From: Candidatus Flemingiibacterium sp.
GTDB lineage: Bacteria > Bacillota > Clostridia > Oscillospirales > CAG-272
NCBI GenBank assembly: GCA_045634345.1
Contig: JAZRAB010000097.1
Span: forward strand, 1 to 36,911
Reading direction: 5' to 3'
Length of the DNA: 36,911 bases
Of this stretch, positions 1 through 36,911 are shown in pieces. Numbering within the stretch: the stretch's first letter is position 1; the number at the start of each line of letters is the position of its first letter. The notes beneath the pieces are model-generated. The model did not search any database and was not told the origin of the DNA. It was given only the letters and a program-made list of their open reading frames with translations. The position numbers and the translations under genes were made by a program.

Positions 1-42
1 GATTTCGAGTCAGCCCCGTTATGACCACTTCGATACCTCTCT
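1..42 (-). tRNA. tRNA-Ser(CGA), 5' half only (truncated by the window edge)
   Basis: Reverse complement reads AGAGAGG-TA-TCGAAGTGGTCATAACGG-G-GCTGA-CT-CGA-AA-TC, giving acceptor strand, D arm and an anticodon arm with CGA. Confidence 0.85.
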
Positions 43-77
43 GTATTAAATTGTGTGTCACACCAAGTGACCAATAT

Positions 78-106
78 ATTATACCACATTCGGTAATGGT
101 TGTCAA
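78..106 (-). promoter_or_regulatory. sigmaA promoter of tRNA-Ser
   Basis: Minus strand TTGACA-17 nt-TATAAT (perfect consensus with extended -10 TG). Confidence 0.8.
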
Positions 107-199
107 GTGGTATGAGTAAATATTTAAAACATTTTCAAATAATTCAGCTGGGGTTTGTTGAGCTTTGCGTTTGATTTAAAATATACTCGACAATAAAAT

Positions 200-248
200 C
201 CGACTTTGTGACAAGGTCACAGAAGTCGGTATAATGATGTGGTATAAT
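200..248 (+). promoter_or_regulatory. Palindromic operator (TGTGAC-AAG-GTCACA) and extended -10 upstream of thioredoxin
   Basis: TGTGACaagGTCACA at 207-221 lies inside a larger inverted repeat CCGACTT...AAGTCGG (200-229). TG-G-TATAAT is at 240-248. Confidence 0.55.
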
Positions 249-296
249 ATAAGTGCAAAAGCAAATAATATCAATAAACAGAAAGGAAGCAAAAAT

Positions 297-602
297 ATGT
301 CTGTAATTAATCTTGATAAAAATAACTTTAATCAAACCGTAAATACCGATAAACTTGTGCTTATAGATTTCTGGGCACCGTGGTGCGGTCCTTGCCGTAT
401 GGTATCGCCTATTGTCGATGAGATAGCTGAGGAGAACCCCGATGTTGTAGTAGGCAAGGTCAATGTCGATGACGAAGCAGAGCTTGCCCAAAAATTCGGC
501 GTCATGAGTATTCCTACGCTGATCGTAATGAAGGATGGGGCAATCATAAATCAGTCTGTCGGTGCGAAGCCGAAGGAACAGATTCTAGAGATGCTCAAGT
601 GA
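297..602 (+). CDS. trxA: Thioredoxin
   Basis: WAPWCGPC active site and SIPT cis-Pro motif. Start moved to MSVINLDK after the GAAAGGA RBS. Confidence 0.95.
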   Translation: MSVINLDKNNFNQTVNTDKLVLIDFWAPWCGPCRMVSPIVDEIAEENPDVVVGKVNVDDEAELAQKFGVMSIPTLIVMKDGAIINQSVGAKPKEQILEMLK

Positions 603-1274
603 TTATCTTGCAAGAGATCGAAGTCTTGATTTGTCAATAATTGCGATACCTTTGCGAGACACTTCCACTATCCCTTCGGAAGAGAAATATTTTAACATGC
701 GTGTAACGACCTCACGGGCGGATCCCATATATTTGGCGATCTGCTCGTGAGTTAATTTTATAGTATCCGAGCCGGTTTTAGAGGCTTCATCAATAAGAAA
801 TATCGCAAGCCTCTTATCCATGCTCATAAACAGTATCTGCTGCATTACCCACATTACATCGGAAAACCGGCTGACGGCAGTTTCGAGTGCAAATATTTTT
901 ACAGCCGGCACACGCTCGGAAATCGTCGCAAAAACGCCGCCGCTTACTACACAGCAAGTGCTGTCCTCCTCGGCGTCAACAAATACGTCAAAGGTTATAC
1001 TCTGTATAACGCATGAGGCAGAGAGCATACAAATGTCTCCCGGATAGAGCCTGTAAAGCGTGATTTCCTTGCCTTCGTCCGAAAGTATGTAGAGCCGCAG
1101 ACAGCCGGATTCAACCAATATCACACCGGTACACTCGCTGCTGTCATGCACAGTTGCACCTTTTTTATAATTTACAATTGATGACCCTCGGCATAAATCC
1201 TCGCGCTCACTATCCTGTAAATCTTTCCAGAACGGAAAGTGCTTTTCGTAAACCGGTATAAACGGACATTCCAT
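603..1274 (-). CDS. Crp/Fnr family transcriptional regulator
   Basis: cNMP-binding-type domain (GCLRLYILSDEGKEITLY) and C-terminal HTH (LTHEQIAKYMGSAREVVTRML). Start moved to MECPFIP after the GAGGGGG RBS. Confidence 0.9.
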   Translation of the reverse strand: MECPFIPVYEKHFPFWKDLQDSEREDLCRGSSIVNYKKGATVHDSSECTGVILVESGCLRLYILSDEGKEITLYRLYPGDICMLSASCVIQSITFDVFVDAEEDSTCCVVSGGVFATISERVPAVKIFALETAVSRFSDVMWVMQQILFMSMDKRLAIFLIDEASKTGSDTIKLTHEQIAKYMGSAREVVTRMLKYFSSEGIVEVSRKGIAIIDKSRLRSLAR

Positions 1275-1354
1275 TGACAAGCCCCCTCTGCGGATGGATG
1301 ATTGTTTTATATCATTATACCATGAAAATGCGAATACGTCAATTGTTATGAATG

Positions 1355-2752
1355 TTAGTCGATAACTCTTGCTTCGTTTTTCGCGGCTTGTTTTCTCTTG
1401 ATTTCTCGTGCTACACGTATGAGAAGAACAGCGGCGAGAATTGCGGCAAGCGCGTTTACACCAACGAAATTCAGCCAAATTCCGTCAAGACCGAGTCCCC
1501 AAAGCGCACCCAGCATTAAGAGAGGGAAGACAAGCGCCACTGATACGGACATAATCGTCGCTTGTACCGGCTTTTCGATTGCGCTGAAAAAGCTTTGTGT
1601 AGTGACTGCTATCCAACGGAAAAGATAGGCAAAACAGAAAAGCCTTATTGCATGGGTAGAGATTTCAAGAAGCTTTACATCCTCGGCATTAGCGAATAGC
1701 GATGCGATAGCTCCGGAGAAGAAAAACATAATAGAAGTTGATACAAGACCGACTACAGCGGTGCCGATATATGAACGTCTTACAATTTGCTTGACGCGAG
1801 TGTAATTTTCCGCTCCCCAATTATATCCGATTGCAGGGGCGAGAGAATCGCTGATCCCATAGAGAAGCGGCCAGCAGAGATCGCTTGAGTACATGAGGAC
1901 AGCGTAAACCGCTACTGCAGTTGTTCCGCCGCCTTCGCCGAAAACTTTAACTCCGATAGTCATAAGAGAAATGTTCATAAGAATTGATGTGACACGTCCC
2001 GCAATATTGCTCAGGAAAATGGGTGAACCGCAGGCGGCAATTTGCTTAAACATTGCTATATGAAATTTTGGCTTTGCGAATTGAAGCAGTGTCTTTCTCA
2101 TTAGAAAAGGGATCATGGCAGTTACAGAACAAATGCACATTGCAATAGATGTAGCAAGGGCAGAGCCTACAACATCCATTTCGAGACCGAAAAGGAAAAA
2201 CACCAAAAGTCCGAGGGTTATCACATTGCAGAAAATGTTGATCACCATGCTTGTTTTGATGTAACCGCTTATGCGCAGATAGTTGTCCATTGCAAAAAAG
2301 ATAGTGGTCAGCGGACTGCAGAGCGCATATGTACGCAGATATCTGACGGACGTTTTGAGAAGTATATCGTCTGCTCCCATCATTTTTGATAACGGTTCTG
2401 CGGCAAAAAACATGATGCTTCCCATCAACAGAGATGCGAAAAATATCATAATGATCGAGCAGGAGAAAACATTGTTCGCGGTCGTGTGATCTTCGCGTCC
2501 AAGCGCGATGGAAATAGGCACCGAAGCACCGACGCCTATAAGATCGGCGAGGGAGAAATTGATCATTACGAGCGGCATTGCGATATTGACCGCCGCAAAT
2601 GCTCCCTCTCCGAGTGTCTGACCGATAAAAGCGCCCTCGATGATACTGTATATTGACATGGCGAACATGCTTATCATGCCGGGCAGAGCTACGACAAAAA
2701 ATAGCTTCCACGGCTTCATTGTGGCGTACATAATTTCAGCCTTCATTTTCAT
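1355..2752 (-). CDS. MATE family efflux transporter
   Basis: About 12 hydrophobic segments in two repeats, with MATE motifs (ALPGMISM, GVGASVPISIALG, IGYNWGAENY). GGAGGT RBS upstream of 2752. Confidence 0.9.
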   Translation of the reverse strand: MKMKAEIMYATMKPWKLFFVVALPGMISMFAMSIYSIIEGAFIGQTLGEGAFAAVNIAMPLVMINFSLADLIGVGASVPISIALGREDHTTANNVFSCSIIMIFFASLLMGSIMFFAAEPLSKMMGADDILLKTSVRYLRTYALCSPLTTIFFAMDNYLRISGYIKTSMVINIFCNVITLGLLVFFLFGLEMDVVGSALATSIAMCICSVTAMIPFLMRKTLLQFAKPKFHIAMFKQIAACGSPIFLSNIAGRVTSILMNISLMTIGVKVFGEGGGTTAVAVYAVLMYSSDLCWPLLYGISDSLAPAIGYNWGAENYTRVKQIVRRSYIGTAVVGLVSTSIMFFFSGAIASLFANAEDVKLLEISTHAIRLFCFAYLFRWIAVTTQSFFSAIEKPVQATIMSVSVALVFPLLMLGALWGLGLDGIWLNFVGVNALAAILAAVLLIRVAREIKRKQAAKNEARVID

Positions 2753-2849
2753 TTTACACCCGCACCTCCCAAAAACTTGCTTTTCATAACACATTTATAG
2801 TTGAATACACTTTAAATTAAGATGTATTTATATTTTAAAAATAAAAACA

Positions 2850-2887
2850 GACTATAATATTATAGTCCGTTTTTTTGCTGTTGTCAA
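2850..2887 (-). promoter_or_regulatory. sigmaA promoter of the MATE gene overlapped by a perfect 18-bp palindrome
   Basis: Minus strand TTGACA (2887-2882)-17 nt-TATAAT (2864-2859). GACTATAATATTATAGTC is at 2850-2867. Confidence 0.65.
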
Positions 2888-2942
2888 TAGGTTAGGTGGT
2901 TTTATGGGCATTTATCCGACTGCGTTTTCTCGAAAATTTGTC

Positions 2943-4247
2943 TCAGGGCATATTCTTTTTATCATCAATGGCTGGGTTGTCGATAAGCTCTCCGTTTTCG
3001 GTAAAGCGTGAGCCGTGGCAGGGGCAGTCCCACGAGTGCTCGTCGGGATTATACTTCAAAGCACAGCCGAGATGTGGACAGCGCGGTGCTGTAGGGGTCA
3101 AAAGTCCTACTAGCGATTCAAAAGCATTGACGGCAAGCTGCGGGCGAAGCATACTGCGTGAGGGGGAGAAAACAGCGGCGTAGTCACTTTTCTTTTCGCG
3201 CACCAAGTCGGTCAGAAGCATAGCAGAGACCATTGCCGAGGTCATTCCCCATTTATTAAAGCCGGTCGCCACATACAAATCCGGCGTGTTCTTTGAGTAT
3301 TTGCCTATATACGGAATACCGTCAAGCGTCATGCAGTCCTGTGTTGACCACTTGCTCCGGATTTTTGCATTTGGATAATGCGCGGCGGCAAATTCTTCAA
3401 GCTCTTTCCAATTGCCTCCGCTTTTTCCTGTTCGGTGTGAACCGCCTCCGAGCAATAAAAGCTTTCCGTAATTACGAAAATACAAGCCTTTGTCAGACTC
3501 ATCGACATACATTCCATCTACATCCGCTGCATCCTCAATCGCTAAAACGTACGAGCGATGCTGATACAGCTTCAAAAAATATCCTCCGTGCTTGTTGAGT
3601 ATCGGAAAATGTGTTGCCACTATAATTTTTCTGCAATTTATTTCTCCGTGCTCGGTAATCGCTTTGTTTGGCATAAGCTCAATAACCTTTGTATTTTCAA
3701 ATATCGGAAGTCCCTCAGCGATCCCGAATACAAATTTGAGCGGATGAAACTGCGCCTGCTCTTTTATGAGCACGGCTCCTGCCGTTTTGAATGGCAATGT
3801 GGGAGTATCGGAAAATTCTGCTTTGAAGCCGAGACGACTCAGTGCGGCTATTTCCAGCTCTATTTTTGCGCGGTCGCACAGCGAGTACACATACGAATCC
3901 ATTTTTTCGTAATCACAATCAATATTGCGGCACAAATCCGCATATCTGAGTGTGGCACGTATCTGGGTGTCTAAATAAAGCCGGGACTTTTCTGCACCGA
4001 ACTGCTTTATCAGCTTATCGTATATAAGACCGTGTCCGACCGTTATTTTTGCAGTGGTATTCTCGGTGACACCACTGCATATTTGCTTTGCCTCAACCAG
4101 AATGCAATCAACATCTGCTTTTTTTAACATATACGCGCACAAAATCCCGGTAATTCCGCCGCCTATAATAAGCACGTCTGTATTAATGCTTTCCCTCAAA
4201 CAATCAAAATGGGTTCGCCCGGTGTATTCACTCCAAACAGATTTCAT
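2943..4247 (-). CDS. FAD-dependent oxidoreductase with C-terminal Rieske [2Fe-2S] domain (YhfW-like)
   Basis: DVLIIGGGITG dinucleotide fold, ATGFNKWGMT, and Rieske motifs CPHLGC and CPCHGS. Start moved to MKSVWSE. Confidence 0.88.
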   Translation of the reverse strand: MKSVWSEYTGRTHFDCLRESINTDVLIIGGGITGILCAYMLKKADVDCILVEAKQICSGVTENTTAKITVGHGLIYDKLIKQFGAEKSRLYLDTQIRATLRYADLCRNIDCDYEKMDSYVYSLCDRAKIELEIAALSRLGFKAEFSDTPTLPFKTAGAVLIKEQAQFHPLKFVFGIAEGLPIFENTKVIELMPNKAITEHGEINCRKIIVATHFPILNKHGGYFLKLYQHRSYVLAIEDAADVDGMYVDESDKGLYFRNYGKLLLLGGGSHRTGKSGGNWKELEEFAAAHYPNAKIRSKWSTQDCMTLDGIPYIGKYSKNTPDLYVATGFNKWGMTSAMVSAMLLTDLVREKKSDYAAVFSPSRSMLRPQLAVNAFESLVGLLTPTAPRCPHLGCALKYNPDEHSWDCPCHGSRFTENGELIDNPAIDDKKNMP

Positions 4248-4394
4248 TTTACTACCCCTTTTTAAGGTAGTATCTGACGTTTTTAGCTTCACTATACCGA
4301 TATTTACAAAAAAGAGAACCTCTTAAAGCTCGCGGTGCGAATGGTGATAAAATCTATCGAGTTCATTCTTCGCTGAGTTTTAGAGGCTCCGTTA

Positions 4395-5546
4395 TTATTT
4401 GTCTTCTTTATATGTAATATCCTTGATAAAGCATCTGCGGCGCTTGTGCTGTTCTTTTTCAAAGAATTTCCACTGTGCCTGTATCTTGGCGTTGGTTTCA
4501 AGCTGCGGCCCTGTCTCCGCGTACTTTATGCCGTTTTTGGTGGTGCTTTTTATGAAGTGGTCAAATATCATTGCGATAAGGGGCGTTCCCTGAAGCTCGG
4601 GCTTTATAGCGACCAGAAGCAGGTCTACGGTGTCGTTTTTTGACAGCGCCTTTAATACCGGTATCCAACCGAGAGGGAAGAGTCTTCCGCGGCATTTTCT
4701 GAGCGCGTCTGACAGTGATGGGACGGTAACACCGAAGGCAACCATATTGTTATCATTGTCCATGATAAAGCAGGCATAGTCGGGATTGACAAGCGGAATG
4801 AATTTCCCGGCGTATTTGTCTATCTGTCTATCGGTAAGTTTAACTACGCCGTAAAGCGGCGCATATGCTTCATTTAACAGCTCAAATACCTTTTTTACAT
4901 ATGGGCGGTAATCCGAACGCTTTTTCAAATCAGCTATATGATAAAGTCCCTGATGCTTGATTCGCTCGGCAAATCTCGCAATCATTTGGACTTCTTTTGA
5001 GTCGGGGGCAGGGACATTGATTCTGAACTCTATCCAGTCGGTATCTTTGGTATATCCGAGCTTTTCAAGATGATCCTTATAATACGGCGCATTGTAGTAT
5101 GTTATAAACATGCTCTTTCGGTCAAAGCCCTCAACGAGCATGCCCTCGCGGTCGAGATCGCAGAATCCGAGCGGTCCGTGAACCTCTTTACAGCCTTTTT
5201 CTCTTGCCCAAGTTTCAACCGCCTCAAAGAGTGCGGCGGATACTCGCTCGTCGTCTACAAAATCCACCTGCGAAAATCTCATTCGGTCGGTCTTCCAGGT
5301 CTTGTTTGATTTGTGGCTGAGTATAGCGCCTATTCTTCCGACGATTTTTCCGTTTTCGTATGCAAGAAAACATTTAGTCTCGCAGTATTCAAAAGCGGGA
5401 TTTTTCTTTTTATCCCAGTCATCTATATCATCTGAAAAAAATCCGGGTACATAATTCGGATTGTCTTTGTAAAGCTTGTTTGGAAAATCGACAAAAGCTT
5501 TTAGCTCACGCCTTGACTTCACTTCTTTTATGATTATATTTCCCAT
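4395..5546 (-). CDS. GNAT-fold N-acetyltransferase-like protein (YghO-like)
   Basis: N-terminal LKAFVDFPNKLY, GRIGAI, GPLGFCDLDREGMLVEGF, YNAPYY and LETN...Q, recalled as typical of this tandem-GNAT family. Substrate unknown. Confidence 0.65.
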   Translation of the reverse strand: MGNIIIKEVKSRRELKAFVDFPNKLYKDNPNYVPGFFSDDIDDWDKKKNPAFEYCETKCFLAYENGKIVGRIGAILSHKSNKTWKTDRMRFSQVDFVDDERVSAALFEAVETWAREKGCKEVHGPLGFCDLDREGMLVEGFDRKSMFITYYNAPYYKDHLEKLGYTKDTDWIEFRINVPAPDSKEVQMIARFAERIKHQGLYHIADLKKRSDYRPYVKKVFELLNEAYAPLYGVVKLTDRQIDKYAGKFIPLVNPDYACFIMDNDNNMVAFGVTVPSLSDALRKCRGRLFPLGWIPVLKALSKNDTVDLLLVAIKPELQGTPLIAMIFDHFIKSTTKNGIKYAETGPQLETNAKIQAQWKFFEKEQHKRRRCFIKDITYKEDK

Positions 5547-5708
5547 AGAGATTTCTCCGTTTTATTTTCCTTTTTGTCGGTTATTTTCGGGGAATGTCAG
5601 ATTTTGAAAATAAATATTTGGTAATGGCATAACATATTATATAATTATATTACGAAAATGTTTATTTGTCAATGGATTTTGAATTATTTTGATATATAAT
5701 GTCGAATT

Positions 5709-7871
5709 TTATAGGTCGTGATTTTTATAATCATTAACATAAATTTTGACGCTTATAGCATCGATAGTTATATCTCCGTCCTCACGCACAATCACCGTAC
5801 ATCCGGCATGCTCTTTATCTGCAATAAGATTCCATGTTCCGGTTAAATGGTAGGAAAGGGAAGTGTTATATGGGTTAATGAGGACAAGTGCTTTTTCGCC
5901 GCCGTTATCCTCAAAGCATACCGCGAGAATCCCGTTTTCAAGCGTATCGATACCGCTAATAACCGCCGTTCTGCTTGTGAATACGGTGTATGATTTTCGC
6001 ATTTTAATAAGTCCTTTATAGTAGAGCACGGTTTCATATTCGAGACTGCCGGGCTTAAGCTGTGACCAGTCGATGTTATTTACATTATCGCTTGATTTGT
6101 AGCTGTTTTCATCGCCTCCCTTACTTCGCAGCATTTCTTCACCTGCCTGCCAGAAGGGAGTTCCCTTTGATATCATGAGTATTGCCGCGCCGAGTCTATT
6201 CATGGCAGCTCTCTCATCATCGGTGCTGTCCGGATTTGAGAGAAGAAGCTTATCCCATAAGGTGTTGTTGTCATGAGCGCTCATATAGTTTATGACCATG
6301 TCGTTTTCGACTGACCAATATTGAGCAAAGCCGTTGCCGCCATTGATACCGAACAGTACCCTTGCAAGCGATTCTTTTGCCTCGCCGTTGATGTAGCCGC
6401 GCGAGGTTCTTGAAAATGCGCTTCCCTTGAGCCCGTCGCGCATAATATCGTTGAATACCGCTATACCTCCAATAGCATCTTTTGTTGGAATTATTCTGCT
6501 GATATTGGATTGGTTTGCCTGCATACTGCCGTCGATTGTCGATCCCATGGTCCACCCCTCGCCGTAGATAATGGCGTTTGGGTTTATCGAATGAACGGCG
6601 TCCTCAATTTTTTGCATAGTATTAAGATCATGAAGCCCCATCAGATCAAAACGAAGACCGTCGAGCTTATATTCCCTCATCCAATAAGACGCTGATTCCA
6701 CCATAAACTTACCGAACATATATCTTTCTGACGCTGTGTCATTGCCGCATCCGCTTGCTGAAGAATTTGTGCCATCTGCGGCGTATCTGTAATAATAGTA
6801 GGGAACCGTCTTATTAAAATTGCTGTTTTTCTCATGTGTGTGGTTATACACAACGTCCATGATAACACCGATGCCCTCTGCGTGGAGTGCCTTAACTAGC
6901 TCTTTAAGCTCATGTATCCGTTCCTCACCATTTTCCGGACATAGAGAGTAGCTCCCCTCTGGAACATTATAGTTCTTGGGGTCATACCCCCAATTGAATT
7001 GAGCGTTGGGATCTGATTCGTCAACAGTGGCGTAATCAAAAACCGGCAGAAGATGAATATGCGTTACACCAAGCTCCTTCAGATAATCAATGCCGATTGC
7101 CTGACCGTGCTCATTTACGAGACCTCTTTCGGTGAATGCGAGGTATTTGCCCTTGTATTGAGACGCGGCGATTTTGTTTGAAAAATCCCTTACGTGAATC
7201 TCCCAGATGATTGCTTCGGAGTAGCTTGAAATTTTGCGGGTCAGCTCTGCTTTATCCCAATCAAACGGATTTGTGCGTTCAAGATCAACTACCATGCCGC
7301 GGTTGCCGTTTATAGCTGCCGCTTTTGCGTACGGATCTACCGCTTCCTGCGTACCGACGGGAGTGGTTATGCTGTATGTGTAGTACGTGCCGTGACCGCA
7401 GTTCTCGGTGAGAGACCAAATGCCCTTTTCGCCTTTTAACATAGTAGCTCTTTTGTATGCGTTTGTCCCGTGCCCCGTGTGAAAAAGGTTAAGAACTACT
7501 TGTGATGCAGTCGGTGCCCACACCTTAAAAGTTGTTTGATCACCGCATATGACAGCACCGAGGTCTCTACCGTCATAGTGAAAATTCTCGGCAAAGTATC
7601 GGCTGTCGAATATTTTGGTTGGAACAACATCCGCCTTTTGGCAGTTATCAATTGCTACTTGATAATTTTCGGATATTTCAAGACGTTCATCAAGCTCGAT
7701 ATATATGATATCAGACGGTGCGTTCACATCAGAAATACTCTTGATTTTAATTTCACTGCTGTTTTTATATACTTTTATTTGGTCAAAGCTCGAAATCGTT
7801 ATCGCAGGTGCGACAGTACATTTAAGCTTAAACTCATCAATCATTTCTGCAAATATAAAATCTGTTGCCAT
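5709..7871 (-). CDS. pulA: Type I pullulanase (GH13, CBM48)
   Basis: FKVWAPTA (CBM48), FNWGYDP pullulanase signature, DVVYNH, GLRFDLMG nucleophile, YGEGW acid/base and SAHDN. No obvious signal peptide. Confidence 0.9.
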   Translation of the reverse strand: MATDFIFAEMIDEFKLKCTVAPAITISSFDQIKVYKNSSEIKIKSISDVNAPSDIIYIELDERLEISENYQVAIDNCQKADVVPTKIFDSRYFAENFHYDGRDLGAVICGDQTTFKVWAPTASQVVLNLFHTGHGTNAYKRATMLKGEKGIWSLTENCGHGTYYTYSITTPVGTQEAVDPYAKAAAINGNRGMVVDLERTNPFDWDKAELTRKISSYSEAIIWEIHVRDFSNKIAASQYKGKYLAFTERGLVNEHGQAIGIDYLKELGVTHIHLLPVFDYATVDESDPNAQFNWGYDPKNYNVPEGSYSLCPENGEERIHELKELVKALHAEGIGVIMDVVYNHTHEKNSNFNKTVPYYYYRYAADGTNSSASGCGNDTASERYMFGKFMVESASYWMREYKLDGLRFDLMGLHDLNTMQKIEDAVHSINPNAIIYGEGWTMGSTIDGSMQANQSNISRIIPTKDAIGGIAVFNDIMRDGLKGSAFSRTSRGYINGEAKESLARVLFGINGGNGFAQYWSVENDMVINYMSAHDNNTLWDKLLLSNPDSTDDERAAMNRLGAAILMISKGTPFWQAGEEMLRSKGGDENSYKSSDNVNNIDWSQLKPGSLEYETVLYYKGLIKMRKSYTVFTSRTAVISGIDTLENGILAVCFEDNGGEKALVLINPYNTSLSYHLTGTWNLIADKEHAGCTVIVREDGDITIDAISVKIYVNDYKNHDL

Positions 7872-8039
7872 TTGAGCGTTTCCCCCGTCTGCGCTTTTTT
7901 ATATTATTTAAAATGCTCTGATTATATCCTTCCCGAAGCGGCTCACTATATTCATTTTTATACTCTGTATACGCCTATTATATGCCGTGCATCATACTTG
8001 GATTTATGCGCGCAAATTCCATATACATAACAAGCGAAA

Positions 8040-8077
8040 AAGTAAAGCCGGCATCTGCAAGGATGTCGGCTTTTGCT
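8040..8077 (-). terminator. Intrinsic terminator after the 8095-8652 gene
   Basis: Stem AAAGCCGGCATC/GATGTCGGCTTT with A/T flanks. Confidence 0.6.
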
Positions 8078-8094
8078 AGTAAGCAGTTGGGGCT

Positions 8095-8652
8095 TTATTT
8101 TTTACTGCAAGCGATTACAGCGTCGAGATTGTCTAAAATAAACTGCTGTGCGCTTTTGTTATAAACTACAGTCTGATATTCACCGTAACGTCCTGTACGG
8201 GTTTCGGTTGATATGCCGATCTGCATTCCTGCCTCAGTCGGGCATTTTGCGGGTTTGCCGTCAGTACGCTCCTGTAGACATAGCATGTCTATACCAAGGA
8301 GCCACTCGGTTATATTGCGGTAAGAAAGCTTTTTCATGCTTTCATTGCCGGCGGCGTCATTTATTCTCTTAGCGATCTCGCTTATGGGAATAGGTGATTC
8401 GGAAAGCTCGAATTTTTCAAGCTGCTCAAAGCTTATTGAAAATGGAGCTTTTTTTACGCGCTTGCTTTTTGTGATTCCGCCGTTTTCACATACCTGACTC
8501 AAAATGTCCGACACGAATGAAAAACATCGTGACAGACGAGGATTGCTTGCGATATCATTCTCAGGGATAGGTTTGCCATCAAGTGGGTTTAGGCCATCTG
8601 CCAATTTATCAATAAATGATTTAGCATATGCTATTTTTTCAATTTCGGTCAT
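8095..8652 (-). CDS. Conserved hypothetical protein
   Basis: 185-aa ORF that overlaps the upstream gene by 4 nt (ATGA coupling) and is followed by a terminator. No function recognised. Confidence 0.75.
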   Translation of the reverse strand: MTEIEKIAYAKSFIDKLADGLNPLDGKPIPENDIASNPRLSRCFSFVSDILSQVCENGGITKSKRVKKAPFSISFEQLEKFELSESPIPISEIAKRINDAAGNESMKKLSYRNITEWLLGIDMLCLQERTDGKPAKCPTEAGMQIGISTETRTGRYGEYQTVVYNKSAQQFILDNLDAVIACSKK

Positions 8653-9173
8653 TTTTCTGCCCTCTGTACTGAATTATCGTATGCCGCTTCATACCATTGA
8701 AGCAGGTCGGTAAGATTGTTTTCGCTGACATAGTTGGCATCATTCAGTAAAAGCTTGAGCATGCGCTCGTCATCGGCAGAGCGGTCTTTTTTCGCCTTGA
8801 ATACTTTTATGAGCATTTTTATCATAAAGCTGTTCATGCCGCGGAGCTTTGCTTTTTGTATTCCGCCTTGAACTGTGAACAACGGAGTGCCGTCCGGTAT
8901 TCTCGCAGCCTTGCGGACCTCGTCAAGCAGGCATCCTGTGTCGCATAAGCCAACGCCGCACACAGCGGCAACATCATATTTTTTTGCGGCATGCCGGTAT
9001 CCCTTTACATTAGTAGCGCACAGCCATCCGAGGTATATAACTTTTGTTCCCTTTTCAAGCTGTTTTGCCGAAGAGTCAAGCTTGTATGCCGGCAAACCGA
9101 TTCTATCGGAGAGAATTTTTGCATATTGTTCTGTAAGTCCGGTGTTTGATGTGTAAACGATTGCTTTTATCAT
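8649..9173 (-). CDS. Flavodoxin-like protein
   Basis: N-terminal IVYTSNTGLTEQYA FMN phosphate-binding loop. GAGGA RBS. Confidence 0.75.
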   Translation of the reverse strand: MIKAIVYTSNTGLTEQYAKILSDRIGLPAYKLDSSAKQLEKGTKVIYLGWLCATNVKGYRHAAKKYDVAAVCGVGLCDTGCLLDEVRKAARIPDGTPLFTVQGGIQKAKLRGMNSFMIKMLIKVFKAKKDRSADDERMLKLLLNDANYVSENNLTDLLQWYEAAYDNSVQRAEK

Positions 9174-9395
9174 TTGCTTGTCCTCGCTTTACTGATGTTT
9201 TATCAAAATATTCCCACAAATTAATTATATCACGTTTTTCATTTATTGCAATTGTTTTTACTCAAATACACAGCACGGTGTGAAGCTTTTTTGCATTGTT
9301 TTAAAGGAAAATGCGAACTTTGATTGATACAGACGAAAAATGCTTTATTTTGCCGTAAATATTGAACTTTTGCGCAATTATTAATTGAAAAGCAC

Positions 9396-9424
9396 TTGAC
9401 ATAAGAGCTTACTTGTGGTAAAAT
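9396..9424 (+). promoter_or_regulatory. sigmaA promoter P1 of the peptide/surface operon
   Basis: TTGACA-17 nt-TAAAAT with extended TG. Confidence 0.6.
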
Positions 9425-9544
9425 TGTAGTGTTAGGACATTATTGCCATAAATATCAGCGAATTTTTAGGTAAAATTGCGAATAATTATCCATCATGACG
9501 GAACTCAAACAAAACAAACGTCGAAAATATGTCGAAAAAATGTG

Positions 9545-9573
9545 TTGATTTTATCTGATTTGTGTGATATAAT
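9545..9573 (+). promoter_or_regulatory. sigmaA promoter P2 of the peptide/surface operon
   Basis: TTGATT-17 nt-TATAAT with extended TG. Confidence 0.6.
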
Positions 9574-9728
9574 TAAAAGAGGCAAATTTTTTTGCCGCTG
9601 TAAAAGTGTATAGTTGCCAAGTGCCTAACTCGGTATACTTTACGCTGTACTACTATGCTTAGCTTGCTTGACAAGAACTTTACATATATCCTTGCCAAGA
9701 AATTTTTCTGAAAGGAGGACACACGATA

Positions 9729-9860
9729 ATGAAGAAGTTTGAAATGCCCGAGATCCAGGTTGAGGTTTTTGCCATTGCCGATGTTATCACTGTATCTGCA
9801 ACTGATACTGAACCTGTTAACCCCGGCAATAGCCAGCTTCCTTTCCTGCCCGGAGTTTAA
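9729..9860 (+). CDS. 43-aa RiPP-like precursor peptide MKKFEMPEIQVEVFAIADVITVSATDTEPVNPGNSQLPFLPGV (not in ORF track)
   Basis: Strong RBS GAAAGGAGG at 9710-9718. Leader F-x-x-P-x-I resembles the lasso YxxPxL RRE motif, followed by DVIT-V-S. The C-terminus is identical to that of the next gene, and a PqqD/RRE gene and a peptidase gene lie downstream. Confidence 0.85.
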   Translation: MKKFEMPEIQVEVFAIADVITVSATDTEPVNPGNSQLPFLPGV

Positions 9861-9883
9861 TCTTTGGTTATGGTATTTCAATT

Positions 9884-9966
9884 GTGACATTATTGATGTC
9901 ACGTTGAAAATCCCCCTGGGCTTTGACCCGGGGCATGTGTTCGAAAATTATAGCGAACATGTGCCC
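9884..9966 (+). other. Cluster of three stem-loops between the peptide gene and the SLH gene
   Basis: GTGACAT/ATGTCAC (9884-9902), CCCTGGG/CCCGGGG (about 9913-9933), and a 13-bp stem GGGCATGTGTTCG/CGAACATGTGCCC (9931-9966, two G-U pairs). Confidence 0.55.
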
Positions 9967-10104
9967 GAGGTCGAAGTTATATGTTTTTTGAACATTGTTA
10001 TGGACGCGGTGTTCTCGTTTAACACATATTGTTCATTTTGGTTTGCTAGTTAAAATAAAAAATATCATAGACAAAAAATTTATAACTAGGACGTGGAGGT
10101 TACT

Positions 10105-10992
10105 ATGAAAAAGAGAATTATAAGTTTACTTACTGCCATCGCGTTGACTGCATCTGCAGCATACGCAATTGCTGCGCAGGCGGATGAGCAGAAGGAATAT
10201 ACTGCGGACGCTCTTAACGAGTTGGGGCTTTTCCTTGGAACAGGAAACGGATATAATCTTGAGGGCAAGCTTGACCGTGCATCAAGTATTACTTTGATTA
10301 TAAGAATGCTCGGCAAGGTTGACGAGGCTCTTGAAAATGCAGATAGCTATGTAACTCCTTTTGTTGATGTCCCCGGATGGGCTGTTCCGTATGTCGGTTA
10401 TGCATATGAGAATAATATTACAAAGGGTACAGGTGCGGATACCTTCTCACCGGATGCAGAGGTTACCGAAGCAACCTTCCTTACACTCGCACTGCGTGCG
10501 CTCGGCTATAAGGATACCGGCGAAAATCCGCAGTTTGTTTGGAATAATCCGTATGATCTCGCCAAAGAGGTTGAACTTATCGCTACCGATAAAGCTGCTG
10601 CCGCTGCAGGAGATTCCTATTATCGCGCAGACGCTGTAGAGGTTTTCTGGAATGCACTCGGTGCAGAGCTTGCTGATAATTCCATGACACTTGCGGACAG
10701 ACTTATCGCGCAGGGTGTTTTCACTGCGGATGAATATGAACAGGCAAAGCTGATCAAGGAAGATGGTCCCGATGCGGATGATGCCGATACCACCGCAGAA
10801 CCCGAGGATACCACCGCAGAGCCAGAGGATACCACTGTAGAATCTGGCAATTCGAATAGCAATCAGCTTCCGTTTTTCCCGATGGAACCCGATGCCGAGC
10901 CGGAGGAGACCGATGAAGATAATACAGATGATTCGTCAAATGCTGGCAATGAAGGCAATAAGAATCAGCTTCCTTTTCTTCCGGGCGTTTGA
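10105..10992 (+). CDS. Secreted S-layer homology (SLH) domain protein with acidic Thr-rich tail ending in QLPFLPGV
   Basis: Signal peptide MKKRIISLLTAIALTASAAYA. SLH-like repeats (PFVDVPGWAVPYVGYAYENNITKG...FSPDAEVT; LFLGTGNG...LDRA; YRADA). GGAGGT RBS before 10105. Confidence 0.85.
   Translation: MKKRIISLLTAIALTASAAYAIAAQADEQKEYTADALNELGLFLGTGNGYNLEGKLDRASSITLIIRMLGKVDEALENADSYVTPFVDVPGWAVPYVGYAYENNITKGTGADTFSPDAEVTEATFLTLALRALGYKDTGENPQFVWNNPYDLAKEVELIATDKAAAAAGDSYYRADAVEVFWNALGAELADNSMTLADRLIAQGVFTADEYEQAKLIKEDGPDADDADTTAEPEDTTAEPEDTTVESGNSNSNQLPFFPMEPDAEPEETDEDNTDDSSNAGNEGNKNQLPFLPGV
10786..10842 (+). repeat. 21-bp in-frame tandem repeat (about 2.7 copies) encoding DTTAEPE
   Basis: GATACCACCGCAGAACCCGAG / GATACCACCGCAGAGCCAGAG / GATACCACTGTAGAA. 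Confidence 0.9.
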
Positions 10993-11067
10993 TTTGATCG
11001 GACATTTGTTTAAACCTTCTGCGAATATTTTCAGTATTTTAAATTTCATTTCCGTGTGGAGGATTGC

Positions 11068-11775
11068 ATGAGCCAATATTACCGTGTTGCTGACCTTATA
11101 GTCGAAATGGATTCATTTGGGCGTACGGTGAGTCAGGCTGAACCTTACCGTGTGGACGGTGAGTTTAAGCCGGATATATGTATTTCCGTTGATTGGCGTC
11201 CATTAAAAGAAAATCAGCCGCACCTTTCGGAGGAAGACTGCGAATACATTGAGACCGGTGCATCCTTTTATCATCAGCTTGTAAAGTTTGACGGTATGTT
11301 CCTTCATTCATCGGCGATTGTGATGGATGGAAAGGCGTATCTGTTTTCCGCACCGTGCGGTACCGGTAAATCTACACACACAGCACTGTGGCGGAAGGTT
11401 TTTGGCGAGGACAGAGTTCAGATGCTGAACGATGACAAGCCGGCGCTTCGTCTTGTTGACGGAAAATGGTATGCTTACGGAACCCCGTGGAGCGGAAAGT
11501 ATGATATAAGCTCTAATATTCGTGTTCCTCTTGGCGGAATCTGTATTTTAACTCGCGGGAAAGTTAATAAGATTGAGCCGTTTTGTGGAGCAAAAGCAGT
11601 GAGCGCACTGCTAGAACAAACAACAAGGCAAAAAAATGTTGCATTTATGCAAAAAATGCTCGATTTACTCGACAAACTTATAACAGATGTTCCGATATGG
11701 CGGCTTGAATGTAATATGGATCCTGAGGCGGCTATATTATCGCATCGTGTGATGTCCGGAGAAGCGGACAAATAA
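11068..11775 (+). CDS. HprK-related P-loop kinase/ATPase of the type found in RiPP clusters
   Basis: FLHSSAI catalytic His, Walker A APCGTGKST and MLNDD acidic pair, matching the HprK/PEPCK-like fold. GGAGGA RBS. Confidence 0.75.
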   Translation: MSQYYRVADLIVEMDSFGRTVSQAEPYRVDGEFKPDICISVDWRPLKENQPHLSEEDCEYIETGASFYHQLVKFDGMFLHSSAIVMDGKAYLFSAPCGTGKSTHTALWRKVFGEDRVQMLNDDKPALRLVDGKWYAYGTPWSGKYDISSNIRVPLGGICILTRGKVNKIEPFCGAKAVSALLEQTTRQKNVAFMQKMLDLLDKLITDVPIWRLECNMDPEAAILSHRVMSGEADK

Positions 11776-11804
11776 AGATTTTTAAGGAAAGGTATACATA
11801 AGCT

Positions 11805-12068
11805 ATGAAACTGAAATCCGGATTTATTCTCAGAGAGGTTGCGGGAACTTGCGTTGTTGTTCCTACCGGTGCTGAGCTTGATTTCAACGGAATGATTACT
11901 CTTAATGAGACCGGAAAGACGCTTTGGACTTGTCTTGAGAATGAAACAGACGAGAATGCGCTTACAGCGGCACTTCTTGCCGAATATGATACAGATGAGG
12001 CTACTGCGAGAGCAGGCGTTACGGCTTTTCTCGGTAAGTTGAGAAAACATGGCTTCATTGAAGAATAA
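11805..12068 (+). CDS. PqqD family peptide chaperone / RiPP recognition element (lasso B1-like)
   Basis: 87 aa with F-ILREVAG, ITLNETGKTLW, LLAEYD and FLGKLRKHGFIE, a typical PqqD pattern. Confidence 0.88.
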   Translation: MKLKSGFILREVAGTCVVVPTGAELDFNGMITLNETGKTLWTCLENETDENALTAALLAEYDTDEATARAGVTAFLGKLRKHGFIEE

Positions 12069-12519
12069 AGAGACTTCACTTGACTCATTAATGCCGATTA
12101 TTCGCGAGCAGCTTGCGCAGGGCGGTGATGTGACGTTTTCTCCCAGGGGAACAAGCATGTTGCCGATGCTTCGTCAGGGGAAAGATACGGTTACGCTGTC
12201 ACCCATAAACGGTCGCTTAAAAAAGTATGATCTTCCGCTTTATCGCAGAGATAACGGTCAATATGTGCTTCATCGTATAATAAGGGCAGGGGATACTTAT
12301 ACCTGCATTGGTGATAATCAGTTCCAACTTGAGCGCGGTATACGCCATGATCAGATGATAGGCGTTGTAAGTGCTTTCAACCGTGAGAAACAGGTGGTAA
12401 AGGTTACTGATTTGTCATATCGCCTTTATTGCCGTGTGTGGTGTCTCTCCAGACCGTTCCGTTACCTTTATTTTCGCGCTATTACTTTGAAAAGTCGGTA
12501 TTTGAAAAATAATGAATAG
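12049..12519 (+). CDS. S24/S26 family peptidase (signal peptidase I-like, no N-terminal membrane anchor)
   Basis: RGTSMLPML catalytic Ser box, YVLHRII (His general base) and GDNQ box. Overlaps the PqqD gene by 20 nt. Confidence 0.8.
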   Translation: MASLKNKETSLDSLMPIIREQLAQGGDVTFSPRGTSMLPMLRQGKDTVTLSPINGRLKKYDLPLYRRDNGQYVLHRIIRAGDTYTCIGDNQFQLERGIRHDQMIGVVSAFNREKQVVKVTDLSYRLYCRVWCLSRPFRYLYFRAITLKSRYLKNNE

Positions 12520-12610
12520 TATTATCAATAAATGTGCTTGCGCATGAGTGCTTGATATAAGTTTGCGCATAGCATTTTATACTATATATTAAATGGCAAA
12601 GGGGATTTTT

Positions 12611-13480
12611 ATGAATTATCAGTCAACTAATGAGATGAATGAAGTCGAAGCTGTAGAAGTCGATTTGTTTGATCTTATAAAATTGCTGTGGGAAAAACTG
12701 TGGATAGTCGTTTTGTCCATGATCGTTTGCGGTGCTATTGCATTTTCTGTATCAATTTTTGCAGTTACACCGATGTACAGTGCGTCCGCGATGCTGTACG
12801 TAAACAATAGTTCAGCGACCGTCAGCGGCATCCCGATTACAATAAATTCATCACAGCTTTCAGCAGCAAGGGCACTCCTCGATACATATGTGGTTATCTT
12901 AAAAACGAGAACCACTCTCGAAGCAGCGATAGAAAAGGCTGATCTACCATATTCCTACAATGAACTTCAGGGGATTGTTTCCGCTGAGTCTGTAAATGAT
13001 ACAGATATTTTCAGAATCACCGCAACCTGTGCTGACCCCGACGACGCAAAGCTTATAGTTGACACCCTTGTTGAGATTCTTCCCGACAGAATTTCTGATA
13101 TCGTTGACGGAAGCTCGGTGCGCATCGTTGACCGCGCCGTACGACCGGTAGGGCGTTCATCACCGTCATATACGAGATATGCAGTTATCGGTGTTATTAT
13201 CGGCGCTGTGTTAAGCTGCGCGATAATAATAATCGAAGACCTTACGAATACAAGCGTGCGAGATGAGGAATATCTCAAGATGAGATATAATATTCCGATC
13301 CTTGCCGTGATTCCCGAGGCATATGCTGTTTCAAAGAAAACGTACGGTTATAAATATGCTTACAGATCAAGGTATAAATACGGTTATCATGGCAGATATG
13401 GCTATAATCGAAATACGCATGGTAACATATATGAACAGAGTTATGAGCAGGCTCAGAACGGAATAGGTGGCGACAAATGA
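12611..13480 (+). CDS. Polysaccharide co-polymerase / chain-length regulator (Wzz/CpsC/YveK family)
   Basis: EVDLFDLIKLLW, TM1, TPMYSASAMLYV, SSP...TM2 and IPILAVIP, plus an extra Tyr-rich tail. Confidence 0.88.
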   Translation: MNYQSTNEMNEVEAVEVDLFDLIKLLWEKLWIVVLSMIVCGAIAFSVSIFAVTPMYSASAMLYVNNSSATVSGIPITINSSQLSAARALLDTYVVILKTRTTLEAAIEKADLPYSYNELQGIVSAESVNDTDIFRITATCADPDDAKLIVDTLVEILPDRISDIVDGSSVRIVDRAVRPVGRSSPSYTRYAVIGVIIGAVLSCAIIIIEDLTNTSVRDEEYLKMRYNIPILAVIPEAYAVSKKTYGYKYAYRSRYKYGYHGRYGYNRNTHGNIYEQSYEQAQNGIGGDK

Positions 13481-14406
13481 AATTAAATGATAAAAAGGCA
13501 AATGCCTATGAAAAAGCTGCCAAAGCTGAAAGCAAGAAGATATCAAAAGCAGATAAGAAAAAGAATGGTCCTTCTATTGAAGAAGAGGCGGCAACCATCG
13601 GAAAGAACCGCTCATTTGCAATGGCGGAAGCCCATAAGCGTCTGCGAACCAATATAATGTTCAGCTTTGCGGATGACAGTGAATGCCACATTATCGGTGT
13701 TACAAGTGCTATGGCACACGAAGGTAAAACTACCACGTCCATAAATCTTGCTTATGATTTAATGAAAGCAGGAAAAAAGACGCTGCTTATCGACGCGGAT
13801 ATGCGCTTGTCACGTATTCCAAAGCTTCTTGAGATCGAAGCGGCGCCAGGACTCAGTAATATGCTTGTCGGTAAAAACGATAATCAGAACGTAGTGCGCA
13901 CGATTACAGCTCATGATGGGCTTCAACTGATTACCTGCGGCGATATTCCGCCGAACCCGACGGAGCTTCTCTCGTCAAAGCGCTTTGAACTTTTGCTTAA
14001 TGCTCTTAAAGAAACATATGAATATATTGTAGTTGACCTTCCTCCCGTATCGGAGGTCTCGGATGCGCTTATTGCATCGAAGCTTGTGGACGGTATGATA
14101 GTTGTCGTGAGACAGGATTATGTTGATAAGCGCTTGCTTGACGATACCATTCATCAGCTTAATCTGAGTGGTGCTCGTATTATAGGTCTTGTAATGACAT
14201 GTGCGCAGTACAGGACAAAATACGGAAAGTATAAATACAAGAAGAGCGGCGGATATAAGTACGGCTACCGCGGCGGTTACGGTTATGCTAAACGCTCCGG
14301 CTACTATTCAAGGGGAGCCTATAATTATCATCATTCTCCCTACAGCTACGAATACGCCCAGCACCATCAGCATCATAAAAATCAGAACAGCTCTAAAGAA
14401 GAGTAA
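13477..14406 (+). CDS. BY-kinase, CpsD/CapB family tyrosine-protein kinase
   Basis: EAHKRLRTN, Walker A AHEGKTT, Walker A' LLIDAD, Walker B IVVDLPP and a C-terminal Tyr cluster. Confidence 0.92.
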   Translation: MKLNDKKANAYEKAAKAESKKISKADKKKNGPSIEEEAATIGKNRSFAMAEAHKRLRTNIMFSFADDSECHIIGVTSAMAHEGKTTTSINLAYDLMKAGKKTLLIDADMRLSRIPKLLEIEAAPGLSNMLVGKNDNQNVVRTITAHDGLQLITCGDIPPNPTELLSSKRFELLLNALKETYEYIVVDLPPVSEVSDALIASKLVDGMIVVVRQDYVDKRLLDDTIHQLNLSGARIIGLVMTCAQYRTKYGKYKYKKSGGYKYGYRGGYGYAKRSGYYSRGAYNYHHSPYSYEYAQHHQHHKNQNSSKEE

Positions 14407-14409
14407 TGT

Positions 14410-15195
14410 ATGAAAGAAGAGATTCTGCAACCCCCCTCGCGTTTTATTCCTCGTGTGGATTTTCATACACATATTTTACCGCAGGTCGATGACGGAAGCA
14501 GCTCGCTTGAAGAAAGTGTGCAAATGGTGCAGGCTCTTGCAAAATCAGGTGTCACGTGTATCGCTCTTACGCCGCATTTTTATCCGCAGTATGATGATCC
14601 CGAACGGTTTCTTGCAAGACGTGACCGCGCATTTGCGGATCTTCGCAGTGCGGTTATAGCCGACTCGGATATTTCACATGTTCATCTTATTCCGGGTGCG
14701 GAGGTAGAGTATTTCGACGGTATTGCTTGTATGAAAGACTATCCCGGGCTAAAACTCGGGAAGACCAAATGCTTGCTTGTCGAGATGCCTCACGGCGAAT
14801 GGACATCACATATGGTTGACGATATTCTTCAACTTAACAACAGTGGGATTTTCAGAGTGGTTATTGCTCATGTTGAGCGGTATCTCTTTTCGCAAAAAAG
14901 GGATGTTATACATACCCTCATTGACGATGGGGTCATAATGCAATCCAATACGGATTTCTTCATTGATCGCAGAACCTCCGGAAAAGCTGTGCGGATGTTA
15001 AAAAAAGGTTTGATACATATTCTTGGTACCGATTGTCACAGCATGACAATGCGTCCGCCGAGCATTCAGGAAGCGTGCGATATTATAATCAAGCGCGCAG
15101 GAGAAGACGTACTTCAGGGAATAATGTATAGAGCACACGATCTGCTTGTCGATGATATACAGATTGTTGCTGATAGCACTTCTGTACAGGTGTAG
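14410..15195 (+). CDS. PHP-family protein tyrosine phosphatase (CpsB/YwqE)
   Basis: DFHTHILP, DDG, TPH, AHVERY and GTDCH metal-binding motifs. Confidence 0.92.
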   Translation: MKEEILQPPSRFIPRVDFHTHILPQVDDGSSSLEESVQMVQALAKSGVTCIALTPHFYPQYDDPERFLARRDRAFADLRSAVIADSDISHVHLIPGAEVEYFDGIACMKDYPGLKLGKTKCLLVEMPHGEWTSHMVDDILQLNNSGIFRVVIAHVERYLFSQKRDVIHTLIDDGVIMQSNTDFFIDRRTSGKAVRMLKKGLIHILGTDCHSMTMRPPSIQEACDIIIKRAGEDVLQGIMYRAHDLLVDDIQIVADSTSVQV

Positions 15196-15199
15196 ATTA

Positions 15200-16120
15200 A
15201 TGAAGAGTAATTACAAGATCAAATATATAATCTTACTTTGTGTATGTCTTAACTGCATCGGTGTTTGTTTATATCTTAATTTTTTATACCAGACGAAGAT
15301 GCAGGATGACGGCGATTCACTTGAATCCCTGCGAGACTCAATAAAGCAGTACGAGTCAATCATGCTCGATGCAAACACCACGGCGCCTGCGCCCACTACA
15401 GAGGATGCTGGAGCGACTCCCGATACAGAGCCGGACCCGTTTATTACTGTCGATACGACCGAGGCAGATTCTGTAGAGACTACGGTAAGACCGCAGGTCT
15501 ATAAGCCGTCGGCTACCTTGAATTTCGATAAGCTTTGGGCGGTCAATCCCGAAATACACGCTTGGATAGACATTGAGGGGACAAAGATTGATTATCCTAT
15601 TCTGCAGAGTAAGAATAATGACAGAAAATATTTAAATACCGCATATGACGATTCTCCGTATATCGGAGGCGCGATATTTACTCAGGCGACATATAATAAT
15701 ACCGACTTCAATGATCCCGTTACACTCATTTACGGACATACGATGCGGTCGGGAACAATGTTCGGACAGCTTCAAAAAAGCTATTCGAGCGTACAGTCGT
15801 TTGAGGAAAACAGCGATATTGTGATATATCTGCCCGGTGAAGTCAGACATTATACTGTTTTCGCCGCAGTACCGTATGATGCGATGCACATACTTCATAC
15901 ATACGATTTTTCGAACACCTATTGGTACAACCGATTTTTCGATGATGTTGGACGAATCCGTGAAATAGGTGCGAATTTTGACAGAGAGGCTTTCCCCGAA
16001 GCGGGTGATCGAGTTATCATCCTTTCGGTTTGCTTAAATGAAGATACTGCCAGAAGATATCTTGTTATGGCAGCCTTCGAGGAGGATCTCGCAGACAATG
16101 CGAGGGATTCCAAAAACTAA
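15200..16120 (+). CDS. srtB: Class B sortase
   Basis: N-terminal TM, Thr/Pro/acidic linker, WIDIEGTKIDYPILQ, IYGHTM (His), ILSVC (Cys) and RYLV (Arg). Start moved to MKSNYK. Confidence 0.85.
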   Translation: MKSNYKIKYIILLCVCLNCIGVCLYLNFLYQTKMQDDGDSLESLRDSIKQYESIMLDANTTAPAPTTEDAGATPDTEPDPFITVDTTEADSVETTVRPQVYKPSATLNFDKLWAVNPEIHAWIDIEGTKIDYPILQSKNNDRKYLNTAYDDSPYIGGAIFTQATYNNTDFNDPVTLIYGHTMRSGTMFGQLQKSYSSVQSFEENSDIVIYLPGEVRHYTVFAAVPYDAMHILHTYDFSNTYWYNRFFDDVGRIREIGANFDREAFPEAGDRVIILSVCLNEDTARRYLVMAAFEEDLADNARDSKN

Positions 16121-16153
16121 ATTATATAATTTTTTACAAAGGAGATATTTGCT

Positions 16154-16855
16154 ATGAAGGCTTTACGCATTGCGACGATTTTACTTATTGTTGTGGCTTC
16201 GTTTGTTATGGCAGCCAATGCTGTGGAGTTTACCCCTAGTGTTGAAATTAAGGATGGACCTGAGATTATTGATCCTACTGATCCGGATGATCCTAAAGCA
16301 AGTGAGGACGAGTTAGAGATTACTCCGGTTGGACGCCTTGATGGTGAAGACCTTGATGAGGATATTAAAGACAATCTTACTGATGCAAAAAAAGACCTTG
16401 AGGAGAACGATTGGGAAGATATCCTTGATGATTTCGAGGACATATGGAATGAAGCTACCGACGGTGCCCCTGTTGAACATGCAATCGTCAGTGATATTTT
16501 CGATGTCCGCTATAAAGAAGATCCCACTGAGGACGGAACCGTTACAATTATGTTTGACATGAAAATGCAGGGGCTTGATTCGGATGATATTTTTGTTATC
16601 ATTGCTAAGCCAGAGGGCGGTGAATGGGCACCTATTGATTATACAATAAGCGAAGACGGAATTATAACCATTACCGTTGAAAACAAGTCAGTCTTTGCAA
16701 TCATTAAAGATAAGAGCGCAATGCCTGACATTGGCCCCGACGGTCCTGCTACAGGCGTTAGTCCGTATTTTGCTCCCGCAATTGTCGGTGCTGTATTCTT
16801 CGGTATTGCCGCTGTGGTTTGCGTGAATAAGATAGCTAAAAAAACAGAGAGATGA
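16154..16855 (+). CDS. Acidic cell-wall-anchored protein, probable substrate of the adjacent sortase
   Basis: Signal peptide MKALRIATILLIVVASFVMAANA. C-terminal GPATG followed by a hydrophobic segment and a KIAKKTER basic tail. Confidence 0.75.
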   Translation: MKALRIATILLIVVASFVMAANAVEFTPSVEIKDGPEIIDPTDPDDPKASEDELEITPVGRLDGEDLDEDIKDNLTDAKKDLEENDWEDILDDFEDIWNEATDGAPVEHAIVSDIFDVRYKEDPTEDGTVTIMFDMKMQGLDSDDIFVIIAKPEGGEWAPIDYTISEDGIITITVENKSVFAIIKDKSAMPDIGPDGPATGVSPYFAPAIVGAVFFGIAAVVCVNKIAKKTER

Positions 16856-16881
16856 AAATTCAGTTGAAAGGATGCTAGAAA

Positions 16882-17865
16882 ATGAAAAACAGAAAACAGC
16901 CAAAAGGTATATTTATTGTTGCTGTCTTACTTGTTTTGCTTGTGTCCTTGATCGTTGTCTTTTCGCTTGTCGAAAAGGCTATTAACCACATGAATGAGCT
17001 GCCCGATTCGCCTGATTATACCGATTCGGGCAACTCTCGCATTTACTATAATGATCACTGGTATACTCTCAATGAAAATATAGAGAGCATTCTGGTGCTC
17101 GGCATTGACTCGATGACAACACCGGACGGCTCGAAGGCTGATTCGCATCAGGCGGATTTCATTGCTTTGCTTGTCGTCGATAAATTGGATCACAGTTTCC
17201 GTGTTCTCTATATTAACCGCGATACTATGACTGAGATATCTCAGATTAATGATATCGGCGAGCAGTATGGCACATTCACCGCACAGCTTGCCTTGGCGCA
17301 TGCATACGGAAGTGACGGAAAGATGCGATGTCGCAATACCGTTTCTGCAATCGAGCATTTACTCTATGGTACTAACATTGACCATTATTTCTCCGTCACA
17401 ATGGATGCAGTCCCGATAATCAACGACAGTCTTGGCGGAGTGACAGTGACGCTTGAGGAAGATCTTCCTGCACTTGGCGAAGAGTTTTTGAAAGGCGCAG
17501 AGATCACCCTTAAAGGTGCAGACGCGCTTTCGTTTGTCCGCTGGAGAAGTGACGAGGCGGAGCAGAGTAATCTCGGCCGTATGGAGCGTCAGCGTCAGTA
17601 TATTGCGGCGTTCTTTGATAAATATACGACGGCGGATCTTGAAGATTCCTTTGAAACAATAACAGATATCGACGAATATATTGTTTCCGACTGCACTTTT
17701 AACCAACTTACGCTTCTTTTGGAGCGTCTGCAGGGATATTCACATAAAGGTACATTCTCTCTTGAGGGCGAAGCTGTCAAGGGAAGTGAGTATATTGAAT
17801 ATTACATTGATGAAAATGCGGTACAGGCTACAGTTGTAGATCTTTTTTATAAAATTGAGGAGTGA
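16882..17865 (+). CDS. LytR-CpsA-Psr (LCP) family glycopolymer transferase
   Basis: N-terminal TM, ILVLGID, ADFIAL, INRDT, LAHAYG, GGVTV, FVRWR and RMERQRQY. Confidence 0.9.
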   Translation: MKNRKQPKGIFIVAVLLVLLVSLIVVFSLVEKAINHMNELPDSPDYTDSGNSRIYYNDHWYTLNENIESILVLGIDSMTTPDGSKADSHQADFIALLVVDKLDHSFRVLYINRDTMTEISQINDIGEQYGTFTAQLALAHAYGSDGKMRCRNTVSAIEHLLYGTNIDHYFSVTMDAVPIINDSLGGVTVTLEEDLPALGEEFLKGAEITLKGADALSFVRWRSDEAEQSNLGRMERQRQYIAAFFDKYTTADLEDSFETITDIDEYIVSDCTFNQLTLLLERLQGYSHKGTFSLEGEAVKGSEYIEYYIDENAVQATVVDLFYKIEE

Positions 17866-17874
17866 CAACCTACA

Positions 17875-19917
17875 ATGAACAACAAATCTAATGGTATAAT
17901 GGAGGGCAATGATGAGGCAACCTCACGCAGACAGCCACATCTCCCACTCCAGATATATGATTTAATATTGCTGATTGCAGCAGTTGTTCTGTTGCTTGGA
18001 TTTAATCCGAGCAGTGCGGAAAAGTTCGGCATACTCCCTTTGGCGATTCATTTATTGCTATCTTATATATGTATTTTGTCATTCAGATCATTCGGCGGCG
18101 TTTATAGGCAGATTTGGCGATATAGCTCTCCGTTTTCGTATATAAGATTAATTACTTCCGATCTTTTCGCAGGAATTGTATATTACATACTTGTTCAGAT
18201 CCTTCCGATCGAAAAAATTGCGTTTGTACGTGCTTTTTCGCTTGTTGCATTAAATCTTTTACTTGCTGTAACAATACGTCTTTTGTATCAATTTTTATAT
18301 GAGCGTGCAAACAGACCCGGTAAGAGTTCATCTTTTTGGCGCTCTACTATGAAGCTTATGACCGGTCTTTCGTTTGACAATGAAAATGCCGGCAAAGCTT
18401 CTGAAGGTGCTTCAACAAATAACAAAATAAGAATCGCAATTGTTGGCGCAGGACAAGTTGGAGCTATGCTTGCTGAAGAGCTTATCAAGAATCCGAGAGC
18501 AGCTTACATACCGTGTTGCTTTATTGACATAGACCGTTCCAAGATAGGACGTGAAATTTACGGTTTGCCGGTTTTTGGTGGAGATAATGAGGTGGCACAA
18601 GCCCTTTCAGCACTTTCTGTGCAGGAAATCGTATTTGCTCTGCCTTGCGTTGAGCCTGAACATATAAAAAATCTTTATGAATACTATAAGAATACCGGAT
18701 GCAAGATCAAGGTGTACGACTATCCGGTAATGCAGACCGCCGATAAGAGCAAACGCCAAATGCGTGAATTTGATATTGAGGAATTGCTCTTCCGTAAGCC
18801 GATTGTGGTTAACGATGACCGAACGAGGGCTTATTATAAGGATAAAGTGGTCTTGATTACGGGCGGCGGCGGTTCGATAGGCAGTGAGCTTTGTCGACAG
18901 ATTGCGAGAATGGAACCAAGAGCGCTGATTATTCTTGACGTTTATGAAAACGGCGCATATGATATCCAACAGGAGCTACGAATTGCCTATGGCAACAAGC
19001 TCAAGGTCAGTGTAGAGATTCTTTCCGTATGTGATAAGTCCGGAATGGAGAAGGTTTTTAAGGCATACAACCCACACATTATTCTGCATGCGGCGGCGCA
19101 TAAACATGTTCCTCTGATGGAGCATAACTGCTGTGAGGCGGTTAAAAATAACGTGTTTGGTACGCTCAATGTGGTTGAGTTGGCTGAAAAGTACAATGTC
19201 GAGCGTTTTATCATGATTTCCACTGACAAGGCAGTTAATCCGACCAATGTAATGGGTGCTACCAAGCGTGTCTGCGAGATGATAATTCAAAGCCACAGCC
19301 GTACTGCGAAAACTACTACATTCAGTGCGACAAGATTCGGAAATGTCCTCGGAAGTGCCGCATCTGTCGTGCCGCTCTTTAAGAGACAGATTATGAACGG
19401 CGGTCCCGTTACAATTACGGACAAGCGCATAATCCGATATTTCATGACTATTCCCGAAGCAAGTCAGTTGGTGCTTCAGTCAGGAGCTATGGCGAAAAAC
19501 GGAGAGCTCTTCGTTCTTGATATGGGCAAATCCATACGTATTCTTGAGCTTGCAGAAACTATGATACGTCTCAGCGGCTATGAGCCATACCGCGATATTG
19601 ATATCGTGGAGACAGGTCTTCGCCCGGGCGAGAAGCTTTATGAGGAGCTGCTTATACGTACCGGTGAGCTTGATAAAACAGAAAACAGCTTGATATTCAT
19701 TGAGCGCGATGCCCCACTGTCAGACAAAGAATTGAATGAACGTCTTGACATTCTTCGCGCCGCGCTTGAAACTATTGATGATGCCGTAGTTAAGGATGCA
19801 CTAATGCGTGTCGTTCCGACATACCATGATCCTAGTTCTGTTAATTCGGATGCTGCCGCGCAGGAGCGAATTGAGAGATTGTCAAGCGCCTCTGAAGGGG
19901 TAACGGTAACTGTATAA
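17875..19917 (+). CDS. CapD/PglF-like membrane-bound UDP-GlcNAc 4,6-dehydratase (polysaccharide biosynthesis protein)
   Basis: Four N-terminal TMs, IVGAG, ITGGGGSIGSEL, HAAAHKHVP, ISTDKAVNPTNVMGATKR, RFGNV and RPGEKLYEEL. Confidence 0.92.
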   Translation: MNNKSNGIMEGNDEATSRRQPHLPLQIYDLILLIAAVVLLLGFNPSSAEKFGILPLAIHLLLSYICILSFRSFGGVYRQIWRYSSPFSYIRLITSDLFAGIVYYILVQILPIEKIAFVRAFSLVALNLLLAVTIRLLYQFLYERANRPGKSSSFWRSTMKLMTGLSFDNENAGKASEGASTNNKIRIAIVGAGQVGAMLAEELIKNPRAAYIPCCFIDIDRSKIGREIYGLPVFGGDNEVAQALSALSVQEIVFALPCVEPEHIKNLYEYYKNTGCKIKVYDYPVMQTADKSKRQMREFDIEELLFRKPIVVNDDRTRAYYKDKVVLITGGGGSIGSELCRQIARMEPRALIILDVYENGAYDIQQELRIAYGNKLKVSVEILSVCDKSGMEKVFKAYNPHIILHAAAHKHVPLMEHNCCEAVKNNVFGTLNVVELAEKYNVERFIMISTDKAVNPTNVMGATKRVCEMIIQSHSRTAKTTTFSATRFGNVLGSAASVVPLFKRQIMNGGPVTITDKRIIRYFMTIPEASQLVLQSGAMAKNGELFVLDMGKSIRILELAETMIRLSGYEPYRDIDIVETGLRPGEKLYEELLIRTGELDKTENSLIFIERDAPLSDKELNERLDILRAALETIDDAVVKDALMRVVPTYHDPSSVNSDAAAQERIERLSSASEGVTVTV

Positions 19918-19922
19918 ATATT

Positions 19923-19959
19923 ATAAAGAAAGAGCCGAGTATATCGGCTCTTTCTTTAT
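19923..19959. terminator. Bidirectional intrinsic terminator between convergent capD-like and wzt
   Basis: 16-bp perfect inverted repeat ATAAAGAAAGAGCCGA / TCGGCTCTTTCTTTAT. Confidence 0.85.
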
Positions 19960-21227
19960 GTCTTATCGAATATAGTATCCGGTAATTTGATATGCCCCCA
20001 ACGATGGGGAAACCAATTTGTTTTTATGTTGTCCTCAATTCTGAAAAAGCAGACGGGCCATGCGGTGTCATAGTCCTCAAATCCACCGTATTCATTTGTC
20101 CCGTATATGACAAATACGCAGTTATATCTTCCGCGTGTCAATTCGTCAGTGGGGAAATGCAGATTAAATGCTTTTTCTTCTCCCACAGACATTGATTCCA
20201 GCATCTCACAAAATGATGTACCGACAACGGAATCATCCTGAAATCTTAACTCAAGCCGGAAATTTAATTGCGTTATTGGAACGGTGGCTTTAACTGTAAG
20301 TCGGAGATGAATCTTTTCACCGGAGTGGTATACAGGCTGTTCCTTATCAAGCACCTCAAGGCGTGTCATTTGGGCTTTTGGATTGCTTGGAAAGTGTTTG
20401 ATTTTCGTATTAGTGAGATCTACATCGAGGTCGTCCGATGAAGTATTAAGCCCCATATATATTGCAATTCCGTCTTCAACATCACCGTCGAACACTATCT
20501 TACCGTCATCGAGAACTACACATCGGTCACATAATTGGCGTATGGTGTTCATGTTGTGGGAAACATAAAGCACGGTGCGTCCTTCCTCTTTTGCGACATT
20601 GCGCATCTTGTTGAGGCATTTTTCCTGAAATGCCATATCTCCAACAGCGAGGACCTCGTCCATTATCATGATCTCACTGTCAAGATGAGCCGCAACCGAA
20701 AACGCAAGCTTTACATACATGCCGGATGAATAACGCTTGACGGGGGTATCAATGAAGTCACGGATCTCGGAAAACTCTATAATATCTTCCATTTTTTTAT
20801 CTATTTCCGCTTTTGTCATGCCGAGAATAGCGCCGTTCATGTAGATGTTTTCGCGTCCTGTCATCTCGGGGCTGAAGCCGGTGCCAACTTCGAGCATGGA
20901 AGCTATTCTGCCGTATATATCTACAGTACCATCGCTCGGTGCGGTAATGCGAGAGAGTATTTTCAGCATTGTGGATTTGCCTGCACCGTTACCGCCGATT
21001 ATTCCGATTGCTTCTCCCTTGTAAATCGTCAGATCAATGCCGTTAAGTGCCATGAATGTGTCACCGCGAAGACGTACATTCTGACCGATTTTTGTGTTAG
21101 GATCTTCTTTTTTGCGTACCTTTGCCCACCAACTTTGCAGGTCGGCAGTCAGCGTGCCGCCCCCGATTTGACCGAGACGGTACTGCTTTTTTAGTCCTTG
21201 TATTTTTACTGCGATATCTTCGCTCAT
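19956..21227 (-). CDS. wzt: Polysaccharide ABC transporter ATP-binding subunit (Wzt) with C-terminal Wzt_C-like domain
   Basis: GGNGAGKST, YSSGMYVKLAF, IMDEVLAVGD and VSH motifs, plus a C-terminal extension of about 160 aa. Confidence 0.9.
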   Translation of the reverse strand: MSEDIAVKIQGLKKQYRLGQIGGGTLTADLQSWWAKVRKKEDPNTKIGQNVRLRGDTFMALNGIDLTIYKGEAIGIIGGNGAGKSTMLKILSRITAPSDGTVDIYGRIASMLEVGTGFSPEMTGRENIYMNGAILGMTKAEIDKKMEDIIEFSEIRDFIDTPVKRYSSGMYVKLAFSVAAHLDSEIMIMDEVLAVGDMAFQEKCLNKMRNVAKEEGRTVLYVSHNMNTIRQLCDRCVVLDDGKIVFDGDVEDGIAIYMGLNTSSDDLDVDLTNTKIKHFPSNPKAQMTRLEVLDKEQPVYHSGEKIHLRLTVKATVPITQLNFRLELRFQDDSVVGTSFCEMLESMSVGEEKAFNLHFPTDELTRGRYNCVFVIYGTNEYGGFEDYDTAWPVCFFRIEDNIKTNWFPHRWGHIKLPDTIFDKT

Positions 21228-21260
21228 AAATTGCACCTCGTTTTTTTGAAGATGAACTTA

Positions 21261-22115
21261 TTATACGGTGTCCATAAAGGTTTTTTCGACCTTGCTGAAT
21301 ATGACCACACCAAGTGTCACTACCGCTGTCATTACGACAATGGAAATTATCCAATACAACGGATTTACGGCACCAACGCCGAGGAATATCCATCTGAAGG
21401 TCTCAATGGCACATGTTACGGGATTAAGCATGATAATATTGTATAACTTGCTGTTTGCGAGAGTTGATATCGGGTATACGACCGGAGTTATGTACATCCA
21501 TAGCTGTACGCCGAATGTAACCAGCATGGCTAAATCTCGGTATTTTGTTGTTAAGCTTGATACGATAATGCCAAATCCGAGTCCTAAGAACCCGAGGTAT
21601 AGAATAATAAGCGGTAAGAGGATGATGTACAGATAGTTGGGGGTGATTGCACCGGTTATCAGATAGTAGACCCAAAACAGCAAAAACATGGTAAACTGTA
21701 CGAGAAAGTTGATTGCTGAGGAGAGTACCGTGGAAATGGGGCTTGCAAGCCTTGGGAAGTAAACTTTGCCGAAAACCCGTGCATTATTTGTAAAGGTGGC
21801 AGAGGTTTGATTAAGGCAGGTTGAGAAAAAAGTCCAAACCGCAGTGCCACCCATATAGAAAAGAATTTGGGGGATTCCGTCTGTTGAAATATTTGCGATA
21901 TTGCCAAATACAAGCGTATAAATAAGCGTGGTCATAAGAGGCTGCAGAATTATCCAGGCAGGTCCTAAAATCGTTTGCTTGTAGATTAGTATAAATCTGC
22001 GCTTGGTGAAGAGCCATATAAGATCACGGTATTGCCACAGCTCTTTTAAATTAATATCAAACCATCCGTTTTTAGCTTTCAAATGGGTATGGTATTTAGG
22101 CAGCGTCTGTTTCAT
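21261..22115 (-). CDS. wzm: Polysaccharide ABC transporter permease (Wzm)
   Basis: ELWQYRDL, YKQTILGPAW, KVYFPR, KYRD, MYITPVVYP and LNP motifs. Start at 22115 fits the AGGAG spacing better than 22124. Confidence 0.9.
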   Translation of the reverse strand: MKQTLPKYHTHLKAKNGWFDINLKELWQYRDLIWLFTKRRFILIYKQTILGPAWIILQPLMTTLIYTLVFGNIANISTDGIPQILFYMGGTAVWTFFSTCLNQTSATFTNNARVFGKVYFPRLASPISTVLSSAINFLVQFTMFLLFWVYYLITGAITPNYLYIILLPLIILYLGFLGLGFGIIVSSLTTKYRDLAMLVTFGVQLWMYITPVVYPISTLANSKLYNIIMLNPVTCAIETFRWIFLGVGAVNPLYWIISIVVMTAVVTLGVVIFSKVEKTFMDTV

Positions 22116-22158
22116 GTTTTTCATCTCCTACAAGTTGATAAACTGACAGATTTATAGG

Positions 22159-22184
22159 AAAAAGCAGCGGTGAGCTGCTTTTTT
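22159..22184 (-). terminator. Terminator-like hairpin in the wzm leader
   Basis: AAAAAGCAGC-N5-GCTGCTTTTT lies between the wzm promoter and the start codon. Confidence 0.5.
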
Positions 22185-22218
22185 GATTACCTATGTGTGA
22201 ATTATACTTCATTATATA

Positions 22219-22247
22219 AGTATACCACAAAAAGCGGAGGATGTCAA
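22219..22247 (-). promoter_or_regulatory. sigmaA promoter of wzm-wzt
   Basis: Minus strand TTGACA-17 nt-TATACT with extended TG. Confidence 0.7.
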
Positions 22248-22265
22248 GTGTTTATAAGTTCAATA

Positions 22266-22300
22266 AAAACGCTGCTGCGCATTATGCACAGCAGCGTTTT
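22266..22300 (-). terminator. gdhA terminator
   Basis: AAAACGCTGCTG...CAGCAGCGTTTT inverted repeat just past the gdhA stop. Confidence 0.8.
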
Positions 22301-22319
22301 ATATGTGTACTGTTAATGA

Positions 22320-23675
22320 TTAATAAGCGATGCCCTGAGCCTTCATTGCTTCTGCAACCTTAAGGAAGCCGGCAATGTTAGCACCTGCAACCAGGTCGCC
22401 TTCCAGACCGTATTCCTTTGCAGCAGCAACGGAGTTATCGAAGATATTCTTCATGATCTGCTTCAGCTTTGCGTCAACCTCTTCAGCAGTCCAGCTGTAG
22501 CGCATGGAGTTCTGGCTCATTTCGAGACCGGATACTGCAACGCCGCCTGCATTTACTGCCTTGGAAGGTGCTACTACTACGCCGTTTGCCTTGAGGTATG
22601 CAACAGCCTCGTTTGTGGTAGGCATGTTGGAAACCTCAACATAGTATTTAACGCCGTTAGCAACGATCTTCTTGGCATCGTCGATGTTGACCTCGTTCTG
22701 TGTAGCGCAAGGCATGATAACATCAACCTTTGTGCCCCAAGGCTTTTCCTTAGCGAAGAAGGGAACACCGAACTTGTCAGCGTAGTCCTGAACCTTGTTG
22801 CGATTGGATGCGCGCATTTCAAGCATGAACTTGATCTTTTCAGGTGTATTCACGCCGTTTTCATCGTAAATGTAACCGTCGGGACCGGAGATAGTAACAA
22901 CCTTACCGCCGAGTTCAGTAATCTTCTGAACTGTACCCCAAGCAACATTACCGAAGCCGGATACTGCGAAGGTCTTGCCTTTGATATCCTCACCGTAGGA
23001 TTTGAGCAGCTCAACTGCGTAGTAAACCGCACCAAAGCCGGTAGCCTCGGGACGAATGAGCGATCCGCCGTAGGAGAAGCCCTTACCGGTGAGAACGCCG
23101 GTGAACTCGTTGCGCAGTCTCTTGTACTGACCGAAGAGATAACCGATCTCGCGTGCTCCGACACCGATATCGCCTGCGGGAACGTCTGTATCAGCACCGA
23201 TGTGCTTGGAAAGCTCGGTCATAAAGCTCTGGCAGAAGCGCATGATCTCTCCGTCGGACTTGCCGGTAGGATCGAAGTCAGCGCCGCCCTTACCGCCGCC
23301 CATGGGAAGACCGGTGAGGGAGTTCTTGAAGGTCTGCTCAAAACCGAGGAACTTCATGATAGAAGCATTAACTGTGGGATGGAAACGCAGACCGCCCTTG
23401 TAAGGACCGATTGCGGAGTTGAACTGTACACGGTAGCCGCGGTTTACCTGAACCTTGCCGTTGTCATCAACCCAGCTTACTCTGAACTGAATCTTACGCT
23501 CAGGCTCAACCATGCGCTCGAAAATACCTGCTTCAATAAAGTCAGGGCGTTTTTCTGCAACGGGCTCAAGAGATTCGAGAACCTCTTCTACTGTCTGATG
23601 GAACTCGGTCTCGCCGGGATTTCTTTTGCAAACATTCTCATAAACACTTGCAAGATAACTGTTTTTCAGTGCCAT
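22320..23675 (-). CDS. gdhA: NADP-specific glutamate dehydrogenase
   Basis: GPYKGGLRFHP, KFLGFEQ, GGGKGG, DVPAGDIGVG, RPEATGFG, SGFGNV and NAGGVAVS. Start moved to MALKNSY. Confidence 0.96.
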   Translation of the reverse strand: MALKNSYLASVYENVCKRNPGETEFHQTVEEVLESLEPVAEKRPDFIEAGIFERMVEPERKIQFRVSWVDDNGKVQVNRGYRVQFNSAIGPYKGGLRFHPTVNASIMKFLGFEQTFKNSLTGLPMGGGKGGADFDPTGKSDGEIMRFCQSFMTELSKHIGADTDVPAGDIGVGAREIGYLFGQYKRLRNEFTGVLTGKGFSYGGSLIRPEATGFGAVYYAVELLKSYGEDIKGKTFAVSGFGNVAWGTVQKITELGGKVVTISGPDGYIYDENGVNTPEKIKFMLEMRASNRNKVQDYADKFGVPFFAKEKPWGTKVDVIMPCATQNEVNIDDAKKIVANGVKYYVEVSNMPTTNEAVAYLKANGVVVAPSKAVNAGGVAVSGLEMSQNSMRYSWTAEEVDAKLKQIMKNIFDNSVAAAKEYGLEGDLVAGANIAGFLKVAEAMKAQGIAY

Positions 23676-23897
23676 TGGTATGTACCTCTTTTTGTATTTG
23701 GATTTCACGCAGTTTAGCGTGTTAATTTACGTTATCTATTATACTACACTTTATTCGTTTTTGCAATATCTGTGACAAAAAAATTCATATTTTATATGTT
23801 AATAATTTGAAAATTTAAAATTTATAGTATTTATATAATATAAAGTGATTTTGCCTAATAAATGGAAATATAATTAAATATATACAATTAAAGGACG

Positions 23898-25442
23898 GTG
23901 AAATATTTGCGCATACTGCAGCGTTTTTTGTTTAACGGAATCATAATGACAGTTACTTCTTTACTGCTTCGAACTCTCGGCGTGGCATTCAATGCTTTTA
24001 TTTCACGCGAGCTTGGCGCTGACGGAATGGGATTGTTTACGCTTATTATGAGTGTTTACGGACTTGCGGTAACGCTTGCTGCTTCAGGTGTTAATCTTGC
24101 TGCCACACGTTTGTGCGCCGAGGCGCTGGGAAATGGAAATGAGGCGGCAGTAAGCGGTGCCTTGAGGCGCTGTCTTACATATGCACTTACTTGCGGTATT
24201 ATTGCGTGCGTAATACTTTATTTGGGGGCAGAGTATGTATCGCAAGCGTGGCTTGGGGACGTGCGTTGTATGCCGTCTTTACGTTTGCTTGCATTGAGTC
24301 TTCCTTTTATTGCTGCTTCTAATGTGCTTCACGGATACTTTACTGCAGTGCGCAAGGTGTCAAAAAGTGCGGCAACACAGATATTTGAACAGCTTTTCAA
24401 GATGCTTGTTACCGTATGGGCACTTTTGTATATAGTTCCCGACGGAATAGAGTATGCCTGCATGGCACTTGTCGGAGGAGGTGCACTTGCCGAGAGTGCT
24501 TCATTTGCGATGGCACTGCTTCTTTATCTTATTGACAGACGTAAAATGAAGCATACAGTTCTTGAACGGGAAAATGGGAAAAAACTGACACGTGAGCTTT
24601 TCAAGATAACTATTCCCGTTGCAGCTGCCGCATATGTGCGCTCGGGACTGTCAACGCTTGAGCATATACTAATTCCGCGCGGACTTCGGAAGAATCCGGT
24701 GACTGCGGATACTGCACTTGCTACATACGGTGTGTTGTGCGGCATGGTAATGCCTATCATAATGTTCCCGACAGCACTGCTGTATTCATTTACGGGTTTG
24801 CTTGTTCCCGAATTTGCCGAGGCGCAGGCGAGAAAAAACACGGTGCATATACGTTACATGATATCGCGCTCTCTTGGACTTACACTTATATTTTCGATCG
24901 GTTGTGCGGCGATTATGTCTATGCTCTCACACGAGCTTGGAATGTTGATTTATGACAGCTACGATGCGGGAGAATTTATCCGCGTAATGGCACCGCTTAT
25001 ACCTTTAATGTATCTTGATCATGCGGTTGATGCAATATTAAAAGGTCTCGGTGAACAGCTTTACTGCATGAAGGTCAATATTCTTGACTCTGCGATGTGT
25101 ACCTTGCTCGTGTACATTCTTTGTCCGCGAGTGGGGATATACGGTTATATTATAACTATATACATTGCTGAAGCGGCTAATACGGCACTCAGCTTGGCGC
25201 GACTTATAAAGGTAAGCGGATTTTCTGTTCGAGTCGTTGATCGCTTTATAAAGCCGATGGTGTGTGCGACTGGAGCGGTTGCCCTGCTTCGGTTATTTGG
25301 AATTTCCGAGCTTGGTGTCACTTGGATATCGCTTTTGGGCACGTCAGTACTTACGGTAAGTACATATTTTATATTGCTTATCGGAACGGGGAGTGTATCA
25401 GTACAAGATATTAAGTGGGCGTCGTGTGTTATCAAGCGGTAA
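23898..25442 (+). CDS. SpoVB-like MOP/MurJ superfamily flippase (polysaccharide biosynthesis protein)
   Basis: About 14 TMs with ISRELGADGMGLF, QIFEQ, IPRGL and ILKGLGEQ, resembling stage V sporulation protein B. Confidence 0.8.
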   Translation: MKYLRILQRFLFNGIIMTVTSLLLRTLGVAFNAFISRELGADGMGLFTLIMSVYGLAVTLAASGVNLAATRLCAEALGNGNEAAVSGALRRCLTYALTCGIIACVILYLGAEYVSQAWLGDVRCMPSLRLLALSLPFIAASNVLHGYFTAVRKVSKSAATQIFEQLFKMLVTVWALLYIVPDGIEYACMALVGGGALAESASFAMALLLYLIDRRKMKHTVLERENGKKLTRELFKITIPVAAAAYVRSGLSTLEHILIPRGLRKNPVTADTALATYGVLCGMVMPIIMFPTALLYSFTGLLVPEFAEAQARKNTVHIRYMISRSLGLTLIFSIGCAAIMSMLSHELGMLIYDSYDAGEFIRVMAPLIPLMYLDHAVDAILKGLGEQLYCMKVNILDSAMCTLLVYILCPRVGIYGYIITIYIAEAANTALSLARLIKVSGFSVRVVDRFIKPMVCATGAVALLRLFGISELGVTWISLLGTSVLTVSTYFILLIGTGSVSVQDIKWASCVIKR

Positions 25443-25517
25443 TTTGCAGCAGAGGCTAAAGCATTGCTGATATTAAGATATGGAGTAATAAAAAATCATA
25501 TGTTAATAAAATATACA

Positions 25518-25546
25518 TTGAAAAATTTGCTTTAGTGTGGTACAAT
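25518..25546 (+). promoter_or_regulatory. sigmaA promoter of dapL
   Basis: TTGAAA-17 nt-TACAAT with extended TG. Confidence 0.6.
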
Positions 25547-25584
25547 ATATCTAATAATGAATTTTTATCAAAAGGGAGACCACT

Positions 25585-26769
25585 ATGAAGATCAATCAGA
25601 ACTACAAAAAACTCAAGGAAAGCTATCTTTTTTCCGATATTGCCAAAAAGACTGCGGCATATAAGGCGGAAAATCCGAATGCCGATATCATTCGTCTCGG
25701 TATCGGAGATGTAACACTTCCGCTCTGTCCTGCTGTCGTTGACGCACTGCATACTGCAGCTGACGAAATGGGCGGCAAGGATACATTTAAGGGTTACGGT
25801 CCCGAGCAGGGCTACGGCTTTTTAAAGGATGCCATCAAGGCTTATTACAAGGAAGAAGACGGTGTGGAGCTTGACGTAGACGAAATATTTATTTCTGACG
25901 GCGCGAAGAGCGACCTTGGAAATATCCTCGATATATTTGCAAAGGATAACACCGTGCTTGTGCCTGACCCGGTATATCCCGTATATGTTGACACCAACAC
26001 TATGGACGGAAGAAACATCGTGTACATGAAGGGAAGCGCGGAAAACAACTTCCTGCCTATGCCCGATGATTCCGTTGATGCGGACATAATTTATCTCTGC
26101 TCGCCTAACAATCCCACCGGTGCGGCATATAATCATGAACAGCTTAAAGCATGGGTTGAATATGCGACCAAGAAGGGTGCTATTATTCTCTTTGACGCGG
26201 CGTATGAGTCATTTATATCGACAAAAGAGCTTGTACGTTCGATTTATGAGATTGACGGCGCGAGAGGCTGTGCGATTGAATTTTGCTCGTTCTCGAAGAC
26301 CGCAGGATTTACCGGCACTCGATGCGGATGGACGGTCGTTCCGATGGAGCTTGAATGTGATGGGCTCAAATTAAACAAGCTGTGGCTGCGCCGTCAGACA
26401 ACCAAGTTTAACGGTGTTTCCTATCCTGTACAGCGTGCGGCAATGGCAGTATTCACTCCTGAGGGACGTGCGCAAATTGCAGAAAATCTTGCTTATTACA
26501 AGGAAAATGCAGGCATCATCACAGCGGCTCTCGATGAGCTTGGCATATGGTATACGGGCGGTGTAAATTCGCCGTACATCTGGCTTAAGTGCCCGAACGG
26601 TATGGGCTCGTGGGAGTTCTTTGACCTGCTTCTCACTAAGGCAAATGTCGTCGGAACCCCCGGCGCAGGATTTGGTGAGATGGGCGAAGGCTTCTTCAGA
26701 CTCACCGCATTCGGTGACAGAGAGCGTACACGCGAAGCGGCAGAGAGAATAAAAAAGCTCTTTAAATAA
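25585..26769 (+). CDS. dapL: LL-diaminopimelate aminotransferase
   Basis: [49 protein letters not shown] (PLP Lys) and TKFNG. Confidence 0.95.
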
Positions 26770-26835
26770 TGCGGGTAAAGTGAACTGCGATGCATGTGAG
26801 GCGTACTCACATGATAGGAAAAATTAAATTTTTGC

Positions 26836-26872
26836 GAATGGGTTCGGAGTTGCTCCGGACTCATTCCTTTTT
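26836..26872 (+). terminator. dapL terminator
   Basis: 14-bp stem GAATGGGTTCGGAG/CTCCGGACTCATTC followed by a T-rich tract. Confidence 0.75.
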
Positions 26873-26890
26873 GCCTTTTTTATCTATAAG

Positions 26891-26929
26891 AAATGCATCC
26901 CAAAAGTAGTTGACTTTTGGGATGCATTT
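26891..26929 (-). terminator. Terminator of the minus-strand envelope operon
   Basis: 17-bp perfect inverted repeat AAATGCATCCCAAAAGT / ACTTTTGGGATGCATTT. Confidence 0.75.
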
Positions 26930-26956
26930 TAAAGTACTAACAGATATTGAACAGTA

Positions 26957-27553
26957 TTAGTTAAGTGTTACAGCTGACACAGTAAAGCCTGATACTAAAT
27001 CATCGGTGAATTGAATCGAGACGGTAGCACCGTCAAGCTCATATACTCTGATGCCGAACTGTTCGTCATAGTATGTACCGAACACCGCTTCAACCGCCTG
27101 GGCAGTGCTTCCGACCGTGATGCCGCCGTCTTTAAGTGCGACTGCATCGGAAAGCATGGAAAATTCGGAAATATACTGCTCTCCGCTTGCATTTGGAGAG
27201 GTGGTGATGCTGTACCAATCATAGAAGTAGACCTTATCATAGCCTTCATGTATGCAGCTGGGGGCTTCCATGTAATCAATCGGCTCGCCTGCCGAAGCGA
27301 TAAATTCCTCAGACGGACCGCCAATAGTAATTGTCATGCCATTTTCAAATACGAGTGTATATGTAAGAGAAATTTCAGATGCAGTGGTGTCCGGGACAGT
27401 TGTTTCGGGGGGATTAACTGTGGTATCGGTAGGGCTTTCGGTTGTTTCGTTGCTTGTATCTTTCGTTGTATCGCTGCTGCCATCGGTATTATCACAAGCC
27501 GAGAGAGCGATAGCAATGGTGAGGGATAAAAGTAATATGAGAAGTTTTTTCAT
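26957..27553 (-). CDS. Lipoprotein of unknown function with Thr/Asp-rich linker
   Basis: MKKLLILLLSLTIAIALSA-C lipobox, followed by DTTKDTS/DTTVNPPETTVPDTTAS. GAAAGGA RBS. Confidence 0.8.
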   Translation of the reverse strand: MKKLLILLLSLTIAIALSACDNTDGSSDTTKDTSNETTESPTDTTVNPPETTVPDTTASEISLTYTLVFENGMTITIGGPSEEFIASAGEPIDYMEAPSCIHEGYDKVYFYDWYSITTSPNASGEQYISEFSMLSDAVALKDGGITVGSTAQAVEAVFGTYYDEQFGIRVYELDGATVSIQFTDDLVSGFTVSAVTLN

Positions 27554-27569
27554 TTTGTATTCCTTTCGT

Positions 27570-29975
27570 TTATGGAGTAGGTGGGAACTTACTCGCATCA
27601 AAATCGTAGTAATAGCTGAGAGGGAATGCTCTTACCTCACTGTCTTTAAGTAGAAATACCTTCAGTCTGTGCGGCGACGGCTGTGGACAGGTGTCGAAGT
27701 GATACCATGCGCCATCCATTTTTACGAGATTCCAATAGTGCGGACGGTTAGGATCGTTTCGGTGAATCTCAATGTTTTCAATTCCGACGCGGGAGAGAAG
27801 TGCGCTTGCGACTGCATAGTAGGTGTAGCAGTTACCGTAACGCTTTGTAAATCCCGTATACGCCGCTTTGTTGAAGTGCCCCATCAGATGACTTGTTATA
27901 CTTGAATATCTGATATTTTGTCTGCACCAATTATAGATTGCATGTGCTTTATCGCGGTCAGTCATCGAATCGGTAACGATTTTTGCGAGAACCTGATCGG
28001 CAAGGTCATTGACTGACTGACGGCTTATTGCCATAATCGTTACAGTCGTTGTTGCAGTTCTCGTGTTGCCTGAAGAATCGGATGCGGTGTAGGTTACATA
28101 ATATGTTCCTGCAACGCTGTTGTTCACCGCAGACGAATTAACCGTTACAGCAACACTTCCGTCTCGGTCATCCGAAGTATATACTCCGTTTCTGTATAAA
28201 ATCGTTTCACCCTCATAAGCAGTAATCGGCTTTACACCGTAGATAATGGGCTTTGTGGTGTCTTTTATAACATACATCGAAGTGCTCATGCTTGTGAAAT
28301 TGCCGGCTTCGTCTGTTGCTATTATTGTAACTGTCTGCTCTCCGATATAAGAGGTATCAGCTGATTCGGAAAATGTGAAGCTTACCGGCGAGGCATCTAT
28401 GCAGCTTGTTATAAAATCGCTTGCATCCGGAGTAGTACCTAAATAAACATTTGTCGGTTTGACGGCAAGCACAGGCGGAACAGTATCCTCAACCGTCAGT
28501 TTAATCGGTATATGTGAATATTCACCGATGAGAGTTAGTTCGTGCGTGCCTATTCCGAGCTGTTCTATTATAATGTCATCCGCAAGTCGGGGCAGGGGGG
28601 ACTGAACATCCATATGGGAGAAAAGTTCACCCTTAAATACTTCGGTTGAAGTACCTGCTTCTATTAGAAAAGACGATGCAATGTTATGTATGTTGACCTT
28701 TGTTTCAAGCAGGGTGGTGTTCCCATAGGTGTCCTCAAGAATTACAGAGATATTCTGAACTCCTAACTTATCAAAATCAGGCTCAGCGTCAAAACGCTGT
28801 GTGACCTCTGATCTATCGAAAATGTTCTCGGTGAAATCCTCGGGTGAAAGCGTTTGACCGAGAAGAATATCATATTCGAGCACGTCTGCTTTAGGTGCGG
28901 TGGTATCAACAATAGTTACATTGAAAAGACAGCTAGCGCCGTTGAGCTTTCCCTTGATACGGTAAGTGCCGCACTGTGAAAAATCGACACTGTCAAAATT
29001 AAGATCACTGAGCCATTCGAATTTGAGCAGTCTGTCTGCAAGGACAGCCTTTAGTGTACCAAGCTCGGTCTCACAGTGGGTAAGGCGGTCATTTACGATA
29101 AGCTCTGCGGTGGCGGTAGTTTTATTTCCGCACTCATCCACAGCGCGGACAGTGACCGTGCCGCCATTTTCGGTGTCAGCCTTATGCATAAAGCGATATG
29201 TAAGCTCGGTCATATCGTTAGCTTGGCTTATAAATTCTTCCGGGAAGACCTCGGTGCCGCGCGGAACACAGAGTGTCTGCGTTGTAATCCGCGGTGCCTT
29301 GCTGTCTCTTACAACAAGTGAAGAATTAACGGGAATGAATCCGAAAAATTCAAGCTCAAGCGGATGCTTGCCAAGAACGCTTGTATCGATTTTGTCGAGG
29401 TCGGTTTTGACCTCGCAGAAATAATTAAATACCGTCACATCCCTAAGCGGCAGACTTGCATCCTTGCCGATCTCCGTCTTGTGCGGCATTACACCGTACA
29501 AAAGCAGACTTACGATTGGTAAGAGAATGATACCGATGATTATCAGTATAACAATAAGCGCCGTGCGAAGCTTGCGCTTTGCTGAAGTCTTATTTTCTTT
29601 ATCCGATTCCGATTCTTTGTCAGGTTCTGCATCATCTGATGGTTCAGCCTCTGCTTTAGCGACGGATTCCCCTGAAGGTATGTCGGATGATTCTTCGGTT
29701 ACCTCATCAGCGGTGCTGGCATCTGATTTTTCCTCGGTAGCATTAAGCGATTCCGATGCTGCTTCGTCAGAGGGGTCTAAAGTGGCAACAGATGTTTTTA
29801 TCTCCGTATCAGCAGAAGAAGCTTCTTGTGTCACTTGTGCTGCGGCAGATTCTGCCTCAGTGGATATATCCTCAGCCTTGACAGTATCCGGAGTAGCCGT
29901 GACCTGTTTGACAGTGTTATTTGCTGCCTTGCTTCTTTTTGCCTTTTTCTTTTTTGCTAATGCTTTCTTACTCAT
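27570..29975 (-). CDS. Membrane-anchored transglutaminase-like (papain-fold) protein with tandem Ig-like repeats
   Basis: Disordered acidic N-terminus and one TM. Repeats bounded by DSKAP/DTTAP/DTVPP/DTTKP and DxxGN. C-terminal triad GNCY / HYWN / HFD. Confidence 0.8.
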   Translation of the reverse strand: MSKKALAKKKKAKRSKAANNTVKQVTATPDTVKAEDISTEAESAAAQVTQEASSADTEIKTSVATLDPSDEAASESLNATEEKSDASTADEVTEESSDIPSGESVAKAEAEPSDDAEPDKESESDKENKTSAKRKLRTALIVILIIIGIILLPIVSLLLYGVMPHKTEIGKDASLPLRDVTVFNYFCEVKTDLDKIDTSVLGKHPLELEFFGFIPVNSSLVVRDSKAPRITTQTLCVPRGTEVFPEEFISQANDMTELTYRFMHKADTENGGTVTVRAVDECGNKTTATAELIVNDRLTHCETELGTLKAVLADRLLKFEWLSDLNFDSVDFSQCGTYRIKGKLNGASCLFNVTIVDTTAPKADVLEYDILLGQTLSPEDFTENIFDRSEVTQRFDAEPDFDKLGVQNISVILEDTYGNTTLLETKVNIHNIASSFLIEAGTSTEVFKGELFSHMDVQSPLPRLADDIIIEQLGIGTHELTLIGEYSHIPIKLTVEDTVPPVLAVKPTNVYLGTTPDASDFITSCIDASPVSFTFSESADTSYIGEQTVTIIATDEAGNFTSMSTSMYVIKDTTKPIIYGVKPITAYEGETILYRNGVYTSDDRDGSVAVTVNSSAVNNSVAGTYYVTYTASDSSGNTRTATTTVTIMAISRQSVNDLADQVLAKIVTDSMTDRDKAHAIYNWCRQNIRYSSITSHLMGHFNKAAYTGFTKRYGNCYTYYAVASALLSRVGIENIEIHRNDPNRPHYWNLVKMDGAWYHFDTCPQPSPHRLKVFLLKDSEVRAFPLSYYYDFDASKFPPTP

Positions 29976-29992
29976 CTATAAAAATCCCTGTG

Positions 29993-32113
29993 TCAATTAT
30001 TCTTGTTCGGCACACCGTCGCCGTCATGGTAGAGCGCACCGGATTCATCAATACCGGCAATGCAGACAACTCCGACATCAAAGGCTTCCATGTTGCGCCA
30101 ATTGTATGGGTTGCCGTAAGAGCCGCCAATCTGACCCGAGTAAAGCTGGTATGTACCGTCGCGCTTCTCGACGAGAATTGCGGACGCTCCTGCTTTGATA
30201 CGGGTTATATTCTTGGCGCTTTCAACATTGAGAAGACCCATTGAGCGGTAGCCGCGTATCATTACAGTACCGTCGGAGAAGAGCATCACTGTTGTCTGGT
30301 TGCACGCCGCAACATCGACTACATTGCGGTACGGCTCAACATCGCACTGACCGCATGAATTTGAGCCGGTGGCAACGAGCGTTCCGTCGATTTTCAGACC
30401 GACTGTAAACCGCTGACCTGCCGCGACTGCAACAATATCATTCCACGCAGTTACATCGCACTGACCGTATGTGTTATCGCCATACGCACTTACAGTGCCG
30501 TTTGCATGCAAGAGCACAGCGTGGTCCTGACCAAGCATTGCCTGTATAACGTCATCGCTGTTTGGAGCAGTGAAGGGGAGAGCTTCTCCTTCATGGGGGA
30601 TCAGAGCAACCTTGCCGTTTTTGCGCAGTACGATGCTCATGGTTTCATTTGTATCGACAGATACAGCATCGGTTATCTTGGTTCCGGCTATTTTTCCGGA
30701 TTTTATGATACGGACATCATCGTTCCATACCGATATCGACTGTGAATGATATATACGCTTCTGCTCCTCTGTCAGCATCGGATATATAATATCAAGCTCT
30801 GCACGCACACCCGAGTCTCCCGAATCTATGCCTGCCTGAGCAGAGGTTATCTTTGCATATTCGGGATAACGGTCGGCAAGATAAATTATACCAGCGTTGT
30901 CATCAAGAGTTACACAACATTCAATGGCGGCATTTATAGCGTCCTGCTTTGAAATATCGAAGGTTACGATATTAGGAAGCTCATCAATAAACGCTGATGC
31001 TTCATTGTATCGGTTGTTGGATATATAATAGATAAGGGCATCGTTGAACACCGTGTTTTCGTATTTGTCGCGTTCAGACTGCTCGCGCATTTCACTTGCG
31101 ACAAGAAGCGCATTTACATAGTCTCCACGGTTCTTTAATATGTCGCACATTGAGCGTATAATAGACGAAAACTTTTCATCATTCTCAGACATCTTTGCCA
31201 CGCGGAATGCATTCTCATTGATTTTTCCGGTGTTTATATCGACAACACTTGCGGCGGCATAATCGATGATAACATCGCACAGAGAAGAATTTGGCGCACC
31301 GTATGCATAGACATACGATGATTCAAGATCTCCCTTGTCGATATAATATTCGACAGCCTTTTCGCAAACGCGCTGCAGTATACCGTCATACTCGGAGTCA
31401 TACGCGATTTTATATGCTTCATTGAAGCGCCTATCCTTTATAAGCATATCGGCGGAGTTCTTTACTCCGAGATAGCGATAAAGTGAAATTCCGGCGATGA
31501 TCTCAACGATAAACATAACAACAAGTGCAGATAGAATAATCATAAGACGGTGGCGCTTTTTCTCGGGAGAAAGTACGGGCTTTTTATGAGTATTTGCTTC
31601 TGCAACTTTGTTAAGCTGCTGTGATGTATTGCTGCTTGATGCAGGTGTATTCTGCAGTTGAGGTGTATTACGGTTTTTTGCAACCGGACGTCGTACAAAA
31701 CGAAATTCCGAGGGCTCAAATGTAAGCACTTGTCCGCTTGAAAGGGTGATTTCGGATATGTAAGCGCTGCACCCGTCTTTTGTAAGATGTGACGGAACAT
31801 TGCCGGTTATTGTTATAAGCTCACTGGAATTAAGATCATTATCGGTATAACGGTATGTACTGAATTTATGCGCTGTGTCCGGAGCATAGACCGGCAGGGA
31901 TGAAAAACGGTATCTGAAGGTAAAGCTTGAAATTTTCACCGAAAGATCTCGTTTTATAACTATACGCATGGTATCCGAGCTATCGGGATGCTTTATAAGT
32001 GTAATCGAGTGTACCGATGCAGGCGATTTGCGCTCAGGTGGGAGCATGGGGACGGGAAGAAGCATGGATTCTTCTTTGGGAGTATTTTGATAATGTTTTT
32101 CGGTTCTATTCAT
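29993..32113 (-). CDS. Single-pass membrane protein with C-terminal RCC1/BLIP-II-like repeats
   Basis: TM at LMIILSALVVMFIVEIIAGI. Repeats GQDHAVLLHANGTVSAYGDNTYGQC and AGQRFTVGLKIDGTLVATGSNSCGQC. Confidence 0.8.
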   Translation of the reverse strand: MNRTEKHYQNTPKEESMLLPVPMLPPERKSPASVHSITLIKHPDSSDTMRIVIKRDLSVKISSFTFRYRFSSLPVYAPDTAHKFSTYRYTDNDLNSSELITITGNVPSHLTKDGCSAYISEITLSSGQVLTFEPSEFRFVRRPVAKNRNTPQLQNTPASSSNTSQQLNKVAEANTHKKPVLSPEKKRHRLMIILSALVVMFIVEIIAGISLYRYLGVKNSADMLIKDRRFNEAYKIAYDSEYDGILQRVCEKAVEYYIDKGDLESSYVYAYGAPNSSLCDVIIDYAAASVVDINTGKINENAFRVAKMSENDEKFSSIIRSMCDILKNRGDYVNALLVASEMREQSERDKYENTVFNDALIYYISNNRYNEASAFIDELPNIVTFDISKQDAINAAIECCVTLDDNAGIIYLADRYPEYAKITSAQAGIDSGDSGVRAELDIIYPMLTEEQKRIYHSQSISVWNDDVRIIKSGKIAGTKITDAVSVDTNETMSIVLRKNGKVALIPHEGEALPFTAPNSDDVIQAMLGQDHAVLLHANGTVSAYGDNTYGQCDVTAWNDIVAVAAGQRFTVGLKIDGTLVATGSNSCGQCDVEPYRNVVDVAACNQTTVMLFSDGTVMIRGYRSMGLLNVESAKNITRIKAGASAILVEKRDGTYQLYSGQIGGSYGNPYNWRNMEAFDVGVVCIAGIDESGALYHDGDGVPNKNN

Positions 32114-32125
32114 ATTCCCACCCCC

Positions 32126-33274
32126 TTATCTTACAAGCTCATTCTCGGAGGGAACGAGCGGAATCGTGTCAAGCGGATGGTCGGTGGGGAGATAATTTCT
32201 GGTGTTCGCACACTGAAAATGCCACCATTCGGAGTTGATGTACGTGAAGCCACAGGAGGTCATTACATCTGTCATATAGTTCATATTGTCACGTGCTGTG
32301 TCGGTCATATTTTCACTGCTTCGTGCGGAATCGTTTGTGAAGGTATGCATCGGAGTGGGCATTTCTATTTCATTTCCGTCCGAGTCGATAAGAGAAATAT
32401 CAAGCGCAGTTCCGCGGTCGTGTATTCCGCCCATGCCGCGGCTCGGGTCGGCAACCCACTTATGAACGCGCACAACGTCAAACCAACGCTGCTGTACAGA
32501 TGTCGGGCGGTATGCGTCATATATTACGATTGTGTAGCCGTCATTTTTGAATATCTCTATTGCCTTGACAAGCTTTTGAAGGGTATCGTACTGTATAAGA
32601 CAAAGATTGCGGTCATAAAACGGCTCACCGATTGATGTTTCATTTGTGGAGAGCTTCATAGATACTTTTATATCATACCGCGAGAGATCGACACCGGCAT
32701 TTGAAATATTCGTTGATTCATAAACCTTAAGATATTTGCGGATATCGACAAGGTGAGAATATGCATTTATCTTTCTGCCTGTGCTGTCGGGGGCGAGCCC
32801 GGTTTCAATCGGCACTTCAGCATACAGCGTACTGCCGCTGTTTACAGCATGCAAAAAGCCGTCCTTTGCATAACCGAGCAGAACTCCGCCCGTTGAATAT
32901 ACGGTCGCCCACACACTGCCCTCGGCAGGCTCGACGAGATATATTCTCTCGCCCTTGTTGAGTGTGTTGTATGGGTACTGCGCAGTTCTTGTCTGGTATA
33001 TATCCATTTTATCAATGACGGTCATAGGGAACGCTTCACTGTCTGTAAGTATGCAGTTAGGCTCGCTGTTCACAATAGGGGTTATCGCAGCACCGAGCTC
33101 TCCGAAATCAAAGGCTTCGGAGGGAAATTCGATACCGACATGTGCTTTTACATCAAAATCCCTGAAGACGTGATTTTTAGCATCGGAAGAGACAGCACAT
33201 GAATAAAGTGATGTGGAACTTAATATAAGAGCTGCGAGAAGTATAGAGCCGACGGCTCGCTTGTTTCTTTTCAT
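32126..33274 (-). CDS. M15 (VanX/DdpX-like) D-Ala-D-Ala metallopeptidase, probable lipoprotein
   Basis: Signal peptide ending LYSC, IYDAYRP, HDRGTALD (Zn ligands His/Asp) and EWWHF. Confidence 0.82.
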   Translation of the reverse strand: MKRNKRAVGSILLAALILSSTSLYSCAVSSDAKNHVFRDFDVKAHVGIEFPSEAFDFGELGAAITPIVNSEPNCILTDSEAFPMTVIDKMDIYQTRTAQYPYNTLNKGERIYLVEPAEGSVWATVYSTGGVLLGYAKDGFLHAVNSGSTLYAEVPIETGLAPDSTGRKINAYSHLVDIRKYLKVYESTNISNAGVDLSRYDIKVSMKLSTNETSIGEPFYDRNLCLIQYDTLQKLVKAIEIFKNDGYTIVIYDAYRPTSVQQRWFDVVRVHKWVADPSRGMGGIHDRGTALDISLIDSDGNEIEMPTPMHTFTNDSARSSENMTDTARDNMNYMTDVMTSCGFTYINSEWWHFQCANTRNYLPTDHPLDTIPLVPSENELVR

Positions 33275-33291
33275 AGAGAGGATATCACTCC

Positions 33292-34371
33292 TTAATCTAC
33301 GGTGGTTATTATACGTTCATCGGCGCCGATAAGTGTACGGATGTTGCGTTCAGCGATTTCGATTATCACACAATCGGCGGAATATGAGTCGAGAAGATCA
33401 ATGCGGTAGGGAACAGCACGTTCAAAACGTGCTTCAGAGAAGCTTGATGCAAAAAATGGAATCATTGCATTTGCAAAGGAGTCGCGGAACATTAAAAGCT
33501 TGCCTTCGCCGTTGCCTCTTGCAGTTATCTGCATATCCATTGGTGTACGGTAAGCGGATGTGTAGATAAACAAGTCGGAAAGATCATATGCCGTGTTATC
33601 GTCATACATTTTACGTTCCGGGAAAAGGAGCGTATCAAGGTCTCCCGAAAAATCGGTGAGCCGTGTAGGTCCGTACTTTGCAAAATCGGGAGTTATGATG
33701 GATAACTCATTTGCAATCGCCTCAACAGCGATACGCGCGCCCTCTGTATTCCAGTGTGTATCGCGTTTGTGATACACAAGTAACTCGTTTTTAGCTTCGG
33801 TGAGTGTATCACGGAGATCTATATACGGAACACTGCGTTCATCAAGCGCATCGAGCAAACGGTCAAAATCTCGTCCGTTCGCGTCCATGATATAGCGGGA
33901 CGGCATCATTTCGGGATAGATACTGTTTTTGTTTGGCGCGCAGACAAACAAGAAGTCAGCTCCGCGCTCATTCGAGTATTCATATATATTGAGAAGCGAG
34001 TCGGCAACTGCGGCTATTTCGTCATCGGTCATCGGGTTTCTACCGAGGTAGTTGTCAAGAGTGTCGGCGAAGAAAAGGAAATCATCCTGCCCGACGATGA
34101 CCTGATCGTTACCCTCGGAAAAAAATTCTGTTTTCAAAGTGGAAAACATATCAACCACTTTATTTCTGTACGCAAAGCTCTTCGAGAAATATTCCTCAAA
34201 TTCGTTTCCGAAATCCGAGTTAACAGATGCATTGGGCGCATCAGTCAACAGCTTGGGCATTTCAGCGCCCTCTGCGGCATTTGCAGCCCCCGGGATTATC
34301 ATGCCGAGTGAGAAAAATGCGCAGGGAATAAGGAAGAGAGCGCAGTATATTACAAGCAGTATTTTTTTCAT
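33292..34371 (-). CDS. AlgX/AlgJ-like SGNH O-acetyltransferase
   Basis: N-terminal TM, APNKNSIYPE, RDTHW (D-x-H) and RDSF (catalytic Ser). Directly downstream of an MBOAT. Confidence 0.82.
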   Translation of the reverse strand: MKKILLVIYCALFLIPCAFFSLGMIIPGAANAAEGAEMPKLLTDAPNASVNSDFGNEFEEYFSKSFAYRNKVVDMFSTLKTEFFSEGNDQVIVGQDDFLFFADTLDNYLGRNPMTDDEIAAVADSLLNIYEYSNERGADFLFVCAPNKNSIYPEMMPSRYIMDANGRDFDRLLDALDERSVPYIDLRDTLTEAKNELLVYHKRDTHWNTEGARIAVEAIANELSIITPDFAKYGPTRLTDFSGDLDTLLFPERKMYDDNTAYDLSDLFIYTSAYRTPMDMQITARGNGEGKLLMFRDSFANAMIPFFASSFSEARFERAVPYRIDLLDSYSADCVIIEIAERNIRTLIGADERIITTVD

Positions 34372-34382
34372 ATCGCGCCTCC

Positions 34383-35792
34383 TCAGAATATGTAATAAAT
34401 AAAGGGATTGAATGAAGTTGAAGCGAGAGTCATAACGCAGAGTGCCAACAACGGCAGGCTCAACATGTATCCAACAACTTCACCGCAGGCGGAAAGTTTA
34501 CCGTTGCTTGCGGCATATTTGCGAAGTGTAGGAAGTATCGGTAGGGAGAAGATTACTCCAAAAACGAGCATCATGATTGTGTACGGGGTGAAGAGCATGA
34601 GCGCATCACCGATGCCGCCACTGAAAGAGAACATTCTTCCGATATACTGCATCGCAAAGCCGATACTCGGGGAGTTGAAAACAACAAATCCGAGACAGAC
34701 GGCGAGTAGGGTATATATATGGAATAGCGGCTTCAGAAACGGCTTTTTTGCCCATCTTTCGATGCTTGTGAACTGCTCGAACATCATGAGAAGTCCCTGC
34801 CACATACCCCATACGATGTATGTGAAATTAGCGCCATGCCAAAGTCCGGTCAGGAAGAATACGGTAAGACGGTTGGCGACGGTACGCGCTTTGCCGTGGC
34901 GATTGCCGCCGAGAGGGAAGTATACGTATTCGCGGAACCAAGAGGTAAGCGAAATATGCCAACGTTTCCAGAAGTCACGTATAGATACGGCAGAGTAGGG
35001 ATAGTTGAAGTTTTCAAGCAGAGAGAAACCGAACATTGAAGCGAGTCCGATTGCCATGTCGGAGTATCCGGAGAAGTCAAAATAAAGCTGAATACAGTAA
35101 GAGACAGCACCCGCCCATGCGAGCAGGGAAGACGGCATGTCCGCGCTGAATGCTGCCTCGGCGATAATTGCCGCGGTATTGGAAATGAGCACTTTTTTGG
35201 ATAGACCGTATATAAAGCGGCGGATTCCGAGCGCGGTGCCGCTTAATGTGACGGAGCGGCTCGCAATTTGTTCCTTAATATCGCCGTATTTTACAATAGG
35301 ACCTGCGATAAGCTGTGGGAAGAAGGATATGTACAGAAGCAAATCGGCGAAGCTTTTTTGGGCTTGGGTATTTCCACGGCGCACATCAACGACGTACGAA
35401 AGCACCTGGAATGTATAGAACGAAATGCCGACAGGTATAGTAAGCGGTGGAATCGGGATATCAAGCGACAGTCCTGAGTTGACAAGTGAAACAATCCATG
35501 GCACATATTTGAAGAATGCGAGTACGGCGAGATCGACTGTTACGCATGCAGTACACATAATAGACTGCGCGCGTGGCTTGCATTTAGACATGAGCAGCGT
35601 CATCGCCCAGTTGAACATTACCGAGCCGAGCATTATGATTATGTAAACAGGCTCGCCGTATGCATAAAAGAGAAGGCTGGCAACAGCGAGCAGAAGATTT
35701 CGTGCGGCAAGAAATTTTGCCGGAATCAGCATATGAAGCAGCCAAACCGCCGGAAGAAATATAAAAAGAAATACAGTAGATGAAAAAACCAT
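34383..35792 (-). CDS. MBOAT family O-acyltransferase (AlgI/PatA-like)
   Basis: MVFSS, PVGISFYTFQ, FFPQLIAGPI, YFDFSGYSDMAIG, FWKRWHISL and GLWHGA (catalytic His). Confidence 0.92.
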   Translation of the reverse strand: MVFSSTVFLFIFLPAVWLLHMLIPAKFLAARNLLLAVASLLFYAYGEPVYIIIMLGSVMFNWAMTLLMSKCKPRAQSIMCTACVTVDLAVLAFFKYVPWIVSLVNSGLSLDIPIPPLTIPVGISFYTFQVLSYVVDVRRGNTQAQKSFADLLLYISFFPQLIAGPIVKYGDIKEQIASRSVTLSGTALGIRRFIYGLSKKVLISNTAAIIAEAAFSADMPSSLLAWAGAVSYCIQLYFDFSGYSDMAIGLASMFGFSLLENFNYPYSAVSIRDFWKRWHISLTSWFREYVYFPLGGNRHGKARTVANRLTVFFLTGLWHGANFTYIVWGMWQGLLMMFEQFTSIERWAKKPFLKPLFHIYTLLAVCLGFVVFNSPSIGFAMQYIGRMFSFSGGIGDALMLFTPYTIMMLVFGVIFSLPILPTLRKYAASNGKLSACGEVVGYMLSLPLLALCVMTLASTSFNPFIYYIF

Positions 35793-35868
35793 AAAAACCT
35801 CGTAAAGCGAAGATTTTTTGAATATATGAATTGTTTTCAGAATTTATGCATATAATTATACAGTATAT

Positions 35869-35897
35869 ATTATATCATCTTTCGCGGTGTAATGCAA
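35869..35897 (-). promoter_or_regulatory. sigmaA promoter of the MBOAT operon
   Basis: Minus strand TTGCAT-17 nt-TATAAT with extended TG. Confidence 0.6.
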
Positions 35898-35959
35898 TAT
35901 CAAATTTAAAATATTTTCAGGCGTAATACAAAATATTTTTGTGAATTTGCAAAAACCTC

Positions 35960-35988
35960 TTGACATTAAGGGCTTGTTATGATATACT
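35960..35988 (+). promoter_or_regulatory. sigmaA promoter of the tRNA pair
   Basis: TTGACA-17 nt-TATACT with extended TG. Confidence 0.75.
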
Positions 35989-36035
35989 ATATAGGCGGTC
36001 AAGAGACGGACCGCCAAAAAAAGGTAACGGAAAAT

Positions 36036-36123
36036 GCCGGAGTGGCGGAATTGGCAGACGCCCGGGACTTAAAATCCCGTGAGACCAAATCTCGTACCGG
36101 TTCGAGCCCGGTTTCCGGCACCA
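36036..36123 (+). tRNA. tRNA-Leu(TAA)
   Basis: GCCGGAG acceptor, anticodon arm CGGGA-CT-TAA-AA-TCCCG, long variable arm, GGTTCGAG T loop and encoded CCA. Confidence 0.95.
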
Positions 36124-36129
36124 ATATAT

Positions 36130-36206
<77 letters not shown>

Positions 36207-36236
36207 ATTAGTGCGACCAAAAAAGATATCGCACGA

Positions 36237-36262
36237 AAAACCCGAGATTTTCTCGGGTTTTC
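36237..36262 (+). terminator. Terminator after the tRNA pair
   Basis: AAAACCCGAGA-TTT-TCTCGGGTTTT followed by T-rich sequence. Confidence 0.7.
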
Positions 36263-36481
36263 TTCGTTTTTCTCCGTTTTTCTCGCTTTTTCAAAATTCG
36301 AAAAATAGTCAAAATAAAAAGATATCATTTGAGAAAAACGACTGATCGGAGGGATTTGAACTACCGACCTCCCCTTTTTGACACAAATTTCAGAGTTTTT
36401 TGAGCAAAAAAAGGACGAAAAACAAAGTATTCAAATGTTAAATCTTTATGTCTTGTACAACAAATATAAACGCATCTTTTT

Positions 36482-36530
36482 GGGGCGAATTTTTACAGAT
36501 TGATTCTGTAAGATTCGCCCCTTTTTTTAT
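36482..36530. terminator. Terminator hairpin downstream of the small minus-strand ORF
   Basis: GGGGCGAATTTTTACAGA / TCTGTAAGATTCGCCCC stem followed by a T tract on the plus strand. Confidence 0.6.
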
Positions 36531-36531
36531 T

Positions 36532-36747
36532 TCATTGTTCTTGAGCAGTCCTCGCTTTTATTGCGTGGACACGTTTGACAACCTCCTCTTCGGTTAGTTC
36601 AGAAGGATAAATAATTTCAAGAAGCAGATCACACATCAAGAGCAGATCAAGGTCAATATTACCTTTGGGTTTGCGGAGTTCTCTTTCAATGCAGTCTCCT
36701 ATCAGTAGTGCTAAAAGTGTGCAAAAACTATCTTTGTCTGATTTCAT
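36532..36747 (-). CDS. Small hypothetical protein (71 aa)
   Basis: GGGAGT RBS before MKSDKDSF and a hairpin right after the stop. No family recognised. Confidence 0.5.
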   Translation of the reverse strand: MKSDKDSFCTLLALLIGDCIERELRKPKGNIDLDLLLMCDLLLEIIYPSELTEEEVVKRVHAIKARTAQEQ

Positions 36748-36911
36748 GTTATTACTCCCTATGATATGTAAATTGATGGTTTTGATTATGCCTATATATG
36801 TAAATGTCAAAAACTGTAGTTATTGTTGCAGGCAAACGATAACATTTACACTTTATTAACAATGCTCTTGGTCATAGTGTCAAACACCATGGCTTCTTTA
36901 TTTTCCATTCA

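Follow-up and report, generated by a model that had tools for sequence, protein, structure and literature searches.

The first five genes of a twelve-gene run in the analysed window, a 36,911-nucleotide stretch of contig JAZRAB010000097.1 from Candidatus Flemingiibacterium sp., probably constitute a RiPP module of the Linear Polyphosphorylated Peptide (LPP) type in a Clostridial form, heading an operon for capsule regulation and cell-wall attachment and making a linear phosphopeptide. This assignment is drawn from what the window and its relatives show directly: the gene set, the folds, catalytic residues that never vary, synteny across the family and a conserved leader. LPPs, published in May 2026 by Popov et al. 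(Nat Commun 2026;17:6633, PMC13381572), share a core composed of a precursor, an HprK-like kinase, a PqqD-type RiPP recognition element (RRE) and an archaeal-type (SipW-like) signal peptidase, and have been found embedded in the capsule loci of Bacilli. Their product was shown to be linear, Ser-polyphosphorylated and leader-cleaved. In the reference cluster, lppA-K-B-S-D-N of Paenibacillus alginolyticus DSM5050, deletions showed that LppK adds phosphates on Ser3 and LppS cuts the leader after T-1, and cleavage by the SpI-like peptidase was RRE-dependent; frequent horizontal transfer of LPP genes was also reported (PMC13381572). Because this family covers the core of the module, the description of the locus as an undescribed system in the initial annotation no longer holds.

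The ORF translations place all twelve genes on the + strand between 9729 and 19917, confirming the co-directional run first described there. The genes overlap or nearly touch, as had been noted, with intergenic distances of -50 to +73 nt, the sole exception being 232 nt 3' of the peptide gene. Two promoters and a strong terminator had also been proposed, and their counterparts are visible as two promoter-like sites on the + strand, at 9396..9424 (TTGACA-17-TAAAAT, TG extension, 11/12 matches) and 9545..9573 (TTGATT-17-TATAAT, TG extension, 10/12 matches), and a terminator-like hairpin with a 16-bp stem at 19923..19959. Both sites, the two best-scoring, are consensus matches only, from a motif class that shows no excess overall (34 sites versus 27.8 +/- 5.8 in shuffles). 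The hairpin lies between the convergent capD and ABC-ATPase genes, the latter belonging to a glycan ABC transporter of the Wzm/Wzt type (19956-22124) that converges with the operon. The whole run is presumably read as one transcript.

The leading gene (9729..9860, +), preceded by the Shine-Dalgarno sequence AGGAGG 8 nt upstream, encodes an LppA-like precursor of 43 aa, with the leader MKKFEMPEIQVEVFAIADVITVS and a variable core ending in QLPFLPGV. A leader HMM retrieves precursor homologues in 22 of 81 loci and then in 8 of 50 further loci; in most loci (59/81 and 42/50) it finds no peptide. The aligned precursors, only 31-61 aa long in the clostridial set, share the leader MKKFxxPExEIxKFxxEDVITxS, with T-x-S conserved at the leader/core junction, and their cores are acidic and hypervariable. 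The RRE-binding motif, FEMPEI in the window, begins with F or Y in 20/22 aligned precursors and has a nearly invariant P; F is a conservative variant of Y/W. Downstream of the peptide gene lies a structured spacer (9861..10092, +) containing a perfect stem of 13 bp near 9931-9966, with an MFE of -72 kcal/mol (z=-4.71; 0/200 shuffles equally stable), which may serve as an attenuator or mRNA stabiliser.

The predicted kinase (11056..11775, +) is LppK-like and contains a GTGKST P-loop, and its GxGKSTH, NDDK and GK motifs are invariant among relatives. By sequence it yields only weak ScmC/HprK_rel_A matches (E=5.6e-5 and 1.3e-3), and its profile match to HprK 1ko7 has E=0.099; its fold model (pLDDT 95) leads Foldseek to PEPCK and HprK/P (E=1.3e-6 to 2.6e-5). 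The discrete, LppB-like PqqD-type RRE that follows (11805..12068, +; PF05402, E=8.9e-18) overlaps the peptidase gene by 20 nt at its 3' end. The predicted LppS-like leader peptidase (12049..12519, +) has an archaeal-type (SipW-like) signal-peptidase-I fold; although S24/S26-like, it gives no Pfam or NCBIfam match of its own. Its fold model (pLDDT 88.5), with an N-terminal helix at residues 11-23 and C-terminal amphipathic helices at 122-155, matches LexA, SpsB and SipA. Residues S36, H75 and D89 are invariant across 43 relatives, of which 39 match TIGR02228 (archaeal-type signal peptidase I) and 26 the SipW model, and the Ser-to-His spacing of 39 residues equals that of LppS S29/H68 (PMC13381572). 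The enzyme shares its fold and Ser/His pair with Bacillus subtilis SipW and the archaeal/ER-type signal peptidase I (TIGR02228, NF046067); unlike these, it has no N-terminal membrane helix that could anchor it, as judged from the model, and by analogy its partner would be the RRE and its substrate a cytoplasmic leader peptide rather than a Sec signal peptide. Since the peptidase and kinase of the window reach no curated family cut-off, module membership is argued from folds, relatives and context, and likeness to LppS, LppK and LppB is judged from the published description together with these. Membership in SynChlorMet ScmC (TIGR04249) or HPr-rel-A (TIGR04352, TIGR04353), which likewise pair an HprK-related P-loop protein with a PqqD-family chaperone, was rejected: all scores fall far under the curated cut-offs (TIGR04249, 22.6 versus 125, E=5.6e-5; TIGR04352, 17.9 versus 200, E=1.3e-3; the TIGR04353 chaperone, 26.9 versus 35, E=6.9e-6), and no radical SAM partner accompanies them.

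In the proposed pathway, the RRE would bind the FxxPxI part of the precursor's leader, and the kinase would phosphorylate the conserved Ser of the ...DVIT-x-S junction, probably several times. The soluble peptidase, translationally coupled to the RRE, would receive the RRE-bound precursor and then remove the leader at the same junction, leaving an acidic phosphopeptide that is linear, about 20-22 residues long and terminated by QLPFLPGV. No macrolactam cyclase would act, so the product would not be a lasso peptide. Ser polyphosphorylation, RRE-dependent cleavage and linearity are carried over by analogy from the Paenibacillus homologue (PMC13381572), and the exact cleavage and phosphorylation sites are assigned to the window precursor conditionally. 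A linear phosphorylated peptide, arising from a leader, an RRE, an HprK-like kinase and a serine peptidase where no cyclase is encoded, had been anticipated before the comparison, together with a link to capsule genes, in agreement with the LPP experiments. Neither the suggested glycan linkage nor the suggested role in capsule or S-layer glycan assembly finds support; both are unproven here and in PMC13381572, and the operon moreover has no NTP-transferase of the kind thought to add sugars.

Compared with the published LPP clusters (PMC13381572), the module likewise encodes a precursor whose [Y/F]xxP leader is conserved and whose core varies, an HprK-like predicted kinase and a discrete RRE beside an archaeal-type Ser/His/Asp leader peptidase; as in those clusters, there is no cyclase and the genes are placed in a capsule locus. 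The family's [Y/W]xxPx[L/V/I/F/A] leader with a variable C-terminus is represented in the window by FEMPEI, with F for Y/W. The host, in contrast, belongs to a Clostridial gut lineage (Oscillospiraceae-like) rather than to Bacilli, and its leader carries FxxP where YxxP is published. The published consensus, YxxPxVLxHQxIxFETxxS with a conserved Ser three residues after T/A, is spaced P-x9-F-x-[T/A], whereas the spacing here is P-x6-F-x6-T-x-S. A regular expression for the published pattern (Px9Fx[T/A]) finds no match in the related loci, and the exact Bacilli consensus is absent here; this mismatch is treated as a subfamily difference, apparently not family-defining. The operon also has neither the MsbA-like LppD pump nor the LppN NTP transferase, and elsewhere the genome offers only generic ABC exporters and, on contig C62, an NTP_transf_5 homologue of 23% identity. 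Two further departures are that the module heads a cpsC-D-B-srtB-LCP-capD run and that an adjacent surface protein copies the C-terminus of the core.

The remainder of the operon, all on the + strand, begins with a CpsC/Wzz-type chain-length determinant (12593..13480; TIGR01006, E=4.8e-33), the partner of the tyrosine kinase. It is followed by a CpsD-type tyrosine autokinase with a Tyr-rich C-terminal tail (13477..14406; TIGR01007, 172.8 bits, above the cut-off of 108) and a CpsB-type PHP phosphotyrosine phosphatase (14410..15195; PF19567, E=1.4e-41). The class B sortase (15146..16120; TIGR03064, E=1.6e-35, with 122.6 bits, under the curated cut-off of 153.75) probably starts downstream of the listed TTG. 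Its likely substrate is the acidic surface protein encoded next (16154..16855), which matches nothing in Pfam or NCBIfam; the translation shows a signal peptide and, C-terminally, the sorting signal GPATG, a transmembrane stretch and a tail reading KKTER. An LCP (LytR-CpsA-Psr) glycopolymer-to-peptidoglycan transferase (16882..17865) and a membrane-anchored CapD/PseB-like UDP-sugar 4,6-dehydratase (17875..19917; PF02719, E=8e-117) complete the run. The CpsC, CpsD, CpsB and LCP set is complete at this locus, and no second such locus was found in the genome. All components of the streptococcal/clostridial cps 5' region (LCP/CpsA, CpsB, CpsC, CpsD and a CapD-type dehydratase) have counterparts here; unlike that region, the operon is devoid of glycosyltransferase, flippase and polymerase genes, includes a sortase B together with its likely GPATG substrate, and opens with the RiPP module and the SLH protein.

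This SLH protein (10093..10992, +; Pfam SLH E=2.4e-8) is secreted, has an acidic T/E/P linker and bears two copies of the peptide's C-terminal motif, an internal NQLPFFP and a terminal NQLPFLPGV. Among the 30 loci with a peptide, 7 have a neighbouring surface protein, SLH or lipoprotein-like, whose own end repeats the C-terminus of the cognate peptide, often with two copies per protein. The tail copy is a feature absent from the main text of PMC13381572, in which SLH, S-layer, lipoprotein, sortase and Clostridi- have 0 occurrences. Because cpsBCD linkage recurs and this copy on a surface-anchored neighbour co-varies with the peptide's C-terminus, the product may act on the cell envelope. One speculative reading, to which we assign a low probability, is that the free phosphopeptide and the tethered tails are matched counterparts, recognised at the surface by a single partner specific to the lineage. 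The tethered copies would be displayed by a protein anchored through SLH or lipid and extended by a long acidic linker, the shared partner could be the CpsC ectodomain or another envelope protein, and the free form would act as a competitor or mimic of the tethered tail, tuning capsule or biofilm assembly via the CpsCD/CpsB phosphorelay. If this were true, LPPs would gain a concrete, testable function as a strain-specific envelope code.

The relatives show how widely the arrangement extends. In an even sample of 120 genomes from the host's family, the peptidase is present in 59, and in 12 of these a TIGR01007 CpsD kinase is encoded no more than 10 kb away from it, about 12 times the approximately 0.96 expected by chance. 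A TIGR01007 kinase anywhere in the genome accompanies the peptidase in 52/59 cases and occurs in 23/61 genomes without it. Across 80 loci, PqqD is found in 72, adjoining the peptidase in each (as in 36 of 50 further loci), an HprK-like gene in 49 and NTP_transf_5 in 14. Genes for cpsC/D/B fall within about 10 kb in 18/80 loci, in several arrangements. Synteny between the peptide module and polysaccharide genes, on which the initial annotation had staked its proposal beforehand, recurs: the complete 12-gene order is also present in L005 and L006, and in L004, L007, L009, L011 and L084 it is preserved as far as the contigs extend.

An ordinary paeninodin-type lasso cluster, with its cyclase (C) and B2 protease encoded elsewhere or unassembled, would resemble this module in several respects. 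Paeninodin-type and pseudomycoidin phosphorylated lasso peptides of Bacillota likewise have an RRE (B1) that binds a leader motif, here the lasso-like [Y/W/F]xxPx[L/V/I], and an HprK-like kinase that acts on the precursor and is typical of such clusters; they also share NTP_transf_5 and the ABC pump with many relatives of this locus (PMC7533575, PMC13381572). PqqD gives weak, sub-threshold matches to models of lasso B1 (E=3e-7 to 4.5e-7), and the genome is only 90% complete. Even so, this explanation is very improbable. As the initial annotation stated, the scanned window ORFs contain no lasso cyclase, radical SAM, LanM/YcaO or MsbA-type peptide exporter, and a search of the 90%-complete genome for a conventional cyclase and a B2 protease found neither. 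Its only Asn-synthase is a genuine housekeeping AsnB beside unrelated genes (527 bits on TIGR01536; 226 bits on the lasso-cyclase model, cut-off 525), and scoring of 130 related loci (80 + 50) turned up no AsnB-like gene. The transglutaminase-like B2 protease family PF13471 has 0 matches in the genome, and the leader would by analogy be removed by the serine peptidase that occupies the B2 position. A PF01841 protein at 27570-29975 was rejected as a B2 protease, being a surface protein of 801 aa that contains an Ig-like domain. Moreover, the cores are too short or have no ring acceptor, those of relatives having as few as 8-12 residues (L062, L006), too short for a threaded lasso; in the published family, lasso enzymes accompany only about one third of SpI genes, and what is made is linear (PMC13381572). 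A second alternative is that an LPP-type module landed beside cps by chance, capsule loci being hot spots where genes are exchanged; its peptide would then be an exported signal or competition factor unrelated to capsule and cell wall. No cps gene lies within about 10 kb in 62/80 loci, nor nearby in 47/59 of the family-sample genomes, so the link is not obligatory; an ABC_membrane+ABC_tran pump directly follows the peptidase in 32/80 loci, providing an exporter of their own, and the cores are hypervariable, like pheromones and bacteriocins. Many gains and losses, typical of conflict systems, are also inferred in PMC13381572. Nevertheless, we regard chance placement as somewhat unlikely: a position next to cpsBCD is seen again in 11 further genera, whether upstream, downstream, divergent or convergent, the linkage exceeds its chance expectation, and the module shares a gene run with cpsBCD both here and in L051/L058, with gaps of <=73 nt. 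The exporter is mostly absent from the family's cps-linked loci (2/50), and the adjacent surface protein copies the peptide's tail.

That copy could itself be a functionless by-product of local duplication or gene conversion between neighbours, an origin compatible with the short common stretch (6-13 residues) and with the position of the peptide and SLH genes, about 1.1 kb apart on the same strand. This too is improbable, and an LPP-type module whose product may act at the envelope is the reading we retain. The residues are identical, yet between 2/5 and 4/8 of the codons differ synonymously, as seen in five loci (the window, L005, L006, L011 and L050), and the flanks of the shared stretch fail to align. 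The carrier of the tail switches from an SLH to a lipoprotein-like protein, and the motif varies between lineages yet matches within each, taking the forms QLPFLPGV, NQLPLG, AGEED(V/I)F, GEE(E/D)F, DAGEEQP(L/I) and GGAG(N/T)ED. The cognate match ranks first among 93 loci in five cases and, in two, is tied only with a sister locus.

Twelve open reading frames lie on the + strand between 9729 and 19917, and every gene named in the initial annotation of this run was recovered (12/12). The first encodes a 43-aa peptide (9729-9860) behind a strong Shine-Dalgarno sequence and is followed by genes for an SLH-domain protein, a P-loop protein weakly similar to ScmC/HprK_rel_A (11056-11775), PqqD (11805-12068), and a 156-aa peptidase-like protein (12049-12519), which carries GTSMLP, HR, and GDN motifs and has no Pfam or NCBIfam match of its own. 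The remaining genes encode CpsC, CpsD, CpsB, a class B sortase, a GPATG-anchored acidic protein read from the translation, and, in the final two positions, an LCP protein and a CapD-like dehydratase; no glycosyltransferase is present from cpsC to capD. Of the promoter-like sites in the region, the best two fall in the 555-nt spacer upstream of the peptide gene, the 232-nt spacer 3' of that gene has an unusually stable predicted fold (z=-4.7), and a hairpin with a 16-bp stem stands directly 3' of capD. In the host genome (1.76 Mb in 214 contigs, 90% complete, with the window as contig C97), all module genes are single-copy, and the closest public relatives of the window are uncultured Oscillospiraceae-like gut bacteria, including 'Candidatus Flemingiibacterium' and Faecousia. 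Further envelope genes around the operon encode a convergent Wzm/Wzt-type glycan ABC exporter (19956-22124, - strand), a Polysacc_synt/MatE flippase-like protein (23898-25442, + strand), a protein of 801 aa that combines a transglutaminase core with an Ig-like domain (27570-29975, - strand), and an AlgX-like SGNH and MBOAT O-acyltransferase pair (33292-35792, - strand).

The locus is best read as a minimal Clostridial module of the Linear Polyphosphorylated Peptide (LPP) type, fused to a capsule tyrosine-kinase and attachment operon and equipped with a co-varying tethered tail. Popov et al. described the LPP family in 2026 (Nat Commun; PMC13381572), with a conserved set comprising the archaeal-type SipW-like signal peptidase LppS (WP_029196374.1), the discrete RRE LppB, the HprK-like kinase LppK, the NTP transferase LppN, and the MsbA-like pump LppD, and with precursors that bear a YxxP leader. 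In their main text, LppK is reported to load core Ser3 with as many as four phosphates in B. subtilis, where LppN is inactive, and LppS (S29/H68/D93) to remove the leader after T-1 in dependence on LppB; the final product and biological role were left unknown by the authors, who speculated about biofilms (PMC13381572). Compared through this published description, the genes of the window are alike in kind, order, and catalytic residues, and the Ser-to-His spacing is 39 residues in both peptidases. The window leader, however, has F for Y and is spaced as P-x6-F-x6-T-x-S, whereas the LPP leader as described follows P-x9-F-x-[T/A] with a conserved Ser three residues after T/A. The operon also lacks the pump and the NTP transferase that belong to the LPP set, and its module heads a cpsC-D-B-srtB-substrate-LCP-capD run. 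The only NTP_transf_5 homologue of the genome sits away from the module, at the start of contig C62 (283-1479), and is 23% identical (E=2e-23) to a protein of the Bacilli-class related locus L072.

Since the window genes match the LPP set, the biosynthetic route first proposed for this operon would be essentially what the LPP experiments showed in the published account (PMC13381572). The initial interpretation is supported in part: the proposed chemistry and the capsule linkage stand and the proposed function is conjectural, while the designation as undescribed no longer holds after the 2026 publication. The main text of PMC13381572 makes no mention of Clostridia, SLH, S-layer, sortase, or lipoprotein, although its supplements may list Clostridial members, and neither RRE-Finder (PMC7470986) nor a 2025 RRE paper (PMC12710340) mentions HPr, S24, S26, signal peptidase, LexA, or kinase.

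Across 43 aligned relatives of the peptidase, G34, S36, M37, P39, H75, R76, G88, D89, and E95 are invariant; 39 of the 43 match TIGR02228, the model of archaeal-type signal peptidase I, and 26 match the SipW model. Searched against the PDB, the profile of this alignment touches bacterial signal peptidase I at two points, the catalytic Ser and the Lys/His position (E=0.05-0.4). The AlphaFold model of the window's peptidase (pLDDT 88.5) resembles LexA, SpsB, SipA, and lambda cI (prob 1.0, with E from 1.2e-3), and Atlas clusters containing this protein carry the name S24/S26 peptidase. The kinase-like protein retains invariant GxGKSTH, NDDK, and GK motifs, and its model (pLDDT 95) resembles ATP-dependent PEPCK and HprK/P. 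Prediction of a complex of PqqD, peptidase, and peptide scored 0.38, against 0.35 in a control with the peptidase swapped.

A lasso peptide cluster was considered and rejected on gene content: a search of the 90%-complete genome for an Asn-synthase-like cyclase, as suggested with the initial annotation, returned only a genuine AsnB, no PF13471 protease was found in that assembly, and an AsnB-like gene occurs in none of 80 related loci (the best 80 of 162). The T-x-S motif was likewise considered as a signal-peptidase -3/-1 site with cleavage after Ser, which is no longer favored because LppS, as described, cuts after T-1 and Ser3 is the phospho-acceptor; by analogy with the published leader, a junction with Thr(-1)/Ser(+2) would be preferred here. 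A leader HMM recovered precursors from 22 of 81 loci; in these, a common MKKFxxPExEIxKFxxEDVITxS leader precedes a core that is short, acidic, and hypervariable. A regular-expression search of the loci with the published leader pattern gave no match, and manual inspection of nine remoter loci, among them L072, L076, and L077 of the class Bacilli, yielded no precursor, so that no intermediate linking both leader types emerged.

Relatives of the peptidase are abundant, with 3,248 of 3,255 candidates at E<=0.001 in a 90%-clustered metagenome protein set, and all 120 that were listed lack both a Pfam domain and an informative name. The GTDB species genomes contain 162 stretches with a gene for a relative; in the best 80 of these, PqqD adjoins the peptidase in 72, and an HprK-like gene is present in 49, NTP_transf_5 (PF14907) in 14, an ABC_membrane+ABC_tran exporter directly 3' of the peptidase in 32, and cpsC/D/B within ~10 kb in 18. 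When 120 other genomes were sampled evenly across the same family, 59 contained the peptidase; in 50 loci from this sample, PqqD is adjacent 36 times, and an HprK-like gene occurs 33 times, NTP_transf_5 11 times, and an ABC pump just twice. From the 47 sample genomes with a match away from CpsD, 40 loci were fetched and weaker matches were left out; two of the 52 fetched loci (L088 and L095) have no tblastn match to the window's peptidase and are counted only from the family-sample peptidase search. One ORF calling of the loci followed a crude longest-ORF rule, under which an antisense ORF displaced the window's own PqqD. By the peptidase counts (59/120 genomes, >3,200 clusters at 90% identity), the LPP family reaches widely into the uncultured Clostridia of the gut. 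In a Ruminococcus group (L034, 7728-10483, together with L036-L046, L052, and L054), the PqqD-peptidase pair directly follows groES-groEL; beside it lie a gene for a glycerol-3-phosphate dehydrogenase and, in convergent orientation, one for a PMT_2-type glycosyltransferase, and no HprK-like gene or precursor was detected at these loci. Candidate carriers that can be cultivated are Ruminococcus sp. JE7B6 (L034), Lachnoclostridium sp. MSJ-17 (L038), and Eubacterium segne BX4 (L051), the last with the gene order cpsBCD-K-B-S-pump.

The synteny of the module with cps genes recurs in relatives. The entire 12-gene order is kept in L005 and L006, and in L004, L007, L009, L011, and L084 as far as the contigs reach, at 31-84% protein identity. 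The TIGR01007 tyrosine kinase, present in 75 of the 120 sample genomes, occurs in 52 of 59 genomes with the peptidase versus 23 of 61 without it, related genomes being counted separately. The two lie within 10 kb of each other in 12 of the 59 genomes, representing 11 genera, against a chance expectation of ~0.96; the nominal P of ~5e-10 overstates this proximity because related genomes are not independent. The arrangement varies by lineage, with the module before cpsC, after cpsD, or divergent from cpsB, or in the order cpsC-cpsD-NTP_transf_5-peptidase, which argues for an association that arose repeatedly. The linkage to cpsBCD recurs independently in many genera, and the minimal four-gene LPP-type form can be joined to a capsule tyrosine-kinase operon.

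A second feature connects the peptide with its neighbor. In each locus concerned, the peptide gene is followed by one for a secreted protein with a long acidic T/E/P linker, and the extreme C-terminus of this protein is a copy of the C-terminus of the cognate precursor. The copies read QLPFLPGV with an internal NQLPFFP in the window (10093-10992), NQLPLG in L005 (1149-2306) and L006 (7604-8758), AGEED(V/I)F in L011 (2849-3784), GEE(E/D)F in two proteins of L017 (191-916 and 923-1327), DAGEEQP(L/I) in L050 (1713-2339), and GGAG(N/T)ED in L059 (1910-2437, - strand). The protein bears an SLH anchor in the window, L005, L006, L011, and L017; in L050, in L059, and in the second of the two L017 proteins, the signal is lipoprotein-like. 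The motif varies among lineages and agrees between peptide and surface protein within each. A permutation test over 93 loci placed the cognate match first for 5 of 24 peptide-bearing loci and, for 2 more, in a tie with the sister locus only; none of six additional family-sample peptides has a copy, giving 7 significant cases among 30 in total. Matches seen by eye in L070 and L084 failed the permutation test and were not counted.

Recent DNA copying could produce such a match, but the codons for identical tail residues differ synonymously at 2/5 to 4/8 positions in five loci, so selection on the peptide sequence explains it better. The favored but speculative interpretation is that one shared extracellular partner recognizes the tail in its free as well as its tethered form. 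The tail copy, absent from the main text of PMC13381572, offers a specific handle on LPP function and points to an extracellular recognition event.

Several precursor neighborhoods hold further genes. L024 has two precursor copies (3333-3452 and 4786-4905) whose cores differ at two residues. At L065 (5640-8518), the core of the precursor is rich in Cys, and a 451-aa Cys-rich protein, the kinase, and a lipoprotein-like protein follow in that order; this locus is possibly a hybrid that includes a different modification enzyme. A conserved lipoprotein-like family of ~220 aa, without a Pfam match or a copy of the peptide's tail, is acidic over a stretch of its N-terminal part and ends in a conserved IDIGEIM-like motif; its members lie between precursor and kinase in L015 (8367-9047), L018 (1129-1893), and L032 (8363-9049) and 3' of PqqD in L013 (9321-9998), and another occurs in L016. 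Very large ORFs immediately precede the precursor gene in L008, L011, L013, L023, L035, L050, L057, L062, L066, and L085; that of L085 (13459-19998, - strand) exceeds 2,100 residues and extends beyond the fetched region.

Follow-up and report, generated by a model that had tools for sequence, protein, structure and literature searches.

An unannotated peptide gene with a lasso-like leader, a non-lasso core and a tail shared with the neighboring surface-layer homology protein in Candidatus Flemingiibacterium

On the forward strand of a 36,911-nucleotide stretch of Candidatus Flemingiibacterium sp. DNA, here called the window, a 43-codon open reading frame at positions 9729–9860 went without annotation. 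An earlier note had read it as a leader-plus-core precursor, and that reading is borne out: the translation, MKKFEMPEIQVEVFAIADVITVSATDTEPVNPGNSQLPFLPGV followed by a stop, agrees with the note letter for letter, the start codon and ribosome-binding site were confirmed, and orthologues exist at the equivalent locus. These were found in 8 of 61 same-genus genomes at E<0.02 (G000 counted) and in 13 of 61 at E≤1. Across the 23 leader codons, G000 and G028 differ by eight synonymous and three nonsynonymous changes. The extended −10 block of the upstream promoter-like site (table 1) is kept in a three-species alignment of G000, G028, and G014; a second promoter-like site at 9396–9424 scores higher (11/12) but is not conserved in the same alignment. 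Beyond the stop codon, the segment 9855–9960 is predicted to fold at −35.1 kcal/mol (z = −4.27, with 0 of 200 shuffles equally stable), and a GC hairpin 3′ of the stop is kept with base changes in G028 and G014. No T-run follows the stem-loops, which were not called as a terminator in the terminator/promoter scan, and Rfam returned just two chance-level snoRNA rows for 9100–10150 (E 0.43 and 0.82). Judged from these comparisons, the peptide gene is conserved, real, and selected as a protein.

Table 1. Features of the peptide locus, in window coordinates
Feature	Position	Strand	Basis or remark
Promoter-like site TTGATT-17-TATAAT with TG extension	9545..9573	+	Score 10/12
Ribosome-binding site AGGAGG, 10 nt 5′ of ATG	9713..9718	+	GAAAGGAGGA invariant in three species
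Leader, residues 1–23, MKKFEMPEIQVEVFAIADVITVS	9729..9797	+	Family alignment of 117 sequences
Predicted core, residues 24–43, ATDTEPVNPGNSQLPFLPGV	9798..9857	+	Acidic, proline-rich, hypervariable between species
Tail motif QLPFLPGV (8 residues), with which the next protein also ends	9834..9857	+	Sequence identity
Two stem-loops right after the stop codon (9872–9913, 9914–9933)	9872..9933	+	RNA fold
299-aa secreted protein: signal peptide, SLH domain, acidic low-complexity region	10093..10992	+	Pfam SLH 2.4e-8
239-aa P-loop protein, HprK/PEP-carboxykinase fold	11056..11775	+	Walker A GTGKST invariant in alignment
87-aa PqqD-family RiPP recognition element (RRE)	11805..12068	+	Pfam PF05402 8.9e-18, above cut-off
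156-aa S24/S26-fold (LexA/signal-peptidase-like) protein, proposed leader peptidase	12049..12519	+	Alignment, PDB profile, Foldseek
EPS/capsule regulatory block	12593..19917	+	Domain models; order repeated in L015, L016, L021
Wzz	12593–13480	+	
Tyrosine-kinase ATPase	13477–14406	+	
CpsB phosphatase	14410–15195	+	
Class-B sortase	15146–16120	+	
Likely sortase substrate, 233 aa	16154–16855	+	GPATG, hydrophobic stretch, KKTER
LCP	16882–17865	+	
Polysacc_synt_2	17875–19917	+	

Of 243 candidates for a profile built from eight orthologues, 224 passed at E≤0.01, all of them 32–66 aa long. A second profile, from 117 sequences, reached 5405 representatives of 50%-identity clusters at E≤0.001, with 114 at ≤1e-10, the sole long top match being a repetitive protein of 3961 aa with 36 stretches. 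By these matches the family is very large, very common, and unnamed, in Oscillospiraceae- and Ruminococcus-type Clostridia of the gut and rumen. No NCBIfam or Pfam model matches the peptide, the ESM Atlas places it in unnamed "hypothetical protein" clusters alone (scores 0.89–0.90), and the family members seen are all unnamed or "hypothetical." The earlier note had suggested a search for paralogous leaders in the same genome; none was found there, the second match having E = 1. Our literature searches turned up no account of the peptide family or of an S24/S26 peptidase within a PqqD cassette. Look-ups in PMC12710340 and PMC7470986 returned no mention of HPr, nucleotidyltransferase, signal peptidase, S24, or Ruminococc, nor of Oscillospir in the former or Clostridia in the latter.

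The 23-residue leader consensus of the family, MKKFExPEIEVxxFAVEDVITTS, has D18, I20, and S23 invariant and M1, K2, F4, E5, P7, F14, E17, T21, and T22 at ≥90% in the 117-sequence alignment. Its F-x-x-P-x-I layout, which the earlier note had likened to that of lasso leaders, is conserved across the family and is also seen in Firmicutes lasso leaders, which in the available part of PMC7533575 include MKKFEVAELVVLNIADTAF and MKSWNTPAIEELNINETAG; we propose the block F4-x-x-P7-x-I9 as the part of the leader that may bind the RRE. The predicted cores of 170 distinct family members, a set selected in part by a motif requiring Ser, are 8–45 aa long (median 14) and net negative in 160 cases; the first residue is Gly in 110, and the commonest last residues are Gly (45), Phe (19), and Asp (18), C-terminal Ser being rare. 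Orthologous cores span 8–16 aa, some being as short as 8–11. A leader is usually recognized by a constant N-terminus ahead of a hypervariable C-terminus, by the F-x-x-P-x-I motif, and by a small-x-small junction. The layout is that of a RiPP precursor in the general sense: the leader is conserved, the core varies, and an RRE is encoded next door together with enzymes that are candidates for tailoring and processing.

The peptide is not a lasso precursor. As the earlier note had argued, the acidic residues of the core (D4 and E6 counted from S23) lie outside positions 7–9; counted from A24 (D3 and E5) they do so too. The shortest orthologous cores are too short for a threaded lasso. No match to the B2 protease model PF13471 was found in the genome, which is 90.17% complete, or among the scanned window ORFs. 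The only strong PF00733 match (C152), which is not near the peptide gene, is a glutamine-hydrolysing asparagine synthase (TIGR01536, 526.7 against a cut-off of 267.1) scoring 225.9 against a cut-off of 525 on the lasso cyclase model. A lasso cyclase was found neither at the locus nor elsewhere in the 90%-complete genome, and in the cassettes inspected in other genomes no gene matching the window's neighbors looked like a cyclase. That a cyclase and B2 protease are encoded elsewhere, or in the unassembled part of a genome just 90% complete, so that the peptide is a lasso precursor after all, is scarcely credible to us. The leader does resemble Firmicutes lasso leaders, and the window PqqD protein scores best on lasso PqqD models, though below their cut-offs (3e-7 and 4.5e-7; 30.6 against 70 and 29.9 against 80). 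HprK-like kinases, NTP_transf_5, and ABC exporters moreover accompany the paeninodin- and pseudomycoidin-type lasso clusters described in the available part of PMC7533575, where the kinases are reported to phosphorylate a C-terminal Ser and a role of PsmN is also described. Such clusters comprise a precursor, a split B1 PqqD and B2, cyclase C, an ABC exporter, an HPr-kinase-like kinase, and a nucleotidyltransferase. The window locus shares with them the aromatic-x-x-P-x-(I/L) leader block with a Thr close to the junction, a PqqD RRE encoded as a separate protein, and a P-loop protein of the HprK fold, and fuller cassettes elsewhere add NTP_transf_5 and an ABC exporter. It differs in having an S24/S26-fold Ser-His peptidase instead of B2 and cyclase, in allowing such short cores, and in the rarity of a C-terminal Ser.

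The earlier note had placed leader cleavage before S23, with Thr at −2 as in lasso leaders. The Thr(−2) rule is a property of the lasso B2 protease, and the lasso leader layout is Y-x-x-P-x-L; signal-peptidase substrates carry small residues at −3 and −1. The penultimate Thr of lasso leaders is given in the abstract of PMC10368454. Given a cut before S23, T21 indeed stands at −2, and only such a cut puts a Thr there in the window peptide; the B2 protease was not found here. Across the family, position 23 is always Ser, T21 occurs at ≥90%, and position 22 varies, and this pattern of Thr at −3, a variable −2, and Ser at −1 fits the −3/−1 rule as well as or better than the lasso one, and so a cut after S23. 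We propose T21-x-S23 as a −3/−1 cleavage signal, which suggests that the leader is removed one residue later than first placed, leaving a core of 20 residues.

In the window, the peptide gene is followed by genes for an SLH surface protein, an HprK/PEPCK-fold P-loop protein, a PqqD RRE, an S24/S26-fold Ser-His peptidase, and an EPS/capsule block, and the order peptide-SLH-HprK-PqqD-S24-Wzz was found again in G028, G014, and G013. The 87-aa protein is an RRE, as the earlier note had it; it is of the PqqD type and the sole PqqD found in a search of its own genome. A complex prediction of RRE and leader, also put forward in the note, gave an ipSAE of 0.44 for the RRE with the peptide against 0.02 for the best of three controls, with contacts agreeing ≥98% between runs and a partner pLDDT of 55–56. 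The ipSAE mark is reached by 58/80 solved complexes and 2/110 mismatched pairs, and at ipSAE ≤0.60 by only 7/80 solved complexes and both mismatches, so that the prediction weakly supports binding. RRE-leader complexes have already been solved structurally, and the pass may therefore partly reflect likeness to them.

The 239-aa protein matches NCBIfam models below threshold (ScmC 5.6e-5, HprK-related kinase A 1.3e-3). With a PDB sequence profile yielding chance-level rows only (best 0.14; HprK/P 1.2), its HprK/PEPCK fold is settled by Foldseek (PEPCK 5e-6, HprK/P 2e-5) on an AF2 model of pLDDT 93.1. An HprK-related P-loop protein paired with a PqqD-family peptide chaperone is likewise a feature of Haft's HPr-rel-A/SynChlorMet systems (TIGR04352, TIGR04353, TIGR04249), and models of this type give the 239-aa and 87-aa proteins their best NCBIfam matches. 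The scores, however, are far under the curated cut-offs, at 17.9 against 200 and 26.9 against 35 (TIGR04352/TIGR04353), which places the window outside HPr-rel-A, and at 22.6 against 125; the partner genes of the window cassette differ as well. The host phylum of those systems is another than that of the window organism.

The 156-aa protein is the candidate leader peptidase. Its S36, H75, and G88-D89-N90 are invariant, with S36/H75 in 13/13 aligned sequences, and it has no N-terminal membrane anchor and, in the AF2 model (pLDDT 86.4), a C-terminal basic amphipathic helix pair. A PDB profile matched it to signal peptidase I (4nv4, 0.0048) and SEC11A (7p2p, 0.044) with the GxSMxP, HR, and GDN motifs aligned, and the listed Foldseek ranks 1–38 consist entirely of LexA, lambda cI, UmuD, and signal peptidases, at a marginal best E of 2e-3 with none ≤1e-3. 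Pfam S24 does not match the window protein and scores its relatives below threshold (13.2–13.6 bits against 23.3); at NCBI these relatives are named "S24/S26 family peptidase." The sequence and fold E-values being marginal, the peptidase assignment is based on the consistency of the matches and on the aligned catalytic motifs. As modelled, the protein has the features of clan SF (S24/S26), namely the fold, a Ser in G-x-S-M-x-P, and a general base His, and at least 7222 proteins belong to its family at E≤1e-10. In fold, GxSMxP/H-R/GDN motifs, and Ser-His pair it is like SEC11A, Bacillus SipW, and Streptococcus pyogenes SipA, and the peptide junction with its small residues at −3 and −1 is like that of signal peptidase substrates. 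Unlike these enzymes, it is anchor-less, appears cytoplasmic, is encoded with an RRE, and is fused to NTP_transf_5 in some genomes, as in the single S24-like+NTP_transf_5 protein of L056. L072 has a fuller cassette with ABC_membrane+ABC_tran and NTP_transf_5; in the window cassette no exporter was found, and the genome's only NTP_transf_5 gene is on another contig.

Across 78 family loci, at least one cassette gene lies within the flanks at 20 (all three at 11, PqqD+S24 at 4, HprK+PqqD at 3) and none at 58, from which many peptides may act without these enzymes or from afar. This distribution would suit a peptide that is no enzyme substrate and instead serves large surface proteins as an assembly or export helper or a regulator, its conserved N-terminal half being the working part and the cassette acting elsewhere. 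In keeping with this, 33 of 63 peptides start no more than 150 nt after a secreted protein of ≥300 aa encoded on the same strand, some overlapping its stop, and peptide sub-families are paired with other partners, 143-aa membrane proteins or 150-aa secreted proteins. We nevertheless consider an accessory role unlikely. Among 151 sampled genomes of the order, kin among which are not independent, the HprK-like gene is present in 23/26 peptide-positive and 25/125 peptide-negative genomes. Peptide-adjacent cassettes were also seen in further families within the order (L106, L109, L110, L111), the peptide-first order ahead of HprK-PqqD-S24 being repeated in several of them. The leader marks of the peptide speak against such a role, as does, weakly, the RRE complex prediction.

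The core carries a further signal at its end. Its last eight residues recur at the C-terminus of the next protein, which has an internal NQLPFFP (10864–10881) and a C-terminal NQLPFLPGV (10966–10989), and has orthologues in L015, L016, L018, and L021. The earlier note had overlooked this identity. Scores of ≥51 were reached by 6 of 40 peptide/downstream-protein pairs, the maximum among 1524 noncognate pairs being 37. The match is confined to a minority of pairs, about 7/40 standing clearly above the null, and is present in all eight complete SLH299-like neighbors of a peptide. Six tail classes were distinguished: QLPFLPGV in the window, NQLPLG in L024 and L046, NQ[ST]PWG in L018, L085, L089, and L096, GEED[VI]F in L021, GGAG[NT]ED in L058, and KDYE[LT]PEIPL in L119. 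L106 showed no tail match and L111 a weak likeness only. A functionless trace of duplication or gene conversion between neighbors might be expected of two sequences ~1.1 kb apart on the same strand, an arrangement favoring conversion. We hold this to be very improbable because four of the eight identical residues of QLPFLPGV are coded by synonymously different codons in the window, synonymous differences lie inside the shared tails of L024, L085, and L018 as well, each of the six motif classes matches within its own genome, and 0 of the 1524 noncognate pairs reach cognate scores. On sequence evidence, then, the C-terminal tail of the peptide core has been kept the same as the end of the secreted SLH protein encoded on the same transcript.

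The same genome encodes a third protein with QLPFLP, a 69-aa lipoprotein. QLPFLPGV was considered as a sortase substrate and rejected, the peptide and SLH protein both ending directly after the motif and having no membrane anchor; the 233-aa neighbor, with the features given in table 1, accounts for the sortase.

The earlier note had named S1, T3, T5, and S13 of the core (counted from S23) as kinase targets. These residues are not conserved: the orthologous core of G028, VVGGENQLPLG, has no Ser, Thr, or Tyr, and 32 of the 170 distinct family cores have no hydroxyl residue at all; T21, T22, and S23 are the only conserved hydroxyls of the peptide. The idea that a kinase targets the shared tails, or hydroxyls conserved in the core, was accordingly rejected, such residues being absent.

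The tails could also be read the other way round, with the C-terminal tail of the SLH protein as the true substrate of the cassette and the peptide as an in-trans leader, or else a competing decoy, through which the enzymes are switched on or off. The identity of the tails despite synonymous drift, the place of the SLH gene in four genomes, with the peptide gene on one side and the enzyme genes on the other, and the occurrence of the motif twice in the SLH proteins would agree with this. In most cassettes, though, no protein of this kind intervenes, a Sec signal peptide is present on the SLH protein but on none of the enzymes, and the shared tails often contain no hydroxyl (NQLPLG, QLPFLPGV), so that an HprK-type Ser/Thr kinase would find no obvious site there; we regard this arrangement as quite improbable.

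Our preferred reading, which we hold with somewhat better than even confidence, is that of a linear peptide that depends on the RRE, loses its leader by cleavage, and serves as a soluble copy of the tail of a surface protein. The RRE would bind the F-x-x-P-x-I part of the leader and present the peptide to the P-loop enzyme, which would modify it using ATP. The signal-peptidase-like enzyme would then cut after T-x-S23, freeing the linear 20-residue peptide ATDTEPVNPGNSQLPFLPGV, which would exit the cell. Outside, the peptide may occupy the site bound by the QLPFLPGV tail that the SLH protein carries in tethered form, and would thus be a soluble competitor or a signal with a species-specific motif.

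Precedents for parts of this scheme exist among Gram-positive pheromones. ComX and AgrD combine a conserved leader with a strain-specific mature part, and in the enterococcal pheromone/inhibitor pairs the product of a small ORF is in competition with a peptide processed out of a secreted lipoprotein. The window peptide is similar in its conserved N-terminus and species-specific C-terminus, and in being a small ORF that copies a stretch of a secreted protein. It is unlike them in that the window links no receptor, regulator, or two-component system to it, what is copied is a C-terminal tail rather than a signal peptide, and processing would be RRE-dependent.

More broadly, we tentatively suggest a new class of RRE-dependent ribosomal peptides derived from lasso machinery, in which a cytoplasmic signal-peptidase-like enzyme would replace the cyclase and B2 protease and the linear products would copy species-specific surface-protein tails, forming a "tail code" for surface-layer or capsule assembly or for kin recognition in gut and rumen Clostridia; this generalization is possible, if doubtful. 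The peptide and peptidase families are very large and occur in abundant Clostridia of the gut and rumen, a major gene family hidden by ORF-size cut-offs. If true, the scheme would add a type of peptidase for RiPP leader removal, none such having been found described in our literature searches. It would also show that lasso-type recognition parts are reused for linear peptides, and would tie ribosomal peptides to cell-surface protein C-termini and capsule loci, offering a testable idea on species-specific surface signaling in the gut microbiota.

The 43-aa peptide (MKKFEMPEIQVEVFAIADVITVSATDTEPVNPGNSQLPFLPGV) is preceded by AGGAGG, 10 nt 5′ of its ATG, and the earlier note's view of its ORF as a real precursor gene rather than a chance frame is borne out by orthologues at the equivalent position in same-genus genomes (13 of 61 at E ≤ 1, eight of those at E < 0.02). 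Between the window's own genome (G000) and its congener G028, the 23 leader codons show eight synonymous and three non-synonymous codon differences. Three species have conserved a promoter-like site with an extended −10, along with the RBS and a GC hairpin past the peptide stop. Two stable stem-loops lie directly 3′ of that stop (z = −4.27); the GC stem-loop is also kept, with some bases changed, in two further species, no T-run comes after it, and this region may serve in processing or attenuation to set the peptide-to-enzyme ratio. Searches of G000 returned this single peptide and a single PqqD protein.

A profile built from eight orthologues matched 224 of 243 candidates at E ≤ 0.01, each of 32–66 aa and none bearing a name other than "hypothetical protein". 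HMMER over 1.84 billion cluster representatives gave 5405 family matches at E ≤ 0.001 and 114 at ≤ 1e-10; among the 150 matches listed, 149 are of 31–70 aa, the exception being one repetitive 3961-aa protein. The consensus of a 117-member alignment is MKKFExPEIEVxxFAVEDVITTSG, with D18, I20 and S23 invariant and M1, K2, F4, E5, P7, F14, E17, T21 and T22 conserved in at least 90%. Hypervariability begins past S23: among 170 distinct members, a set partly picked by a motif demanding this Ser, the core is 8–45 aa long (median 14), net negative in 160 and free of Ser, Thr and Tyr in 32. Hosts of the 78 loci comprise Oscillospiraceae, Ruminococcus, Faecousia and other gut and rumen Clostridia. The same leader occurs with other partners in sub-families (loci L028, L034, L035, L037, L038; L050, L081; L105). 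One sub-family has long cores ending ...QPFSIF... followed by a 143-aa membrane protein, another has other cores followed by ~150-aa secreted proteins, and in a further one a Cys-rich core adjoins a 451-aa unknown protein, PqqD and an HprK-like gene.

Coordinates of the peptide gene and of the features discussed with it
Feature	Position	Strand	Match or content
Promoter-like site, extended −10	9545-9573		
Peptide ORF	9729-9860	+	
Two stem-loops	9872-9933	+	
299-aa protein (SLH protein)	10093-10992	+	signal peptide, SLH domain (Pfam 2.4e-8)
239-aa P-loop protein	11056-11775	+	
87-aa PqqD protein	11805-12068	+	8.9e-18
156-aa protein	12049-12519	+	
Capsule/EPS regulatory block		+	Wzz, tyrosine-kinase ATPase, CpsB phosphatase, class-B sortase, 233-aa protein, LCP, Polysacc_synt_2
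Class-B sortase	15146-16120	+	
233-aa protein	16154-16855	+	signal peptide, acidic domain
Transporter pair	19956-22124	-	Wzt-like ABC ATPase (Wzt_C match weak), ABC-2 permease
801-aa protein	27570-29975	-	Transglut_core, bacterial surface Ig-like domain
706-aa protein	29993-32113	-	RCC1 repeats
69-aa lipoprotein-like ORF (another G000 contig, C151, outside the window)	~10640-10862	-	ends ...GEPIQLPFLPFDTSEGESSQE

The complete gene order from the peptide to the capsule/EPS block recurs in G028, G014 and G013, all of the same genus. The 239-aa protein has a GTGKST Walker A motif that is invariant in alignment, and the fold of its model (pLDDT 93.1) matches PEP carboxykinase (5e-6) and HprK/P (2e-5); NCBIfam returned only ScmC and HprK-related kinase A, both sub-threshold. 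The 156-aa protein had no Pfam match at E ≤ 0.01, the sole row at E ≤ 10 being a chance-level 0.25. In a 13-sequence alignment G34, S36, M37, P39, H75, R76, G88, D89 and N90 are invariant, and the GxSMxP, H-R and GDN motifs line up in the profile's PDB matches, the best of which are signal peptidase I (0.0048) and human SEC11A (0.044). Fold matches of its model (pLDDT 86.4) listed at ranks 1–38 are LexA, lambda cI, UmuD, SpsB, SEC11 and SipA, with modest E-values (best 2e-3), and NCBI calls its relatives "S24/S26 family peptidase". We read it as a putative Ser-His member of the S24/S26 clan lacking a membrane anchor.

The earlier note paired a lasso-type leader with a non-lasso core, and the acidic residues of the core indeed fall at positions 3 and 5 (or 4 and 6). 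A lasso peptide was rejected on these misplaced acids, on B2 and a lasso cyclase not being found in G000 and on orthologous cores too short for threading, such as VVGGENQLPLG. PF13471 (B2) had no match in the window's own genome, which is 90.17% complete, and the single strong match to Asn synthase there is an ordinary asparagine synthase on another contig (TIGR01536 above cut-off, lasso cyclase model far under it). Firmicutes lasso leaders shown in PMC7533575 have the same layout as this leader, and the tailoring enzymes of paeninodin and pseudomycoidin presented there are HPr-kinase-like kinases and the nucleotidyltransferase PsmN. With these lasso systems the peptide system shares the leader layout, an HprK-like gene and, in fuller cassettes, NTP_transf_5. 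The likeness is real, and the system, of which no description was found in the main-text literature searched, fits best as a new form among RRE-dependent ribosomal peptide systems, kin to the lasso class and not a member of it.

Cleavage had been placed before S23, with T21 at −2 under the lasso B2 rule; read for a signal-peptidase-like enzyme, conservation would instead predict a cut after S23, with T21 and S23 fixed and position 22 free in the family alignment, a pattern of small residues at −3 and −1. The first core residue would then be Gly in 110 of 170 members and Ala in the window. Nor did the core Ser/Thr stand as phospho-acceptors, being conserved neither in orthologous cores nor in the 170-member set; were the P-loop protein to phosphorylate the peptide, the sole conserved hydroxyls on offer would be T21, T22 and S23.

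At least one gene of the cassette (HprK-like, PqqD, S24/S26-like) lies in the examined flanks of 20 of 78 family loci: 11 have all three, four PqqD and S24, three HprK and PqqD, and two a single gene. Other families of the order likewise have peptide-first cassettes (L106, L109, L110, L111). The cassette of L072 is fuller, adding an NTP_transf_5 protein as well as an ABC exporter, and L056, L069 and L095 encode fusion proteins of ~489 aa, directly after a PqqD gene, that join the S24/S26-like domain to an NTP_transf_5 domain (PF14907). In a sample of 151 genomes from the order, 23 of the 26 with the peptide also have the HprK-like gene, against 25 of the 125 others, a contrast inflated by relatedness. 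The proposed binding of the leader by the RRE gained weak support from a predicted PqqD-peptide complex (score 0.44, best control 0.02), to which likeness to solved RRE-leader complexes may contribute; its contacts agree at ≥98%, and partner pLDDT is 55–56. Of 80 solved complexes, 58 reach the mark for this score, as do two of 110 mismatches; those that pass at ≤0.60 are only seven of the 80 and both mismatches.

The main rival reading makes the peptide an accessory of surface proteins, independent of the cassette. It draws on the other 58 loci, whose examined flanks hold no cassette gene, and on the 33 of 63 peptides that directly follow a large secreted protein (start ≤150 nt past a same-strand protein of 300–3300 aa, sometimes overlapping its stop); we consider it rather improbable. 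Such upstream proteins occur in L018, L019, L020, L021, L036, L054, L058, L070, L072 and others, and several share C-terminal patterns, e.g. ...SVESYIARM...KF.DSA.... Pfam gave no match for the 659-aa protein of L021 and Transglut_core only for the 1229-aa protein of L072, a domain also found in the window's 801-aa protein, which with the 706-aa protein adjoins an M15 peptidase, an AlgX-like SGNH protein and an MBOAT acyltransferase.

The final eight residues of the peptide and of the SLH protein are identical (QLPFLPGV), and the latter also has NQLPFFP internally. The match holds in other genomes with differing motifs.

C-terminal tails of peptides and of their neighbouring proteins in other genomes
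Genome or locus	Peptide tail	Protein tail
G028	VGGENQLPLG	VGGENQLPLG
G014	NQLPLG	GGENQLPLG
G008	PLKPNQSPWG	PLQPDQTPWG
G013	AGEEDVFGS	AGEEDIF
L085, L089, L096	PNQTPWG	PNQTPWG
L058 (162-aa lipoprotein)	GGAGNED	GGAGTED
L119	KDYELPEIPLG	KDYETPEIPLV

It was found in 8/8 complete SLH299-like neighbours of a peptide. When 40 peptides were each paired with their downstream ORF (at least 100 aa), six pairs scored ≥51, against a non-cognate maximum of 37 (n = 1524 pairs). Four of the eight codons in the window's pair differ synonymously within identical residues, which points to selection for identity, not fresh conversion, as what has kept the tails alike. The lipoprotein-like product on C151 is a third G000 protein with the QLPFLP motif, having QLPFLPF near its end. 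A sortase was rejected as the cause: the tails lack an anchor, and the neighbouring 233-aa protein carries its own signal (GPATG, a hydrophobic stretch and KKTER at the C-terminus) and looks like the class-B sortase's own substrate within the capsule regulatory block. The transporter pair beside that block suggests ABC-transporter-dependent polysaccharide export.

We propose a chain of steps that we favour by a narrow measure as a whole and with much more confidence in its first half: the RRE would bind the leader, the P-loop enzyme would modify the peptide and the peptidase would cut after T-x-S. Export would follow, through an exporter known from the fuller cassettes and absent from the window, and the free core may then compete with the tethered tail for its binder, or signal through that binder.

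What the first reader, a model, noticed from the sequence alone, without database searches (positions are those of the whole stretch)
10846..10992. The peptide's C-terminal motif recurs twice in the tail of the secreted SLH protein, conserved at protein level
Seen: the peptide ends GNS-QLPFLPGV*. The SLH protein ends GNKN-QLPFLPGV* and has an internal GNSNSN-QLPFFP. The eight terminal residues are identical, but the DNA differs at four third positions and in the stop codon (CAG CTT CCT TTC CTG CCC GGA GTT TAA vs CAG CTT CCT TTT CTT CCG GGC GTT TGA). This points to selection on the amino-acid motif and argues against a recent copy. In all three cases an acidic Thr-containing stretch precedes the motif. 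Inference: QLPF(L/F)P is a recognition or docking tag. The SLH protein would display wall-anchored copies of the peptide core through Sec export, while the free peptide uses the RRE route. Possible roles include a nucleator for peptide assembly, a shared modification or glycan-attachment signal, or a decoy.
Basis: partly seen in the sequence, partly recalled or inferred. Interest (0 to 1): 0.88.

Follow-up and report, generated by a model that had tools for sequence, protein, structure and literature searches.

The report
Free peptide with a wall-tethered twin
A small leader-bearing peptide gene and the tail of the neighbouring cell-wall-anchored protein end in the same short sequence, and the two change together from species to species, so these gut bacteria appear to make one short peptide both free and tied to their surface.

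Summary
The 43-aa ORF (9729-9860) has a 23-aa leader, also found in 42 of 168 related loci, and a 20-aa acidic core. The next gene (10105-10992) encodes a signal peptide, an SLH anchor and an acidic Thr-rich spacer. It ends in the same eight residues as the peptide and has a degenerate internal copy.

In 11 loci holding both a peptide and an anchored acidic-tail protein, the cognate pairing is the best possible assignment. None of 200,000 random permutations reaches its score. Six pairs, each with a different core, beat every unrelated pair. Four pairs are at background. Matching codons differ synonymously in every clear pair. In other lineages the anchor is a lipoprotein or a membrane segment.

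The genes that follow encode a PEPCK/HprK-fold P-loop protein, a PqqD recognition element and an S24/S26-fold Ser/His peptidase. There is no lasso cyclase.

What is shared is the whole lineage-specific core, not a universal QLPF(L/F)P tag. Best reading: one epitope is made in a soluble and a tethered format and is recognised by a common partner. That partner is unidentified. I found no description of this arrangement in the literature searched.

The parts
9545..9573 (+). promoter-like site upstream of the peptide gene (TTGATT, 17 nt, TATAAT, with TG)
   Evidence: Consensus scan. The number of sites in the region (11) is not above shuffles (mean 8.5), so this is weak evidence.
9729..9797 (+). 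leader of the precursor peptide (residues 1-23)
   Evidence: Translation. RBS. A leader profile built from related loci finds it at E 3.8e-9 as the only hit in the own genome; the next best is E 6.2. Leader consensus of 29 sequences.
9798..9857 (+). core of the precursor peptide (20 aa, acidic, ends QLPFLPGV at 9834-9857); stop 9858-9860
   Evidence: The boundary is the end of the leader profile match and is not an experimentally known cleavage site.
9872..9994 (+). strongly folding spacer between the peptide gene and the SLH gene (two hairpins followed by a T-run), a likely attenuator or terminator
   Evidence: MFE -54.8 kcal/mol, z -5.2, 0 of 200 shuffles as stable. The long hairpin is conserved in G028 and G014 (alignment A4). 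No Rfam family matches.
10105..10770 (+). signal peptide (about 10105-10179, by inspection) and SLH-type wall-binding N-domain of the anchored protein
   Evidence: Pfam SLH E 2.3e-8. The N-domain is conserved at 45-58% identity in five orthologues (A3).
10771..10989 (+). acidic Thr/Pro/Glu-rich tail made of two modules, each ending in a core-like motif
10861..10881 (+). internal, degenerate copy of the core end (NQLPFFP)
10963..10992 (+). terminal copy of the core end (NQLPFLPGV) plus the stop codon
11068..11775 (+). P-loop protein with the PEPCK/HPr-kinase fold
   Evidence: NCBIfam gives only weak hits under cut-off: ScmC 22.7 bits, HprK_rel_A 17.3 bits. AF2 pLDDT is 93.4. Foldseek finds PEPCK at E 1.7e-6 and HprK/P at E 3.9e-5. 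The Walker-A residues are invariant in 15 homologues.
11805..12068 (+). PqqD-type peptide-recognition element
   Evidence: Pfam PqqD E 8.9e-18.
12049..12519 (+). soluble S24/S26-fold peptidase-like protein with invariant Ser36 and His75, the candidate leader peptidase
   Evidence: No Pfam or NCBIfam hit. Invariant G34, S36, M37, P39, H75, R76, G88, D89 in 13 homologues. The only PDB profile hits are signal peptidase I (E 0.036 and 0.19), with His75 aligned to the catalytic Lys. AF2 pLDDT 83.8. Foldseek finds SpsB, LexA, UmuD and SipA. The nearest Atlas clusters are named S24/S26 peptidases.
12593..19917 (+). co-oriented capsule/wall-polymer genes that follow the module in this genus: Wzz-like, BY-kinase, CpsB phosphatase, sortase, candidate sortase substrate, LCP, Polysacc_synt_2
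   Evidence: The same order is seen in G028, G014, G003, G004, G009 and G013.

Best explanation
SHOWN. The 43-aa ORF is the precursor of a leader-dependent (RiPP-like) peptide. It has a 23-aa leader, found in 42 of 168 related loci, followed by a lineage-specific, always acidic core. The next gene encodes a Sec-exported protein that consists of an anchor (SLH here; a lipoprotein or a membrane segment elsewhere), a long acidic spacer, and a copy of that same core at or near its C-terminus. The peptide core and the anchored copy change together between species. Their codons differ synonymously, so the match is kept at the amino-acid level. The locus therefore makes one short epitope in two formats, soluble and tethered to the cell surface. 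INFERRED. PqqD binds the leader and the S24/S26-fold Ser/His peptidase removes it. The site after T-x-S fits the small -3/-1 rule of signal peptidases, which I recall rather than tested. The shared core is the part that a common partner recognises. My first candidate for that partner is the adjacent PEPCK/HprK-fold P-loop enzyme. Its only characterised relatives in peptide pathways act on the C-terminal residue of the precursor, so it could mark both the free peptide and the not-yet-exported tail. The tethered copy would then display the same, possibly modified, epitope on a flexible acidic stalk outside the wall. Occasional sequence exchange between the two genes followed by purifying selection explains how they stay alike.
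For: Architecture. Leader family: found in 31 of 95 loci plus 11 of 73 further loci, and as the only hit in the own genome. Co-variation in 11 loci with a peptide and an anchored protein: the cognate pairing is the optimal assignment, and 0 of 200,000 random permutations reach its score. The cognate tail ranks first for 8 of 11 peptides. Six cognate scores (50-62) exceed the largest unrelated score, 37 (earlier subsets). Each motif is close to exclusive to the pair within a genome. NQLPLG has 2 hits in G028 and 2 in G014, in both cases the peptide and the tail. G-E-E-D-[VI]-F has 2 hits in G013, again the peptide and the tail. Reversed-pattern controls gave 0. Synonymous differences among aligned codons: own 5 of 13, G028 4 of 20, G014 3 of 15, G013 4 of 10, L091 4 of 15. 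The anchor type differs: SLH (own, G028, G014, G013, G244, G292), lipoprotein (L091), membrane segment (L075). The matching part ends within 2 residues of both C-termini in 7 of 9 pairs. Enzyme folds. The HprK-like and peptidase-like parts are fused in one 380-aa ORF in G049. Across 95 loci, PqqD is present in 79, the peptidase-like protein in 72, an ABC exporter in 47 and an NTP_transf_5 nucleotidyltransferase in 23. Lasso-cluster HPr-kinase homologues phosphorylate the C-terminal Ser of the precursor, and a nucleotidyltransferase then glycosylates it (PMC8498205 passages; PMC7533575 passages).
Against: Four of the 11 pairs score at background: G020b 23, G034 27, G055 22, L075 22, against a non-cognate 95th percentile of 31. 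G055 is a plain mismatch. Two pairs (L091, G034) were noticed through their match, and the loci are kin, so the permutation figure overstates independence. In most loci where a peptide was detected I found no anchored acidic-tail protein (11 of 42 have one), so the twin is an accessory and not part of the core pathway. One genome searched for a second copy (G061) had only the peptide. Several copies are internal and not at a free C-terminus: own NQLPFFP, G013, L238 and L236. This weakens the idea of C-terminus-specific recognition. The shared motif has no Ser, Thr or Tyr in own, G028 and G013. Only 1 of 30 cores ends in Ser, unlike the substrates of the lasso kinases. The anchored protein has no leader for PqqD. 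No peptide exporter lies in this window. All three enzyme functions are inferred from fold and motifs only.
Confidence: 0.5

Rival explanations
1. Soluble competitor or tethered ligand, with no shared enzyme. The anchored tail displays a docking peptide for an extracellular partner, such as a secreted or surface protein or another cell. The matured free peptide binds the same partner and releases, blocks or signals it.
For: The anchored proteins are nothing but an anchor, a spacer and the core, and three unrelated anchor types are used. Internal copies would still work as ligands. ABC exporters accompany the module in 47 of 95 loci, so the free peptide probably leaves the cell in many lineages. 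Large, mostly unannotated proteins lie directly upstream of the peptide gene in several loci.
Against: No candidate receptor is conserved. The large upstream proteins have no homologue in this genome's assembly. There is no exporter in this window. This reading does not explain why the twin sits inside the enzyme operon.
Confidence: 0.25
2. Second precursor. The anchored protein is a Sec-exported pro-form carrying one or two cores. The same peptide is cut from it outside the cell, as in Phr-type signals (recalled) or multi-core precursors.
For: Tails carry one or two core modules separated by acidic spacers: own, G013, L238, L236. Cleavage after the internal module in L238 would give exactly the peptide's C-terminus.
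Against: No extracellular protease or cognate cytoplasmic receptor was found in the window. A wall or membrane anchor plus a 70-190-aa spacer is an odd design for a pro-peptide. It would duplicate the leader-dependent route.
Confidence: 0.1
3. Evolutionary by-product. The peptide gene and the tail are paralogous pieces kept alike by repeated gene conversion, and the likeness has no function.
For: The two genes are about 250 nt apart. The own pair and the G028/G014 pair differ by the same indel in both genes, which is most simply explained by sequence exchange.
Against: Synonymous differences occur in every clear pair. The same arrangement occurs with non-homologous anchors. The match stops near the leader/core junction rather than at an arbitrary point. 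Outside the core there is no DNA similarity that conversion tracts would leave.
Confidence: 0.08
4. Shared signal for attaching glycan or wall polymer. The core or the Thr-rich stretch before it is the acceptor site for the polysaccharide machinery encoded downstream.
For: In this genus the module heads a Wzz/BY-kinase/CpsB/sortase/LCP operon. Thr-Thr lies just before the core in both the leader end and the spacers. Several cores elsewhere hold N-x-T.
Against: Outside this genus the module lies beside other genes; Wzz is present in 22 of 95 loci. The cores of own, G028 and G013 hold no sequon or hydroxyl residue. No glycosyltransferase is conserved with the module.
Confidence: 0.07

Closest known systems
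Tailored lasso-peptide clusters of Firmicutes (paeninodin and pseudomycoidin type: precursor, PqqD/B1, B2, cyclase C, HPr-kinase homologue K, nucleotidyltransferase N, ABC exporter)
   Same: A leader-bearing precursor and a separate PqqD recognition protein, directly followed by a small leader-peptidase-sized protein. An HprK-fold P-loop enzyme. In 23 of 95 related loci an NTP_transf_5 nucleotidyltransferase, and in 47 of 95 an ABC exporter (PMC8498205 passages).
   Different: There is no Asn-synthetase-like cyclase at the locus. The small protein has the S24/S26 fold with a Ser/His pair, not a transglutaminase-like cysteine protease. The cores lack the ring-forming acidic residue at positions 7-9 (by inspection) and almost never end in Ser (1 of 30). 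No lasso cluster is described with a surface-anchored copy of its core; literature searches found only lasso papers or nothing.
Phr/RRNPP-type secreted pro-peptides of Firmicutes (recalled, not read here)
   Same: A Sec signal peptide and a functional short peptide at the C-terminal end of the exported product.
   Different: Here the exported product is anchored (SLH, lipoprotein or membrane segment) and carries a long acidic spacer. A second, leader-dependent gene encodes the same peptide. No TPR-type receptor gene was seen in the window.
Multi-core RiPP precursors such as cyanobactins (recalled)
   Same: One or two core-like modules separated by spacers in a single polypeptide.
   Different: The multi-core polypeptide here has a Sec signal and a wall anchor instead of a leader, and it lies beside a separate single-core, leader-bearing precursor.
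C-terminal sorting signals (LPXTG/sortase, PEP-CTERM/exosortase) in polysaccharide loci (recalled)
   Same: A short conserved C-terminal motif on low-complexity, Thr-rich surface proteins encoded in a polysaccharide locus that also encodes a sortase.
   Different: The motif ends the protein, with no hydrophobic segment or basic tail. It occurs in only 2-4 places per genome. The sortase has its own candidate substrate next to it, with a typical signal.

Membership tests
Lasso peptide pathway | PqqD-type recognition element (B1) | tested here: met
   Pfam PqqD E 8.9e-18, over cut-off. The NCBIfam lasso-specific PqqD models score 30.6 and 29.9 bits, under their cut-offs of 70 and 80.
Lasso peptide pathway | Transglutaminase-like cysteine protease (B2) | tested here: not met
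   The protein in the B2 position has no Pfam hit. It has an invariant Ser/His pair and an S24/S26 fold.
Lasso peptide pathway | Asn-synthetase-like macrolactam cyclase (C) in the cluster | tested here: not met
   No Asn_synthase domain in any window ORF scanned. PF00733 matches in the genome lie on contigs C152, C122 and C111, not C97. None is among the 22 most frequent gene families of the 95 loci.
Lasso peptide pathway | Core with Asp/Glu at position 7-9 for ring closure (definition recalled) | tested here: not met
   With the profile-defined boundary, the own core has acidic residues at positions 3 and 5 and none at 7-9. The boundary is itself inferred.
HPr kinase-like peptide kinases of RiPP clusters | PEPCK/HprK P-loop fold with Walker A | tested here: met
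   Foldseek finds PEPCK at E 1.7e-6 and HprK/P at E 3.9e-5 on a pLDDT 93 model. G100, K101 and T103 are invariant.
HPr kinase-like peptide kinases of RiPP clusters | Match to a curated family model | tested here: not met
   ScmC 22.7 bits (cut-off 125) and HprK_rel_A 17.3 bits (cut-off 200). No Pfam family at E up to 10 except a chance-level DUF.
HPr kinase-like peptide kinases of RiPP clusters | Substrate ends in Ser, whose hydroxyl is phosphorylated (PMC8498205 passages) | tested here: not met
   The own core ends in Val. Only 1 of 30 cores ends in Ser.
HPr kinase-like peptide kinases of RiPP clusters | Kinase activity on the peptide | not testable with these tools
   Needs an in vitro assay or mass spectrometry.
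S24/S26 serine peptidases (LexA / signal peptidase I) | Fold | tested here: met
   The top Foldseek hits are SpsB, LexA, UmuD and SipA. Atlas neighbours are named S24/S26 peptidases, which is a lead only.
S24/S26 serine peptidases (LexA / signal peptidase I) | Ser nucleophile in a G-x-S-M-x-P box | tested here: met
   Invariant G34, S36, M37, P39, aligned with the catalytic box of signal peptidase I.
S24/S26 serine peptidases (LexA / signal peptidase I) | Lys general base | tested here: not met
   An invariant His75 stands where signal peptidase I has its Lys. A Ser/His pair is known from ER-type signal peptidases (recalled).
S24/S26 serine peptidases (LexA / signal peptidase I) | Match to the Pfam or NCBIfam model | tested here: not met
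   No hit. The PDB profile hits have E 0.036 and 0.19 only.
Sortase-type C-terminal sorting signal (for the shared motif) | Motif followed by a hydrophobic segment and a basic tail | tested here: not met
   The motif is the last eight residues of both proteins.
SLH-anchored wall protein | SLH domain after a signal peptide | tested here: met
   Pfam SLH 34.3 bits, cut-off 20.8. The signal peptide is by inspection.
Phr/RRNPP-type pro-peptide | Cognate cytoplasmic TPR receptor encoded beside it (definition recalled) | tested here: not met
   No such domain in the window ORFs scanned with Pfam.

The most novel reading that the evidence does not exclude
These bacteria run a two-format peptide system that has not been described. 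A new leader-dependent pathway (PqqD, a Ser/His S24/S26-fold leader peptidase and an HprK-fold enzyme) makes a soluble peptide. The Sec pathway plants the identical epitope on an acidic stalk anchored to the wall or membrane. The free form then acts on whatever reads the tethered form, for example by releasing a docked partner or by signalling 'self' at the cell surface. Each lineage evolves its own private epitope.
Probability: 0.25. Interest if true: 0.85.

Novelty: new variant of a known kind. Interest (0 to 1): 0.75.

Why it matters
If the reading holds, it adds two things. The first is a widespread, uncharacterised peptide-maturation module in gut Oscillospirales. The P-loop protein was found in 129 of 401 sampled genomes of the order and in 58 of 178 genera. 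The module uses a signal-peptidase-fold enzyme where lasso pathways use a cysteine protease. The second is a design principle not reported for ribosomal peptides, in which the same core is encoded once as a free peptide and once as the tip of a surface-anchored protein, with the two kept in step. The co-varying pairs give natural specificity sets (six distinct cores). These make binding or modification directly testable with synthetic peptides, and they could point to strain-specific surface recognition in the gut.

Tried and rejected
Lasso peptide cluster: rejected, because there is no cyclase and no B2-type protease.

Sortase signal: rejected for the shared motif. The sortase has its own candidate substrate.

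General proteome-wide tag: rejected, with 2-4 occurrences per genome.

Chance: rejected.

Metagenome scan with the SLH N-domain alignment A3: it returned 80 loci, all generic SLH proteins with other C-terminal domains. None had an HprK-like gene or a leader peptide, so this led nowhere.

Search of five same-genus genomes with the 43-aa peptide: nothing. The search also missed a peptide known to be in G020, so it is uninformative.

Predicted complex of the P-loop protein with the last 60 residues of the SLH protein, plus ATP and Mg: no answer (score 0.02, mark 0.32). This is neither support nor evidence against.

Sequencing runs: none was listed.

Large proteins upstream of the peptide gene in L036, L091, L221 and L238 as a possible partner: they are only partly related to each other and have no homologue in this assembly.

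ABC exporter versus twin exclusivity: the exporter is present in 2 of 9 twin loci against 47 of 95 loci overall. There are too few loci and they are too related to interpret.

One script timed out without output. It was replaced by a vectorised version, whose null was contaminated by related loci, so I did not use it.

Supplementary files of the papers were not opened. Supplementary Figure 2 of PMC7533575 may list rumen clusters of this kind that were filed as lasso clusters.

The literature searches cover only the held library.
Full report
**The observation**

The window holds a 43-aa ORF at 9729-9860 (+) with a strong ribosome-binding site. About 250 nt downstream lies a 295-aa ORF at 10105-10992 (+). 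The small product ends ...GNSQLPFLPGV. The large one has a signal peptide (by inspection), a Pfam SLH domain (E 2.3e-8) and a 73-residue acidic Thr/Pro/Glu-rich tail. That tail contains ...GNSNSNQLPFFP... and ends ...GNKNQLPFLPGV.

The eight shared codons differ at four third positions and in the stop codon. In a six-frame scan of the 1.76-Mb assembly, QLPF[LF]P occurs four times. Three hits are at this locus and one is in a 70-aa lipoprotein on contig C151.

**The surroundings**

Downstream, in the same orientation, lie three genes.
- A 235-aa P-loop protein (11068-11775).
- A PqqD protein (11805-12068, Pfam E 8.9e-18).
- An overlapping 156-aa protein with no family hit (12049-12519).

They are followed by Wzz-like, BY-kinase, CpsB, sortase, a 233-aa protein with a typical sortase signal, LCP and Polysacc_synt_2 genes.

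The P-loop protein has only sub-threshold matches to ScmC and HprK-related kinase A. A confident model (pLDDT 93.4) matches PEP carboxykinases (E 1.7e-6) and HPr kinase/phosphorylases (E 3.9e-5).

The 156-aa protein has invariant G34, S36, M37, P39, H75, R76, G88 and D89 in 13 homologues. Its only profile hits in the PDB are signal peptidase I, with His75 opposite the catalytic Lys. Its model (pLDDT 83.8) matches SpsB, LexA, UmuD and SipA. It is a soluble S24/S26-fold protein with a Ser/His pair.

No Asn-synthetase-like cyclase is in the window or on this contig, so this is not a lasso cluster.

**The family**

The P-loop protein has relatives in:
- 28 of 61 related genomes;
- 15 of 32 genomes of the genus at E <= 1e-40;
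- 129 of 401 sampled genomes of the order, in 58 of 178 genera;
- at least 583 places in the species-representative collection, mostly Oscillospiraceae MAGs labelled Candidatus Flemingiibacterium, Faecousia and the like.

In 95 non-redundant loci, PqqD accompanies it in 79, the peptidase-like protein in 72, an ABC exporter in 47 and an NTP_transf_5 nucleotidyltransferase in 23. In G049 the P-loop and peptidase-like parts are one 380-aa ORF.

A profile of the peptide's first 23 residues finds small ORFs in 31 of these 95 loci (one added by eye) and in 11 of 73 further loci. In this genome it finds only the ORF at 9729.

The 30 non-redundant cores found by the profile, taken as the part after the profile match, have these properties:
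- they are 10-27 residues long;
- all 30 are net acidic;
- 28 of 30 have a hydrophobic residue among the last three;
- only 1 of 30 ends in Ser.

So there is a conserved leader and a variable acidic core, beside a recognition element, a candidate leader peptidase, a candidate tailoring enzyme and often an exporter. This is a RiPP-like module of a composition I did not find described. Searches returned only three lasso papers or nothing.

**The co-variation test**

Orthologous loci in the genus keep the gene order peptide, SLH protein, P-loop protein, PqqD, peptidase-like protein, capsule genes. The last residues of the peptide core and the anchored tail in each locus (the own, G034 and G020b rows also give a few preceding core or tail residues) are as follows.

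| Locus | Peptide core ends | Anchored tail ends | Anchor | Calls |
|---|---|---|---|---|
| own | NPGNSQLPFLPGV | GNKNQLPFLPGV | SLH | 5, 6 |
| G028 | VVGGENQLPLG | IVGGENQLPLG | SLH | 22, 32 |
| G014 | ...CPNQLPLG | ...GGENQLPLG | SLH | 22, 32 |
| G013 | ...PDPEAGEEDVFGS | ...DDPDAGEEDIF, plus an internal ...NAGEEDEF | SLH | 22, 32 |
| G244 | DPAEGDNGTGWG | ...LPDEGDNGTGWG | SLH orthologue | 105, 106 |
| L091 (more distant) | ...DDTLGNKGSVPGGEW | ...NDTLNNLAEVPGGEW | 140-aa lipoprotein | 31, 40 |
| G292 | ...SDNDIADPWG | the core recurs inside the tail | SLH | 105, 106 |
| G034 | ...GDNETAFA | ...GPNDTPFAD | SLH-like | weaker match; 33, 77 |
| L075 | ...NGLPFG | ...NQLPWG | membrane segment | weaker match; 33, 77 |
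| G020b | core begins EIEIGGG... | ...IEIGPGG... near the tail end | SLH | weaker match; 32 |
| G055 | no match | no match | lipoprotein | 93 |

I scored every core against the last 45 residues of every tail for these 11 loci.
- The cognate pairing is the optimal assignment.
- None of 200,000 random permutations reaches its sum.
- The cognate tail ranks first for 8 of 11 peptides.
- Six cognate scores (50-62) exceed the highest unrelated score (37).
- G014 scores 35.
- Four pairs are at background (22-27, against a non-cognate 95th percentile of 31).

Several caveats apply.
- L091 and G034 were noticed through their match.
- G028 and G014 are sisters, and the loci are kin.
- Loci with an anchored tail but no peptide on the fetched stretch were left out: L034, L037, L040, L050, L079 and L236. 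So was G003, where the peptide sits on another contig.
- The screen for signal peptide plus acidic tail was run only on the first 95 loci.

Within genomes the motif is close to private. NQLPLG occurs twice in G028 and twice in G014, each time in the peptide and the tail. G-E-E-D-[VI]-F occurs twice in G013. Reversed-pattern controls gave zero.

**Selection or copying**

In each clear pair the matched codons include synonymous differences: own 5 of 13, G028 4 of 20, G014 3 of 15, G013 4 of 10, L091 4 of 15. The likeness is therefore kept at the protein level and is not a fresh copy.

The pair in this genome (QLP-FLP-GV) and the pairs in G028 and G014 (QLP-LG) differ by the same indel in both genes. 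Two independent identical indels are unlikely. Occasional exchange between the two genes followed by purifying selection is the simplest history.

The same arrangement occurs with non-homologous anchors (SLH, lipoprotein, membrane segment). The match begins near the leader/core junction. Both points argue that the arrangement is functional.

**What the anchored proteins are**

Apart from the anchor, they consist of a low-complexity acidic spacer of roughly 70 to 190 residues and one or two core-like modules. The matched part ends within two residues of both C-termini in 7 of 9 pairs.

Internal copies also exist: own NQLPFFP, G013, G292 and G149. In G292 and G149 two anchored proteins share a second terminal motif of their own.

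In most loci with a detected peptide I found no such protein (11 of 42 have one). One genome checked for a distant copy had none. The twin is an accessory of the pathway and not part of its core.

**Mechanism**

Shown: one epitope is encoded in two formats and kept in step.

Inferred: PqqD binds the leader and the Ser/His S24/S26-fold protein removes it. The shared core is what a common partner reads.

The partner I favour, with confidence about 0.5 for the whole reading, is the adjacent HprK-fold enzyme. In the only studied peptide pathways with such enzymes, the kinase acts on the C-terminal residue of the linear precursor and cares little about the rest. A nucleotidyltransferase of the family seen here in 23 of 95 loci then adds sugar to the phosphate (PMC8498205 passages; PMC7533575 passages).

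Several points count against this.
- The shared motifs of three lineages contain no hydroxyl residue.
- Cores almost never end in Ser.
- Some copies are internal.
- The anchored protein has no leader.

A fold prediction of the enzyme with the tail gave no answer.

The main rival is a purely extracellular reading, in which a tethered ligand and a soluble competitor share one receptor. It explains the display-like architecture and the internal copies at least as well, but it has no candidate receptor. The large proteins upstream of the peptide gene in some loci have no homologue in this assembly. A Phr-like second precursor, a glycan-acceptor signal and a non-functional conversion product remain possible at lower odds.

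**Comparison and novelty**

The system works most like the tailoring half of Firmicute lasso clusters. It fails the defining tests for membership: there is no cyclase and no cysteine protease, and no ring-forming residue in the core. It resembles Phr-type pro-peptides and multi-core precursors only in outline.

I found no description of a ribosomal peptide whose core is repeated, and co-varies, at the tip of a neighbouring surface-anchored protein (searches; held library only). I file it as a new variant of a known kind, a RiPP-like pathway, with an unexplained and possibly new feature.

Noticed in passing
own genome contig C151:10638-10850 (-) (locus L220:839-1051): A stand-alone 70-aa lipoprotein with an acidic mature part contains ...IQLPFLPFD..., 9 residues before its end. 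This is the fourth QLPF[LF]P in the genome. A lipoprotein beside the module in G055 ends ...VELPFVPFD (9-residue match, E 4e-4 for the single comparison). Its neighbours on C151 look unrelated.
   Followed up: partly
window 9858-10010 (+): The spacer after the peptide gene folds far better than shuffles (z -5.2). Its long hairpin is conserved in G028 and G014 and is followed by a T-run. No Rfam family matches. It looks like an attenuator that would give more peptide transcript than enzyme transcript.
   Followed up: partly
window 15146-16120 (+) and 16154-16855 (+): A sortase is followed by a 233-aa acidic secreted protein. The best NCBIfam match for the sortase is class B, at 122.6 bits under the 153.75 cut-off. 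The secreted protein's C-terminus has a P-A-T-G motif, a hydrophobic segment and a basic tail, so it is a candidate private sortase/substrate pair inside the capsule operon. The pair is conserved in six same-genus loci.
   Followed up: partly
L046:6340-7482 (+) (G049): The HprK-fold protein and the S24/S26-fold protein are fused in one 380-aa ORF. Other long open frames over the P-loop match (G056 484 aa, G046 399 aa, G371 376 aa) were not examined.
   Followed up: partly
L238:3565-4923 (+) and L236:3607-4923 (+): Two consecutive anchored proteins, one with a membrane segment and one with SLH domains, each carry an internal ...DPWG... module and share a second terminal motif (...D-[DE]-G-W-[ST]-[GA]-I-Y). 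No small peptide with that second motif was found on the fetched stretches.
   Followed up: partly
L035 (G009:C4), upstream of the P-loop gene: This same-genus locus keeps the three enzyme genes and the capsule genes but has neither the peptide gene nor the SLH gene. The upstream stretch holds a fragment-like ORF that may be a nucleotidyltransferase remnant.
   Followed up: no
own genome contig C62:325-1479 (+): The only NTP_transf_5 (PF14907) gene of the assembly lies away from the module, at the start of a short contig.
   Followed up: no
L036, L091, L221, L238: ORFs directly upstream of the peptide gene: Large proteins (853 to 1909 aa on the stretches held), mostly without Pfam annotation, lie just before the peptide gene. 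The C-terminal 300 residues of the L036 and L091 proteins are related (E about 1e-17). There is no homologue in this genome's assembly.
   Followed up: partly
window 27570-35792 (-): A run of envelope genes: an 801-aa protein with an Ig-like surface domain and a transglutaminase-like core, an RCC1-repeat protein, a D-Ala-D-Ala dipeptidase-like protein, and an AlgX-like SGNH protein next to an MBOAT acyltransferase.
   Followed up: no
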